From Iphione sp. A-MEVVRFRX5 (lineage: Eukaryota): a stretch of DNA of 64,000 bases. This document shows positions 1-64,000 of this stretch, piece after piece. The notes below the pieces were generated by a model, which saw only the letters and a program-made list of their open reading frames with translations, was not told the origin of the DNA and did no database searches. Where the stretch lies: positions 40,238,001 through 40,302,000 of the forward strand of contig OZ320323.1 in NCBI GenBank assembly GCA_976226885.1, given 5' to 3'. Both the position numbers and the translations under genes were made by a program. Numbering within the stretch: position 1 is the stretch's first letter; every line of letters starts with the position of its first letter.

Positions 1-2930
1 CATATCCCTCTGCTGTCCAGAATGATCAGCATAATAGCTGCCTATCGCTCTGTGGTTAGTACAGGTGGACTCCCTACAGTATAAACTTATAGAATATTAT
101 GAACCCCCTCTTCAACGACTATTTGCGCACTATGGACAGCTGACCGGGATGCATGCCATGTCCGCTGGAGAGAGGCTTCATCCTATACATCGTGTACATG
201 TGCATAGTTGAAAGCGATTGATAGTAGTATCAAGTCATGTGTAAGTTCACTATGCCTGGTCACTTGGCCAGTTGTATGAACTACGCACAAATCTTCCATT
301 ATCTTCTTGTTGTTCTCCACATATACTCTTACGCTGCAGAACAACCACCACCCCTACTTTCAAATCCCTCCACCCCCTTTTCACCAAGATTTCCCTAGAT
401 ACATATATGCTCCCCCAGTCTGCTATCTACCTGGTAGGTGGTAGGTAGTCAGGTAGGTGGCCCTTGAGCCAGTGTGCTCCAGTTGCCTCCCTCACCTCTA
501 CTCCAAGATACTACTAATAGTAGACAGCCAACTAATCTCCCCTAAAATGCTATTCCGTAGATATTCTGCACTGCACCAGGGGGCAGACTCAGCTGGAAAC
601 TAGGCTAAACTGATGATGATATGCTGTAGGAAAAAGATAAAAGAATGCATGCATGAGACTTAGAAAACAACCAATGCTGAGATGCTGTGCATAGGGTTTA
701 CCTTACTCATGAACTGAAGCTAGCCGGGGGTGCATGATATACAAGTTCCTTGTCTGGAACTGTATTGGTTCTGATTGATGTGACCAGTCGAATGCCACAT
801 TAGGGACAGGCCTCAATTTACACATAATCAGGATTAAGGACAGTATCTGCCAGTGCGGCAAATACCTTTTTCTAATGAAATATTGCCTCATTGTGGACAA
901 TACAACAAATGAGGACAGCATATGCAGTGCTGAATATTTTTTGTAATGGTTTATGACCACAGTGTGGGCAAAGTCAGAATTATAGATAGTTCGTGCAAGT
1001 ACCACAGACTGTCTACAATGTTGCAGTAATTGTTTAACTTAAGTACAATACATCTATCTTCAGTTTGTTGCATAGACTATACCTCTTGGGGTTATCAAAT
1101 CATCTACACAAAGTCTTGCACTGTAGTTGCCAGAAAAATTACACGAAAAACATACCTGTCACAAATCAGTTCGATAAAATTTTATAGAATTTCATCTTAA
1201 CATCATTAATTCCATCGACTGTTATGAGTGCCCTTCGGTCCCAGCCCACAAAGATTTGATATGAAGCAGTATGTTTTTCATTACTAACTGAATTATCGTA
1301 TGTAAGTGCCTCTTGCGTTTCTCATACATTTGATCTGAACTTGTCTGGCCAAACAAGAAGTGGGGATTAAAGTTTTGATATAAAAGAGATTAAAGTTTTC
1401 TCGACTCCCCCATGCATAATTTAAGCTTTCTCACCGTACACATTTCTGATATAATGTAAATAAATCTTATTGAGGTTCATACTTCAAAATATTCATGTGA
1501 TTATCACGTAGATTTATAATAGAGAAGTATAATAAATTGAAGTAAAAATATATTAGCTACACGGAGGGAAAAAATAGAAACCATTCACAGCATAACATTC
1601 AGTGCGAATTTAGGTCGATAAAACACTGATCGAACGTGATGTCAATGCTAAAGTGTTTGCTCACAGTTCCAGCCAGGAAAGCAAACAATCTCACCCACAC
1701 TCTTTTAGGCGACATAGTCATTCAAACATTCCATTGCGCCACGTAGTTTCCGTCTCTTTATGTGCCTGTATGCGATCTCTGTTTGCACGATCATTTCGAA
1801 AATGTATCCTTTTCCTTCCTCGAAATGATTTGAGACTGGGCGTGATGAGAGAGGCATTTGTGTCAAAATTTCTGGTTGTATAACTAGCTCAATCATATCT
1901 CTTCCTAAATGATGACCAGGTCACCACACTGTTCCCCGCCTCTATTATCTATAACCTATTTGTTGATCATCTCCAGAATGGATATACATGTATTGTCGGG
2001 AAAATGGCATGTTTAGACGAAGCATATATACCCCTTTTACCTGTCTGTAAAGATACAACCTTCGGCAAGACGGAGGGTGTCATGCAATCAGCACTGTGCA
2101 CCTCGTCTTTATCACACTGTTTGATGATCTTCTGGCGTGGATGTTATTGAGAAAATGTAGACATGGGAGAAATAAGACCCGTTTACCTGTATGTCTCCTT
2201 ATACAAAGAACACCAAGATACAAAGAACACTAAGAGCGGAAAGCGAAAAGCGTTGATCCTAGTATCCAAGGGCGTTTTGGAATATTTATTCGCCCCCGAG
2301 TAGGATACAATAGGCCTCGGTGGTTGTTTGGAACCTTCAGTGGCGGAGGCCCCACGTCAAGTACGTAGAAGGCTTACCTTTTAGAGATCTTTTGTTAGTA
2401 AGAATTATTGTACGTTAGGGACGATTAAATGCATGGTTAGAGTTTCCACCTAATGCCAAGCTAATCACTGTCTGTAAAATATCGATTTCTACTGAAGGCA
2501 GTTTAAGAAAAAAATATTGATTTCTGTCCATGATATATGTGTACACCATGCATAGGGTAGTTACACGGCGATGTTTTCTTCTTATTGAATAAGAAGAAAA
2601 CATCGTAAATATCACCAAATATCACAGAACTCACACAAACCACAGAAGTGCTGGTATACTTCAGGTGACGAAAATTAACTGAACTCTGGTGAAGGGCTGA
2701 CAAGCATGAAATGCATGAATTGGTAACAACCCAACAAACCATGCTAGCCCGACAATGACCCCTGTATGCCTGGCAAGTTGGAACTGTGCTTCTTAGAGAA
2801 TTTGCTAAATAGTAAGCGTTATTCATGGCATCAACATTTGCAGATATCCAGCTGTGAACTTGAGACAGTGAACCGAGACCGGAGTAGGGCGTCCTTCCTC
2901 GCATGCCCCGACCTTTCCCGCCTCGTCTGG

Positions 2931-2932
<2 letters not shown>

Positions 2933-2975
<43 letters not shown>
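2933..2975. repeat. (TG)n microsatellite
   Basis: Direct inspection. Confidence 0.95.
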
Positions 2976-2978
<3 letters not shown>

Positions 2979-4617
2979 TATGTATCGGTCAGTGCTAGTT
3001 GGCAACGCCACTCGGGCAAATCCACCGTGACTCAGATTTTCCAAACCATGCCACCGTTGCTAAGTACATTATATATATGTATATAATGTATATAAAGTAG
3101 TCAAACCTCCGAAAATTCCATTCCCCATTTAAATTTTCAAAAAGACCCGCCTCCCACGAGGTGTTTTTTTACTCAGAGATTAAAGTCCAAATCTTCAAAG
3201 TTACTCTCGGTTAACTATTTGTTCTGGACATTATACAGTAATTATTATTCGGAATACGCCTTCCATTAATTTACTGACGGGTTTGATAAAATGTATATGT
3301 AGGTGATAGATGTGCCAGAGAGTGCTTAGCATGGAGAATGATATATACGCCTGATTAACTTTGCTAACACCTTATCAGCTTTGTAGTCATACCCACTAAT
3401 CCATTGAACAAGCATTACAATCAGTGCTTACCGTTCTATTTATACCAGTGTTTTTACTGAGGATACTTTCCGGCATAGCTGTAGAGGAAGTTGCATATGG
3501 TTTATTCGGTCTGATCATTGGAAGCTATGGCAAGAAGTTGGCGTGTAAATCCTTGCTATGTATGTATGTTTACAGGCTGATAATGACTATTAATGTGGAC
3601 AAATAATATAATTTTACCAGGACGGGCCTGAAATATATTATTAACCTACGTACACTATATTTCCGAGTCTCATTAATTTGAAGCTGAATCCTATAACAGT
3701 TGATTGACAGCATTGGAAATTCCGTGGCGTGACAGACACTCACTTACAGCAAGATCTAGATGTGCGTTGGTACAAAATGCATTATTCGATGTATATCTAT
3801 TACCAGTGTGATTAAAGACGTATACAAAAACAAAAACATGTTTATCGTTTATATTCTGTGTTTAAAAATCAGCCTTAGTTTCAATCACTTGCTAAAATAT
3901 GCTAGATTTTTTCCCTGATTATTATCAAAACAAGGACAGGACAGGAAATCACACGTTCTGATGACAGTGCCTCTGAAAGAGGTTAATTTACAAGTAGTAT
4001 GTCGTTTTATTAGTCATAAACTGAGTATGTCTAATTTGCGCCATTAACGTCGACCATAAAAGCGTTGTAGAATGTTAATCAACTTCTTCCCGGTATAATT
4101 TGCGCTCCTTAGAGGTGATTATTTGTCTTCCCGGGGCATTTTTTTCCCCTACGAAAATGAAAGAGTTAGCCTCACACAGGTGACCTAGAGAGCCCGGAGT
4201 CTTGTCAAGAGTGGAGCGAGGGCAGGAGTTTTTATGGCGAATGCACCGACGGACCTCGTCCTAAACACGACCGCCTCTTTCTTGTGAAGACGGCCGCGCG
4301 AGTCACACCATTCACACCGCGGTCCGATGGCTTCAGCCTGGAGCTCCCCATGCTTGGTTGAATGGACCCATCACAAGACCCCCCGCGGTCAAGTTATATA
4401 TTTATATAAAAAAAACTATACAGAGAGAGAGACGATGTGTGCCCCAGAGCGGCCATTCGAGTGCACTCTCAGGCCGGCTCGGGAATCCAGCGAAGTACAC
4501 GGACGTGTATGAGTGCTTGTAAGGTTGTGTAGGTTGGGGAAATTTAGGCCCTTTAAGGTATCACAACCTGTCCACGTCTCGGTCCACGTTGACTTGATGT
4601 TTTTCTGCTCTTCAGGT

Positions 4618-5512
4618 TTATTATGATGCTCATACTTACGGATATATCTGTATGTGGTGCCATTATTAAGGTCCTCATACTTACAGATAGGTCTGTTTGT
4701 GGTGCTCTTTATTATGGACCTCATACTTACAGATTGGTCTGTATATAGTGCTCTTTATAATGGTCCTCATACTTACAGGTAGGTCTGTATGTGGTTCTCT
4801 TTATTATGGTCCTCATACTCACAGATAGGTCTGTATGTGGTGCTCTTTATTAGAGTCCTCATACTCACCGATAGGTCTGTATGTGGTGCTCTTTATTAGG
4901 GTCCTCATACTCACAGATAGATCTGTATGTGGTGCTCTTTATTATGGTCCTCATACTCACAGATAGATCTGTATGTGGTGCTCTTTATTAGGGTCCTCAT
5001 ACTCATAGATAGGTCTGTATGTGGTGCTCTTTATTATGGTCCTCATACTCACAGATAGGTCTGTATGTGGTGCTCTTTATTATGGTCCTCATACTCACAG
5101 ATAGGTCTGTATGTGGTGCTCTTTATTAGGGTCCTCATACTTACAGATAGGTCTGTATGTGTTGCTGTGATTATGGCCATCATACTTACAGATAGGTGTG
5201 TATGTGGTGCTGTTATTATGGTACTTATACTTACAGATAGGTCTGTATGTAGTGCTCTTTATTAGGGTCCTCATACTCACAGATAGGTCTGTATGTAGTG
5301 CTCTTTATTATGGTCCTCATACTCACAGATAGATCTGTATGTGGTGCTCTTTATTAGGATCTTCATACTCACAGGTCTGTATGTGGTTCTCTTTATTATG
5401 GTCCTCATACTCACAGATAGGTCTGTATGTGGTGCTTTCTATTATAGTCCTCTTATTTACAGATAGGTCTGTATGTGGTTCTCTTTATTATGGTTATCTG
5501 TATGTGGTGCCT
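4618..5512. repeat. 46-bp minisatellite, about 19 copies
   Basis: Unit cctcatactcacagataggtctgtatgtggtgctctttattatggt; period 46 (e.g. 4811 to 4857). Confidence 0.95.
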
Positions 5513-8500
5513 TAGGAGAGGATCTAAAGGAGCACCCTGTGGCCATGAACACACCAACCAGCTGCTTCAGGTGTACTGAATTAAAGTTCATCTCGTCGTA
5601 TACCATAATCTTTTGTACACTCTTTATCCCAAATCGGGATATTGTCAACTTAAAGTTACTGATGAATAAAATAAAGATAAATCAAAATTATGGCTCTTTG
5701 TTAAACAGCCTATAGTCAACTGGAACTTCAGTAGAGTAATACCCAAATCATTTTAGTAAACTTTAAAACAGATGCCCGTGTAGATGGCAAGCACTTGGTG
5801 GATGTAAGGCGTTGGCCCTCCAGAAGATCTGTTTCTATCCAATATCTGACAGACCCGCTGATGCCTATTTGGATAATTATTCACCAATTTAACCTTCCTT
5901 GTCGGCATCCAGTGTACCTTTCGGCTACTAAATCTCTGTTCTGATATCCGTGTTCCAGCTGCAGGGAGCTGGACTGTACCTGGTGTCCCATCCGAATGTG
6001 GGAGCTGGGGTTGAAAAAACTTGATAAAACAGCCGAGGTTTGTCTACTGAATCCCACCAGGTGTTTCTGGTGGCTTTCATGGAATGGAAGTCCGCAGTAA
6101 TAAGCAGTGGCATTAATAGACGAGGGTATTTGACATTCCCTAATCTTGAATACATCTTTGTCGGTAGGGTACCTTTCTTGTGCATAAACACAGGATTCGC
6201 CAGATCAAGATGGGTTATTATGTGTGCACGGATGATAATAGTTGAATGATCATAGATTATGACACGGGGGACGTCTGTTGTATCGCTTTAATCTAGAGAT
6301 TCTTTTAATTTCTTTGAAACGACTGTCCGGCATCAGTCAAAGGCTGTTTTTTTTAGCCAGGGCTGTGAAATACAATTTGTAGAGAGCACGCAGCAGCATT
6401 TAGCTAAAAAAAACTGAACTAAGGACATTTCATTGTCTAATGCTCAAGGAGAAAGTTCAGTCTATCTTACTCTGCCAGTTGAGCCTCCAAGTCATACATC
6501 AAGATGCATTATATTAATTCAAGTTGGTTATTTTCCTACCTACTAAGGATTTCGAGTGTGAAGAAGCTATTGATGATATTATTCTAGTCCCTATACTGGA
6601 GAGTGCCTGGTAGTTATATCATGCAGGTCATCGCGCCATGTTTCTGCGTAGACGTGCACGCGTACATGTATGTACACCCGCTTGCACGTGCAAGTATAGG
6701 CTTCCAGGTGTGAGCAAGCGGGGTGGGCGGGGGCGATCAGACTACCGGGCTTTTACTGACGCAGAGAAAGACGATCCTATACGGGGCTACTGGTCCGACC
6801 CATGTGGACATATTGATCTGTTCAGAATGTGGCATTTATACCTTTACGTGTACGTATAAGAATCTTGGAATAGATTAGATTGAGCTTACCGATAGAGATC
6901 CTTAGCTATGTTTGTATATATATATGTGCGAGTTTTTGCGGAACAGGTTAGATTTGAAATTTTTGATGTTTATTCGTGTGTATAAATCTTTGTAGAACGG
7001 TTCGGATAGAGTGTGGTCTCACAAACAGGTTAGATAGACTGTGGGCCAGACAGCCATAACATGGCTATATATATATATTATACACGTATATATAAATACA
7101 CATCGATCTTTGTGGAATGCAGTAGATTAATTGTGGCTTACACAGTTCTGACATGCATGTACACGCAGTGTACATGTATGTGGCTGGGGATGAGGGAGAG
7201 GAATGGCTGAAGGTTAGAGCGGGTCTGCTCTCATGTCCATCCAAAGGGTTACGCATCCCGTTTTCGACACCTCCTTCCCATATTGAGCATCGCTTTCATC
7301 TGTTAATGCGCCACTCCAGGTGCGTCCTATCTCAGGTGAAGTGCGGGGTGGCCCCCGGTCCTACGTGCCCCCCCCCCCGGTCAGTGCAGTTCGATCGGGA
7401 TTATAGTTTGCCCCCTTCCAGTAGCACCTGTAGACGCCACACGGGGGCGTGAGAGGCGGCCGGAGGGTTGGGGGGTTGGGCGGAGTAGAGTCAACACGCA
7501 TTACGTTTAATAATACCCCGGGCGCCCCCCCCCCCCAACATCTCTGCCCGCCGTGTGCTGCGCGTGCCCAGACGTGAACGATTACTACCCCGGCGAGCGA
7601 TGGCGTATATACCATCAAGTGTTGGACAAGCCGAGGCCAGGACCGAGCTTTCGAAAGCAGAAAGAGTAACCCCCCCCCCCCCCCCATCCCCGCCACCCTC
7701 CTCAGCTACATTAGGGCATTTCCCGTGTTTACTCGGAGGGTGTGTATGTATGTATATACGCCAGCAGTAGTGGAGCGGCCGAAGCCCCATGTATAGCTCT
7801 CACCTGAAGTAAGTATTGTTTAATGGTAATTGGGCGGGTACGATTAGCTTGTCCCCCCCCCCCCCCCGGCTTGATTACCTGATGAAAACAATCCCTGGGA
7901 GTAGGCTTTTATCAGGAGGGATCGCCGAAATATGTGAATGCTGATCGCGTGTTTTTTTTTTTCTCGATCTTGGAATCGTAATCGATTCATGCAGCCAGTC
8001 CTCGAGAGATGGTGATCGACTCAGTGAGAAGTGAAACTCTCGTGGTCATACTTCGTGTACATACCATAGAACGTCTGTATCATCCTCGGGTTGATTTTAC
8101 ACCCTTTTAAGAAAAATAATTATAATACATGTGTATTTTAATAGGTACATCAGTGCCCATAAATAGTCACCACAGCCTACGCGCATATGTATGAACAGCA
8201 TTCATGTATATATGTATGAACAGCATCAATGTACATGTATAAATGTCGGCTCTTTGGACAAAGTCCTGGTTATGGGCAGACTTTCTTCGAATGCTTGATA
8301 ACCAAAGGGAAGTGTAGGAATGATTGTAAAGCTCGACAAAATTAAGCTTAAAACAAGGAAACTGTTGATGCTTACATGTACTGTATTAGAGGCTGTTCAC
8401 ATGTACATGTATGAATCACGGGCAGAAAATATGTTTATGGATCCAGAGCCGTAACTAGCCTCCTGTGTAGTGTGCATTTAATTGCTATAATATGTTAACC

Positions 8501-8944
8501 AGATGTATTTTACTATGGGCTCCTGTGGAATATTGTTCCGTAGCTGTAGAAAATCTGTTCCTGAGGGGTTCATCGTCTACGTCTATGGATCTGTAGCTAT
8601 GGATACCGACAGGTACGGCCACATACGAAGGGTTTACTTGATTATTACCGAATGGGTAGCTATGGATACATAGACATAGAAAAACACGGATACAGTAGGG
8701 ATACTTGTGAACAGCCCCGAAATACCCTCCGACGCATACAAGCGTCGGCTCTTTGGATAGAGTTCTGGTGATGGACTGGATCTGTTCTAATTCTTGATAA
8801 TTGAAGGAAAATGTGTGTACAGTTGTAAGGCTCGACAAAATTAAGCTTAAAACAAGGAAACTGTTTATACTTATGTTTGTTTGGCAGCATGTGTTGGAAC
8901 CAAGTTTTGTTCTCACGACCACCTTGCCTGAAATTGGAAAAAAC

Positions 8945-9182
8945 CCCTCCTGCTCCTTCTCATCCTTCTCCTGCTCCTGCTCCCATTCCCTTTTGCTTCT
9001 TTCTGCTCTTCCTTCTCTTCCTTCTCTTCCTGCTCCTCCTCTTCTTGCTCTTGCTCTCCTGCTCCTCCTGCTCCTCCTGCTCCTGCTCCTGCTCCTTCTC
9101 TTGCTCCTCCTCCTCCTCCTCCTCCTCCTCCTCCTCCTCCTCCTCCTCCTCCTCCTCCTCCTCCTCCTCCTCCTCCTCCTCC
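8945..9182. repeat. (CCT)n / CT-rich trinucleotide repeat
   Basis: Pure (CCT)n from about 9104 to 9181; explains the poly-R/E/S/L ORFs. Confidence 0.95.
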
Positions 9183-9878
9183 CTTCTTTCACAAGTCCTC
9201 CTGTAGCAACAGACGTGATAGTACGTGTACACTGTCCGTATTACGTTTGGCAGCGAGCCAGCGTTGTAGTCTTGTTATTCTCTCATCTACACCGAGAAAG
9301 GGAGAACTATTTTTTTTTTTACCTTGATCAGCTTAGCTTCGTGTTACACATGTAGACGCACGAACCTGACATCATGGCCTACAACCGTTTGCATTCTTCG
9401 TTCTCATATCACGGTCGGAAGCGAAAAATCATGTATGAAATAGTAAAATGACGCGTCATTCCGAACAAGGATTAGCATACTTGTATAATATGTTCCTCGA
9501 TACTTGGCCTCTCGTAATATTTTGGCGGCCTCAGTTTTCCTGCCTGTGATTCATTCATCATCTTGTCTTGAGAGGATAATTTTGTTCACGGTGATTATCA
9601 CTACTGTTATCGTATACCGTTGATATCACCGCCTCATGTACCACGATCGTTATCACCACTGATATCATGTGAAGAACTTGGTTGTCCTTTTTAAAAATGA
9701 TTAAACATCTTATCTGTAGTCTACAGAGGACCACAGAACAAAATGTTATCATGTAAATGTACTCTTATCCATCTGCTCTTTAAAATAAAAAAAGGCCAAT
9801 GTTTTTTTCCTTTTGATGTGGTTCTTTGAAGAACTTTTTGTGATGACAGGTCACAGAGGTCAACACTAACATCCTTGT

Positions 9879-10308
9879 AGCCTTCAGCTTCTTTAAGCTC
9901 AGTGGTGATTACAAAGAGAGGGGCTCACAGTGTGCCTAGTGAAATGATACATGAACACGTAGTGCCTACGTTCTTTCCCATAGCTTGATATATATAGGGA
10001 ATAAACAGAAAAGAAGGTTACAGGTATACCTCCCCTAACGAAGCAGATGTGTTCCAAGAGATCACTTCATTGTCAGAAACTTCCTCAACATAAGCCTTCA
10101 GCTTCTTTAAGCTCAGTGGCGATTACAAAGAGAGGGGCTCACAGTGTGCCTAGTCAAATGATACATGAACACGTAGTGCCTACGTTATTTCCGATAGCTT
10201 GATATATATAGGGAATAAACTGAAAAGAAGGTTACAGGTATACCTCCCCTAACGAAGCAGATGTGTTCCAAGAGATCACTTCATTGTCAGAAACTTCCTC
10301 AACATAAG
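9879..10308. repeat. 214-bp tandem duplication (2 near-identical copies)
   Basis: agccttcagcttctttaagctcagtgg at 9879 and 10093. Confidence 0.95.
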
Positions 10309-12195
10309 GATAATAGATAAACTAATTTGGAGCCGAAGATTTGATCTAAAAGGAATACATGTACTTTTAATTTTTTTATAAAAGTTGCCATGATAGGCTT
10401 CGTTCTCAGAGGACTCGTAAAGAGGGGAGTATACCTGTGTATATGTAGTAGACTTGTATAGTGTACACCGTGGTCTGAGGCTTACACACATTCTGTCGAG
10501 GTTGATCCTCGGGCTGTTATGGGTAATTAAAGCTGGGTCGGGGAAATCGTCTTTACCGCTCTCAGTCGAGGATCCTCTTCATTAAAGCTGATTACGTGTA
10601 TACTTTTCAACATCTGTTGGTTCATTTCTAGCCACAAACATTTTCTGCTTCATTCATACGCGCGTTTGATATGTTCTTTGGTGTCTGTTACACACGTTTG
10701 TGTGTGTACATAGCTGTGGTTCGTATCATTCGTCGTGACAAATAGAATTGAACGTTTTATCAACATTGTTTTAGGGGAAATCCTTCATGAGAACATTATA
10801 ATTGAGTTATAATTGGGAGAAATGTCAATGGACGTCTTCCGTAGGGGGAAAAGTCTTACGTGGGTATTATTATTATTGTCGACATATGAATAATCAGCCC
10901 AAAAAACTGCGACATGCACACGTATACTGTTGTCATCATGCAGCCAGCTAGTACGCCGCTCTAGTATATGATGGTGACATCATACATCAGTGGTCGTGCC
11001 TTTCTCGCTCCACATCCTCCCGCCTTGCGCCCGGAGACAATCTAAAGCTTGTCCCCCCCCCCCCACCAAACATTCTGACCTGCCAGATTGTCTGACCAAA
11101 CCACGCCTGCAGGCTTGTTGGAATATCTCTTTAAAGAGAGCCGTAACATTCATACATAGAAAGTCTCCCATTGCTGCTTATTAATCCTGAATTATGTGAA
11201 GATAGTACTATAAGAAGAAGCAGGAGGGATTGTAAATGCATGTAGTGTGGGCCCCTGACTAGAGTGGTGAGCGGAGCAATCCCCCCTCCCCCGCCACACA
11301 CACAGAGCAGTTGAGTTCCAGCTAGATGATAGTATCCTTAGATTTATAATGAAGTCGGAGTATGTCCACGCATCATATTACATATACATGTACTCCCTCC
11401 ACTAAAAAGTAATACAGACCAAATGAACCCCTTAAATCCCCCTTTAAAAAGAAGTTTTCGTTACTGACGAGTTCCACTTGATCCAGAACTGACCTCGCCC
11501 CCCGGCTCAGAGGTCTAGTAACGGCCCGGTCCCTGCACTCTTGTACCTGATGAGTACGCACCCTCGTTCTTAAAATCACGAAATTAGGGGTGTATTTTCC
11601 AAAGATCGTATGTCCGCGTTTTTATAAAAAAGGGTCTCTGTGTGGGCATACATTCTTATATATGTGTAGATGAGTAGAAGTGAATGCACACGTATGTAAG
11701 TATGGTTAAGTGTATTATTGATAATCATATTAGCTGTGTGTATATATCTGTGTGTAGGCCTATATAGACATATGTGAGCATAGTGTACTGTTCTTGTTAA
11801 GTGATGGCACTGCCAAAGACATGCAGCATGCTAAAATGTAGTAGCTCCAATAGTATTAACAACTATTATCTTTTAAAAGTCAGCAATTCTTTAAAAAGGA
11901 GGTGTTTTAGTCACTCAAAAATCAGTGTTTTCTTTAAAAAAGGGTCCTTTTTTCAGCCAAAAGTCAGTGAAAAGGGGGTAGTTTTGATGCTGTAGAACAA
12001 GCGTATGTCCTCCCCTTCATATAGCAGTGCGGGGACCGGGAGTAACGGACGTGTATTTCTGTCTTTGATTCACTGAGACTCCCAGCCTATGTCATGTTGC
12101 ACGTGAAGGGGGCAATCCTCTAAGGTGCTTATCAACTAAAGGCGTTTTTTTAATGAATGCATTACCACATAAATTTCATGCACATACATTGAGTA

Positions 12196-12405
12196 GGAAG
12201 TTAGCTCAGGTGATAAGAGTGCTGACTACCACTGGTCCATTGATTGTGAGGTTACAGGTTCGATCCTGGGCCTGGGACTCTTGATCATGACCAGATGGAT
12301 TTACTGTAGCCCCAACCCAGAGTGGTCCACAACTTTTAACAAAGGCCATGGGTGTATAGGACTCTGTCCCTTACATTTAAAGTAATAGATGAATATCTAG
12401 TTCCT
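12196..12405 (+). mobile_element. tRNA-derived SINE (5' part)
   Basis: A box TAGCTCAGGTG 12202-12212 and B box GGTTCGATCC 12257-12266, followed by a non-tRNA body; no cloverleaf. Confidence 0.65.
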
Positions 12406-12595
12406 GGTGAAAGATTCAGAGAAAATGGAAAGAAGTAGACCGTCCTTCATTTCACCATTGTTTGCATGTTAAAAGTGGCGAGAAAGGCCTGTTCTTTCGT
12501 TGAAACAGAGCACGAACCATGATCTCCCATTGTTTTAATATCTACCCTGCATTGAGCCCCTTTCTCTTCGCATATATTATGTCCTCATAGCGGCA

Positions 12596-12760
12596 CATGC
12601 GCCTCCACGACCGGAAGACAAAAGACCGCGCCATCTGTCGGGCGTCTCACTAACAATGCCGCTAGATGGCGCCAGCAGTCTGGATGGGGATATCTGTGAA
12701 AGGCGTCCGTTCAGGCAGAATTATGACGTAACGCCCGTGACGTAACGGGGCGCACACCCC
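12596..12760. promoter_or_regulatory. CpG-rich candidate promoter/insulator (paired CTCF/YY1-like motifs, two TGACGTAA, ETS-like CCGGAAG)
   Basis: GCGCCATCTGTCGG 12628-12641 and CCGCTAGATGGCGC 12659-12672; TGACGTAACG at 12724 and 12738; about 3 kb upstream of the first coding exon. Motif matches only. Confidence 0.4.
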
Positions 12761-13084
12761 GCAGCGTGGAGGGGATTCCGCATCGACGCAGCGTTATTTT
12801 GGTTTTGAACGGGCAGTTCCCGCTTTATTCATTATATAGACGTGACACGACGTATAACCGCACTGGTGTTAGAGAATAGGAAAGCAAATACCAGGGGCCC
12901 ACAGAGCCTCGAGATACGTTAATAATGACATAATGTCATGCGTTGGTTGAAATAAAATGCAGAATGAATGTCATTACAGCACATATTTTGGACCGTGAAC
13001 GTACGACATATACGAATAATTATGATTCCCATACTATAGATTCAACTAACTCCGGTATGTAGAAAAGGGGGTGGGGCCAGGGAG

Positions 13085-13520
13085 GAAGGCGTAAGGGCAG
13101 TATGGAAGGCACAGGGACAGAGTGGAAAGGGCAGATGGAACCTGGAGACAGGGATAATGGCAAAGGTGGGGTACAGCTCGGAATGTCAAGGGACAGTGGG
13201 AAAAGCACAAGAACAGTGGGGAAGGTGGGGGAAGGGGGAGTGTTTGGGGACAAGCAGAAAGGTGGAGGAGTAGTGGTGAAGATGTTCGAACAGTGAAAAA
13301 GGTGCAGCAACAGTGGGGAAGGTGAAGGGACAGTGTCGAAGGTAAGGGGCTCAGTGGAAGGTTGTTGGACAGTAGGGAAAAATGATAGGAAAGTGAGGAA
13401 TGTACAGAGACAGTGGAAAAAAGTATTGGGACAGTACAGAAGGTGCAGGGACAGTGAAGAAGGTGCACAGCTGGTGTGGAAGAAATCGTGGCAGTAGATC
13501 AAGCATGGGGACAGTGGAGA
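13085..13520. repeat. Degenerate purine-rich minisatellite (gggacagtgg..aaggtg)
   Basis: Repeated ggacagtg/aaggtg motifs. Confidence 0.7.
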
Positions 13521-15525
13521 TTGGTGCCAAGATAGTACTTATATGCACAACGTATGTACATGTCCGTATACATATACATAGGGACGATACCATCTTTATC
13601 TTATGGTTGAACTCCCTGAGGACCAGTGAGCAGGTAGTATACTCGTGCCCCACCTCCAAGAGGAATGGGGAACCTTAGGATCACCGCTGGCTGACGACTT
13701 ACTGTTACAACCTTGTGGGTCTTTAATTCCCGTAAGTCAAATGAACTGAACATGTGGATATTACACTCAACCATATAGATACATGCTACTGGCTAATTTC
13801 TGTTTTCATTTGAAATAATTGAAGGGTGAAATTATTGCATTTTAATATATTCTGCTCACCAACATACACAGTCACTGTGTAGGGTGCAATGTGTGCTGGT
13901 ACACAGGCATTTAATTCGTTTTACAAGTGTGTTGATAGGTCATAGAAGCATGAGATAATCTCGAAGGTCCACTCTCTTCTTAAAACTGTTTTGGAATGAC
14001 AAGCTTTAATACAGAATTCGATTCATTTTTTCACTATACGGTTTCATTTTGAAGTCATAATTTTTACTGTACAAGGTGATTACTACGAGACTGGTAAAAT
14101 GTTCTGCTTGCATAAATATGTACATATATACAATACCAATAAATTTTGTAAAGTTCAAATTAGAAAAAAAACAAACTTCAAAATAATGTGCTTGTCACCC
14201 GTTAATCATAGGTGACTTGGAACCCTAAAACCAGTGGGTTTTTCACTCTGAAAAAAATAATTGTAACATAGTCATGAAAACGTAGTCATATTTTATGAAT
14301 GGCAACAGGAATTGACGGCGCTCCTACTATCTATGATTGCAAGTGAAATCATTCATTGAAAAACACTTGGACATTGTGAATGACTGTGCATTATTTTTTC
14401 AACATATTAATGTTTACAAACGTGATGCTGCATACTGCTACTCGACACGATCGTGGGAGCAAAAACAGGCCCATTTATCTCAAACAAACCAAAAAAAAAC
14501 CCAGAAAAATCCATGCGGTTTAAGTTTGTTCTTCAGGCTGGAATATTTCAATGATATCCTCTCCTCAATACAACAATACCCCTAAAAAACGAACAGAACA
14601 CAGTATCTACATGCTTGCTTGGTGCGTCGTGCGCAAACTGTGCCTTCAGTCCTAAAAAAAAGAGGTGGGGGGATGGGGAGAAAAAAATTAGACAATCACA
14701 CCTTTACTAGCGTGTGTGAGATTCCAGCTGGTGACCAAACGAAATAAGAATGAGGAGGTGGAGTCAACGCAAACAGTCTACTATGATGATATCGACGTAA
14801 TTGGTGACCCGCAAAAAGGTAACACATCTAATAGAGGAAAAAAAAGAACGAACCGTTGTTTGTAAGCGGGGCCAGGTGTGGGACGATCGACGTGAATAAT
14901 GTAAGATGCTGTAAAGGTTGCCTGGTCTTTTTTCATGTCATTTCTGGTGTTCTGTCAACGGACCACTCGTTGGCGATAATACCAATATAAACAAAACAAA
15001 TGACCATGACAGTAGCTTGGTGTTCGATGAAATTAATGACGGTATTGACACTGGTGGCTGCTTTTTCAGGGAGCTAGTGAGTGATAAACCAGTGTAAAAT
15101 AAGGTTCAAAAAGAAATCTGGTATCATTGATGGTTGATGAAGAGGCCCATGCCATCCATTGCTCATTATTATAGAACCAGTTAGTAATTTAAAGCAACAT
15201 TGACAAGTTTAAGTGCTCTTTACAGTAACGCGTTTCCTTTTAATATATAGAATATAATCATTGTAACGTGACTGGTAGAGTCTGGCAAGATCTTGTGCAT
15301 CAAAAAATAAATAAAGAATCCACATAGATCGGGGTAACTAAGCGCACAAGGTACAGGAGTTTGTTTATTCAGTCAGACTTCTCCCTTATATATACATACA
15401 ATGCCCTTATGGCTTTCACAACAGAAACCTAATATTTGGATTACCATTGTGCAAGGCCTGATCTGGGAACCCGATGGATCACCACTGACCAGACGGGGCA
15501 AGTCGCTCTGTCTACCTCATTTATG

Positions 15526-15670
15526 TACAGTGGCTTGTCTCCATTTACGATATATAACTTTATGACAAATGCCTCGTCTCATTTTATTACATAGAATACT
15601 GTAACAGTGGCTTGTCTCTTTTTATCATGTAGGATTCTCTTGTAGTGATTTGTCTCCTTATATATTACAT
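15526..15670. repeat. Short degenerate tandem repeat (gtggcttgtctc, about 4 copies) before exon 1
   Basis: Motif recurs at roughly 38-bp spacing. Confidence 0.55.
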
Positions 15671-15713
15671 ATATGAACTATTTATATCAGTGTTTTTCTT
15701 TTTGTTGGTGAAG

Positions 15714-15871
15714 ATGTCCCGGCCGGCGAGCGGTCAGCGGGCGCGGCCGACGAGCGCCCACCTCCAGAAAGGCATGAAGTACCCACGCGGCGACGTGGTC
15801 AGCTACGAGGACGTGCTGGTGGCGCAGTACCTGGAGGACCTGCGCAAGGCTCCCCCTTACACTAAAGGAGG
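15714..15871 (+). CDS. DCDC1: DCDC1 coding exon 1
   Basis: aag|ATG..GG|gtaggt; MSRPASGQRARPTSAHLQKGMKYPRGDVVSYEDVLVAQYLEDLRKAPPYTKG; ends phase 2. Confidence 0.8.
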
Positions 15872-18800
15872 GTAGGTGGTCCATAGACTGGCACGACAGC
15901 TTGTCTTTAGTTTCAGGGAAAGAAGGAGTGTGGGTGACGGTGAGGTGGGGAGCTAACATCACATAAGGACCCTCTTAATACTAAATGAGAGGGTACTTGG
16001 CCCATAGGCCAGCATAACAGCTTTTCTTTAGTATCAGGGAAAGGAAGAGCGTGGGTGATGGGGAGGTGGGGGGCTAACATCACGTAAGCACCCCCCCCCC
16101 CCCATAGACTGGCACTACAGCTTGTCTTTAGTATCAGGGAAAGAAGGAGTGTGGGTGATGGTGAGGTGGGGGACTAACATCATGTAAGGACCGTCCTTAT
16201 ACTAAATGAGAGGGGTAGGTGGCCCATTGGCCAGCATGAGAGCTTGTCTTTAGTATCTGGGAACAAAGGGGTGTGGATGTTTGGGGGGTGGTGGCTAATG
16301 TAGTGTTAGACCCTCCCTTACACTAATGGAGGGTGGATGGTTCATATGCTGGCATGATAGCTTGTCTTTTATACAGTGGAATCCCTCTATTGAGGACACC
16401 CTCTATTAAGGACACCACACAGTATGTATGGGCTGGAAACAGAACCAGATCTATATAATCGTGTTTAAATATTGCTGCTATTAAAGACACTTTTATTTAT
16501 ACATGTACAGTTTTTGGTCAGTTTCTTTGCTGTCCCTATTAGAGAGGTTTCACTGTATTAGGGAACGAAGGATTTGGGGTGTTGGGGAGGGTGGGGGTGC
16601 TAACGTTGTGTTTTATTTTTATTTTTAAGTTGGTGGTCCATGTGTTCAGTATTGAAACTGTTCATAGGTGATACTCAGGTCAGCGTGGTAGATCGAAGAC
16701 AAAAAAAGTCTCATACCTGAAATACTGGTTTTTTCTTTTTCATTTGGGGAAATTATTCGTTCACACATGTCATATTTTAAAAAGGAAACGGCATGTATCC
16801 GACATCCATGTAAATGGGCGACACAGATAAACTTTTTTTATCTGAGTCTTGCACGATACAATCAGGAAGCTAGACCTCTTGGTGTTTACACCTTCAATTA
16901 TCCAACAAATTACAACTACTTCACGGCGAGTTTGTTTGTACATGTTATTTAAATTGGCACATGGAATTTCCTGGACAGTGGAAGAAACTTTATAAAAAAT
17001 AGTCATTTAAGAGACGACTAAATTACCAATTAACCCCCCCCCCAATGCAGATCAACTTTGGTCGAGATACACTTATAGTCCCTGGTACCGAATCGTGTGT
17101 TGGTTTTATCGATGCAGAATCTTGAATGTGCTTTTTTTGGGATTAATTATATTCAGAGTGGATGACGCAAAAACAAAGTAAGTGTGCACATGCATTTAAT
17201 GAAACCACGAAGCACACGTTGAACGTTTACATATTCATTACATTTCTTATTTATTATTTACAATCGATAAACTTGTTGTTCTCCCCCACTCCCCCCCCCC
17301 ATCAGACCGTCAGTGCTTTCTTTCTAAAAAGTCTGCTCCTGTAAGCAGTTACGAATGCTATGTCAGAGATTCTGTGGTACGTATATCAGATTCAAAAGGA
17401 TCAGCATGTTATCACCGGGTATAAGAATGTGACACGTATTATATGATCCGAGCACATTTACTTGCATGTGCAATAATACCCTTTGCTAACAAAATATACC
17501 TGTTCTATGGTTACTTTGGTGTCACAGAAATTGTTATCAGAAATAAACACACGTACATTTACCTCCCCTCCTTNNNNNNNNNNNNNNNNNNNNNNNNNNN
17601 NNNNNNNNNNNNNNNNNNNNNNNNNNNNNNNNNNNNNNNNNNNNNNNNNNNNNNNNNNNNNNNNNNNNNNNNNNNNNNNNNNNNNNNNNNNNNNNNNNNN
17701 NNNNNNNNNNNNNNNNNNNNNNNNNNNNNNNNNNNNNNNNNNNNNNNNNNNNNNNNNNNNNNNNNNNNNNNNNNNNNNNNNNNNNNNNNNNNNNNNNNNN
17801 NNNNTCGAATGCATTCAACAAGGCATAATGAATCATCCAAGCTGTAATCATTACGATTTTTACAGTTTCCGTTTGCTAAGAGTCATCTGAGTTTTCTATT
17901 ATGCTGAAACTGGTCTTAATTTGAAACTACTGTTCAAATTATCATCAAATTACTTTCTCATGTAGACATGTAATACTTGAAAGATTTGAAGGAAAAAATA
18001 TCTTCCGAAAAGTCTGACTTGTTTTTAGAATTGTCTGAAAGTTAAGGAAAAAATGTAGATGTATATTTTTTAGGCGTAACCTCCTCGAATTGGACTTTAA
18101 TCATGCTATAGAACCGTATGTTACTAAACATAAGAGAGATGTCTGCAGTCTAAAGAGCGGTGACAGCGTTAAAACATCCTTGTGTTAAGAAAGTCAGGTC
18201 GCTACCATCACCACAACGACCGGGAAATGTCAAGATTTGATTAAAATGTTACAAGACATGCCTTTAGATAATACGACCGTTCTCGCTTCCAGTGCCATCA
18301 GCCAGCCCTCTCCATACATGCAGCGTCTGGCCCATTCACACATCGTCCCGACGCCCAACCTGCCCGGCGCCGACAGCATCCGGCCGCCGCGGCGCACGCG
18401 CCCGCAGTCGGCGACGGCCGTCAGCTTCCGGCCACAGTCGGGCAAGCCGCGCATGGACCCGCGCTTCATCGCCGACCCCGACATGTACGACCCGGCGACG
18501 CCGCGCGGCGCGCCCGACCAGCGGCGGAAGCGTCGACCTGTGAGCGCGCCGGCCTACCGCAGGTGAGCAGCTCCCGGGAGTGATTTACCCCTTTACAGAG
18601 CAGTTTATTTATTTTTCATCCTATCCTAAGATCCTGCTACTTCACCGCGGGTACTGTGTTTGGTTCTGTTCATTTTAACTGCCTCCGTTCGGCAGTACAT
18701 CAAACTTGCTCAAGTTCATTTCGCTCAGTGAGCAGTTGATCTGCTCTGCAAATAGGATAAGCCCCCACTCCATGTAAATATCTCGCCGAACACCTGCTCA

Positions 18801-21800
18801 GAGGCTATAAACATGGCTGGATCGTTGTTATTTTGGTCCACTCGCGCAGAGATGCACGCAAAGAAACTCAATGAATATGGATGAAAGAATAAGTCCATTT
18901 GCTCCAAAAAGAAGATTTCGTACTAACAGCGCATTTATAAAGTCTCCACCACAACTGGAAGCATCTGGATTGCTATGATTCCAGATGTAAATCATAGAAG
19001 TATTTGAAGTTTGCTTGTCAACAGTATAGTTTCGCCTTTTAATATATGAATTATGCTACTGCAATAATACAGAGCAGGATTTTAGGGGATTTCCACATCA
19101 CGTTTCACAGAGAATTCAGGAGATAGAATAATGATTGACGCTGAGTTTCCAGCGTTAGATGACGATTGACTGGTACTGACAGTATTTAAATAACATTAGT
19201 GCTAGTTGCCCCCCCCCCCACCCCTCCTACTGATAATACACTACATGGTGGTCGTTATCTTATCATCTCAAGACAGTAAAATGCTTCTCTGGGAATAATG
19301 TACCACACCTTAGATACATGTACAGTAGAACTTCAAAACTGGGGACACTCATATTGCCCAGTGAAAATGTCCCCATTTAGGGGGTGTCCCCAATCCTTGA
19401 TAGTAGCATGTATAGCCCAAATAAGAGGCGGTTCCTAATGAAAGTGTCCCTAGTCCAAGCGATATCCCTTGTCTCGAGTGTCCCCAGTATTTCGTACCTC
19501 AGGTAGTTACGTCTGTACTACCTACATTAGTCGCAGGGTGGAGCTTCTGATTCTTTGATAGTTTTCTCAGTCGCCTTCATATGACTGTCTTATTAATTCA
19601 TTGCTCGGCCCTCGCGTCCCTGGGGGCTTTGAAATAATGCGAGGCATAACGCTCAAATCGATATACCCACTCGAAAGTTGACAATGGACGTTATAAATAA
19701 GACATTCGGAATGGCATTTATTCTTCAGGGCCGGTGCATTTTACAGAGAATTATTCATATATTCAGAGCGGCAGTGAATGGTAAGGCTGCTGCGGAGACT
19801 GTGAGAAGAATTCACTCTGCTCTGGGAGTGCTCTGAAAGGGCTATTTTTTTCACTTGGATCGTTTACATTATCTCTTTGGAAGTCTAGTCCAAGGTTTGG
19901 TTGTACACTTGTTTGAATGATTCAAAATCTCCGATGAACTAAGATACACCCCCGGCCGATGTAAAAGCATCCTATTTTCAACTTAAACCGTTCTCCTTTT
20001 TTCCTTCTTTTTTTTTCTTCTCTGAAGAAGCGTAAGGAAGCCAAGGTATCACGATTCATCTTACCTATCTGTGCGTTGTTGTCTTTGATTGATTTCTAGA
20101 TTGTTGACACAGTTGTCTTTTCAGTCGTGTGGGAAAAAAAGCCTCCTTGTAATCCAGCTAGGATCCCGTAGTATGTTTCATTTTACTGCAAAACAGCCCG
20201 GAGTACAGTCATGTCACGTGAGATGAGACGATGCCACGAACAGGCGTTACTTATCATTGAGAGTGACAGGGTCTCCGTTAAGTGAATTACTGGAGCAGTA
20301 CGTCAGCTTTTCCAAACAACTTCCTAACAGATAGATCATTTTGAAAAAAAAAACACCACCACCACATTTTAGTGTCAGCCTCTTCAAATGAAAACTGTTA
20401 CTACAGTCAAACTCAGACCTGTTCAGCCAAACGCATGTAACCTGAAATCCTCCTTTTCCACACACCGCACAGCTATTAATAACTATCTTTACAAAGTAGA
20501 TGTGCTCTGAGATATCAGATTCGTCGTCACAAACTTCATTAACAGTTCTAAGCATCATCTTTTACCTTTGGTGATCCTGACATCGTGTTTGAAACAGCAC
20601 ATTTTATATCGTTAATGTTAAATTCATTATAAAGAGGCTTCGTTACCTGTGGGTTTAATTGAGTCAGAAGCTGTCTTGAGCTATGTAGACATGTATTTCT
20701 CTCACCATCCAAATTCCCTTTTCAACTGAACGGATTTGGCTGACACTAAAGTCACTGGGTAACAGCGGGATGACTATACGTAGATAAACAGTGAGACCTT
20801 GCCACTCTTAAATCGCCGTGGTTGCCAGAATTATGTCTATTTAAAGTCCTGAATGATCTGAAGCATTGATTCATTGCACACTGCAAACAATAAAAACTAT
20901 TGCTGCCTCAAAGTATTGAGGAATCTGAGGTTTAAAGTCTTCAAATTAGCGAGGTCTGACTGTACTTCGGGCTGTATGGATGGCAATAAAAGCATACATA
21001 TTTCTAATGTGAAGTTCTCAGAAGGAAAAAAATCCGTCTCAATAGATCTTTCCCTCATGTCTGGCACAGACGTCTCTAGAAAATGACTACCGACCTGTCC
21101 TTTACTGTACAACTGTTTCCTTTTTCCATGTACCAGCAGGTCTTGCTTTTTCCCCCGTTGGAGTGAATGCACCTTAGGCCAGTAGTTTCTCGTCTAGACA
21201 CGTATCTTTGAAGACAAAGATGTGCGAGCTTTGCTTTCTGTAAAGGCAAGCGCGATGTTTTTTTAAGTTCAGACGTGTGTGGACAGTGTGCAGCTTTTTA
21301 TCGAAATATCCAATTGTGTACAGTGGTACCCCTCTACAAAGGACACCCTCTGTAAAGGACACCTCACATTATGTACAGGCTGGAAACAACCAAATCTATA
21401 TAATCATGTGTAGATATCCCTATAAAGGACACGCCCCTTTTTTATGGGCAGTTTTTGGTCAGTCCTTTTGCTGCCCATAGTAAAGAGGTTCCACTGTATG
21501 TCATAAGGGTAGCATATCTGCTATAGATCACGTCAAGATCAACAAAGTTTTCTAATTATACTTACTGATCTCAATGTTTCATTTGCAGACCTCTTTCCGC
21601 CACCTATGGATCCTCCCGGCCCTCAAGTGCCAAATCAACGGGTAAATCATCCTTTCATTACATTTACACGGTACAGATCTCTGAATATGGGCATTTCATT
21701 TAGTGTTTCTAGAGAACGATCGCAGGGTTTGAACTCGGTGTGCAGGTCATGCAATCTTTAGCATAGCAGCAGAAAAATATGCGTACATGTAAAAAGTCCG

Positions 21801-24800
21801 TGGGAGTATAGGATTCTGTCCCATATACACAAAAAGACCCCAGAAACCTATTCCAAATAAGAGAAGGAGGCAACTCCAGGTATTCTGGTCCCTCAATTCT
21901 CAATAATAGATGGTAGTATGCTACCCAGGAGGATATGAAAGATCCCTGTTGTATGATAGGTGAATATATTCCTGGTAAAAGATACAATGAAATGAAAAAA
22001 TGAAATGTAATGTGTTCCATTTGAATGAAAAGCCAGTGCTAACCGAGAGGATCTAATCTAGCCAGATTTGGTAAGGCAGGACTGGAATGTATGCTCCACA
22101 AAGCCGTGCACAGCACGCAAGTGAGGTAAACCGTCGTCTATATGTAAACAACAAACAGCGGTTGACAATGACGATTGTTGTTACCTTTTGTAGCGTTTTC
22201 CATTTATTCCTCCGGAGCTCCCTCTACTGGGAGCCGATCTGGTAAGGTTCCTTCTGCCAATCATGTTGTTCAGTCAAGTAGAATCCGTGAAAACAGCGCT
22301 GTCCTCTAGCTGTCGGTAGTTACGGTTGGAGGGGAGAGGAAGAAGAGAGGAAAGAACGGAGAGAGAAAGGGAAAAGGTAAAAGAAAGAGGAAGGATGCTG
22401 GGGAGAGGGAAGAAAGAAGCAAGGTAGAGAGAAGAATGGAGGGAGAAAGGTGGGAGAAAGGGTGGGGAGTTACCTCAGCTGGTAAGAGTGCTGGCTAGCC
22501 TGGTTGACTGTAAGTATAGGGGTTAGCCCTGGGTATTCTGGTTTCTCAATTTTCAATAAATGGTCATATGCTACCCTACGAGGATATGGAAAAACAGCTG
22601 AAAAAGCTGAATTGTTGTTCCTGGTTAAATGTATACAAAGATCAAGAGCGGGGGAGAGAGGGAGAAAGGAAGAGAAATAATAGAAAGAAGTAGACAGAGA
22701 GAGAGAACGGTGGAGAGAGGTAGAAAAAGGAAAGAGGGGAAAGGAGACAGAGGGTAGAGATATGAATGGAGAGAGAATGACAGAGGACGGAGAGATGGAG
22801 GAAGAGGGAAGGGAGGGATGGGGAGTAAAGGAGAGGTATAGGTAGAGAGAGACAGAGAGATAGGAGGAAAGAGAAAAAAGAAGGAGAGAAAATCAGAAGA
22901 GGGATGGAGGGGAAGAGATTGAGGGAAGGAAGGAGGGAGGGTGAGAGGGACAAAGTAGCGGGAAAGACAGAGGGGCAGGGAGGGACATAGGGAGCATGGG
23001 GGAAAAGGAGGAAGGGAAGGGGAAGGGAAGAGGAAGGGAGGGGTCTGTCCCCCACCCCACCCCTCTTTCCAACCCATATTCTTTCCCTCCCTATCTCTCC
23101 CTAGTTTCCTCCCTCTCGGTTTCCTTCTGTCCCTCTTTCATTCTCTGTCTCTCTGTCCCATCTCCTCCCTCTCCTCCTCCTTTCTTTCCCTCTTTCCCCA
23201 GATCAGAGCAGTCTATTTTCATCGGTTCTGCTTGAGTGAGCACATCGTGACTGTCGCTCCTCGTTCAACCATACTAGACGTTCACGTCAGAAAACTAACT
23301 CGACAACTAATATGCAAGTTGGTTTTCCCCCAAATGTATTACACATCAGCCAGGACAACCTCCGCTGTCTTTCTGTGGAACACCGTGAACTCTTATGAGG
23401 ATGCACACCCGACTATAACAAATATGTCTTTTCCAGTATTAGCCTGGATTTCCAGGTGTGCATATTTTCTCTCCGTCTTCTGTAGCCAAACCGCAGAGTC
23501 CGTATTCCTTAAACGGTGAACGTGATCCAGTTAAACGAATACGGACTCAGTGTTGTTCCAGCAGAAAATGGACGGGAAATGCGCACACATGGAAATTTAG
23601 GCTTAAATCCCAGTGTATTGTTAAATTTGTGTTGTTACATTTATGTTGAGTTGTAAATTAATTTCGGGTGTTCTCATGTTGACTAGTTGGTATAAAAACT
23701 ATCCGTACCTCCCTTTTCTAACAAACTTTGCGTGCCTACTGATCGATTGATTACATTGACATACATGTACATATCATTCTTAGCTCAACTTTTTCAAACA
23801 CTATACAGTGAAGATATACTGTTTTTCCGTATCCTAACGTGTGTTGAACCGGTAGCAGCACTGTGCTTAATAAGAAAAAATTAAGACAGAAAATACTACG
23901 TTTCTTTTATACGTGTACTAATAAAAAATTATACCTCTTGTTTCACACTACAACATGTAATTTAATGTACATATAAAGAACCTGTACCGATATTCTCTGC
24001 TGTTAATTCAGAACCCTCTATTTTATAAACGTTTCCATTGCAATATTTTTTGTTCCATCCAGAAAAACTCATTTTGTACTGAACCGGTAAGGATGTTTAA
24101 TTGTTAGTTATTGGTTGTTTTTTTTTGTCTAGTTGATATCATGTTCTTCATGATGGTTCGGTAATTCGAATTTTCCTTGATTTGAAAGCTGGATGCATAA
24201 TGAATCCCTAGCTAAAGGTGTTTTTTTTCTGTAGGGAAGAGGCTGCATGTATCAGATGTTTATCGTATAGGTTTTGGTATGCAGTTCATAGAAACACACA
24301 TGAAATAACAAGCATGTTCCGTCATAACAATACCTTTTATTTTTGCTAAGGTAGCGATAGATCAGTAGAACAGGAGGCTACTGAGGACTATACCATGCAA
24401 ACAGTCTTAGTGATGTTGTTAATTTGCTGCTTCCAAGGACTGAGCTTATACACAGTCCTACTAACCATGCAAATGTTTTTTTTATCAGTTGAATAATTTG
24501 TCGCCCACCTCATAGAGAGAGGGAGCCTAGGAATACTACTGTCCGGCCATCCCACCATCCATCACAGACTTATGATGGTCTTATTACTTATATACTACAA
24601 CGTTAAATGAACTGGTTTTTGATATGATATGTGTCTGCTTGACACTACTGTATTTTGGTGTCGTTTCAAGTGAATTTAGGGCGTATTTGACTTTAAAGTA
24701 TGTAAGACTTACACACAGGTACGTGTAATATTTTTAGTCTGCTCAGTCAAGTAGGTCCTTCAGGTCCTTGTTTTAACTAGCGTCTGCCAATATGTTTGTC

Positions 24801-27800
24801 ATGAACATTTAATGACAGAAAAGGTTAAATACGTCAAGTCAAGAGGTGTCAGTAATAACAAATTTTCATAGGCTCAGAAACGTGTTTAGGTGTGAATGCA
24901 TAATCCTGGTCCAAATGGATGCTACTTATAAGAAAAAACATCCCTCCAGCTCTTTTTTTTTTATGTAAATGGACGGTATTGTCCCATGCTACCTCCCGCT
25001 TCCCGGCAGTTTCAAGGAAAATGCCCCCCCCCCACAGGGCCCGTTTTTAAAGACTGCATATGCCAGTACCTAGCCGTTCCTCCTTTTAACTTGAAGTGTG
25101 TTAGGTACTTTAATCTCATGTACAGGAGAATCACTCCTGTAGCGACCAGCACATATCCCAGGCCGTTACCGGTCATGATGCGAGGCGGTTCTTAGAGGGG
25201 AGGCTATGTTCAGTATGACTGTACGTCGTGGTCTTCCATGCAGGGCCACAAACAGCTTCTGACAATATGTCCGTATTTTATATTAAATGCAGGGATTCCA
25301 CAGACTCTTGGCTTCCTGACTGAATACCACCCCAGGCCAGCCTTGATAATGCTGGCGCCCCTTGCATTGGCGTCTGGCTGGGGTTAGTTCTAAAATTCCT
25401 CTCTTCATGTCTGACTTCTTTCAGTCTAGGTTCACCCAACCGTGTATACACTCTCCACTGAAGCGTGTCGGTTATGGCGGCGAGTAATACTTATTATGGT
25501 TATTTTGCCCGCCTCTGCCCATTAAGAAGTCTGGTATTTCAGCCCGCTCAATGCATTAGCATGACTCATCCGAGCGACGGTTAGGTGTATACCTGCTGAC
25601 ATGATGTGTTCGAGCAATGGACGAGGATCTTCAATCAAATGAACTGCTTCACACTCGTCTGTGGAATGCTGGACGTTGTTGTTGTTGCGACCCCCCTCGT
25701 AAAGGCATGGCGATGACGCCTCAACATACATACATAGCAGTCGGCTGTGTATTAAACAAGAACGAGGATCAGAATGAATGGGTGCTCCGTATGGCTCCTA
25801 CATGTATCTATGTAGTTATACCTCTGTTAAGGAATTCTATAAGAACGAAGCCGCTTTATAACGAATCGAGCTGTTGCTAGACATGTTGTGGCCTGAAACC
25901 ACTTTTTGTCAAACTCTTTTTTGGTTCCAAATGGCAGAAAAACCACATACTCGTCAATCAACAAGGACACGTGAATAATGAGTCAAAATTAAGTTGAAAA
26001 CCGCGAAAACCTGATGAGATGGTATGGTCCACAACAAAGTTTTCCAGTGTAATTAAGTGAATCCACAGAATACATTAACTTCGTTAATAGAGGTATACCT
26101 GCATGCACACTGAGTTAGAACTGTGCAAAGCAAGAAACTTGAGCAACTCGGGGTACTCCCCAGCCACAGGGCTATACCACAGATCTTTTGTAAAGTACAT
26201 GCTACGACTGAGCTCATATATGTATGTCAGCATCTTTTGTTTTCATCTTATATCTAAGATCGAATAGGTGATAGGTGAATATATTCCCGGTTAAAGATAC
26301 AGTGAAAATGAAATGAATATGGCGAAGAATGTTGATTCTTGTATCTATGCAGGGTGCAGGTCTTATCGGTGGACGGTCCAAATGGCCGGCGTTGACTGGG
26401 CATGTGTTGCATACACAGATTACAGGGGCGTAGAGAGTGGGGGTGTAGGTTGGAGTTGAGGGGGTCTTCCCCTCCCGCCCCGAAATGTTCAAATTTATAG
26501 ACTGCATTGGCAAAGTCACAGTCTAGAGTAAGCAGATATGCCCCCCTCCCCACACGGGATTGTTGGCCGCGCGCGGGCCCTGCACAGATAGGGGAATTTC
26601 GTGAAATCGATATATGAAGCACACTGCACATAGCTGAATAAGCAGACTACTCAAATGTCCGAATTCTACGCCTTTGATGTGCGTTTTATGTGTGTGTGCT
26701 TGTGTGCATGTACGTGCGTGTGTGTGCGTGTGCAGGTGGGTGGGTGGGGCAATCCGCCTCTGATAGCGGGTTACCGAGAAATGAGAATAGACGAATTCCA
26801 GGACCGGCAGCGGGGGCGAATTACAGAGATCACCCTCCGTGATTTGCAGGGAGTTCGTGGAGCGAGCATTGCTGCTTTGTGGTGAATCACAGGAGCCGTT
26901 GGCTGGTGAAGGATATCCTTACCCTCCCTTTACCCAAGAAGTTTGCTGGTGTGAGAGAGCATGACAGCCAAACCGATTGGAACTAGGCTTACTGCTATTG
27001 CTCTGTGCAAGAGCAGAATTTACACCACTGTCATACGTGATACGTTGTCAGAAAGCCACCTTTGGAGTACATCTCTAACAGGAACATGCTTCTAATCAAC
27101 ACACTTTTTGGAAGAAAAGATGTTTTTTTGCTCTATATAATAAGAGGCACGTGTATCAGTTAGCGACATTGTGGGAAAGTACAAAGGGGGTCATAATTAC
27201 GGGCTTTCCACTATACATGTATATAAGTTAAAAGAAGGAGAACGACTGAGATGTTTCAGCTCTGGATCAGGATTTTTCCAGAATTTATGCATTTGCGCAT
27301 TTGCGTTATGACATCATCAAATTAACCACGGTATGAGAACAGCCTACGTAACCCAACGTACAATTATAGACAAAATGTACATGTGGTGGTTTCAGATCAG
27401 TAGTAAAAATGTGTTTTATTCTAATTGATATGGATTTCGGTAGCATTGGTGGCTGTGTGTCTCAGGGTCAAGGTTTTATGCACGCCTGCTCATGCATACG
27501 AGGCAATATGACCTCAGCACTTTCCTCCCATTAAGTGTGTGAGGGAATGGGCGATGGTTAAAATGCACAGTGGAATGTGGGGAGCGGTGCAGACGTATCA
27601 CATGAAAGTTGTTTTGTGTGTGTAATAAATGATAAATTCAAGGTGTATCATCACGACTACATCCCAAAATGCATTTACACGTATGTAATGCTTATTGTAG
27701 AAAACACGTACACATGTACGTTTTAAAGAATAATTGCTTTATATTAGTACATGCGCTGGTAGATTTTAAAAAAAAGAGTAGAGTTTAAACAAACACCGGA

Positions 27801-30203
27801 AATGAGTTTATATTCCAAGGCAGTTAGTTGGATTTGAGTCGATTCGTTTTACCTTAGAAATGGGTACGGTTTCAACTCCCTCTTCAACATGCACCCCCCC
27901 CCCCATTCCGCCCCCAAGCCATTCACCGCATGTCGCTCCTGTGTGGACCGAGTGAGTACAATTTCCACCGAAGCACGCCTCCCCTGAACGTTCCAGCTTT
28001 AAGTGCTCGCCTTCAAAATACCATGGAAACCAATGTTGGGGCCAATAGATGCAGAACACTGTTTGGGGGCCAATAGATTCAGAGCACTGCTTCTATTTAT
28101 AGACGGGCAAAAACAAAAAAAAACAAACACACAAAAAACCCAACCAGGGTACCACCTATAAACTGCTGCTTTTATTGGGCGCGTGACAGAAAGCGGCGAG
28201 CCTCTGGGGACTTATCTTTATCCCCATCATCACTAAAGCCATAGATGCAGCAGAGGACGCATGAAGAACACCCGCCTCTGGGAGACTGACGGCGGGCCTT
28301 GCTCTATTTGACAATGTGGATTTACCTTCTGCTGATAAGAGAAGTGTATTGAATTGTAGTGCTCCGTCGCTGCCATTAAAGGACGGACCGATTCCGTCCG
28401 CTGGAATGGGATTCTTCGAGTCTTGTCTTACCAGACGGAGTGGAGCAATGTTTGGGTGGGGGACGCAGATAGCAGGAGGCCAAGAGGAACCAATATTGGT
28501 TCGTTTGCCATGTGTACAGGCATTTATTTATGTTCTGACCCTGCTCTCGAATTGGAGCAGACGACAAACGGACAGAAGACGCACGTCTGCGGCATCAAAA
28601 CTTGTCAGTCGAAGTAGGAATTAACATGAAAACTGGAACTTGAATACAGTTTATAACGTACAGTTCCCATCTTAGAGCCTTGTGAAAAGAGCAATATTTT
28701 CTTAAAGTACGGAGTACCATCTAAAACAGACATACGAATTCCATGTATCACTTTGCCGATAACGTTGAAACGAAAACCCTGAATTCATGAGGTAAAGGGT
28801 TGTTCAGGTTAAATCATCATGGAGATATTCAGGAACTGGCAACTGACATATCAACACAGTATCAGTAGCGACGATTCTGACCGGAACTTGGAGGTCCGCG
28901 TCCCCTTCTGGCGGAGCCCGTCCTACAGGGGTCGCCACCGTGACGATAGAGTGGCCTTGACCTACGGGAACCCGTCACAGCGAGGTGGGCACTGGCTAGA
29001 GAGTAGGTGGGCGGCTGGATGTGTATGTGTGTGTGGGCGCGCGCGTGTGTGTTGTGAGTTGTGGGACAGTTGTTAGGAGCATCGAATACTGAACGAGTAT
29101 AACTGAATAATAGCTGGTTAATTATCCTGTACGGAGATTCGAAAATGAATCCACAGAATACATGCAGACAGTCTTAGTCAAGCACACTAATGTATTCTTA
29201 CGTATGTGTGTGCATTGTGTGTGTGTGATGAGAACAAGTCAATTTATGCATGCATTGTATACATGCGCATATTCAACCCGTGTACATGTATAAATTATCG
29301 ACCACGTTACAGGTATTTCTCACAAGTGGTCTTACTTGAGTGCGAGGTCGGATCTCATCAGTGGACGTGCGGATTGAGCCGTAGACAGTTGTAGAATAGA
29401 GCTGTCCAATATAGTGTTTCTGGAGGAGATGAGTTTGAGATTCAGACGCGCAATGGCTGTATAAGACTAAGTGATAGTATAGAGCGTGTGAGTTTTCTGA
29501 GGCCACCCGTGATAAAAAAAAAGACAAGAGTTGGTGAAAATCATTGCATTTTTTCGGGGGTACCAGCCCTACACGAATTGAAAGGTACAGTTAAACATTG
29601 GTGTACTTTTCCCGCATGAATTTAGAGTTGGTCCCGCAAATCCTGAATGATTTTCACCAATTCTGTTCATACTGAAACATTCCCACAACCGGACTGCTAA
29701 TTAGCCAGCAGTATGATTGTAGCAAGAGAAGGTACAAACACTTAAATGTGCAGCTGATGTAATAATCACTTTTTTTTGTTTGATAAAAATTCAATATCGA
29801 TTGCCAGTAATAACAAATAACCTTGAAATTTGTCAAGTTGTGCCTTTGCCAATTTCAAAGAGTGCTTACAGAGAGGCTTTAAAGTCAACCTTTCCGTCCA
29901 TGTCTTCCCGGAGCCTTATAACCGCTAGCCGAGTTCCGTATTTGTTGACCTTAAAGCCTTGAGTGGCACGCTCTGGTCTTTTCAAGGCTTTAGTCGGCGC
30001 GTGAAGCCACTTTATAAGAAACAGACTCACACCATCGTCGCCACCGCCTTCAAGAACGGCTCCCGCAGTGTTTTCACCCGCGTGGCGGCGCCCAGCATTA
30101 AAATGGTAAGAGATTATCTTGGGGTCAGCGCATGCATAGGTCAGGTGTGCGTGTGTTTATATGCGTGTGTGTACACGTGCGGGTGTGTGTGTGTATGCGT
30201 GGC

Positions 30204-30253
<50 letters not shown>

Positions 30254-33200
30254 GAGCTAGGATAATTGATGTAAGCAGAATCTGGTTTATTATATTTGTG
30301 TGCTGGTGTGTGTGAGTGTGTGTATATGTACACTGCGTGTATATGCATGTATGGTCGTTATACATGTGCTTCTATGTACATTTTTATAATAAAAGATCTA
30401 TTATATATTACTGTAAGGGCTGATTTGGCCATCGTTAAGATTGAATCACAGAAATACAAATGTAAATCTAGTATGTCAGCGTTAGCGATTACTGGTACTT
30501 CGAGTTGAAGGATGTATTTTGAAATTCGACTAATCTGTTGCTAAGTTATGTTTACTTTTAACTTAAACATTATGGCCATCAGTAAGTGACACCCAGTTAG
30601 TTCAGTCAAAAATGTGTTCTCTGCGGGCTTTCCATGGGTTCAGTCTAATTTCAAATAAACAAGGACAGAATTTTGAATGACTTACAGCACAGTTTGGGCA
30701 TGCACAGAATGTAAACCGGCCAAAAGTTGCTGGGTGGATCTAACATTGAAATGCTAAAAAACTTTTCATGATGAACCGCGACCATTAGTCCTTTTACTCA
30801 CCAACAGAAACCATCCAAGCAAATTTTGTCCGCCTTGTTTTCAGTATATGGAATCAGAAGATCAGGGTAGCGCGCTGGCACGGTGATTCTTTCCCATCAT
30901 CTTATCAAGGTAGCATGCCCTGTGCCAGATACGTGTTCAGTTCGCTTGCGTCTATATAGCTTTGCTGTCCTCCCCACACACGCGCCGTGTATTCTGTAGT
31001 TTGTCAAGTCTATTGTCTGTTCACTTCGCCGCAGTTGCTGGAGATGTGCACGGACAGGCTGGGCCTGCCTCACGCCGCGCGCCGCGTCTTCCTTGACGAC
31101 GGCACGGAGGTGTTCCACCCCGCCGAGATCCCGCGAGACTCGGACATCTACATCTCCATGGGCGAGAACTACAAGAACGCCTTCAAGGGCGTCAAACGTG
31201 AGTCCTCATGCAACGTCGGGGGTTTCTTTATCCTTGGACGACAGGAAGGAAAGGAATACATGTATATGACATGCTAGCATACGAGCTCATGTTTTTAAAC
31301 TGGGATGGGATAAAAAAATTAAACTGGGAATGGGACATATTGATCATCAAGTTCTTACCTGAGAACTGGGGCCATATGTGGGACTGGGACATATTGCCCA
31401 TCAGGTTCTTACCTCAGAGCAGCACGTTGTGGCATTTATATGAAATACAGACCTCATGTATACAGCGTGTGGTGCAGTAGAATCTCAGGAATTAAGGTCA
31501 CCCTTGATTCTATGTACAGTACATTTAATCCTAGTAGGAAGTTGACCTCTTTCCGGAGAGCTAAATTTTCCTAAAACTATTCTTGAATTGTTTTTTAAAG
31601 TTAGCTGTGATCTCAGGTGATCACAGGGTGCCACATTTCTGCATTGGAGAATACTACATTTATTTTTTATTTAATTCACCAGAACAAACACAGCAGCAGC
31701 GCACACTGGCCTGGACGGTGAACGGGCTGGCCTGGTCTGCTGAGGCCCAACGGAAGCCAGCCAAGAGCTACCTCTCCAAGCGCTTCAAGTGAGTCCCTAA
31801 GTGTAAATCTTTCATCAGTGAATGACACAGATTGACCTCTGCCCCCCCAGCTGCTTAAGCAACTCCGAGGAACTCACCGGTTCCACAGACGACCTGAGAA
31901 AAAGTCAAAATACATAGGATGAAAATATGACAGTAACAATACACCCAAGAGCCTTGGTATGTCACTAATCTCTGCCCACACTTCGGCAGGTAAACTTGGG
32001 CCCTACTATTGGGTATAACTCATTCCTAACTGCACCTAAAGCTTCACGTGTAAGCATTACTGGAAGCTAGAGGTTCCATGTATGCCTTTCGTTTAAATAG
32101 ATATTATCCTCTGGATATGTTTCCAATCAATATGATCAACGCACACCAGCTCACTCCATATTCTTAAGCTAGCTCCTGTTATCCTCAGCCAACATTGGGA
32201 TATCCTCTTTCCAAATTGATGTCACCCCCAGCCAACTTAAGGTTATCCCCAGCCGACTTAAGGTTATCCCCAGCTAACATAGGGTCAAGCCTCACTGGCG
32301 TCATCTAAGTCAACTTAGGATCATTTCCAGCCAGTTTACGACCATTTTGTACTAACTAAGGGTTGTCCCCAGTCAGTTCGGGGCCATTCCTGACCATCTT
32401 CTGTCTCTCACAGCCCCTCTGAGGTTCTCTAGCTCCTTACAGTTACCACAGGCCCCACATCCAATGGCCACTCCCCCTGACGAACCTTTCTTCCCCACGG
32501 CCCCTTTTGGATGGTGAGAGTTGAGATGGTGTGAGTTGTCACAGTTAGGGTTAATACAAGTTGTAGTATGAGTTTGTGGGATCTGGGATATCATGATCTG
32601 GAGATAGTGTGAGTTGGTGCAAGTTGACATGGTGCGTGTTGGTGTGGTTTGGGGTCGTGTCACTTGGAGATACGTGTAGTGTGATTTGGTTTGTACGATG
32701 GGGTGGCTAAAGTTGGAGGTAGTGTAAGTTGTTTTGTACCTTGGAATGTTTTTTTTTCGTTCATTTATTCATTTGCGCTTTGTACATTGAAGTCACGGGG
32801 CTTTGCTGTCGGCGATGCTTAATTCTTAGGTTCCCGAGCCTTCTGTTCTGGGGTGTGTACTTCGGAGGAGGTGGCTCTTCACTCTTCATCTTGGAGAGGA
32901 GCTGGACAGGCTGAGCAATGATCGAGACACCCTCTGTAGAGGAGGTGGTAATACTAAAATAACTTTCCTCTGGGTCTCCCCCCCCCACCTCGTGCTAGGG
33001 TCTGGGGATGAAGTTTACCCACTGTTGAATGACTGCAACAATCGAAGAGGTCAGGATGTCCGTAATGGTGATTGAGAGGTCCAGTGAGCAAAGTTGGTTA
33101 TAAATATTTTGGGATGATGATAAATGTTCCAGTTTTCTGAGAATCTCCCGCCTCTTATTATTAATATATAGGCAGCTGCTGGAGCCGTCCAAGCGGCGGG

Positions 33201-36200
33201 TGCTCATATTTAAGAACAGCCAGGGCACGGAGGGCGTGGAGATCGTCGCCGATCCGGACAGGTTCGAAGACGTAAGTACATCCCGGGGAAAAATCTTGTC
33301 AGATAAGCGCACCATTACAGACTTGGATATTATATGACTTGCAAAAAGTTTACGTGTAGATAGGAATAACTACAAATACATTTGCTAAGTGCTTGTAAAT
33401 GTTAATCTAGCTCACGCCGTGAAGAAAAGTCTCATTTTTTTACACGCGATAAGCTCGAATTGTTCATGTCTTGGTCCTCATTCAGGAGCCACATACTTTC
33501 CATAGTTTAGGTTTTCTAATCGCATTTCTTGTATTTTGCCTTTCAGTTCCTCGTGGCGTGCACTCAACGACTAGAGCTGCGTTCGTATGCCCGGGTTCTC
33601 TATGACTGGGAAGGGCGCGAGATCAATGACCTAAAAACTGGTGAGAGTGATTGTTGTGGAATTATTCTGTGACATTGTGTTGTAAAAAAAAATATATATA
33701 ATGTATTTTCGGTAGGCCTCTGGCGAATTTCTGACTTTAGTACCAGGACAGGACACAAGTCTTGGCGTAGGGCAGAAGTTGCAGTAAAAGCAATGCAATG
33801 TACCCTTCGGACTCCATTGACTGTATGCGGTGTGACCAAATGTCGTCTGCTTCTGCTTGTATTTGGCACCCATTTTTGTTCTTCCTGCTTTTTATAGCGC
33901 CGGTGTTGGACTCGTGCCTGCAGACTTGGACCACCCCTGTCCTCGGGCCCCTCTGGGTGTCCACAGGCGAGGGCTTCAGTCCCAAAGGCGTGAACGACTT
34001 TCTGGTGGGACTCATCAAATACACACGCTCGAAGGAGACCGAAGCAAAGCATTATGAGTCCGAGGTGAGGCCATGTTCTGAGTGTCCTGACTCCACCAGA
34101 TTAATATATATATGAGATTAACTTCGTTACCTTCATGCTTTTGAAGATAGATGAAACAGAACATTCCTCATGTCCATTAAATATGATTTCTATGGGTCTC
34201 TTTACTCAGATAGGCTATCCTTTGCTGTAATGATTTTGTTTCTTTTTCTCCAGCTCCGTCTGGCCAAAGCAGAGCACACCAGGGAACAAGTGAAAATCGT
34301 CGCCATCCTGTCCATGTCAGAAGGGGAAATAGAAGAGACATTAAAAATAGTAATTATTTTGGTGTTTTTTTTAAATAATAAGGTGATCAGATTTTCACTC
34401 AGTTTTAGCAAAAATATAGCCCAAGGAGATTGAAGATTATCATCTTAAGTCGTGTAAAAAAAAGTTAAAATTGAAACGTTTTGATCTTACCCATGCGCAA
34501 GTCTTCCTGTTTTTTAATTGTTTTTCTTACAGCATAATACAATTTTCATTCGAAAATTCTTTCTACTGCTTTACGACTTCGACAGGGGTTGCCTGTCTGT
34601 AAATGTGAACCCCCCCCCCACTCCTGTGTGTAAATCTCCAGTTGTGGCTTGGCTTGTGTTTGTAGGTTCAGAAAGATATCGAAGACTTCAACCGGGCACT
34701 AAAACGACTCAAGCAGCAAATGAATAAGCTGAAAGAAATGGTTGCGGACGAAGAGGTAGGAGCCGCTAATGAACTAAACACACAGACACTACCATCTTAA
34801 GTGCGACAACCTTTTTGAAAGTGTTTATTTTAATGGTTTTCGAAAAAAAATGTATTACACTTTCATACCAGTAAGTTGCATTAGAATATAACTAACATGA
34901 GAGTATAACAGACCTCATCAATGAGATTGATCTCCGCCTTTTCTCTACCCAATCACAGGAGTTGGGGGTGGGCTACAAGTTGCAGTATATGGGCGAATAC
35001 GACATGGATCACCGCCTGGTGGGAGCCAAAGGAATCAGGCTCAAGGTCAGTTCAAGGGCTTTTTACATTTTTTTTATGACGTACCAGTTACACATTGTTT
35101 TCTGTTTTTGTTGAGTGCTAGTCTAGCCACTTCATTCATTGAAGCAGAGAATACAAGCCTCAGTTTAAACGTAAACTTCAGGAAGATTACCGGACCTTTA
35201 GTTGAATTTCTTTCATTTCCTGAAAATCCACTGCCAAAGAAGTGCATTTTGAAGAACGATACACACAGAAGTGATGGTTGATATAGGGGTGAGAAGATTC
35301 TTGTTGGTCATTTTAGCCAAACAGGCTCTGTTCCCATTGATTTCTTCCTGTAAAATGAACAATCCTCATAAGGCAAAGATAATTGAACCAAAAAACGAAA
35401 ATTCCCCCCCCCCCCCGATAAGTCCTCTTGGCTAATGAATGATACAAACAGAATCGATGGTTAATATGGGAATAAGAAGATTCGTGCAGATCATTTTAGC
35501 CAACAGGCTCTGTTCCTATTAATTTCATCCTATAAAATGAACAAGCTGCATAAGGCAAAGATAATTTGGCCAGAAAATGAAGATTAATTTGTTCCCAGAT
35601 GAATCCCTTCTGCTAATGAGCTTATCCCGGTAATGAGTCTGCGGTAAACAGAAGTGTGGCTATCTAAAGGAACAGGCTATTAACACTACATTACTGTCAG
35701 ATGGTACTCATCATACTTTAATATTACCATTTTCTTCTCATGTTTAGGTGTATGAGAACGGTTCCTACGAGGATGAGACCACCCTCTACTTCAACCTCGC
35801 CCAGGCTGCTAAGGGGCTTGGGAAGGACCAATCGAAGTTGCTCGCCAGGGTAAGTCCATTCATATTGAGCAGCTCGTAGAGTAGTTCGCCTTTAGCACCA
35901 CCAGTTGGCCCATGGCATTATTTCTAACCCTGTCAGAGTTTTAATGATGCTTTGTGGAATGCCAGCTGTTTTTTTTTTAATCCTTATAGCTTTCTTCCCA
36001 GCAGTATATCTTGCATGATTTAGTCGACCCGTCCGGCCATATTTGAGCGACTTTTCAATGACAATGTTACTATTTACACTCTCTTTTCGACTATGTCACA
36101 AAATATCGTTATTTCCATTGGTTGAGTGTCTATTATGACGTCACAAATGGCGAAATATCTTTAGTTGTAGCGGGGTGGCTGACACTCAGGTGATCCATCA

Positions 36201-39200
36201 AATTGACGGATCGGCAGAGTGCCTGCCGCCCTGTAAGATAGCGAAGTGCCATTCATTGGACTTTATTACGGAATGAATCTATAGTTGTTGTCTCTTTATA
36301 CGCCGTGTACTGATGCTTCCTCCTTTTCTGAAAATGTTATCAACTGTGAAGTCTTTTTTCTCACCCACAAGATGGATATCTAGCTACGGGTCTCGATAGT
36401 AGTTCAAAACCTGAGGTGTTTCTATACATATATGGGTTACCTGGAGTAGTTCTGCGCGGTGACTAGCAGGCATAATTTTGTAACGCATCATGAAGGAGAA
36501 TACACCCTTGAGCCCTGTGTTCCCTCCCCCCACAGCTGCTGGATGAGTGTAGCTCCCACCACGTCCTCGCTCAGCCCAAGGCCAATACGACCATGAAGCC
36601 TGTGGCTCAGAAGATCTTCGACAAGCTTGGCAACGAAATCACCAACGTATATGACCTGGAGTACGACCAGGAGGTGTGGCTCTCCTTCGGCGAGCCTTGG
36701 AAGAACCCCTTCAGTACGTATACTCAAACAGTCGGTGGCCATAATGACATAGGAGAATGTAATGTTTCAGCCGAGTCTTACTTGATGGTAGCCTAACTAA
36801 ACGTTGGATGTGATTAGACCATTTGGTTCTTGGACGAGTAACTTTTATTTTCCTACTATTCATTTTTCACACTTGTATTTAACAGTGAAACGTTTTTCCT
36901 CCTTAAAGTATAGAGTCACTTTCCACACGACAGCCCAAAACGTAAATCTTGAAAGATATGTAAACATACCATGAAGCGTTCCCCACCAGACATTCCCCTT
37001 CCAAGTAGTACTAGAAAATGGCGATTTTTGCCGGGCGAAGATGTCAACATGCTGAGAAACGAACCGCGAGACAATCGCTCCATTTGAAGCATTGGGGGGG
37101 GGGGGGGGGGGAAACCCGTTTCCAGAGGACAGGGATTAATCCTTGAAGTTTTGTCATGGAAAAAGGACGCGGCATGGAAATCCTGAGCACGAGCAGGGCA
37201 CCCTCCTCCTCCATGCGCTTGTCCCCGTGAGTGATGACTTGGCTGCGGCTTCTGTACTTCATCCTCTCGTGTATCATTCTTTCCAGCCTTTGTGCTGTCG
37301 GCGCAGTTTGATAAGATCCGAGCCATCGACATCCAGGGTCAGAAACAGGCGACCATCCGCGAGCAGCTCATGTCCGAGGACTACGATGGCAACGAAAAGT
37401 AGGTCACCGGCGACCAATCGCGTCGCGGTTAATTAGGTCACCGCGACCCAGTTTAAATAGAGTAGGTCAGCCGGCCTGGCGGGCTAGCAGCCTCGTCGCT
37501 TGCAATGTGGGCCTCAGGGTGAAAAGTGCACTCAGCGAGAGTGACTCACGATCGAGCAATAAGAGCAATTCTTTGCCATTGGTAAAATTAGAGGGTTAGC
37601 TCATTGCAGATTGCACTTGTCTGGTAGAACGTTAGAAACTTCGAGGGCTGGGTTTACATCAATTTGCAGGGCCATTTCCAAGTACACGCACATATAATTC
37701 CCTGACGTATTTTTTTCGTAATTTGATTTGTTAAGTTATTATCTCGTTCTGAACCCTTTAAAACTAGAACTCATTATAATTCAACTGCATGTCAAATATA
37801 CATATATGTACATAAGATCTTGCCTATCTCGGTATCAGAACATGAACATGTGTTATATACTTGCATTTGATACATTTTGAATTTCATATCCCATAGTACC
37901 CGGTTTGTTACTTTCAATGCATGCATAGTCTCTACCACAAGCTCTCCACTTCAGTAAATAGAAATTTAAAAAAAAAAGAAATTTGTTGGCTACAGGCCCA
38001 ACTGCTGGGAAGCCGTGCACGGTGTTCCCGAGGCGTACAGCTGGATGACCGTCGGAGTCGACAGCGATCTCGGGGAGAAGGAGCACATCATGGGACTCCT
38101 AGAGTCAGGAGAGATCAGTGTGCAGAGCGACTTCCTTCGGGCCAAGGTAGGAAATGGCCTCGCGCAGACCCCCAACCCACCCACCGACTCACCCTCCCAC
38201 CCAGTGACCCACCTACCCACCCACCAAGTCACAGTAATGGTCGCAGCAGCAAATGAGATGTGCTTGTGTCTTTTGTTCCATATATCATAGAATAGCTCAA
38301 GAGGAAGTGGAGGGGCGATTACATATTCACTCTCTACTTTTATTCTATATTATTTTCACCTTTTTTTCGCCCTTTTCAATCTTGTTGTCTTCCTTTCAAA
38401 GTGTATTGCGAAAGAATTCCTGCTCCACTGGACTTTGTCATAGTTTCTGATCAGTGGAATAACGAAGAATACACCGCAGTTGGTTGTCAGTAACACTGCA
38501 ATCAGTAGTCCGAGTGAAATTTAACCAAATCGTAACTCTTGTCTTAGAAATACCGAGGAATCGGGTCATCCTAATGGTTTTATATATTTGATCCTGTCTA
38601 ACCAAGGACAATCCCGACCTCCTGCTGTATGTTGAACCGACGGTGAGCAACAAGGCCAAGAAGGGCTCCAAGAATCTCTGGCCGCCAGACTGTCAGCAGT
38701 GGGTCATCGCCAGAGTAAGTACAGATGAAATAATAACATTAGTCTCAGTGTGCTAAGGTTTCATTACAACAAATGTTGGGGCCAGTGTTACTTGAAATTT
38801 CAACAGAAGTTTACTAAATTGATGGCGGTAGTAAAATATTTTTATCAGATAAATCCGATGATTGTGGCCCAACTCTAAGAGGAGTGGGGGACCTGACGAA
38901 TGCTACTGTCTGCTCGTCCAGCCCTACATCATGATCTTGTGGGTCTCCTTTTAAACCATTGCATCGAATGCTCTTATTCTTAAATATGGTATTTCTCTAT
39001 ATTGGCTCTTGGCACTCCCTGACTTTTATATCATTCTAAGTGATTGAAAGGTCAAAAATATGTTTTAATATGTGGTTGTACACACAGACTAAGAATACAC
39101 TCAAGGTTAGTTTGTAAATATCAAGGCATGAAGCTATGTCATAGTCTGTGTGCCCAGGCAGAGCCAGTTAGTTCCACTTGATTGAATGGCTGGTGGGAGA

Positions 39201-42200
39201 CAATACACCGCATAGGTCCCCTTCCTTGTTATCCTTTAGTATAATACTGTTTCGAGGAAGCTTCCCGCTTCATGTGATATCACCCTGTGTCCCTTTAAGT
39301 AACAAACACGGACGTGTTAGTTTACAACGTATTCCAAGCCTGTCCACTGAAACGATTTCACTTTGAATCTGTCATGGTATACATCTGTATCCCAAAGGTT
39401 TGGAAACGAAAGCCTTTACAGTTCTGGGGGGCCATTTAAAAAAAATGCCTTAAGGGGAAGGGGAGGATGAGTTGTTACGAATATGTCAAAGTACATGTAG
39501 TACATATATTCCCATACGTCCAGAACTGATGCCTCTGTCGTTATTGTCTTTGAAGTCCGTTTAACTCCCCTCTCTTCTTTTCTTCAAAGGACAACGACCA
39601 CTCCATGACCATCGCCTGTAAGTTCCACCCGTGGCTGGTGCTGGGCGTGTCCTCCTACCCGTTCGCCGGTACGCTGGGCCACCCGCTCTTCGGGCCGACG
39701 GAGACCCGCGCCGAGGGTTACCTGGTGACGGCGCAGCTCAAGACCGGAGACCGCTCGCAGATGTGGCGCTTCACCGAGGACGGCACCATTCGAAACGAGG
39801 TACCTATACTCATCACATACGCTCCTGTTTTAATTGTTTTTGGCATAAAGACCGCAACTTGTATTTATAAAAAAAAAGACTTCTTGGTTTTGTTATGCAC
39901 TTTGATAACAATAATGTGCAGGCGTTCGACCCACTCGGGTCTTCGTCGGGCAGTGATGTTTTAAGGTTTTTAAGTTCAACATCCTCCGTCTAATTATCAT
40001 CTATCAGGTTTCCCAGCCCCCGGTGGCCAAAGTTAGACTAAGAAGTTGAAAACCGCACTCTTTACGTCATATTCTCTACAGAAATACCGGTATATGTCGC
40101 GGTATTGAGTCTGTGCATCCACTGCATCCCCCCCCCCCTTTACCCCGCTCCCAACAGTGAAATGCTAAGCTTTATGTACGATCGTTCATCGAGTTTGTCA
40201 ACCTTTCTCACCTATCCTAGCAATATCCTGTGTTCTATTAGGAAATGGTAAAAGTATACGTTGTCTACGGTACTACCACTGGTGGGATGGGTCAGTCAGT
40301 AACACCTGGCTATCAATCTCATCCTCCTTTCCTCTGCCCATTATTTTTTATTAAATTTCTTTTCAACAGAAGGTCCGGCGTCAGCCTGGTTGACTGGTTT
40401 TCCGCCAGGGTACAATATATACATTGTCCGCTCAGATTGTGACAACCTCTCTAAGCAGGCCACCTCCCCAATAAGACCATTTTTAAGGAACAGAATTATA
40501 TGTAACCCTCCCTAATAAGACCAGTCCCTATTCAGACCATTCGAAGTTGGAATCAGTGGTGGTCTTATTAGTTAGGAGACACTGTATACCAAGCTGCAGT
40601 GAAGGATGTATCAATTGCTACTATTCGAGGTCACATTTAATGTATTTAAAGGCAACACGTAGAATTTGAACAGCAAATAAGTTAACACACATCAAAGGAA
40701 CTTGAAACAGGTATGGATGTTTTTCTAGTATAATAATGGTGTTTATCTGTTCATAGATGCACCAGGATCTGCTCCTCACCTACCTTGGATCTCGCTTCGG
40801 CGACGAGGACACTCACGTGATGAACGAAAACGAGGGTGTGCCCAAGGGCATGCGCAACTATATCGCCGCCTGTAAGCCAGTTGAGGGCAAGGACGCGAAG
40901 ACCCAGCGGTGAGTAGCTCCATCTGACGGTATGAGGGGGAGGAGGGGGTGGGGTTGAGGTCTCACCGTAGTCCAAAGTATGTGTGTGATGATATGTAATG
41001 CATCACAGCCGGGAGCTGTGTAGTGCATTCCAACATACAGGCATATGAACACACACAGACACACACACACGCACACGCACACACATACACGCTTACACAT
41101 CCACATGAAGGTACCACACATTGACTACAGACTATGGATGTACGGACGTTGATCAGTCATGGTTGCTCAGAGTGGCTCAGACAGATATACAAGTAGATAC
41201 ATATACACAATACACGTATATTTCAATGAATCATGGATCTTAGAGTATTTTTTCTCTCTCATTTCAGTCATTTCGATGAAATTATTGTACAATAGACTCT
41301 TTAAAAGTAATGTGACCACCCACCAGTAAATGCAATCCTGGGGAGATATATAATAGGTCCCACTGACATGTAATGTACACGTATGAGAAAAAGAACTCAG
41401 GTAGAAGGGCACCTCTGTATTAAGGGGAAAGGTGTGAGTTCCATTCAGTGGTCGCATTGGAGAGCTTTAACTGTAACCTAATCCGAGTTGACGAGTAGAT
41501 GGGTCTATTACATGCTTGCCGTTCTGATGCTTCACCGCAGGTGGGCCATCAAGCAGGAGAAGATGGAGAACCTGGGCCAGTGGAAGCACACCCAGGTGGA
41601 CAACCCCGAGTGGAACAAGCGGGCCCTCAGCTGGCCTGTCAACAAAGAGGGAAACGTCAACGAGGTACGTACGTTTGAGTTGGCAGGGATCGAGTTTTAG
41701 ATAAATGATGATTCATGTGACTAATAAAACGATGGTCAGTGGCCCCTCTGTAACCGACTACTACATTACCGACATACAACTGCTCAACCGACTGGCCTTT
41801 GAGAAACTGTGGTCGCAGCCTCGCCTATAATCTATTCCCTAAACCCACAGTTCTTCATAGAACCAACGACATCACCAGGAACAAGACGTGTTAGTTATGG
41901 AGGGACCACCATAGTCTACATTATACATAGTCGGCATTCCTTAATATCTATAAAAAGCCATGTATTATTTGCTGTAAAACATACTTTACCCAGGTAATCT
42001 GCTGTGAAGCGTCACTCGACGTTCTTATTATGCTTTACTGTAAATCCTTAATCGACTCCCCTGAGTTCTCTGTGAATCGTAATTTACCTCTTATTTCCTG
42101 TCTGAGTTTTCTGTGGATCATAATTTACCCCTTTATGTTTCTTGCCGAGTCTTTATTAGAGGGCCTCTGTCTCCCTCCACTGGTAGCCATGTGAGGCTCC

Positions 42201-43773
42201 CGCTATATGTATTTATTTGTATCCTCATCTGTATCCTTATTTACGTATTCAGTTGGTATCCACCTGACGAAGAGTACACTTGTCACTCGAAAGCTTGTGG
42301 TCTTTGGTATTTAACATCATTGTTGAACTGTTTTAGCAATAAAGCCAACCTGGACCATTATCTACGAGTTTCCAGCCTTTTTCATTTATTTTATTACGTA
42401 TCCAGTGTGTATTCGTATCCTCCTCATATGGTTCTCTCCTCTCCTGCCCCTGTCTAGAACTATGACTGGCCCATGGAAGGCTTCCTGATGCCCTACGCAC
42501 CGACTCTGAAAGTAGCCGAGAAGAAGGCGTCACAGAGACGCGTGCCCCTGCGTCTCATGGTCCTGAAGAATGGCGTCCGTGACGTCAGCAAAGCTATCGC
42601 CGTAGTGGGGCCAGACCTGGGCAATGTACGTTGTGCCATTTCTAGGTGTTTGCTTCAATATAATTGTAGTATGTAATATACAGAACATGACCGACACAGT
42701 TGTAGTATGAAATGTGCAGAACGTGGTTAGGCTTTCCTCTTTAAGGGCTACCGAGTAGTGTAGTATGAAAATGTGATCATATGAGAAGCTAAGTAAGAAT
42801 TCAGTTTTAGATAAGAAAAGATTAATACTAGTAATTGTAATTATGATACTAAAAAATATAATTATATGTAAATTATGGTCGATGAAAACAAGCACATGCA
42901 CACTAAATGATTTACGATGATTATTCTCATGTACAGTATTTTTTTTACGAAGCATTAGCTGTATTTTGAAATCGTTCACATTACTCTGATCAGATCGATA
43001 TGATTTTACTTCTTTTTAGATGAGGAAGGATGTGTCTTCCAACAAGGTAGACAAGAAGAACAAGAAGAACGCTGAGGATACTGTCACTGCTAACGGAATG
43101 ATTCACTGCGATGATGAGCTAACTGTTCTTAAATTGGAATTTATACTGGTACGTATTTGACCTTGTGTTCAGCAGGTATATTGTGGCTTTGCCATTTCCT
43201 CATTTGTGCAAAGCTAACACTATCAGTATCCGTACTTCAATGGATTCTTTTCACGAAGAATATGAAAACTGTATGTATGGAAATGTTATATTTCATCAAG
43301 CTTTCTGATATCTAATAAGATAACAACAATTTTTTCCACACCAACAGTTCCTGGAGCGTTGCACCCAGCTGCTTAGTCTGCCCTTCGCTGCCCGCCGGAT
43401 CTTCGACGAGACTGGCAAGGAACACTTCTCGCTCAATTTCTCGCGAGACCAGCTGGTGTATGTCAGTTGTGGTGAGCCCTGGTCTGATCCGAACCTGAGT
43501 AAGGCCGAGCAACAGAGGCGCTACCTGCTGGCCAACCTGGGCAGCGATGTGGCTCAGATTCGGCAGTTTATTGCCCTGAGGGACCCCAAAGGTAGGATGT
43601 TTATGATTGAGCAGGTTATACAGAGTACTGTCTTAAGGATCTGAGAATTGGCTCTGAAAAATTGTTGTCTAAATGGGCGGGCTATCAGTGCCAAACATAG
43701 ACTGTGTTATTGTTGAGATCATTGAGATTAGAAAAAGGGGAAGGGAGAGAGGAAGGTAGAGAGCGAGAGAGAC

Positions 43774-43822
<49 letters not shown>

Positions 43823-45403
43823 TAGATACACACATACTCAGACAGAGAAGGAGAGAAGGAGAGGGAGAGACAGAAGGAGGGAGGCAGTGCCGGCTTTACA
43901 TATGTACAGACTCATCTAGAAATTCTGTGATCCGCATCTACCTGTTAGCCTCCAGTGTTCTGTTGACACACCAGATTTGGTACTGGAGGCAGAGTCCTTG
44001 AACCCTGGCGCCAAACTGATCATCAACCACAGCGCGCTGGATGCTAAGATCTCAGCTGAACCCAAGGAGGTGGTAACGACAGCAGAGAATGGGGAACAGG
44101 AGGGTGACCTCCCAGATACCCTCAAGAAAACGTAAGTTTAAGACATGTAGAAGCGGTCAGTCTGCCTTTCTATTAAAAAATATAGTACATGTCACGGTAA
44201 CATCCCAGCCTCTCCCTGATCCTCACTGTATTCGATTTTCCATGCTAGTAGGTGATTGCATCATGACAATAACGTATAGCCCCATTTCCCACATTTGTTT
44301 TGATTTGTTGGACCTTTTAAGATCCTACAGTATTACTTCCACTAAAACTGTTTCATGTCGATTTAGCGTTATTTACATTACCCCCGAGTCCAAATTGTCG
44401 GAGAGTCAAAAACATCATCAGACACCAACGAAATAATGACTTGCAACGCCCGTTGATAACTGAGGTGGTTCCTGTTCGTTTTCTGTCGGCAGCGGCCAGA
44501 CCCACCACGAAGTGTCTCATCAGAATGCAGAGGAGCGCTACAACAAGCGCAAGTACTCGTGGGAGCGCGAGGGTAAACAGCAAGAGGGCGGGGCCTCCAC
44601 CACCGAGGCAACAGGCAAGAGGTGGGTATTGTCCACATCTGTGAGTGAATAACTACGTAAGCATAGAAGATCAAGAGCTTGGTGTCGACCATGTCTAGAC
44701 TCAGTCAGAACCCAGAGAGTAGTCCATGATGTGTCTGTGGGTAAATAAGTACAGAAGTATAGACGATCAAGAGATGGGCATTGTCCATGTGTAGACCTCG
44801 TTAGAACAATCCATGATGTACCTATGAGCACCTGATCTCTTACAGGTATCTCCTGCCTGGGATATACTTTTCATGTATCTCCCACTTGGGGACTGCTTTG
44901 GGTTCAGTTTCGCCACGATGATATCATCCCAGGGGTCACCTCTATTATTAAAGATCCCATGTCTAAACCTTTTATCTGTACACCATCCACCAACAATAGC
45001 CCCAGCTTTTCTTGCTTAGACGTTTACATGATGAAATAATACACCTGTAGGTAGTCTCATTCTGCCACATCTATGCTTATCTTGGGCGTCACCTATCAAA
45101 CCGGCCTGTCATCTGTCTGTTACCCCCGACCGCTAGCAGGCAGCAGCAGCAAGGCCGGCGCCCTGCCAGCCAAACCCTGCACCTACAGACGTTTGTCTAC
45201 GAGGAGCCGGAGGGTTACATCGCCTCCAGAGCCGACAGCAGTCTGGTGCTGGGTGTGGAGGAGGTGGACGGCAATGTGTCGCAGGTGGTGCTTATGAAGC
45301 GGCGCATCGACGACATCAACCAGCGCTGGATCATCGACAAAGGGTAAATGCAAAGAGTTTATGATAATGAATAATGATATTACTATGGCAATAATATAAA
45401 TTT

Positions 45404-45435
<32 letters not shown>

Positions 45436-48400
45436 GACAAAGAAAGAGACCAAATGAGAGAATTGCCAGGTGCGAGAAACAAAGGAAACTTGAACAAATG
45501 AAAAAATGGTTTGTTCTTGATGAGAATGTCCTAAGGTGGTTGATGTGCTCTTGTTCCCTTCTGCCAGACTTGTCGTTGCTAAGGGCAACACGACACGCGT
45601 CCTGTCGGTTATTATGCCCAGCGGGGTTCCGGTCGACGAGGACGGACTTCCGCTCACCTACATCGGCAGTGAAGTCGCCTTACAGAACAGGAAGTTGACG
45701 CAGTTTGGACGAGCGAATCAGAGATGGGATTTCAATGCAGAGTTGGGCATCATTGGAGCGTTCCACACAAATACCTTCGACAAAGGTGCGTTTAATGCAA
45801 ATACCTCATAATTCCATCATGGAAGGTGTTCTATGATAGGAAGTCGAATAATTACTATATATGTATGGCACAGTGAGATGTGTTGCTACTACGTACAGTC
45901 GAATATCAATTCGTAGGTATGTCACATCCATGCACTGACCTTCTCAGTTAGACAACTGTGTCTGCTCACTAGTTCAAAGCCACGATCACATTTCACTGGT
46001 AAGTTCATGTAATCTACTAATTCAACTAACTGTAAGAGTAAAACTTTTTTGCATATGGAAGCTACACCTGAACATGTCGTTATTGTGTCTAGTTGTGTTA
46101 ATCGTTACTTTTACAGTGGGGTTAAACCGATGTAGAATGAAGGATCCTCTCAACGTTGTGGCGTTTTTTTTTTATTGTAGAGGTGACCGCAGCCAACAAA
46201 GCCAATGTCTGCACCTATGCAGTTATGCATGAAGAACAACTGGACCAGCCTGTGAGTATAGCTTCATAGTACTTCTCCTGTTTTTAGCCTTGTGTAAAAA
46301 TAAGATGGGAGGACGCCAAAACTCAGTGAAGTAATTTTCATTTTTGCTTTTGAGGACTATAGTTCAGTAACACAGGTCGTATGTCCCATCCATTACATAC
46401 ATGTGCCCACTAGGATAGTACTTACTATAACTGTGAGGTGATGGTACTCAGGCCCCCAATACACACCAGTTCACTTTGTCCCTAAAAAAAACTGAACATG
46501 ATGACTTGTCTCTGTAGGGTTATAGGGTGGAGCTGCCCACCAAGTCCGGCAACAAGGTCTTCAAGGTGTGCTCGTCTTGCGCCCGCGCCATGAGGGGGCG
46601 CCACAAGTTGGAGCGAATCGCCGGCAACGTGGACTTTGCATGTGATATGGGACAAAGTAAGTGGGCAGTCCTGCATGAAAAGGGCCGGAGGTCCGTATAT
46701 AGCGTTATCAGTAATGTGTTCTTGAATGGAACATTTCTTATGTACATATAGAGGGTTTTCTTGATTTTCTTCCCAAAATATCTTATTTTGACTTCGTTGT
46801 TGGATATATGGAAAGGTGAAGCAGCAGGTTTGGTTTTCGGCATAGCACATGGCTCAGTCCACCGATTTCATACTTTCATACTGAGGAAAACCATTTGGAG
46901 GTATCCTATCCAACAACAGTTGAGCCTTTTCCCAACTGAGAGCTGATTGCTGATCACTCGATCGAAACCACTCTAATGTGGCGCGGTGTTTGCATACAAA
47001 ATAAAGACAGACTATCCATCAATCGCCAACTATGTTAGGGATGAGTTGCCGGCAGCAGGCAGCTTTGACGCAGCCCATGAAGAATTCAGAGAGATTCACC
47101 GAGAACGTTTCATCATGAGGCACTCCAGCAACTTAATTGTCACAACTGACTTTGGGACATCACGTCGACTTTAGTACCAGCATAGGACACTAGGTGTCTC
47201 CCTGAGATACAGCCCAGTGGCGCCACCACAGTCAGCCATCTTGGTTGTTGTCACTTTTAGTCTAGCAGTCACCCAGTTCAGACCTGTCTTAGGATTCTTA
47301 CTGTTCTGTACTGTCACTGTTCTTTCTTTCTGCTATTTCTATCAGGATCACCAAAGGGAGTATTTTTTAAGCTTTACTTTGTTGATTGAACAGATACTTT
47401 GCGAATTGATCAGGGAGATGATGCTCTTTTCATCTCCTTCACTAGTTGCCGTAAGTCTGTGTCCACAGCCACTTTGGCCAGGTGGACGAAAGAGGTCATG
47501 GCGTTGTCAGGTGTGGACACGCAAGTGTTCTCCGCGCATTCTACTAGATCAGCTTCGTCTTTGAAGCTGGCTAAGATGGGAATGCCTTTGTCTGAAATTA
47601 TGAAGAGGGGCATGTGGTCGCATGCCAATACCTTCAAGTTGTTTTATTTGAAGGATATTCGGGATGGTGGACAGCAATAGTCTTTTCACTCATCCTCTGA
47701 GGCTTTGGGCTTTGAAGTCTCAGGGAGACACCTAGTGTCCTATGCTGGTACTAAAGTTAGTGGGTTACATGAACTTACAGTGAAGTGTGACCTTGACTTT
47801 GTACCAGTATTAGGACACAAGTGTCTAACTGCCCACCTCTCCCCTCCCATGTGGGCGTTTAGTTTCCTTCATCCTCATAGGTTTCATTCTCATCCTATTG
47901 CTGCAGGGTTCCTGACTTCTTTGAATAGTGACAACAACCAAGATGGCTGACTGTGGTGGCGCCACTGGGCTGTATCTCAGTTAGACACCTGTGTCCTAAT
48001 ACTGGTACAAAGTCAAGGTCACACTTCACTGTAAGTTCGTGTAACCCACTAATTATCAGCTGTGAATTGATGATTAGTTGTGAATTCGTTTCACACAGCG
48101 GTCGCCCAATCTCCCCCACATCGTCATTTTACTGCTTTTGATATGGTTGGACAGGGTGAATTTTACCGATCACCTCATCGCACAACAGCATCAAAATGAC
48201 GCTGCGACATTGTTTGCTTTCTGCTGGTCAATACTGGGGGCTCTGCTACGACAGTGTCATTATGATGTAAAAAAAGGCAATTGGTCAACTACTATGGCAC
48301 GATTTCCTCTGGCACTAACACGATTTCCTCTCTCATGTACCATATGCTTCTTCCACCCCCCTAAAGGTAAGAGCCTGGGCATCAAGCAGGTTGGCAGCTT

Positions 48401-51400
48401 CCAGTGCCTCAACGGCAAGGTGGACCTGCGGACGAGAGAGGCTGGTCACACCCTGCGCGAGTGGGAGGCTCAGCTTGAGAAGCTCAGGGAGGAGCTCAGC
48501 GTACGCGCCATCGCCAACAAGATCTCAGCTGCTCGGGTGCCCTTCACCATCAAGGTGCTGGCCTACAAGAACGGCCAGGGACGCATCCGACCGGGCGAGC
48601 TCATCATTGGATCCTCGGTGGCCGGCGTAAGTTAGCAGTGCCCAGCATAGATCATCAGACGCGACTGGGTTACCTCACCATTAGGATGAGTTCCTCGCTC
48701 CATTCATGGAAGAGATCTTGTTTGTATTGGGTGTATATATTGATTATGTCAAGGAGCCTGACGTATCCCTGTTTTGTCTTTCTTTTTCTTTTTTGACTTT
48801 AGAGAAATGTATAAAAAAGAGTAGGATTAGATACGGCAGGTACTTTGGCGCAAGATGCACTGAAGCGATTATCATCGTTGTAAGTTTGCTCTCAAAGAAA
48901 TTGCCCAGATTTTCCAGTTAAGGAGGTCTTTCAGATACAGTCGTAATGGATTCCTCGTTGTGAAAAGATAACACAGATTAAAACAAGAGACCGCTATAAC
49001 ACAGTATCCGTCCTGCTCGAATCTTCACTGTGTGTATTATATAACAGGTCGTTTTAATTGCACACCTTTTCCCATGCGCTCATACACACAGATCCTGGAG
49101 CAGTGCACGCACCGCCTGAGCCTCAACCAGGCCGCCCGCCGTCTCTACACGGCCGACGGCTTCATGGTGCTGGACCTGGAGGACCTGGTGCGCTGGGCGC
49201 AGCAGAACTACGTCAGTCAGGCCAAGGCTCAACTCCGCGCGCAGGCGGCAAACAAACCATCGGGTACGGCAGTTAGTAGTAAAAGAACCCCACCCACCCA
49301 CCCACCCACCCACCAAAGAATTTAAAACGACCCAAACAAATAAGTACATGTAAGTGGTAAGGCATGGTTAATAAATAATTGGTACGGCTTGTATGTAGAT
49401 GCATTGGACACGTATAGGTATTCCTCTGTTAACGAATCCTCTCCTAACGAAAAACTGCTGTTTAATGTATCGTGTACTTGTATATGTTGATCGTTTGTCA
49501 TGGAAAAAAGTCTGACTTATGGATCCATTTTCTGACAGAGTTAACATTTGGTCACGATGCACTGACAACCAGAACTCAGATGAGTAACTTGGCTGGGTCT
49601 TTACTCGTACCCAACCCGACACAGCAAATAGAGAGCGATGGCTTCATCCACATGTGGAACTTCTACTGCGCCAAGCCGGGCAAGCTCTATCTCCTGGTAA
49701 GTGGTGGGAGGTGAAAGGATTTTGTATTGATTACCGTCTATACAAGCAGTAGATCTGTCCAAAAAGAGTGGCCTCAGGGCACAACATCTATAGAATTAAC
49801 CACTTACATTATATAAAAGTTTGGTTCAAAAAGGTGTTGCTACTAGATGTAGATGTATAGCTGTACAAGGAATTGTAGAATTTGACTATTTAAGACACTT
49901 ATTACCTCCTGTGCCCGTCTCATGAACTTGTGTAGGTGACTTCCTAAATATGTGAGGCACAATGTAGGAAATGTTCCTTATTCTATTAAAAACGTGTTAA
50001 AATGGTAATATTATTTTCTCTGACTTTTTTCTTAAAATATTCGACTCTATAGCTTACCAAGAAGGAAACTTCATTGTTCGCTTTCTTGCTTTTCTTAATG
50101 TTTTAATTTTTGGGGGGTCTCGATGAAACCCTTTACCATAACTCAGTGATATGCATTAACACGCTATGATAAATAAACAAAATTCTCACGACTCTAGATC
50201 CTGACACCAGATGGTAGGAACAAAAGCGCGTTCCATGTTGAGGACCAGGTGGACTTCGACATCCAGCAGGCAGGAGAGTACAGCGTCGATATGACCAACG
50301 TCTCTGACACACCTTGGTAAGGGAAAAAATATCGTGTGTGTGTGTGTTTTTTTTTAACTCGAGGAGGTTAACGCATGTGGTGATGCTGTTGTATGTAACA
50401 GTGGAGTGATGCTCACTCAACCCAACACCCCCCCCCCCAAATAACCGAACCACCGGCCATCCACATAGGTGGCTGAGTTACGAGCGTACAGTTTTGTTTT
50501 AATTAGTGGAGATTAAGGCAATGAGGAACTCCTTGCACTCATTGTCTCTGACCTCCAATACGAGCTTTGGCGATGTACATGGCACATTCGTGTGAAGTGT
50601 GTGTACCTAGTAAGCATAACCAAAACCCCGTGCTTATCTGAACGATTTCCCTTGAAAGACACCCTGTTTGGTTGAGACAGTGTCACTTTATTGCTGCAAG
50701 TATAAAGAACACTCTAAAAAAACATTTCACGATAATGTGGGGCCTGGGTTGATGAATAGATTTTGGCTTGCGCACTAGGTAGCAAATTCAAACTCCGTCA
50801 AAAGAAGTTTGGTTATCACGGCGTTTTTTTTTTCTCATCATAGTAAACTTGAAGGCTGAGGTAAGGCCATGACCTCATCCTCTTGAGGCCCTAAAATTGC
50901 TCCGGCTGTAAATGAAATGATTCAGTACATTCTTCGGTAATTAACGAAGATATTGTTGCCTGGACACACGCACGCACACAATCGATTTCTGCATATAATA
51001 TATATGCTTATATGGACTAGGGTGCAGAAATCTGGAATTCAAAGTAGGTTTCTCATATTGAGCTGACATTCTGTTCAAAATCCTTGTGTCTTAATGGTGG
51101 TGGGTTTTCAATGTAAAATGAATACAGGTAACTCTCACGCAGGAGACCATCTCTAGTACGGGCGGATATGGTCCCTGTTATAATCTGATCTGCTCTACGG
51201 TCTCTTTTTATATAAAACTATGACTTTTGGTTCAGCAAAAAAGCTGGTCTCTCCCATGGTCTAATCTTCTCCTCCGTGATATGGTCTCTAAGTAAGAGTG
51301 GACTGTAGTCCGTCTGATATTTCACAGGCAAAAGTTGCCGCTTTATTAACAATATCGAATCATTTCTTTATGCACAGGTTTGGCAAGGGGATGGCAGTAA

Positions 51401-53414
51401 AGAAGGGTTGTGTCATTGGTATGTACTGGCCTGGCGAGTCAATGATTCCCTATGACGTGGACGGCAAGGAGTCCACAGAGCTGCTCTCTCTGCCACTGAA
51501 AGGCCCACCCTCGGCCAAGGACACGCTCACCTTGAAGGCATCGCAGCAAAAGGGAACACTGAAATTCTCACTGAACGCCATGATCAAGACCTCAGGTCAG
51601 ATTCGACTTTTTTTTATGCCTTAACCAGTTCGGGGACCTATTTGTATGTACAGTCAGCACTCATCATTTTCACCCCCTCCCCCCCCCCATGTACAGATTC
51701 CATTGTTATATATGGTTGCCCTCGTCATCTTCACCTTCAGTGCATTGATTCCTTGGTAGATAGCTGCCCTCATCATCTTAACCCTTCATGTACGGATCCC
51801 CTGTTTTACAGGTGTCCATCTTCACCCGCGTGTGCAGATTCTCACTTTAAGCTCTCCCTTTAAGTCCTCATCATCTTCAGGCAGTAATTTGTTCAATAGA
51901 GTCAGTGCTTGTGCTGACGAGTCACACACATCCTGCTTACTGGTGCTGCCAGTGAGGAAGGCTTTGCTGATTCACACTCCTGTCAGATGCATGAGGTACT
52001 CTCGGGCTCTCACATGTGAACCCGTCACCACCGCTGGCCGTGGGAGGGTGGGTGGTTGGGGGTGGGGGTTATGGTTGAGGACCAGGACGAGGGGACTGTA
52101 ACCCTCAAAAGTTCACTTTCTTCTTGCCCCTTTGCCTCATAGAGGGTGGGGGAGGGGGTGGGCGCTTAGGAATACATGTACTGCTGTCATCTTATCATAC
52201 ATGTACTGTTGTCATCATGACTTTATGGGCATTGTAACTTCCAAACTACTGCATCATTTGAATCAGTTCAGGTTTTAATTATATGGCGTTTTCCTTTATA
52301 GACACTTACCACTGGCTGATTCTTGTCTTATTTCAAGGGTTTTAAAGGTTGAATTCATGTGTTTTGTAACATGACTGTACATGCGTACATGTATACACAT
52401 ACATAGAGATTCCAAGGCATGGAACCTATGTGTTATGCTCACCCAGGCAGAACTAATTAGTTCCAGTTGACTGAACGACAGGACACAGTAGACCTCGTAG
52501 GTCCTTATTTATCATTGAAACTCTATTCAACATACATTCTTTGTTCAGGTGTTTCATTATATTTTGCTCTGGGTATTATGTGTCAAGATATACTCTCAGC
52601 AATAAATTTACTGGCGTCTCTTTTTTCCCCTTTTTCAGCCGCAGATGAACCTGGTAAGTTAACTGTTTATAACATATAGCTAGTATCAGATTGAATTACC
52701 ATAGTGAATCTCTGCATAAGATACATGTATATATATATATATACATGTACAGGTATAGTTTCTGGCTACACTGCATAGATAGTTGTAAATTGATGGGGCC
52801 TTATTTTCTATACACATAACTGACTGTTCAGTCGAAATCCAATAGACATTCCTTTCCAAAAGAAAGCTTGAATCCTGCATTTGCAAGTTTGCTGCTAGTT
52901 GGCTGCATGGGGAACTGAATGTTTTACTCAAGTTTATCAGAACTTGTGTATGTTCTGCGTGATATTGTTCATTGCAGGCAAAGAGACTTGAATAGAGCTA
53001 ATCCCTGTTTGTCAAAACAGGAGTTTTTCTGCTGTGAGTAAAAGTGTTAGAAATAGGCATGTGTCTCTTCACCAACTATTTAAGAAGTCCGAAGGACTAG
53101 GGATCAATCATCTTGAAGGCAGCTAGTTGACTGTTTGCTCGTGTATTTCCAGTTATGAACGGCAATCTGATGGACAAGGTGGACTTAGAGGAGAGTGACT
53201 GGGAGGACGAGGAGGACGACAACGAGGAGGAGCAGCCGCCTGCTGCCCCGAACAATGACGACGTGGATGACTCAGGTTGGTCGCCATTACATCTGCATAT
53301 ACATGTATATGTATACATGTATATTTGTCCTCCACCTCTAGGAGGGGTGGGGGACCTTAGGATCACTGCTGTCTGACTGTCCGACCTTCCGTCACAACCT
53401 TTTAGTGTAGTTTC

Positions 53415-53450
<36 letters not shown>

Positions 53451-56400
53451 GCGTGCGTGCGTGTGTTTGTGTGTGCGCGCATATGCACACACACTTTTGA
53501 GACGTGGCTACATCCTCTCTTTCTGAAAAAAATTCTTAAGTGGACTCGTTGTTAGAAACTTCGTTACAGCTGGCCTACGTGAATGCACGCGTACTGATAC
53601 AAATTTGTCTCCTTTTGGTATGCATGTTAATTAATAAGTGTTTTTTTCTGACTGCTATAAAGGCGTCTCGTTCCTCGGAGGCTGTGTTTATAAAAGCACA
53701 TACATGTACCTGTAATTTTACCGTTCTCCTATACAGAAGACTTTGCGATCGGCTACGAGGTACTGCCTAACAGGGCCAAGCTTGGCGGCGTCCCTGCCTG
53801 CATGCTTGTGCCCAACCCGACCGAGGAGGTGGAGCAAGATGGCTACGTGTACATGTGGAACTTCTACTGCACCAAGCCGGGCAAACTCTTCGTTCAGGTG
53901 AGGCAACCTTACATCTTGTAAATGTCCTGTTCTTAGGTTGTGTGTGTTTAACGCAGCACTGAAAAAGCAAAGTCTACATATATATATTCACTCAGTTGAA
54001 CTTGACTCTATGTATAGCTGCTTTTTCACAGAGGTAGATTATGATAGTGCCTAAAAATTAGGCAAAGATAATTGGATTTTATATACAAAATTCTCTCAAG
54101 ATAGATACATGTATTGTGAAATTTAGTAGATCTCCCCTTCCAAGATACGACCAGATATCCTAAATTTCTTGTTGAGCTGATTGTTATTCTTATGTATAAG
54201 TACATGTACGTCCATTTTGGTATTGCTTGTTCATAGATTCTAAGACCCGACACGAAGAATTTGAATGCTTTCCATGTGGAGGACCAGGCAGATTTTGAGA
54301 TCCGCCAAGCCGGAGAGTACAATGTGGACATGACCAACCTCGCCAATACACCATGGTATGATATACCACCCGCACCCCCACCCGCAACCCCATACCATTC
54401 CTATGAGCAAACGTAAACGTATTTGTCCCATTGTCCTTTCATCATAAAGGAATGGAATGTACCTAATTCTAACTTTTCAAGTGTTCCGTACTTCCTACAC
54501 TACACTGATATCCATCTTTTGTCTATGGCTCTCTAGCATGAAAATGATGTTGGGGGAGGAGCTTATAATTGAGAGATCGATTGAGAGAGGATGGGGAGAG
54601 GTAACACTGCCAGAGACTTGTTGGCCTTTGGTTCTAGGCAAGGCTAACAAGGTACTGAAAGACTAATCGACAGACTGATTGGTAGAGGTGGGGGTCTGGG
54701 GTGGGGCAGAAGACACTCGATTCTGTGTATAGGAAGTTAGCATGTGGCTGTAAAAGCCCCCCAACCCCACCCCAACCACCACCACCACCACCTTGAGTGT
54801 TCCCCGCTGTGTGTTTATTAGACCATGACGAATGCGATCACTGGACCATGACGAACGCAACCATGGACACGACCACTGGAGCATGAAAATCACACACCGG
54901 ATCAGTGACAATGAAGAAGACAGAGAGACGGATAGCGATACAGGGACAGAGAGAGTGTGTGTGTGTTTGTGCGTGAGAGTTGCGTACATTTAGAAAAATC
55001 TGGGGTAATGTGGGGAGATATACTAAAACGATGCATAGATGCAGCACGCCCAGGGATATTCCCACTGTGGCCGTACCTCCAGTTCGCATCTGTGATGCTC
55101 ACTTTTACTTTCCACCTTTTTCTCGTCATATGTGATATTGTGTTATTGCTTGCCATCAGTAGAATCTGGGTTCTGATCTCTTCTTTGGTCTCCATCTGTC
55201 CATTTCTATCTATCTATCTGTCTGTCTGTCTGTCTGTTGTCTCTCACACGCATGCATGCACTCACACATTTGCGCGTGCCTGTGCACACGCCCACTTACT
55301 CTCTCCCTCAATCCCACAATCCCTCTTTCTTTCCCGTTGGATCATTTCCTCATTGTCTGTTTTCACACTGTCCTCTATCTGAGATTCTCTGTCTCTTCCC
55401 CAAGAACCCACGCTTGCTACTGCTTTGTCCGACTATACACACCCTTGTACTTCCAGGTTTGGGAAGGGAATGCGTGTGAAGCGTGGTTCAGTCATCGGCT
55501 TCTACTGCTCCGGTGAATCCATGATTCCGTTCGACTTGGACGAGACCATCCACCAGGCACCTTTCTACCAGGAGCTCCACAGTCCGCCCTCCATCAAGGA
55601 CACCATCACCTTGAAGACCTGGCAGCAGTCTGGCACCCGCAAGTACTCCCTCAACGCCTTCATCCGACCAGGTAAGGGGTGCTTAGCAAGTGGAATCGTC
55701 AGTATAGAATACAAGGCCGTGGTAGATTTAAACTCATGCTTCAACGCATAACTATGAGATCACTATAGACCACTTGAGATCACGCAAGCACATGACTCAG
55801 AACCTCATGTACATAACCCTGAAAAGACTTATCTGAGAAAACGTACTCGGAGAAAACGTACTAAATGTAAGTTGATCCTAAAAAATCAGGTGCATTTCCT
55901 ATTATTTAGTGCGGTGAAAAGTTTGTTTTTAAAAGGATGAATTGTAGTATGTGAGTATGAAAAAAGCATTCATATGGAAAGAATTTGTCTATTGATATAT
56001 GTACTCCTGGTCCTTTAGACATGCCACGATAGTTCACAGACCTCTCTAAGATGTTGAGAATATGTGATAGTTATGTCTTTGTTATCGTCGTCGTCGTAGC
56101 AAACAAGGTCGATGTGCCCAGCAAAAAATCAGCAGCACCTCCTTCCAGTAAGAAAACGAATGAGAAGACGAAGAAGAACAAGAAGAAGAAGAGGTTACGA
56201 GGACCACACGTGGACACGCCGCCCACCGAGCTGGTGCTCAAGTACCCCATAGAGGTGTGGGTGTCGGGTGGCGAACCGTTCATTAAACCTGAAAGTAAGT
56301 GTAGTTGTATAGTGGTCAGTTAGAGGAATCATGAGAATAATCATTAGTCCCATTTAAAAAAAAAGAAAATAGTCCCCTACCTTCAAGAGTGGGGTGGGCT

Positions 56401-58793
56401 GGGGGTGCACTCTAAGAACGCTACTGGCTAACCATCCGATCCTTCATCAGGACCTCGTGGTTCTTATAATTCTCAAACTATAAGGATAAAAGAATTGATC
56501 TTTTAGTTTGGTACTTTACTGTATGGGCGTTTACCCGTGGTATATTTTGGTATCTTTTAAAGCATTTTAAATGCAAAAGAGGGAGGGAGTTTTAGGTAAC
56601 AAGGGAGAGGATGGATTTACAGTCATTGTCTGCTCACCAAACCAGGAACATTTAGTTTCACCTGATTGCACAGCTGGCCGAAATATGATACGTTATCCAA
56701 CAAGGTCGATGTGCCCAGCAAGTTCCAACACCATTCTCTGAATTAGATCTTTCAAGAACTTTTCAAAACATTATTAAAACACTGTAAAAATGTTATTTCA
56801 TAACATTTCTTCATAAAACATCGTCAAAACGTTATGTGTTTGCTGGGAACGCAACAGATATAACATCCTAAACTGCCTCAAGATACAAAGAGTTGGTTTG
56901 TTAGATCAACTTTATTTCAATGGAACAATATTTTTTATCATCGTCTTTATATCTACCCATGGATCTTCTTTTTTATTCACAGAGGTTGAACGACAGCTCG
57001 TTCACTCTATGCAGCAGAGAGAGCAGCGGGCAGCTGTGTCGTACGAGCTGGAGAAGGAGAAGCACATCCTTCGTCTGATGCAAGGTGACACATCTTATCT
57101 TCAATAATGTGCGATAAACAGAATCTGTAACTCACAAGAGCCTCCTCCAGATTCAGTATTTGCTCTGTACAGTAGTAACTCATCCTGTGAGCAACTCATG
57201 TAGGAGGGCAATTAACAGCAAGTTATACTGGTCCCACCACTTTATAATGCATGAAAAATGGAGCCCTCTAATTAGGGCTACCCCTGTATTAAGGGCAGAA
57301 TTGTCCGCCCCGCCCCCCGTGGTCGCATTAGAGCGTTTCTGCTGTACGCTACCGTGAGGTGGTTACTGTCCATTTCACGAGAAAAGTATGCTCTATTTTG
57401 CTGATATTTAGCTTGCTTTCCGAAGTCTTCCTGACACATAGCATCCACACCTGTTTGGTGGTGTTGTTGCTTACAATTATTGATATATGAGTTAGGTGTG
57501 CACATGGTCTCTCTTGTACCATAAACAAGACTGCTTTGATAAATAAAATTCATAATGTATTCAATATCAAATAGCAGTGGATACCTCTAAGAGCAGTGCC
57601 TGTCAAATGCGACTGTGAGAGCACAGCAACAGAGACCAATGTAGAATAGTAACGCCTTTGTGTTTCCATGGCAACAGGACGCCGTCTGGATGAGATGGCC
57701 TCTGGTCAGTACAAGGCCACCATGAACCCGACCCACCCCGTCCTCATTGAGGGTCACTGGCAGGAGCCGACCGCAGACGAACAGCAGAAACATGACACTG
57801 TCCACCAACTACAGGTAAATAGGACACTTGTAGCAACAGCAACACCGGTAAGAAGGAAGTACAGGTACCTAGGGCAAGTGTTACAAGGGCTAAAAGAAGG
57901 TCTAAAGCATGACACTGTCCACCAACTTACAGGTAGCTAAGTCACTTGTAATAACAGCACTGGTAAGAAGGAAGTACATGTACAGGCACCTGGGGCAAAT
58001 GTGACAAGGGCACTGGTTAACAGAAGGCTTAAAGTATAATACTGTCCATCCACTTCAGGGAACTAGGTCATGTTAATGTATGACAGTGACATTGATAAAG
58101 TCCCGATCAATCCTGCTCATCCAGTTCATAAGAAACAGATTCCCCGACTGTCTCCACATACCGTACTCGGCAGACCCGAATTTTTAACAATTCTTACCAT
58201 TTATGACTCTCCATGATGTTCTCTATCAGTCTTCAATGTGGTCATTATTTCATATCCTCGTACAAACATGTAATAGATTATGTCTGCCAATGATCCTGGG
58301 CAGTCCGCTAATCACGACAGCTCCCCCCCCCCCCCATGACAGCTTTCCCCGCCTACACACATATACCCAGCAGGAAAGATTAAGCCAAGTCTTATGCTTA
58401 ACTATTTCACCTGTTCAGGATAGGAGTCTTGGGGGGGTAATTTTGATCTGTTCCTGCACTCTCCAGTTAAGGTTACCTGGAACAATGCTCGCATGATCAT
58501 ATCTTACTGTTTGCTTTTTCGTTCCATAGACTCACCTCTCTGACATGAGGTCCTCGCAGAAGCCCAAAACGAAAACATGTAATGTGAACACCACCAGCCG
58601 CCTCTACACACAACCCGCCATGGTATGTCAGTGGGTGCTCTTTTCACATTTCAAATCGATTTGGAAGTAGGCAATTGACTGCTTCTAAATTGTCTTAGTT
58701 TTGTAGGTTGCCTCTTGTTTCATCCCATGTATATAAGATGGATAGCTCTCGAACAGTGTATGTGTCACTGTATTATCATTATTATTATTATTA

Positions 58794-58858
<65 letters not shown>

Positions 58859-59241
58859 GGTTTACAGAAGCGTGTGCTCGTATTCCCCAATGGAGAGAGC
58901 ATTGCTCGAGCAGTCTACATCTGGGGGGAGACGGTGGCACAGCTGCTCGATAACTGCACTGTACGCCTCAACCTACGCAAGGCGGGCCGTTACCTCTTCA
59001 ACATGGCAGGCAATGTCGTAAGTTGACACATTCCATAAAAAACAATGGATACTCTTCAAGAAACAGAATTGTTTTTCTCATTCTCTGTCAATCGCACAAT
59101 GGCTGCCTCTTTTCTTCCTAACTTTATTTAGTCTCTTCATTCACTGTCTCTCTCTTTTCTCTTTCTGCCCTTCAAATTGTTTTTGGTCTGTCATGTGTCG
59201 TATGCCTTGTTTTTTCTCTTTTCGCATCCATGTATTCCTTA

Positions 59242-59328
<87 letters not shown>

Positions 59329-62300
59329 TTTTCACTTTGTTTTTTCATGTCTTTCCATTCGTTATGTGCCCTACTTTTTGACCTCAATACTCTGTTACTA
59401 CTTATCGCGCTTTATCCATTTTCTATACTCTTTATTTTGTCTCTCCTTTGCCTTTCCATGTCGCCCTCACCCCTCTCGGACCACCTCTTTTTCTCCAGGT
59501 CTCCTTTATAATTGCGTCCTCTTCTCTGTCTGTCTGTCACTCTGTCTGATGATGTGTCACTCTGAGCTCTCTGCCTACCCCTCTGTCTTTCTCTGTCTGT
59601 CTACCCTTGATCCCCCCCGTTCTATTCTCTCTGCTACTATCCAGTCACATCCAAATATTAAACAATGTCTTCAGAACAATATTTCGACTAGTTTCTTTTT
59701 TGGATGGGGGCGGGCGGGGGGAATCTATGTGGCATCATCAGTCACCCCGAGCTCTCTCTCTCCTCCCTCCTCTTCTTCCCGTTACCCCCCTCGTCTTTCT
59801 GTCCGCTCTTGACCCAGTGTGGATGTATACTTCACAGATCGCCGACATGTCGGAGATCGAGCGCGACCAGCTGCTCTGCGTTTCCTACACCAAGAGTTTC
59901 CAGAGGCCCAAGGAGAGCCAGCAGGACGTGGAGGTGAAGGCCAACTGGAGCCGTGCTCGCCGCCAGTACGGCCCTGGCGCCACCGACATCACTGTCCAGG
60001 CGCAGAAGAACCCCGNNNNNNNNNNNNNNNNNNNNNNNNNNNNNNNNNNNNNNNNNNNNNNNNNNNNNNNNNNNNNNNNNNNNNNNNNNNNNNNNNNNNN
60101 NNNNNNNNNNNNNNNNNNNNNNNNNNNNNNNNNNNNNNNNNNNNNNNNNNNNNNNNNNNNNNNNNNNNNNNNNNNNNNNNNNNNNNNNNNNNNNNNNNGC
60201 TGCTAGCACACTTGTTTGCCGTAGGCTAAGGTGTGTCACTTTGGGGCGAGTTTCTGTAGGCCTCTGTGAACTGAACCCTGGGAAAAATGATTTCTGATGT
60301 AGTTTTGTTTTTTTCTAACCAGAATTGCTCTTTGGTCCCCCCACCCTCCACCCCCACCTTAACAGAAGTTGGGGGGGGGGACCTAGGAATACTGTGGTCC
60401 CACCGTCTGACCCTCATCATCATATTGTGGGTCCCTCTACCTCTGTTAGTCTACAATAAGGACACTCCACACTGGATGTACTCGCCTCATTTTTATAGCA
60501 AAAGTGGAAGCTAGTCATCATTATCATCAAGTCGAGTCATATCAGGTCGACTTCTCTTGAGAATTGGAAGCGAAAATTTATGAGATAAACATAAGCACAT
60601 TTTCACCCACGCTGCTTGGCAGTATCCTGTGGTCACCACGGGATATCTTTAAATGATATATTGGTAAATACGCTTTACTGCGATACAGAGTGGTAACTGC
60701 AATAAGTATTAAAGAAGCATTTATTACAACTTTGTTATTCACCAAAGTATTTTCAGTACACAGTAAAAAGCAAGCAATAGAAAATATAGGAGTTCTTTGT
60801 ATAATCGCGGATATTTTTCAATGTTTTGTCCTTGACCATTTTCCTTATAAATATGTCAGTTAAATTTTGAACGTTTTGTAGTTGTTAAAAATAACACCGA
60901 TACACACTTTTCATTATGAAGACTTTGGACTAGTGTAAGTACTTCTAGGCTCATGCAACCGATTTTTCTCAATGTTGATTTTTTTTGGACTTTATAAGAA
61001 TATATCCTTAACTTTTCCGGTGTAATTTTTTTTTCTATTCAGAATTTCATCACGCATGTTGCAGTCATTCCACGAATTTTATGTGTCACCTGCGAGAAGT
61101 GTTGTTAAGGTGTTATCCCGCTCCCATCATCAGAACATGTTTATATATTTGACTTTTTCTGCAATATTATTAAACTGACCAGTCTATGAAATGCTCGCCA
61201 GATATAACCTAAGGGTGCAGTGCACAGGTTCTTTGGGTGAACACGCCGCGTTGTGTCCAGATCATATCCTTATCAGTTCATACCTTTCAGTAATTTACAC
61301 CCTCCTATCGAAATCGTGTCGGAAAATGAATGAAATGTTCATTGTGTCTTTAACCCTGTATCATCTCAAGCCTTAACGCTACCCCCCTGCTGTTCCTAAC
61401 TCTTTTTTTCCAGGGTCTACATTCCCGACCCTATCTTCTGGAACCTTACCCGCCTCCCCCCTCTCCCACTTACCCTAATATTGTACCTAACTCCCTCCTC
61501 TCCGCAGTCCTTACCCTGTCTCAGAACGACTCGCAAATCTCAGTTAAAGTATCAAATAGTGATGGAAAACAGCAAGGCTATATACCCCTCTTCATACTCC
61601 TCAATGAATATTGGTTTCAACTATCATATAACCTTCAAATATGAAGTCATTTCGCTGCTAGTCCTTTTTTCCACAGCTACGAAAATCCTCTCAGTAATTC
61701 TCTTGTAAACTTTGGTTTGCTATAAGTTGACAAAATTTCACGTTTGAGGCCTATGTGTGTTTTTTTTTAAAGAAATACTTTATTTATGAGGCCTGAATGT
61801 GTCTTTTATTAAAAAAAAAAATTGGCACAGAGTAGCATATCGATGTAAATCTGGTATGTATATGTTAGGTGTCGCCTTTCCTTTGAGTTGAATTATACGT
61901 TGTGAAATCCAGCCAATGTTCTGTCATGTTATGAGTGATTGTAGTTGCGGTGTTATAGATAGTCATTGTCAAATGATGGCGAATACGAAATTGTCAGTCA
62001 CAGTCACTTCAGACATGTATTCCATGGATTCGGTCCTGTAGATGACCATATTGATTTCACTCCTAATTCTGTCACGTTATCTTGTAAGCCAAGGTTACGA
62101 AGAGAGAAATGTTCAAATGCCAATGTCGGTTGTACTTAAGAGTAGAGAATACTTCTTCATTTTAGTAAAGAGAATCTGAGTGAAGCTTGAGTTGTGAAGA
62201 ATCAAACCTTTCATTTTAGGTTGACCCATTCGGACCGTCAGCTCTGGTTGGGAAGAACAGCGCTCAAGCTCCAGCAGCAGCAAAGACGGATTCTGCCTAA
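15714..62300 (+). CDS. DCDC1: Doublecortin domain-containing protein 1 (DCDC1/DCDC5) orthologue, 47 coding exons, about 2,200 aa; six DCX-like domains, ricin-B-like QxW repeats, coiled coil, two inserted 165-aa modules
   Basis: All exons were traced manually with AG/GT boundaries. Cumulative length mod 3 matches the phase at all 45 junctions from exon 1 to exon 46. The DCX signature (KNG...L.xCT.RL.L..AARR.F/Y...VS.GE.F/W) recurs six times. Peptides QRWAIKQEK..GQWKH..V.NP.WNK, PIEVWVSGGEPF and VKANWSRARRQYGPGATDI match DCDC1 as I recall it (not searched). ATG 15714 directly follows an acceptor AG, implying an upstream non-coding exon. Confidence 0.9.
15845..16610. repeat. About 121-bp tandem repeat (about 5 copies) beginning in the 3' end of exon 1
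   Basis: agctt(g/t)tcttta recurs near 15899, 16019, 16119, 16240 and 16359; the last unit is split by a MITE. Confidence 0.9.
16372..16557. mobile_element. Tc1/mariner-type MITE
   Basis: TA|CAGTGGAATCCCTCT...AGAGGTTTCACTG|TA; internally similar to 21319-21498; sits inside the 121-bp satellite. Confidence 0.75.
17574..17804. other. Assembly gap (231 N)
   Basis: N run in intron 1. Confidence 1.
18293..18562 (+). CDS. DCDC1: DCDC1 exon 2
   Basis: cttccag|T..AG|gtgagc; AISQPSPYMQRLAHSHIV...RPQSA...RPVSAPAYR; phase 2-2. Confidence 0.85.
19321..19518. mobile_element. Degenerate TA-flanked MITE
   Basis: tacagtagaac...ctgta with internal ggacac/gtgtcc inverted motifs. Confidence 0.45.
20247..20558 (-). 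pseudogene. PHD-finger-like coding remnant antisense in intron 2
   Basis: CAVCGKGG..VTC...C SNSFHLK(R): first ligands of a C4HC3 motif, later Cys missing; neighbouring frames contain stops. Confidence 0.3.
21319..21498. mobile_element. Tc1/mariner-type MITE (same family as 16372)
   Basis: TA|CAGTGGTACCCCTCT...AGAGGTTCCACTG|TA. Confidence 0.75.
21589..21641 (+). CDS. DCDC1: DCDC1 exon 3
   Basis: tttgcag|A..G|gtaaat; RPLSATYGSSRPSSAKST; phase 2-1. Confidence 0.75.
21722..22010 (+). mobile_element. tRNA-derived SINE, 5'-truncated, with (AATGA)-like tail
   Basis: Degenerate B box GGGTTTGAACTC; body (gtattctggtc.ctcaatt..caata..atggt..tatgctacc..gaggatatg) shared with 22464-22630; tail shared with 26266-26318. 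Confidence 0.6.
22194..22241 (+). CDS. DCDC1: DCDC1 exon 4
   Basis: ttttgtag|CG..G|gtaagg; AFSIYSSGAPSTGSRS; phase 1-1 (skippable in frame). Confidence 0.6.
22330..23200. repeat. Polypurine block followed by polypyrimidine block (low complexity)
   Basis: GA-rich to about 23040, then CT-rich. Confidence 0.85.
22464..22630 (+). mobile_element. Internally deleted SINE copy
   Basis: Head agttacctcagctggtaagagtgctggcta resembles 12199-12228; body resembles 21880-21980. Confidence 0.55.
26266..26318 (+). mobile_element. SINE 3' tail fragment
   Basis: gataggtgaatatattcc.ggt.aaagataca.tgaaa matches 21955-22000. Confidence 0.5.
29987..30105 (+). CDS. DCDC1: DCDC1 exon 5 (start of DCX-1)
   Basis: ttttcaag|..ATG|gtaaga; FSRRVKPLYKKQTHTIVATAFKNGSRSVFTRVAAPSIKM; phase 1-0. 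Confidence 0.85.
30145..30330. repeat. (TG)n microsatellite cluster
   Basis: Pure run 30206-30250. Confidence 0.9.
31035..31197 (+). CDS. DCDC1: DCDC1 exon 6 (DCX-1)
   Basis: cgcag|..|gtgagt; LLEMCTDRLGLPHAARRVFLDDGTEVFHPAEIPRDSDIYISMGENYKNAFKGVK; phase 0-1. Confidence 0.9.
31683..31788 (+). CDS. DCDC1: DCDC1 exon 7
   Basis: caccag|..|gtgagt; QTQQQRTLAWTVNGLAWSAEAQRKPAKSYLSKRF; phase 1-2. Confidence 0.88.
32183..32730. repeat. Degenerate about 21-bp minisatellite (ccccagccaacttaaggttat) followed by a complementary-composition agttg-rich block
   Basis: Direct inspection. Confidence 0.55.
33172..33271 (+). CDS. DCDC1: DCDC1 exon 8 (DCX-2)
   Basis: atatag|..|gtaagt; QLLEPSKRRVLIFKNSQGTEGVEIVADPDRFED; phase 2-0. 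Confidence 0.88.
33547..33640 (+). CDS. DCDC1: DCDC1 exon 9 (DCX-2)
   Basis: tttcag|..|gtgaga; FLVACTQRLELRSYARVLYDWEGREINDLKT; phase 0-1. Confidence 0.88.
33898..34064 (+). CDS. DCDC1: DCDC1 exon 10 (end of DCX-2)
   Basis: tttatag|..|gtgagg; PVLDSCLQTWTTPVLGPLWVSTGEGFSPKG...HYESE; phase 1-0. Confidence 0.88.
34254..34349 (+). CDS. DCDC1: DCDC1 exon 11
   Basis: ttctccag|..ATA|gtaatt (weak donor); LRLAKAEHTREQVKIVAILSMSEGEIEETLKI; phase 0-0. Confidence 0.65.
34666..34755 (+). CDS. DCDC1: DCDC1 exon 12 (coiled coil)
   Basis: ttgtag|..|gtagga; VQKDIEDFNRALKRLKQQMNKLKEMVADEE; phase 0-0. Confidence 0.85.
34959..35045 (+). CDS. DCDC1: DCDC1 exon 13
   Basis: tcacag|..|gtcagt; ELGVGYKLQYMGEYDMDHRLVGAKGIRLK; phase 0-0. 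Confidence 0.85.
35260..35620. repeat. About 182-bp diverged tandem duplication
   Basis: tcattttagcca(a)acaggctctgttcc occurs twice, about 182 bp apart. Confidence 0.8.
35748..35849 (+). CDS. DCDC1: DCDC1 exon 14 (DCX-3)
   Basis: gtttag|..|gtaagt; VYENGSYEDETTLYFNLAQAAKGLGKDQSKLLAR; phase 0-0. Confidence 0.87.
36536..36713 (+). CDS. DCDC1: DCDC1 exon 15 (DCX-3)
   Basis: ccacag|..|gtacgt; LLDECSSHH...AQKIFDKLGNEITNVYDLEYDQEVWLSFGEPWKNPF; phase 0-1. Confidence 0.9.
37287..37398 (+). CDS. DCDC1: DCDC1 exon 16
   Basis: tttccag|..|gtaggt; FVLSAQFDKIRAIDIQGQKQATIREQLMSEDYDGNE; phase 1-2. Confidence 0.85.
37996..38146 (+). CDS. DCDC1: DCDC1 exon 17
   Basis: ctacag|..|gtagga; PNCWEAVHGVPEAYSWMTVG...VQSDFLRAK; phase 2-0. 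Confidence 0.85.
38607..38714 (+). CDS. DCDC1: DCDC1 exon 18 (ricin-B-like QQW)
   Basis: accaag|..|gtaagt; DNPDLLLYVEPTVSNKAKKGSKNLWPPDCQQWVIAR; phase 0-0. Confidence 0.85.
39590..39799 (+). CDS. DCDC1: DCDC1 exon 19 (ricin-B-like QMW)
   Basis: ttcaaag|..|gtacct; DNDHSMTIACKFHPWLVLGVS...DRSQMWRFTEDGTIRNE; phase 0-0. Confidence 0.88.
40437..40586. mobile_element. Degenerate MITE (right TIR intact)
   Basis: Internal aataagacc / ggtcttatt inverted motifs; ends gacactgta. Confidence 0.45.
40757..40908 (+). CDS. DCDC1: DCDC1 exon 20
   Basis: tcatag|..|gtgagt; MHQDLLLTYLGSRFGDED...EGKDAKTQ; phase 0-2. Confidence 0.87.
41288..41475. mobile_element. Degenerate TA-flanked MITE
   Basis: tacaatagactct...agagctttaactgta; resembles 57168-57346 (gtattaaggg, gtggtcgcatt.gag). 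Confidence 0.5.
41541..41664 (+). CDS. DCDC1: DCDC1 exon 21
   Basis: ccgcag|..|gtacgt; WAIKQEKMENLGQWKHTQVDNPEWNKRALSWPVNKEGNVNE; phase 2-0. Confidence 0.9.
42458..42625 (+). CDS. DCDC1: DCDC1 exon 22 (start of DCX-4)
   Basis: gtctag|..|gtacgt; NYDWPMEGFLMPYAP...LRLMVLKNGVRDVSKAIAVVGPDLGN; phase 0-0. Confidence 0.9.
43020..43148 (+). CDS. DCDC1: DCDC1 exon 23
   Basis: ttttag|..|gtacgt; MRKDVSSNKVDKKNKKNAEDTV...DELTVLKLEFIL; phase 0-0. Confidence 0.8.
43348..43591 (+). CDS. DCDC1: DCDC1 exon 24 (DCX-4)
   Basis: caacag|..|gtagga; FLERCTQLLSLPFAARRIFDETGKEH...VYVSCGEPWSDP...ALRDPK; phase 0-1. Confidence 0.92.
43740..43880. repeat. Compound (GA)n/(GACA)n microsatellite
   Basis: Direct inspection. 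Confidence 0.9.
43975..44131 (+). CDS. DCDC1: DCDC1 exon 25
   Basis: caccag|..|gtaagt; LVLEAESLNPGAKLIINH...LPDTLKK; phase 1-2. Confidence 0.85.
44493..44621 (+). CDS. DCDC1: DCDC1 exon 26
   Basis: ttttctgtcggcag|..|gtgggt; GQTHHEVSHQNAEERYNKRKYSWEREG...EATGK; phase 2-2. Confidence 0.78.
45137..45343 (+). CDS. DCDC1: DCDC1 exon 27 (ricin-B-like QRW)
   Basis: cgctag|cag (NAGNAG; alternative start 45140)..|gtaaat; ...EGYIASRADSSLVLGVEE...DDINQRWIIDK; phase 2-2. Confidence 0.87.
45568..45785 (+). CDS. DCDC1: DCDC1 exon 28 (ricin-B-like QRW)
   Basis: ctgccag|..|gtgcgt; LVVAKGNTTRVLSV...GRANQRWDFNAELGIIGAFHTNTFDK; phase 2-1. Confidence 0.88.
46181..46251 (+). CDS. DCDC1: DCDC1 exon 29
   Basis: attgtag|..|gtgagt; VTAANKANVCTYAVMHEEQLDQP; phase 1-0. 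Confidence 0.85.
46518..46656 (+). CDS. DCDC1: DCDC1 exon 30 (CxxC-containing)
   Basis: ctgtag|..|gtaagt; GYRVELPTKSGNKVFKVCSSCARAMRGRHKLERIAGNVDFACDMGQ; phase 0-1. Confidence 0.88.
47170..48052 (+). mobile_element. Non-autonomous, internally deleted DIRS1-like tyrosine-recombinase retrotransposon (883 bp) in intron 30
   Basis: Perfect 54-bp inverted repeat 47202-47255 / 47927-47980, extending imperfectly outward. Bipartite internal complementary region: 47719-47755 is the exact reverse complement of the 5' end 47170-47206; 47757-47831 is the reverse complement (73/75) of the 3' end 47978-48052. Starts with TTT. YR C-terminus lies between the repeats. Confidence 0.9.
47399..47680 (+). pseudogene. 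C-terminal fragment of a DIRS1-type tyrosine recombinase
   Basis: LFISF..KSVSTATLARW.K.VM..SGVDTQVFSAHSTRSAS...G..LSEI...GMWS..NTFKLFY carries H-x-x-R, W and the catalytic Y. In-frame TGA at 47387 upstream (VD*TDTLR). The N-terminal catalytic Arg, RT/RNaseH and gag are absent. Confidence 0.88.
48367..48626 (+). CDS. DCDC1: DCDC1 exon 31 (start of DCX-5)
   Basis: ctaaag|GTAAGA..|gtaagt; KSLGIKQVGSFQCLNGKVDL...IKVLAYKNGQGRIRPGELIIGSSVAG; phase 1-0. Confidence 0.88.
49092..49263 (+). CDS. DCDC1: DCDC1 exon 32 (DCX-5, N-terminal half)
   Basis: cacag|..|gtacgg; ILEQCTHRLSLNQAARRLYTADGFMVLDLEDLVRWA...NKPS; phase 0-1. Confidence 0.9.
49539..49696 (+). CDS. DCDC1: DCDC1 exon 33 (inserted module A, part 1)
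   Basis: tgacag|..|gtaagt; LTFGHDALTTRTQMSNLAGSLLVPNPTQQIESDGFIHMWNFYCAKPGKLYLL; phase 1-0. Confidence 0.85.
50198..50316 (+). CDS. DCDC1: DCDC1 exon 34 (module A, part 2)
   Basis: ctctag|..|gtaagg; ILTPDGRNKSAFHVEDQVDFDIQQAGEYSVDMTNVSDTP; phase 0-2. Confidence 0.87.
51123..51307. mobile_element. Degenerate TA-flanked MITE
   Basis: tacaggtaactctcac...taagagtggactgta; internal gagacc/ggtctc inverted motifs. Confidence 0.45.
51378..51595 (+). CDS. DCDC1: DCDC1 exon 35 (module A, part 3)
   Basis: gcacag|..|gtcaga; FGKGMAVKKGCVIGMYWPGESMIPYDVD...KFSLNAMIKTS; phase 2-1. Confidence 0.87.
52639..52653 (+). CDS. DCDC1: DCDC1 exon 36 (15-nt microexon)
   Basis: ctcttttttcccctttttcag|CCGCAGATGAACCTG|gtaagt; AADEP; phase 1-1; strong pyrimidine tract and consensus donor. 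Confidence 0.6.
53153..53275 (+). CDS. DCDC1: DCDC1 exon 37 (acidic linker)
   Basis: tttccag|..|gttggt; MNGNLMDKVDLEESDWEDEEDDNEEEQPPAAPNNDDVDDS; phase 1-1. Confidence 0.82.
53418..53478. repeat. (TG)n/(TGCG)n microsatellite
   Basis: Direct inspection. Confidence 0.9.
53737..53897 (+). CDS. DCDC1: DCDC1 exon 38 (module B, part 1)
   Basis: atacag|..|gtgagg; DFAIGYEVLPNRAKLGGVPACMLVPNPTEEVEQDGYVYMWNFYCTKPGKLFVQ; phase 1-0. Confidence 0.87.
54237..54355 (+). CDS. DCDC1: DCDC1 exon 39 (module B, part 2)
   Basis: tcatag|..|gtatga; ILRPDTKNLNAFHVEDQADFEIRQAGEYNVDMTNLANTP; phase 0-2; 119 nt like exon 34. Confidence 0.87.
55457..55671 (+). CDS. DCDC1: DCDC1 exon 40 (module B, part 3)
   Basis: ttccag|..|gtaagg; FGKGMRVKRGSVIGFYCSGESMIPFDLD...KYSLNAFIRP; phase 2-1. 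Confidence 0.87.
56100..56294 (+). CDS. DCDC1: DCDC1 exon 41 (basic tract, then C-terminal end of DCX-5)
   Basis: gtcgtag|..|gtaagt; NKVDVPSKK...KKNKKKKRLRG...LKYPIEVWVSGGEPFIKPE; phase 1-1. Confidence 0.88.
56714..56847. mobile_element. Small MITE-like element with CCCAGCAA / TTGCTGGG ends
   Basis: 8-bp terminal inverted repeat; internal aacatt/aatgtt/aacgtt subrepeats. Confidence 0.4.
56983..57084 (+). CDS. DCDC1: DCDC1 exon 42
   Basis: ttcacag|..|gtgaca; VERQLVHSMQQREQRAAVSYELEKEKHILRLMQ; phase 1-1. Confidence 0.87.
57168..57346. mobile_element. Degenerate TA-flanked MITE
   Basis: tacagtagtaac...gtttctgctgta; about 180 bp. Confidence 0.55.
57662..57675. promoter_or_regulatory. RFX X-box consensus match overlapping the exon 43 acceptor region
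   Basis: GTTTCCATGGCAAC fits GTTNCC-ATGG-YAAC. Function untested. Confidence 0.35.
57678..57814 (+). CDS. DCDC1: DCDC1 exon 43
   Basis: caacag|..|gtaaat; RRLDEMASGQYKATMNPTHPVLIEGHWQEPTADEQQKHDTVHQLQ; phase 1-0. Confidence 0.88.
57790..58075. repeat. 117-127-bp tandem repeat (about 2.5 copies) spanning the exon 43 donor
   Basis: catgacactgtccaccaact at 57791 and 57908; third degenerate copy near 58035. Confidence 0.88.
58530..58622 (+). CDS. DCDC1: DCDC1 exon 44
   Basis: ccatag|..|gtatgt; THLSDMRSSQKPKTKTCNVNTTSRLYTQPAM; phase 0-0. Confidence 0.87.
58771..58858. repeat. (TAT)n microsatellite
   Basis: Ends 9 nt before exon 45. Confidence 0.95.
58868..59017 (+). CDS. DCDC1: DCDC1 exon 45 (DCX-6)
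   Basis: ttacag|..|gtaagt; KRVLVFPNGESIARAVYIWGETVAQLLDNCTVRLNLRKAGRYLFNMAGNV; phase 0-0. Confidence 0.92.
59245..59326. repeat. (CT)n microsatellite
   Basis: Direct inspection. Confidence 0.95.
59838..60015 (+). CDS. DCDC1: DCDC1 exon 46 (end of DCX-6; runs into assembly gap)
   Basis: ttcacag|ATC; IADMSEIERDQLLCVSYTKSFQRPKESQQDVEVKANWSRARRQYGPGATDITVQAQKNP, then Ns; donor not visible. Confidence 0.88.
60016..60198. other. Assembly gap (183 N) truncating exon 46
   Basis: N run. Confidence 1.
62220..62300 (+). CDS. DCDC1: Probable DCDC1 terminal exon 47
   Basis: cctttcattttag|GTT; VDPFGPSALVGKNSAQAPAAAKTDSA*. Phase 0 is assumed because the upstream donor lies in the gap. Confidence 0.6.
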   Translation, partial: VDPFGPSALVGKNSAQAPAAAKTDSA

Positions 62301-62755
62301 ATCAGTCATCATATCCTCCTGGCTCTACTGAGGCTCCAGCGGATGAGAAGGATTCTACTTAGATTCAGTCATTATATCTTCCTGGCTCTATTCAGGCTCC
62401 AGCGGTGGAGAAGATGAATTCTGCAAAATTCACTCATCATGTCCTCTTGGCTGTATTCAGAGTCCAGTGGATGAGAAGGTGGATTCTACATCAATTCAGC
62501 CATCATGTCTTACCATGTACATTCAGGCTCCAGTGGATGTGAAGAGAGAATCAACGAAAGTTCAGTCATCATGTCCTCCTGGCTCTATTTAAGCCCAAGC
62601 AGTGGAGAAGACGGTTTTTATTTAAATTCAGTCATCATGTCTGGCTTCATTGGCTGAGTAGACAGATTCTGCCTAATACAGCCATCATGTCCTACCTTCT
62701 CCATTTAGGTTCCAGTAACTGAGAAGACGGTGTGTGTCTCATTCAGTCATAATGT
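62268..62755. repeat. 63-66-bp minisatellite (about 7.5 copies) spanning the stop codon into the 3' UTR
   Basis: Unit starts at 62268, 62333, 62396, 62461, 62527, 62593 and 62709. Confidence 0.85.
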
Positions 62756-64000
62756 TTAACTGTCTCTCGCTAGTCTTAATACTCTGCCCATCCAAAGTGC
62801 CTTTCACCTGAACTCAGTAGTCATCACTGTGTGATATTTGGTGCAGGGTCCGACCGGTGTGCATATCTGTACCTACTCGCTCCAAGAAACTCGCAGTTAT
62901 TCCGTCCGTCACTTGAACGCATATAATTGTCCGTAGAAACGAGGCAATAATCATAGGTTTATATACTTGGTGTATGCTTCAAGGCTCCATACTATGTCAA
63001 CGTCTCTTATTCATGTGATAGATGATGATGTACTGACTGGGGAGGGGGGTGGCGGGGTTCGTATGAAAAAAAGAAAATCATCGAATGTGTACATGTACAT
63101 ACACCTGTCGTTGTGTGTTCATGACACATGAATGTTCAAGTAACCATCGTTGGCTTTGTCCAGTTTTGTAATGTGAATTTGTACATAGTTTGAAAGCGAC
63201 ATTTTAAAGAGCTGCGATTTTAATGGGCTGATCAACTTATTAATCGTGAACCGGTCGAGATCGGTTGCTAAAATACTCCGATGAAAAGATTCTTCAAGTT
63301 ATGGTTATACTGTTCTCAGCCATTACTTTATAAAGTCTGAAGTTTTTTCTGATTAAATGTCAGCCGTTGCCTCACTGTTTAATGCATCTAGAACTTAACC
63401 GTGTGCCTAATTTATTAGAGGTATATCATCTGTAAAGTAGCTAATCTCTTGGTGGGAGGGGGATTGTATGTAAGATTTATCTGATGAGCATCAGTTATTC
63501 ATCGTTTGGGTTGAATCTCATGTATAGTGTCTACAGACTAAGAGGAGAGGGGGGGGGCACGTAAGAAAAGCTTAATATATCTAATCTTGAACAAGAGGAT
63601 GTTAATGGCTGGCTCGACAGTTAGCTAAGCTACATTCCTCGTATATCAGTTACCTTTCCCGCGATCGCGCAGTTATGTTTGTTATATGTTAGTATATTGG
63701 CAAGGTAGTGCATATGCTATGAATGTACATGTATATGCTATATAGATAATGTAACCTTTTTTTTTTTTTTTTTTTTTTGGGGGGGGGGGGTTTATTCAAC
63801 GTTGAAATATTAATCAGATCCAATATAAATCCCGTCCAAGCACTCTCAAGAACTTACGAAGGTCCTGGGCTGATGCTAAATTCCATGTCCAATATATCAT
63901 ATATATATGTATCTAACTAGTCTGATGCTGTCGACTAGCTCCTGTACATGTTAATGTATAATGGAAGCCTGTAAACCCTACTAGCATTTCCCTCACTGTA

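Follow-up and report, generated by a model that had tools for sequence, protein, structure and literature searches.

The window, the whole 64,000-nucleotide stretch of DNA analysed here, carries a gene with multiple doublecortin (DCX) domains, and its domain families indicate that it is an orthologue of DCDC1/DCDC5. Ubiquitin_DCDC1 (PF25510) scores 55.3 bits against a cut-off of 30.4 (window 36539-36730), and DCX2_DCDC1 (PF24478) scores 34.1 bits against a cut-off of 27.8 (window 58868-59020). Vertebrate DCDC1/DCDC5 (FLJ46154) likewise has multiple DCX domains and DCDC1-specific Pfam families. Its published order is C-type DCX, ricin, N-type DCX (PMC1550402), and the local order and motifs here agree with it: C-type DCX, ricin-like region, N-type DCX. 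The C-type DCX (window 43345-43599) reads ..LVYVSCGEPW, compared with ..ELVYVSCG in mammals. The ricin-like exons (45150-46661) contain QRW motifs and had no Pfam match when scanned exon by exon. The start of the N-type DCX, ..AYKNG.G, is common to the window and mammals, and exon 31 (e31) matches the mammalian start KIIAYKNGDG; the mammalian domain is listed only up to ..YTKDGT (PMC1550402 supplement). The domain considered here, DCX-5, comes after the ricin-like region. The vertebrate protein is reported to bind both dynein and Rab8, and a review (PMC4756281) connects it with traffic during cytokinesis that depends on dynein and Rab8.

The exons of DCX-5 surround a large cassette, and all of them lie on the forward strand. 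Exon 31 (48367-48626, ending in phase 0) encodes a coiled-coil-like stretch and then DCX-5 strands 1-2, the DCX-5 part reading ..FTIKVLAYKNGQG..ELIIGSSVAG. Exon 32 (e32; 49092-49263, 172 nt, ending in phase 1) encodes helix 1, strands 3 (RRLYTADG) and 4 (FMVLDLEDL), and then a long conserved helix, VRWAQQNYVSQAKAQLRAQ.. The cassette follows, comprising e33 (49539-49696, 158 nt, phase 1 to 0), e34 (50198-50316, 119 nt, phase 0 to 2), e35 (51378-51595, 218 nt, phase 2 to 1), the putative micro-exon e36 (52639-52653, 15 nt, phase 1 to 1), e37 (53153-53275, 123 nt, phase 1 to 1) with the acidic linker ..LMDKVDLEESDWEDEEDD.., e38 (53737-53897, 161 nt, phase 1 to 0), e39 (54237-54355, 119 nt, phase 0 to 2), and e40 (55457-55671, 215 nt, phase 2 to 1). 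Exon 41 (e41; 56100-56294, 195 nt, phase 1 to 1) encodes a Lys-rich linker and then a conserved return segment, PHVD.PP.ELVLKYPIEVWVSGGEPFIKPE, which contains the canonical DCX closing-strand motif.

In the region from e31 to e41, the sequence itself shows AG at all acceptors and GT at all donors. Exons 33-40 total 1,128 nt and are flanked by phase-1 introns; since this is 376 codons, splicing of e32 to e41 stays in frame. The first-pass annotation had given this exon arithmetic, the phase-1 borders, the frame symmetry, and the quoted peptides, and all are present in the sequence. The putative e36 was recognized by its splice signals only (GTAAGT at the donor, and AG after a strong polypyrimidine tract) and in this genome alone, with no counterpart in the other genomes compared; the cassette without it has 1,113 nt and still keeps the frame. 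Even after a direct join of e32 to e41, strand 4 and the closing strand would be about 70 residues apart, separated by the helix and the Lys-rich linker, and the loop would not be short.

Within the cassette, a module of three exons and 165 aa occurs twice, with the putative micro-exon and the acidic linker exon between the copies. Copy A (e33-35) and copy B (e38-40) each have 495 nt and run from phase 1 to phase 1, with the first third, the middle, and the last part of the module on successive exons. Identity between the copies is 44% for e33/e38, 69% for e34/e39, which are of equal length, and 56% for e35/e40. The two copies are sisters in the tree (support 93/90), with branch lengths of 0.62 and 0.14. 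Copy B is the slowly evolving copy and is nearest to the single copy of other genomes. Its first exon is 72% identical to the locus L001 and 58% to L008, while copy A has 47% and 39%; e39 and e40 are 74% and 62% identical to L001. The dN/dS between copies A and B is 0.14, and both copies are under purifying selection. The dS between the copies (2.1) is higher than that between copy B and L001 (1.25), but both values are saturated, so that the duplication is not securely dated relative to L001.

The same insertion is found in other genomes. In all seven other assemblies retrieved (L001-L004 and L006-L008), e31 and e32 are followed by the acidic exon, a single module, e41, and the downstream exons, except that the L003 contig stops short of e41. 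Because this order is kept in seven other genomes, e31, e32, the module exons, and e41 represent more than a chance arrangement. The identity of e31 across these assemblies is 62-86%, and matches to e40 were found in L002-L008. In all seven other loci an acidic exon lies between e32 and the module; its [LM]x.KV.[LF]E.S motif precedes a run of D/E. L001 and L008, the two loci that were read, have the same intron positions and phases within the module. The loci have GC contents of 0.35-0.44 and CpG observed/expected ratios of 0.36-1.44, a spread so wide that they do not form one narrow group. The sequence comparison indicates that the ancestral state is one module, and that the acidic linker e37 belongs to the ancestral insertion. 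The gene had been described at first as a lineage-specific chimaera, a reading that fails because the seven other assemblies carry the one-copy insertion at the same place. By this comparison only the tandem duplication of the module is special to this genome, and the insertion itself is not.

The module belongs to a family with relatives in secreted proteins. No Pfam family matched it, and its sequence had no match in the PDB. A profile of e35 and e40 retrieved 26 proteins among 1.84 billion. Among the relatives, P0006, P0009, P0019, P0052, and P0053 are secreted tandem arrays, and P0056 combines the module with thrombospondin type-1 repeats; these proteins come from catalogues of marine eukaryote metagenomes and transcripts. 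The arrays have a signal-peptide-like start and two to three modules in head-to-tail order, without DCX. Their module of about 157 aa is 33-37% identical over its full length to the DCDC1-type module, and has two conserved cysteines that the DCDC1-type module lacks. Pieces of the DCDC1-type module match the secreted protein whose fold was modelled, from one end to the other (E 2e-10 and 5e-13). The AlphaFold model of this secreted relative (P0006, residues 20-176), standing in for the window's own module, is an all-beta jelly-roll beta-sandwich with a pLDDT of 95.6.

Among solved structures, this model comes closest to the lectin-like domain of Clostridioides difficile Cwp84 (PDB 4ci7), with Z 12.5, an rmsd of 2.7 A, and 141 of 157 residues aligned. 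The top three fold matches have Z scores of 12.5, 11.2, and 11.0 with 141-147 of the 157 residues aligned, while models without a clear match typically reach a best Z of 7-8. A Foldseek search with the same model gave no match better than E 0.01. Phage capsid or tail decoration domains match at Z 11, PHR, F-lectin, and CBM32 at Z 6-7, and the N-terminal module of acetyl-xylan esterases is also among the related jelly-roll domains. Cwp84 and the other jelly-roll domains differ from the modelled relative in sequence, with only 6-12% identity. The lectin-like fold suggested by the model does not imply that the module binds sugars.

Another DCX repeat of this gene, a paralogue at 33550-33980 on the forward strand, suggests where the module entered. 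Its middle exon has a phase-1 end at 33633, and its closing-strand exon starts at 33898; a DCX2_DCDC1 match lies on the preceding exon. The protein reads ..REINDLKT|G before this intron and ..PVLGPLWVSTGEGF in the closing-strand exon. The paralogous repeat therefore has a phase-1 intron (33633|33898) in the same loop between strands 4 and 5, and we infer that the phase-1 loop intron predates the insertion. The module also occurs in otherwise unrelated proteins, the secreted arrays and the thrombospondin-repeat protein. Its phase 1-1 borders, which L001 and L008 share, and this occurrence fit well with exon shuffling of a mobile module.

DCX-5 is likely split across the cassette. Canonical DCX domains (doublecortin, DCLK, DCDC2; PF03607) share the ubiquitin-like order of elements, NG in strand 1, LYT.DG, and the closing signature [YW]V[AS].GE.F. 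This signature is present in e41 as VWVSGGEPF, within a closing motif, YPIEVWVS.GE.F, that is almost invariant; Y48, P49, E51, V52, W53, S55, G57, E58, F60, and P63 are the same in all seven species aligned. The motif aligns with the closing strand of the paralogous DCX repeats. When FMVLDLEDL is joined to KYPIE.., the conserved G is separated from the closing strand by 14 residues, compared with 13-14 in the contiguous paralogous repeats (n=3). Instead of that short gap, about 450 residues separate strand 4 from the closing strand in DCX-5: the helix, the 376 cassette residues, and the Lys-rich linker. No single contiguous fold of about 90 residues was found, and e33-40 and two linkers separate the body from the closing strand. 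On its own, e32 falls below the Pfam cut-offs, with 24.9 bits for DCX2_DCDC1 (cut-off 27.8) and 19.8 bits for DCX (PF03607; cut-off 22), and e31 alone has no Pfam match. An AlphaFold model of e32 alone has a mean pLDDT of 73, and its best-scored part is a helix over residues 29-53 (pLDDT 83-89), predicted from a single exon out of context.

The segment NYVS in e32 allows a different reading, in which DCX-5 closes within e32 by a degenerate fifth strand and the module lies between two DCX-like pieces. The motif in e41 would then be the remaining C-terminal third of another DCX repeat whose other parts have been lost, or its strand would pair elsewhere. An HMM of the three paralogous DCX repeats aligns NYVS to the closing strand (vYVS), so that model positions 33-42 are matched twice, by e32 and by e41. 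Pfam positions also place NYVS about where the fifth strand is expected. Both W35 and Y40 of e32 are invariant in eight species, the latter in keeping with such a strand, and NYVS is only two residues farther from the conserved G than usual. Given this alignment and the near-normal spacing, e32 could already hold a degenerate closing strand. However, an orphan strand is unlikely to keep the near-invariant full DCX signature YP.EVW.S.GE.F in seven species. In addition, the NYVS segment has many A, Q, K, and R residues, is predicted to be part of one continuous helix in the best-scored region of the model, and lacks the GE.F turn present in all other repeats of the gene. Closure within e32 seems unlikely to us. 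The split proposed in the first-pass annotation is thus favoured by the closing motif of e41 and the tail helix of e32, but is weakened by the second alignment of NYVS. Its proposal that whole folded domains lie inside a DCX domain was borne out in position: the modules lie between the DCX body and the canonical closing strand, with phase-1 introns on both sides.

The phases of the cassette could also reflect regulated splicing. There are four phase 1-1 units (e33-35, e36, e37, and e38-40), each of which can therefore be skipped in frame, and the cassette, as the first-pass annotation suggested, or one of its parts might act as a switch, so that isoforms would carry no, one, or two lectin-like domains. 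Two splice sites look weaker than the rest, the donor of e32 (GTACGG) and the acceptor of e41, whose pyrimidine tract is poor. However, frame symmetry is the expected result of insertion into a phase-1 intron and so is not evidence for skipping. The purifying selection on both copies and the single copy kept in all seven other genomes fit regular inclusion, and no spliced fragments were found in the protein collections searched. Such a switch is compatible with a split DCX-5 but is improbable. The possibility that e33-40 form a separate gene, lying within a DCDC1-like intron and read from the same strand, is suggested by a methionine near the start of e37 (MNGNLMDKV) and by the stand-alone secreted proteins of the module family. 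But the cassette exons have no signal peptide and no terminal stop, and their modules lack the cysteines typical of the secreted family. Moreover, the end phases of the cassette fit e32 and e41, the intron phases of the module are equal in L001 and L008, and the position of the cassette is identical in eight genomes. A nested gene is therefore very improbable.

Overall it appears probable that one DCX domain of this DCDC1/DCDC5 orthologue carries an old, conserved, lectin-like insertion that was duplicated in tandem in this genome. The chain would leave the DCX domain after strand 4 through the long conserved helix at the end of e32 and cross the acidic linker e37. Exons 38-40 would form a lectin-like jelly-roll beta-sandwich, and the Lys-rich linker would bring the chain back to DCX, where e41 would provide the canonical closing strand YPIEVWVS.GE.F. 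Most likely a mobile phase 1-1 module entered a phase-1 intron already present in the loop between strands 4 and 5. The three-exon module was duplicated in this genome to give e33-35, followed by the possible micro-exon; the new copy evolves about four times faster, with both copies under purifying selection. The two parts of DCX presumably assemble as one fold, the insertion is probably included constitutively, and it may serve as a partner-binding platform held out from the microtubule-bound DCX domain.

Vertebrate DCDC1 may have a similar arrangement. The first-pass annotation gave it only a short loop at this place, which is doubtful because the dog sequence starts the same helix. Dog FLJ46154 continues with TVLSLRDLVLWALDESF, resembling DLEDLVRWAQQNY here, and after the strand-4 region it reads DLVLWALDESF..., the same beginning of an outgoing helix (PMC1550402 supplement 1). 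It is possible, although we hold it tentatively and with less than even confidence, that the insertion is as old as the bilaterians and also present in vertebrate DCDC1, and that DCX domains of DCDC1 generally fold around a domain of an unnamed lectin-like family. A literature search found no paper describing such an insertion in DCDC1.

DCX domains are regarded as compact units that bind microtubules, and we know of no description of a domain insertion in the doublecortin fold. A conserved DCX domain whose last loop holds a whole beta-sandwich would show that large insertions are compatible with the fold, and would also indicate an unstudied binding surface in DCDC1/DCDC5. The duplication specific to this species is a modest addition. 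For genome annotation, e33-40 belong to one gene and should be kept unsplit from the DCDC1-type gene. The analysis also defines a domain family without a Pfam entry that occurs in secreted arrays and inside a cytoskeletal protein of the DCDC1 type. If the insertion is as old as the bilaterians, an extracellular-type module common to secreted thrombospondin-type proteins would have been recruited into a cytoskeletal protein.

The insertion between the body of DCX-5 (exon 32) and its probable closing strand (exon 41) consists of two copies of one 165-residue module and a spacer. The interval 48800-56600 was read directly and every exon boundary was checked by script. In the window sequence, all acceptors from exon 32 to exon 41 are AG and all donors are GT, exon 32 ends and exon 41 starts in phase 1, and exons 33-40 total 1,128 nt, which confirms the exon coordinates and frame symmetry proposed in the first-pass annotation. 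Exon 31 (48367-48626) ends in phase 0. Exons 33-35 (copy A) and exons 38-40 (copy B) have 495 nt each and the identical phase series 1-0, 0-2, 2-1, and the two copies are 44%, 69%, and 56% identical exon by exon. They are separated by exon 36, a putative 15-nt micro-exon called from splice signals alone and the weakest member of the cassette, and by the acidic exon 37. In exon 41, an initial Lys-rich linker precedes the terminal segment PHVD.PP.ELVLKYPIEVWVSGGEPF. Among the protein fragments found, none proves the junction of exons 40 and 41 or of exons 32 and 37; all continue into the intron. A nested independent gene made of exons 33-40 was considered and rejected, as there is no signal peptide or terminal stop inside, the end phases fit exons 32 and 41, and the same site is used in eight genomes.

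A single-module version of the insertion is found at the same site in seven other loci, and the earlier proposal of a lineage-specific insertion was not borne out. The contigs behind seven fragments were fetched, and the open frames of the window were placed on them by tblastn. Six loci (L001, L002, L004, L006, L007, and L008) have exon 31, exon 32, the acidic exon, one module, exon 41, and the downstream exons in order, and L003 has the identical order as far as the contig end. The acidic exon has a common start motif in all seven. In L001 and L008, where boundaries were read, the intron positions and phases of the module are those of the window. GC content varies from 0.35 to 0.44, the CpG observed/expected ratio from 0.36 to 1.44, and exon 31 identity to the window from 62 to 86%; because composition and identity differ this much, the seven loci are not one tight group. 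The eighth locus, L005, is uninformative: of the exons compared, 20 kb of it contains just the final one of the module, amid transposon ORFs. The highest CpG ratio is that of L004, unlike all other loci, and this locus also has a Gly/Asp run (GDGDGDGDGGGGGGG) inserted in one module loop (7722-7958). The window (between 50316 and 51378 and between 54355 and 55457), L001, L006, and L008 share a module-internal phase-2 intron that interrupts a W codon, while L002, L003, L004, and L007 have the two exons fused. The intron-bearing loci have a few extra residues at that site (..TPW/FGKGM.. vs ..DTPIEV..).

DCX-5 is probably a truly split domain, with the strand in exon 41 completing its sheet. Exon 41 carries the complete DCX closing signature, which is nearly unchanged across seven species. 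In the three contiguous DCX repeats of the gene, 13-14 residues lie between the conserved G and the closing strand, and excising the stretch of DCX-5 from after DLEDL to before KYPIE leaves 14 residues. The tail of exon 32 is conserved and A/Q/K/R-rich, and residues 29-53 are predicted as one helix. All of this favors a split over an arrangement that we regard as unlikely, in which the inserted domain is flanked by a truncated DCX and an orphan strand and is not inside a DCX domain. Such an arrangement would fit the alignment to a small HMM of the three contiguous repeats, which places exon 32 through its residues NYVS onto the closing strand and exon 41 onto the same positions; a closing-strand element thus seems to be present twice, in exon 32 and in exon 41. 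A further point against the split is that the helix, the best-scored part of a model built from eight orthologues, was predicted with exon 32 folded out of context.

Pfam matches support the identity of the gene, and part of this arrangement is shared with mammals. Other exons of the window score at or above the cut-offs of two DCDC1-specific Pfam families. According to Reiner et al. 2006 (PMC1550402), mammalian FLJ46154, later called DCDC5 and now part of DCDC1, contains a C-type DCX, a ricin domain, and an N-type DCX. For the N-type domain, the supplement lists human, cow, and rat just to ..YTKDGT, while dog continues with TVLSLRDLVLWALDESFIQRNTEK (PMC1550402). The dog continuation matches ..YTADGFMVLDLEDLVRWAQQNYVSQ of the window rather than a canonical DCX closing strand, so at least the beginning of the outgoing helix is common to mammals. 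For this reason the short loop that the first-pass annotation gives the vertebrate protein here is doubtful. The DCX repeat at 43345-43599 (..LVYVSCGEPW..), which precedes the ricin-like region and shares 77-86% identity with L006 and L008, closely matches the C-type domain of mammalian FLJ46154 (..ELVYVSCG) and is thus a good orthology anchor. Upstream of DCX-5, four conserved exons with QRW motifs (45150-46661; ..DDINQRWII.., ..GRANQRWDF..) occupy the site of the ricin-type lectin domain reported for FLJ46154. Pfam searches of these exons one by one gave no match. L001, L002, L006, and L008 retain them, and L004 retains the last two. The intron from the ricin-like exons to exon 31 (47170-48052) contains an ORF (47396-47659) with 32% identity to a portion of a 480-aa transposon ORF of L005. 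The window has N runs at 17574-17804 and 60016-60198 with DCDC1-like exons on either side; the latter directly follows the exon of DCX-6 (58868-59020) and makes the remainder of that domain unreadable.

Structural matches of a relative, together with the lack of Pfam matches, identify the module as a jelly-roll, lectin-like beta-sandwich from a family without a Pfam entry. Scanned one exon at a time, the cassette matched no Pfam family, nor did ten related fragments, and neither exon 31 nor a profile built from exons 35 and 40 gave a meaningful sequence match in the PDB. Searched against 1.84 billion representative proteins, the same profile found 26 proteins, most of them exon-sized fragments from unannotated eukaryotic contigs. 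P0006, P0009, and P0019 are complete proteins that begin with a signal-peptide-like stretch and carry two or three modules head to tail, and P0056, a relative from a separate later search, has thrombospondin type-1 repeats on record. The end of P0009 (residues 448-502) has a weak VHL beta-domain match (E 3e-4, at the cut-off). Word searches for named relatives returned no named protein except one "hypothetical protein" and none with a recorded DCX domain, and cluster look-ups gave no names. The DCDC1-type pieces align with the secreted modules from end to end and share 33-37% identity with them (E 2e-10 and 5e-13). The folded model is that of a relative, P0006 residues 20-176; in the window, introns divide the module. 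AlphaFold, with an alignment of 31 rows, predicts an all-beta structure (pLDDT 95.6, pTM 0.90). Foldseek found no PDB match to this model under E 0.001. A wide VIA structural search matched it to the lectin-like domain of Cwp84 (Z 12.5, rmsd 2.7, 141/157 residues), phage capsid and tail-tip domains (Z 11), a polyvinyl-alcohol esterase and an acetyl-xylan esterase (Z 8.6-8.8), and PHR, F-lectin, and CBM32 domains (Z 6-7).

The insertion may have arisen when a 1-1 module entered a phase-1 intron. The same module occurs in secreted proteins, for which 1-1 modules are the rule in exon shuffling. Both the module and the acidic exon are 1-1. In a paralogous DCX repeat of the same gene (33.1-34.0 kb), the closing strand is encoded by an exon of its own, and the intron preceding that exon (between 33633 and 33898) is phase 1 and in the same loop. 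Such an entry would account for the frame symmetry, and alternative splicing is not needed to explain it.

The module has been duplicated only in the window; the other loci with the insertion have one. A tree computed from the three concatenated exon-wise alignments (161 columns) pairs copies A and B as sisters (93/90), with branches of 0.62 for A and 0.14 for B. It is copy B that is similar to the single module of the other genomes. The dN/dS between the copies is 0.14, so copy A is not decaying. The duplication likely followed the split from the lineage of L001, but this timing is not secure because dS is saturated (2.1 for A vs B, 1.25 for B vs L001).

A literature search combining DCDC1 with cilia or axoneme found no paper mentioning DCDC1. 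The sole functional data found concern the vertebrate protein, which has cytoplasmic dynein, Rab8, and Rabin8 as binding partners and functions in late cytokinesis (PMC4756281). The module is a candidate partner-binding platform, which may be held off a microtubule-bound DCX domain by the helix and the oppositely charged linkers.

What the first reader, a model, noticed from the sequence alone, without database searches (positions are those of the whole stretch)
49539..55671. Tandem duplicated, unidentified 165-aa three-exon module
Seen: exons 33-35 and 38-40 each total exactly 495 nt with identical phases (1-0-2-1) and an identical 119-nt middle exon (28/40 identical residues). Shared motifs are LVPNPT..E.DG...MWNFYC.KPGKL, AFHVEDQ.DF.I.QAGEY.VDMTN, WFGKGM.VK.G.VIG.Y..GESMIP.D and K.SLNA. 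Alternating hydrophobic and aromatic residues suggest a beta-sandwich. Known: class 1-1 symmetric modules are the typical shuffled animal domains, mostly extracellular. Inference: a mobile jelly-roll/lectin-like domain (possibly DUF4082-like, from motif memory only) recruited into an intracellular ciliary or microtubule protein. I cannot assign it to a named family.
Basis: partly seen in the sequence, partly recalled or inferred. Interest (0 to 1): 0.7.

Follow-up and report, generated by a model that had tools for sequence, protein, structure and literature searches.

The report
Duplicated lectin-like module in DCDC1 gene
Two old tandem copies of an unnamed, roughly 160-residue domain, whose relatives sit in secreted proteins and are predicted to fold as a lectin-like beta-sandwich, were moved by exon shuffling into this animal's only DCDC1-type microtubule-protein gene, apparently inside one of its doublecortin-like domains.

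Summary
Exons 49539-49696/50198-50316/51378-51595 and 53737-53897/54237-54355/55457-55671 each total 495 nt, have phases 1-0-2-1, and are 45/69/57% identical exon by exon (E 1e-22 to 1e-27).

No Pfam or PDB sequence match exists. Profile comparison (hhalign 97-98%) links both modules collinearly to an unnamed eukaryotic family of ~155-aa repeats in secreted proteins (signal peptide, TSP1 repeats, a Cys pair). Two members fold with pLDDT 93-95 as a jelly-roll beta-sandwich. The closest solved folds are the Cwp84 "lectin-like" domain and phage decoration or tail domains (Z 10-12).

The same genome holds further members. One is a three-exon copy with identical intron positions and phases inside an alpha-2-macroglobulin/TEP-like gene, so this is a mobile 1-1 module.

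The host gene is the genome's only DCDC1 orthologue. The cassette (376 aa with two linker exons) lies between the body of a DCX-like domain and the only canonical terminal strand motif for that domain, on exon 41. An orthologous locus in another species has one module at the same site.

DUF4082 membership is not supported. Function (probably a binding adaptor) is inferred. No RNA evidence was available. The spliced module itself was neither searched nor folded.

The parts
49092..49263 (+). Exon 32. It encodes the helix-to-strand-4 part of a DCX-like (beta-grasp) domain plus a conserved tail (…NYVSQAKAQLRAQ…). The donor is phase 1.
   Evidence: Pfam DCX 25.2 bits (cut-off 22) and DCX2_DCDC1 E 9e-6. 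It is 78% identical to L001 4098-4271. The donor was read.
49539..49696 (+). Module 1, exon 1 (158 nt, phase 1 to 0). Carries LVPNPT…MWNFYCAKPGKL.
   Evidence: Hit by an HMM built from secreted repeats only, E 1e-4, model positions 3-51.
50198..50316 (+). Module 1, exon 2 (119 nt, phase 0 to 2).
51378..51595 (+). Module 1, exon 3 (218 nt, phase 2 to 1). Carries FGKGM.VKKG.VIG.Y.PGESMIPYD … FSLNA.
   Evidence: Secreted-repeat HMM positions 84-120. hhalign of the exon-3 profile against the secreted family gives 98.2%.
52639..52653 (+). Putative 15-nt linker micro-exon (phase 1 to 1). Predicted from splice consensus only, so it is uncertain.
   Evidence: Read. There is no orthologous support, because L001 has no second module.
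53153..53275 (+). Acidic linker exon (123 nt, phase 1 to 1; D/E-rich).
   Evidence: The open frame and splice sites were read directly. It is not conserved in L001.
53737..53897 (+). Module 2, exon 1 (161 nt; 158 nt if the second AG of the NAGNAG acceptor is used).
   Evidence: It is 72% identical to L001 8108-8266. hhalign of the exon-1 profile gives 97.4%.
54237..54355 (+). Module 2, exon 2 (119 nt).
   Evidence: It is 74% identical to L001 9039-9155.
55457..55671 (+). Module 2, exon 3 (215 nt).
   Evidence: It is 62% identical to L001 10046-10258. Secreted-repeat HMM E 3e-8, positions 84-154.
56100..56294 (+). Exon 41 (phase 1 to 1). A K-rich linker followed by …KYPIEVWVSGGEPF…, the canonical terminal strand motif of the gene's DCX-like domains.
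   Evidence: Weak Pfam Ubiquitin_DCDC1 match at positions 77-94 of 95, E 0.23. Motif comparison with the other DCX-like domains of the gene. It is 76% identical to L001 11039-11140.
48360..48626 (+). Exon 31. A coiled segment plus the first strands of the DCX-like domain (…VPFTIKVLAYKNGQG…). It ends in phase 0.
   Evidence: It is 86% identical to L001 3424-3696.

Best explanation
The two 495-nt exon triplets are ancient tandem paralogues of one protein domain of about 160 residues.

Shown:
- The domain belongs to an unnamed eukaryotic family otherwise found as single or tandem repeats in secreted proteins.
- Complete members of that family are predicted with high confidence to be jelly-roll beta-sandwiches of the galactose-binding-like / Cwp84 'lectin-like' kind.
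- The module is a class 1-1 three-exon unit. The same genome carries it with identical intron positions and phases in an A2M/TEP-like gene.
- The host gene is the genome's single DCDC1 orthologue.
- An orthologous locus in another species has one module at the same position.

Inferred:
- The unit entered a phase-1 intron in the strand-4/strand-5 loop of a DCX-like beta-grasp domain by exon shuffling.
- It lost the family's Cys pair once it became cytosolic.
- It was later duplicated in tandem together with an acidic linker.
- The modules probably act as two ligand- or protein-binding heads. They would be displayed on flexible acidic and basic linkers from a microtubule-associated DCX-like domain, in the way PHR, IFT25 or discoidin-type sandwiches act as adaptors.
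For: Duplication and phases.

Homology to the secreted family:
- The whole-library HMMER search found P0003, with three stretches.
- Exon-wise BLAST hits to P0003 are collinear.
- An HMM built only from secreted repeats hits exon 1 and exon 3 of both modules at model positions 3-53 and 84-154.
- hhalign gives 98.2% (E 4e-14) for exon 3 and 97.4% (E 1.5e-11) for exon 1.

Secreted nature of the relatives: signal peptide and Cys pair in P0003, TSP1 repeats in P0014.

Fold:
- AlphaFold2 gives pLDDT 95.1 and 93.2, pTM 0.89, all-beta.
- VIA-align gives Cwp84 4ci7_A at Z 11.8 and 10.3, 9jwb_Z at 11.4 and 11.0, 9d93 at 10.5 and 10.3.
- The ESM Atlas search gives TM 0.78-0.79 to actinobacterial surface-protein domains and 0.68 to Lectin_like.

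Mobility:
- The own-genome profile search finds members on C1, C11, C13 and C15.
- The C13 copy has phases 1-0-2-1 at the same positions.
- It lies next to an A2M_BRD-like exon and about 10 kb upstream (in the gene's direction) of TED_complement exons on the same strand.

Host gene: PF24478 and PF25510 score over their cut-offs only in this gene.

Position in the DCX-like domain:
- Four of the gene's five other DCX-like domains end in [VIL][WY][VIL]S.GE.[FWY]. For this domain that motif is on exon 41.
- The paralogous DCX2_DCDC1 domain has a phase-1 intron in the same loop.

Orthologue: L001 is collinear with the window and has one module between the exon-32 and exon-41 orthologues.

Constraint: dN is 0.23-0.39 against saturated dS.
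Against: - No RNA evidence: no RNA run was listed, so exon inclusion and the two linker exons rest on splice consensus, frame compatibility and cross-species conservation.
- The window's own spliced module was not folded or searched as a whole. Its fold is inferred from homology at 22-30% identity.
- Exon 32 also contains a degenerate 'NYVSQ' at the right spacing to be strand 5. The cassette might therefore follow the DCX-like domain rather than interrupt it.
- The direction of transfer (secreted to cytosolic) is inferred only from where the family is otherwise found.
- No binding function has been shown for any member, and 'lectin-like' is a fold label only.
- The protein collections searched are poor in annotated animal proteomes. 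Presence of the module in DCDC1 of other phyla, including vertebrates, is unknown.
Confidence: 0.75

Rival explanations
1. The cassette is appended after a complete DCX-like domain rather than inserted in it. The 'NYVSQAKAQL' segment of exon 32 would be strand 5. The VWVSGGEPF motif on exon 41 would then be a relic or part of something else.
For: The spacing from the conserved Gly to 'YVS' (17 residues) matches intact domains of the same gene (14-16 residues). The segment is conserved in L001 as ENYVTQAKAQLRAQ.
Against: The segment lacks the G-E-x-[FWY] part that four of the five other DCX-like domains of the gene have. Exon 41 has a perfect copy of that part and weakly matches the last 18 positions of Pfam Ubiquitin_DCDC1. 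An orphan terminal strand on exon 41 would have no partner domain.
Confidence: 0.25
2. The modules are alternative cassette exons that most transcripts skip. Skipping would give an uninterrupted DCX-like domain. Alternatively they are unexpressed relics or a separate nested gene.
For: Every unit of the cassette is frame-symmetric (1-1). Exon 32 (donor phase 1) can join exon 41 (acceptor phase 1) directly. No RNA run was available to show inclusion.
Against: Both modules keep open frames, consensus splice sites and strong purifying selection: dN 0.23-0.39 against saturated dS. A module is conserved at the same site in another species. No start or signal-peptide exon was noticed next to the modules. 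Their phases fit the host exons.
Confidence: 0.15
3. The domain is just a very divergent member of an already named family (DUF4082, Lectin_like PF18560 or PHR), so nothing new as a family.
For: The feature search on exon 3 lists Lectin_like at 0.88, PHR at 0.86 and DUF4082 at 0.82, all below the 0.9 lead level. The fold match to the Cwp84 lectin-like domain is Z 10-12. A remote paralogue, L030, has a DUF4082 hit at E 0.038.
Against: Pfam gives no hit at E<=10 for the six exons or for complete domains of seven relatives. No PDB sequence match was found with the family profile. Sequence identity in the structural alignments is 6-11%. DUF4082 was not found in the genome.
Confidence: 0.2

Closest known systems
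Cwp84 'lectin-like' domain (PDB 4ci7, Pfam Lectin_like PF18560) and related phage capsid-decoration and tail-tip domains (9jwb_Z, 9d93)
   Same: They share the jelly-roll beta-sandwich topology over about 140 of 155 residues (Z 10.3-11.8, rmsd 2.8-3.3 Å) with two modelled members of the family. Like the family's other members, they are extracellular or surface-exposed.
   Different: There is no detectable sequence relationship (6-10% identity, no HMM hit). The known domains are bacterial or viral, not animal. No ligand is established for Cwp84's domain. The window's copies sit in a cytosolic microtubule protein.
PHR domain (MYCBP2, BTBD1/2) and IFT25: cytosolic beta-sandwich adaptors
   Same: They are intracellular beta-sandwiches of the same broad fold class, used for protein binding. 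IFT25 is ciliary. This is the functional analogy for a sandwich in a cytoskeletal protein.
   Different: The fold match is only middling (Z 5-7). There is no sequence match and the strand details differ.
DUF4082 (PF13313)
   Same: It is a predicted all-beta domain of similar size. There are weak feature and HMM hints.
   Different: It is a bacterial family. No hit reaches significance for the modules or for their close relatives.
Ricin-type lectin domain reported in FLJ46154/DCDC5 (now part of DCDC1; Reiner et al. 2006, PMC1550402)
   Same: It is a precedent for a lectin-type, normally extracellular, domain inside a DCX-family protein. The window gene has QxW-like motifs upstream (45150-45787).
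   Different: Ricin B is a beta-trefoil, a different fold and family. It lies elsewhere in the gene.
Class 1-1 exon-shuffled modules of animal extracellular proteins (Patthy's rules; established knowledge)
   Same: Both flanking introns are phase 1. The multi-exon module is found with identical internal phases in an unrelated gene (A2M/TEP-like). The module has been tandemly duplicated.
   Different: The recipient is an intracellular protein. The insertion point is apparently inside another domain's loop, not between domains.

Membership tests
Unnamed secreted-repeat family (P0003-like; motifs IPNP…, G.I.LQVWR, GDV.GFYFPG.S.IPFD, W.PCR.YS.SA) | Collinear profile match over the whole ~155-aa unit | tested here: met
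   An HMM built from secreted repeats only hits exon 1 (positions 3-53) and exon 3 (84-154) of both modules. hhalign gives 97.4% and 98.2%. Exon 2 aligns in between in the joint alignment and has a weak BLAST hit.
Unnamed secreted-repeat family (P0003-like) | Conserved Cys pair (…GHEC… and …NPCR…) and a secretory context | tested here: not met
   Both Cys positions are replaced in modules 1 and 2 and in the L001/L002 orthologues. The host protein is a DCX-family, cytosolic protein. These modules therefore form a distinct Cys-less subgroup.
Unnamed secreted-repeat family (P0003-like) | Jelly-roll beta-sandwich fold | not testable with these tools
The fold is shown for P0003:22-176 (pLDDT 95) and for the own-genome member L028:5266-5751 (pLDDT 93). 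The window's module is split over three exons.
Lectin_like (PF18560) | HMM match at or above the gathering score | tested here: not met
   No Pfam hit at E<=10 for the exons or for complete relatives.
Lectin_like (PF18560) | Structural superposition on the Cwp84 lectin-like domain | tested here: met
   4ci7_A gives Z 11.8 (139 aa, 2.8 Å) and Z 10.3 (137 aa, 2.9 Å) for two family members. The Atlas Lectin_like cluster gives TM 0.68.
DUF4082 (PF13313) | HMM match at or above the gathering score (28.4 bits) | tested here: not met
   No hit for the modules or close relatives. One remote paralogue scores 14.4 bits, E 0.038. The whole-genome scan found nothing, but its control genomes also found nothing.
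PHR (PF08005) | HMM match, or a clear fold match | tested here: not met
   No HMM hit. The fold match is only Z 5.7-7.0, within the range the tool calls common.
DCDC1 orthologue (host gene) | Presence of the Pfam DCDC1-specific domains DCX2_DCDC1 (PF24478) and Ubiquitin_DCDC1 (PF25510) | tested here: met
   Both score over their cut-offs, and only in this gene: window 33170-33995 and 35739-36703, with further DCX-like copies at 31.0, 43.3, 49.1 and 58.9 kb.
DCX / doublecortin domain (flanking exons 31-32 and 41) | HMM match to the body of the domain, and the terminal strand motif | tested here: inconclusive
   The body is met: DCX scores 25.2 bits against a cut-off of 22. For the terminal strand, the canonical motif is on exon 41, but a degenerate candidate also exists in exon 32.
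Class 1-1 exon-shuffled module | Phase-1 introns on both sides, and the same module with the same internal phases in an unrelated gene | tested here: met
   Phases were read. The C13 copy (L020, minus strand, 6861-5310) has phases 1-0-2-1 at the same positions. It lies in an A2M/TEP-like gene.

The most novel reading that the evidence does not exclude
This would be a so far unnamed eukaryotic beta-sandwich domain family, normally extracellular and disulfide-bonded. It was carried by exon shuffling into a cytosolic microtubule-associated protein. There it sits as a domain within a domain in the strand-4/strand-5 loop of a doublecortin-type beta-grasp, lost its disulfide, and was duplicated. The result is a DCX-like domain that displays two lectin-like heads. 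That would be a rare documented case of extracellular-to-intracellular module transfer and a new architecture for the DCX superfamily.
Probability: 0.45. Interest if true: 0.65.

Novelty: new variant of a known kind. Interest (0 to 1): 0.5.

Why it matters
DCDC1/DCDC5 is one of the least understood members of the doublecortin superfamily.

If the reading holds, this gene shows:
- a domain family that current family libraries do not name;
- a clear exon-shuffling footprint, with the same three-exon 1-1 module in a thioester-protein gene and in a cytoskeletal gene;
- a possible domain-in-domain insertion into the doublecortin fold.

Each point gives concrete constructs to test. One test is what a lectin-like head does on a microtubule-binding scaffold. 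Another is whether DCX-like domains tolerate large loop insertions.

It also flags a family that genome annotation pipelines will leave unlabelled in many marine eukaryotes.

Tried and rejected
- **Pfam on single exons and on complete relatives:** no hits.
- **PDB sequence searches, single sequence and profile:** nothing.
- **Whole-library HMMER with exon 3:** two orthologous exon fragments and P0003. The other six hits (P0004-P0009) scored on short stretches of long proteins carrying unrelated Pfam domains. I set them aside as probably spurious, except P0009, which the P0003 search then recovered at E 3e-106 as a true family member.
- **Word search with exon 3:** no candidates.
- **Word searches with P0003 and with the family profile:** only unnamed metagenome or metatranscriptome proteins.
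- **Cluster look-up:** no names.
- **Metagenome contig scan with the exon-3 alignment:** no relatives.
- **Foldseek against PDB:** no match at E<=0.001. The aligner that does not depend on Foldseek was needed.
- **RNA runs:** none was listed, so read laying was not used and splicing is unconfirmed.
- **DUF4082 scan of the genome:** nothing, and its controls were also silent, so it is uninformative.
- **Dating the duplication against the species split:** quartet site counts (4:2:1) and a saturated dS were inconclusive.
- **Literature:** searches on DCDC1/DCDC5 architecture gave only the 2006 report of a ricin domain. Accession searches for the related samples found nothing.
- **Taxon:** the window's species was not determined.
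- **Left out by rule:** joining the three exons of a module into one protein for any search or fold. All searches were done exon by exon, by reference.


Full report
**1. The observation**

The + strand between 49.5 and 55.7 kb holds two sets of three exons with consensus AG/GT boundaries.
- Module 1: 49539-49696, 50198-50316, 51378-51595 (158 + 119 + 218 = 495 nt).
- Module 2: 53737-53897, 54237-54355, 55457-55671 (161 + 119 + 215 = 495 nt).

Both run phase 1-0-2-1. Exon 38 has a NAGNAG acceptor (53737 or 53740). The orthologous locus supports 53737.

Exon by exon the copies are 45%, 69% and 57% identical, with E-values of 3e-23, 8e-22 and 2e-27. Overall identity is 90/162.

Synonymous sites between the copies are saturated (pS 0.70), while dN is 0.30. 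This is an old duplication kept under purifying selection, not an assembly artefact.

**2.

Every search used single exons by reference. The spliced 165-aa module itself was therefore neither searched nor folded. What follows about its fold is inferred from relatives that are encoded contiguously.

**3. No named family**

- Pfam gives nothing at E<=10 for any of the six exons.
- PDB sequences give nothing.
- The exhaustive HMMER search with exon 3 returned two short fragments, P0001 and P0002, and a 490-aa protein, P0003.
- P0001 and P0002 are the orthologous exon in other eukaryotic assemblies.
- The remaining hits looked like long proteins with unrelated domains, matched on short stretches, and I set them aside. 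One of them, P0009, later proved to be a family member.

**4. An unnamed secreted-protein family**

P0003 has a signal peptide and three tandem ~155-aa repeats. Its few relatives are all unnamed and come from metagenome or metatranscriptome-sized contigs. One of them has thrombospondin type-1 repeats (P0014). All carry a conserved Cys pair. No Pfam family covers these complete domains either.

Evidence that the window modules are homologous to this family:
- Exon-wise BLAST hits to P0003 are collinear.
- An HMM built only from the secreted repeats hits exon 1 (model positions 3-53) and exon 3 (84-154) of both modules.
- Profile-profile comparison gives 98.2% (E 4e-14) for the exon-3 profile and 97.4% (E 1.5e-11) for the exon-1 profile. 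Both land on the expected parts of the repeat.

The window modules lack both cysteines. That fits a cytosolic protein.

**5. Fold**

- P0003:22-176 folds with mean pLDDT 95.1 and pTM 0.89, all-beta.
- A single-exon member from the window's own genome (L028:5266-5751) folds with pLDDT 93.2 and pTM 0.89.
- Foldseek against PDB found no match at E<=0.001.

The full structural scan gave the same top three for both models:

| Chain | What it is | Z (model 1 / model 2) |
|---|---|---|
| 4ci7_A | Cwp84 lectin-like domain | 11.8 / 10.3 |
| 9jwb_Z | cyanophage capsid protein | 11.4 / 11.0 |
| 9d93 | mycobacteriophage tail-tip domain | 10.5 / 10.3 |

Below these come carbohydrate-esterase N-terminal domains (Z 7.5-8.8), PHR domains (about 6-7), and CBM32, F-lectin, discoidin and IFT25 (about 5-6).

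The ESM Atlas search gave TM 0.78-0.79 to unannotated actinobacterial surface-protein domains and 0.68 to a Lectin_like cluster.

The family is therefore a jelly-roll beta-sandwich of the galactose-binding-like kind. 'Lectin-like' is a fold label only; no ligand is known.

The only trace is E 0.038 in a remote paralogue and a 0.82 feature score.

**6. A mobile module**

A single exon peptide finds only the two window copies in the 1.18-Gb genome. The family profile finds more members on contigs C1, C11, C13 and C15.

The C13 copy (L020, minus strand, 6861-5310) is split into three exons at the same positions, with the same phases 1-0-2-1, and keeps the Cys pair. Just downstream is an exon resembling the alpha-2-macroglobulin bait-region domain (E 9e-4). 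About 10 kb further along the same strand are clear TED_complement exons (E 1e-10 to 9e-24). So it sits in a thioester-protein (A2M/TEP-like) gene.

Other members have other intron patterns or none.

**7. Host gene and site of insertion**

The Pfam families specific to DCDC1 score over their cut-offs only in this gene:
- DCX2_DCDC1 at window 33170-33995.
- Ubiquitin_DCDC1 at window 35739-36703.
- Further DCX-like copies lie at 31.0, 43.3, 49.1 and 58.9 kb.

Exons 31 and 32 (up to 48626, and 49092-49263) encode the body of one such domain (DCX 25.2 bits).

Four of the gene's five other DCX-like domains end in [VIL][WY][VIL]S.GE.[FWY]. For this domain, that motif (VWVSGGEPF) lies on exon 41 (56100-56294). 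It comes after module 1, a putative 15-nt exon (52639-52653), an acidic 123-nt exon (53153-53275), module 2 and a Lys-rich stretch.

Exon 32 ends in phase 1 and exon 41 starts in phase 1. The paralogous DCX2_DCDC1 domain has a phase-1 intron in the same loop. The cassette is 1128 nt (376 aa), the figure another reader of this scan gave for the same stretch.

The simplest reading is that the module entered a phase-1 intron in the strand-4/strand-5 loop. A rival is that a degenerate 'NYVSQ' in exon 32 is strand 5 and the cassette merely follows the domain. I put that at about one in four.

**8. Orthologue**

L001 comes from a 1.9-Mb eukaryotic contig of another species. It is collinear with the window from 44.5 to 60 kb at 63-86% amino-acid identity per exon. 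Between the exon-32 and exon-41 orthologues it has exactly one three-exon module and no trace of a second.

That module is closer to module 2 (68%) than to module 1 (51%). Modules 1 and 2 are 56% identical to each other.

Either the duplication predates the species split and one copy was lost in that lineage, or module 1 diverged faster. Informative-site counts (4:2:1) and the saturated dS cannot decide between these.

A third species (L002) has exons 2 and 3 with an intron at the same place.

**9. Likely function (inferred)**

In this reading the protein is a large multi-DCX microtubule-associated protein. From one DCX-like domain it displays two beta-sandwich heads. The heads are separated by an acidic linker and followed by a basic one.

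By analogy with cytosolic sandwiches such as PHR and IFT25, the most likely role is binding of a partner protein or a modified tubulin surface. Nothing here tests that.

No RNA run was listed for this stretch. Expression, exon inclusion and possible skipping of the frame-symmetric cassette therefore remain open.

**10. Verdict**

The domain is a new, unnamed sequence family with a known fold. It has a clear exon-shuffling history and an unusual position inside a doublecortin-type domain. Interest is moderate.

Noticed in passing
G000:C13:57376310-57377861 (L020, minus strand, 6861-5310), with neighbours to C13:57363446: An alpha-2-macroglobulin/TEP-like gene carries one copy of the same three-exon 1-1 module just upstream of its bait-region-like exon. 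This would be an unusual extra domain for a thioester protein.
   Followed up: partly
G000:C1:100049265-100049750 (L028 5266-5751); C11:64.62, 64.64, 65.72, 88.59 and 27.04 Mb; C15:54.784-54.789 Mb: There are further members of the unnamed family in the same genome, with different intron patterns. The C1 copy is a single exon. Several lie in a loose cluster on C11. Their genes were not characterised.
   Followed up: partly
window 53735-53740: Exon 38 has a tandem NAGNAG acceptor (cagaag). The two choices differ by one codon (Glu).
   Followed up: partly
window 45150-45344 and 45566-45787: Two conserved exons carry QRW motifs (…INQRWIID…, …ANQRWDFN…) reminiscent of the QxW repeats of a ricin B beta-trefoil, the domain reported for FLJ46154/DCDC5. 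Pfam gave no hit on the single exons.
   Followed up: partly
window 56100-56200 and 53153-53275: A strongly basic stretch (Lys-rich, start of exon 41) and a strongly acidic exon (D/E-rich, exon 37) flank module 2. Such oppositely charged linkers might pair with each other or with tubulin tails.
   Followed up: no
window about 60015-60200: A run of N starts directly after a conserved coding exon of the same gene (59838-60014, 76% identical to L001 15411-15587). The gene model is interrupted there. The N run was left untouched.
   Followed up: no
window 58770-58860, 53410-53480 and 59230-59330: Simple repeats lie in introns of the gene: a trinucleotide run that reads as poly-Ile or poly-Tyr in open frames, a GT/GC-rich dinucleotide run, and a CT/GA run.
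   Followed up: no
window 47170-48052: Another first-stage note places a miniature DIRS1-like element in the intron upstream of exon 31. Inverted ORF pairs are visible there. It was not examined.
   Followed up: no
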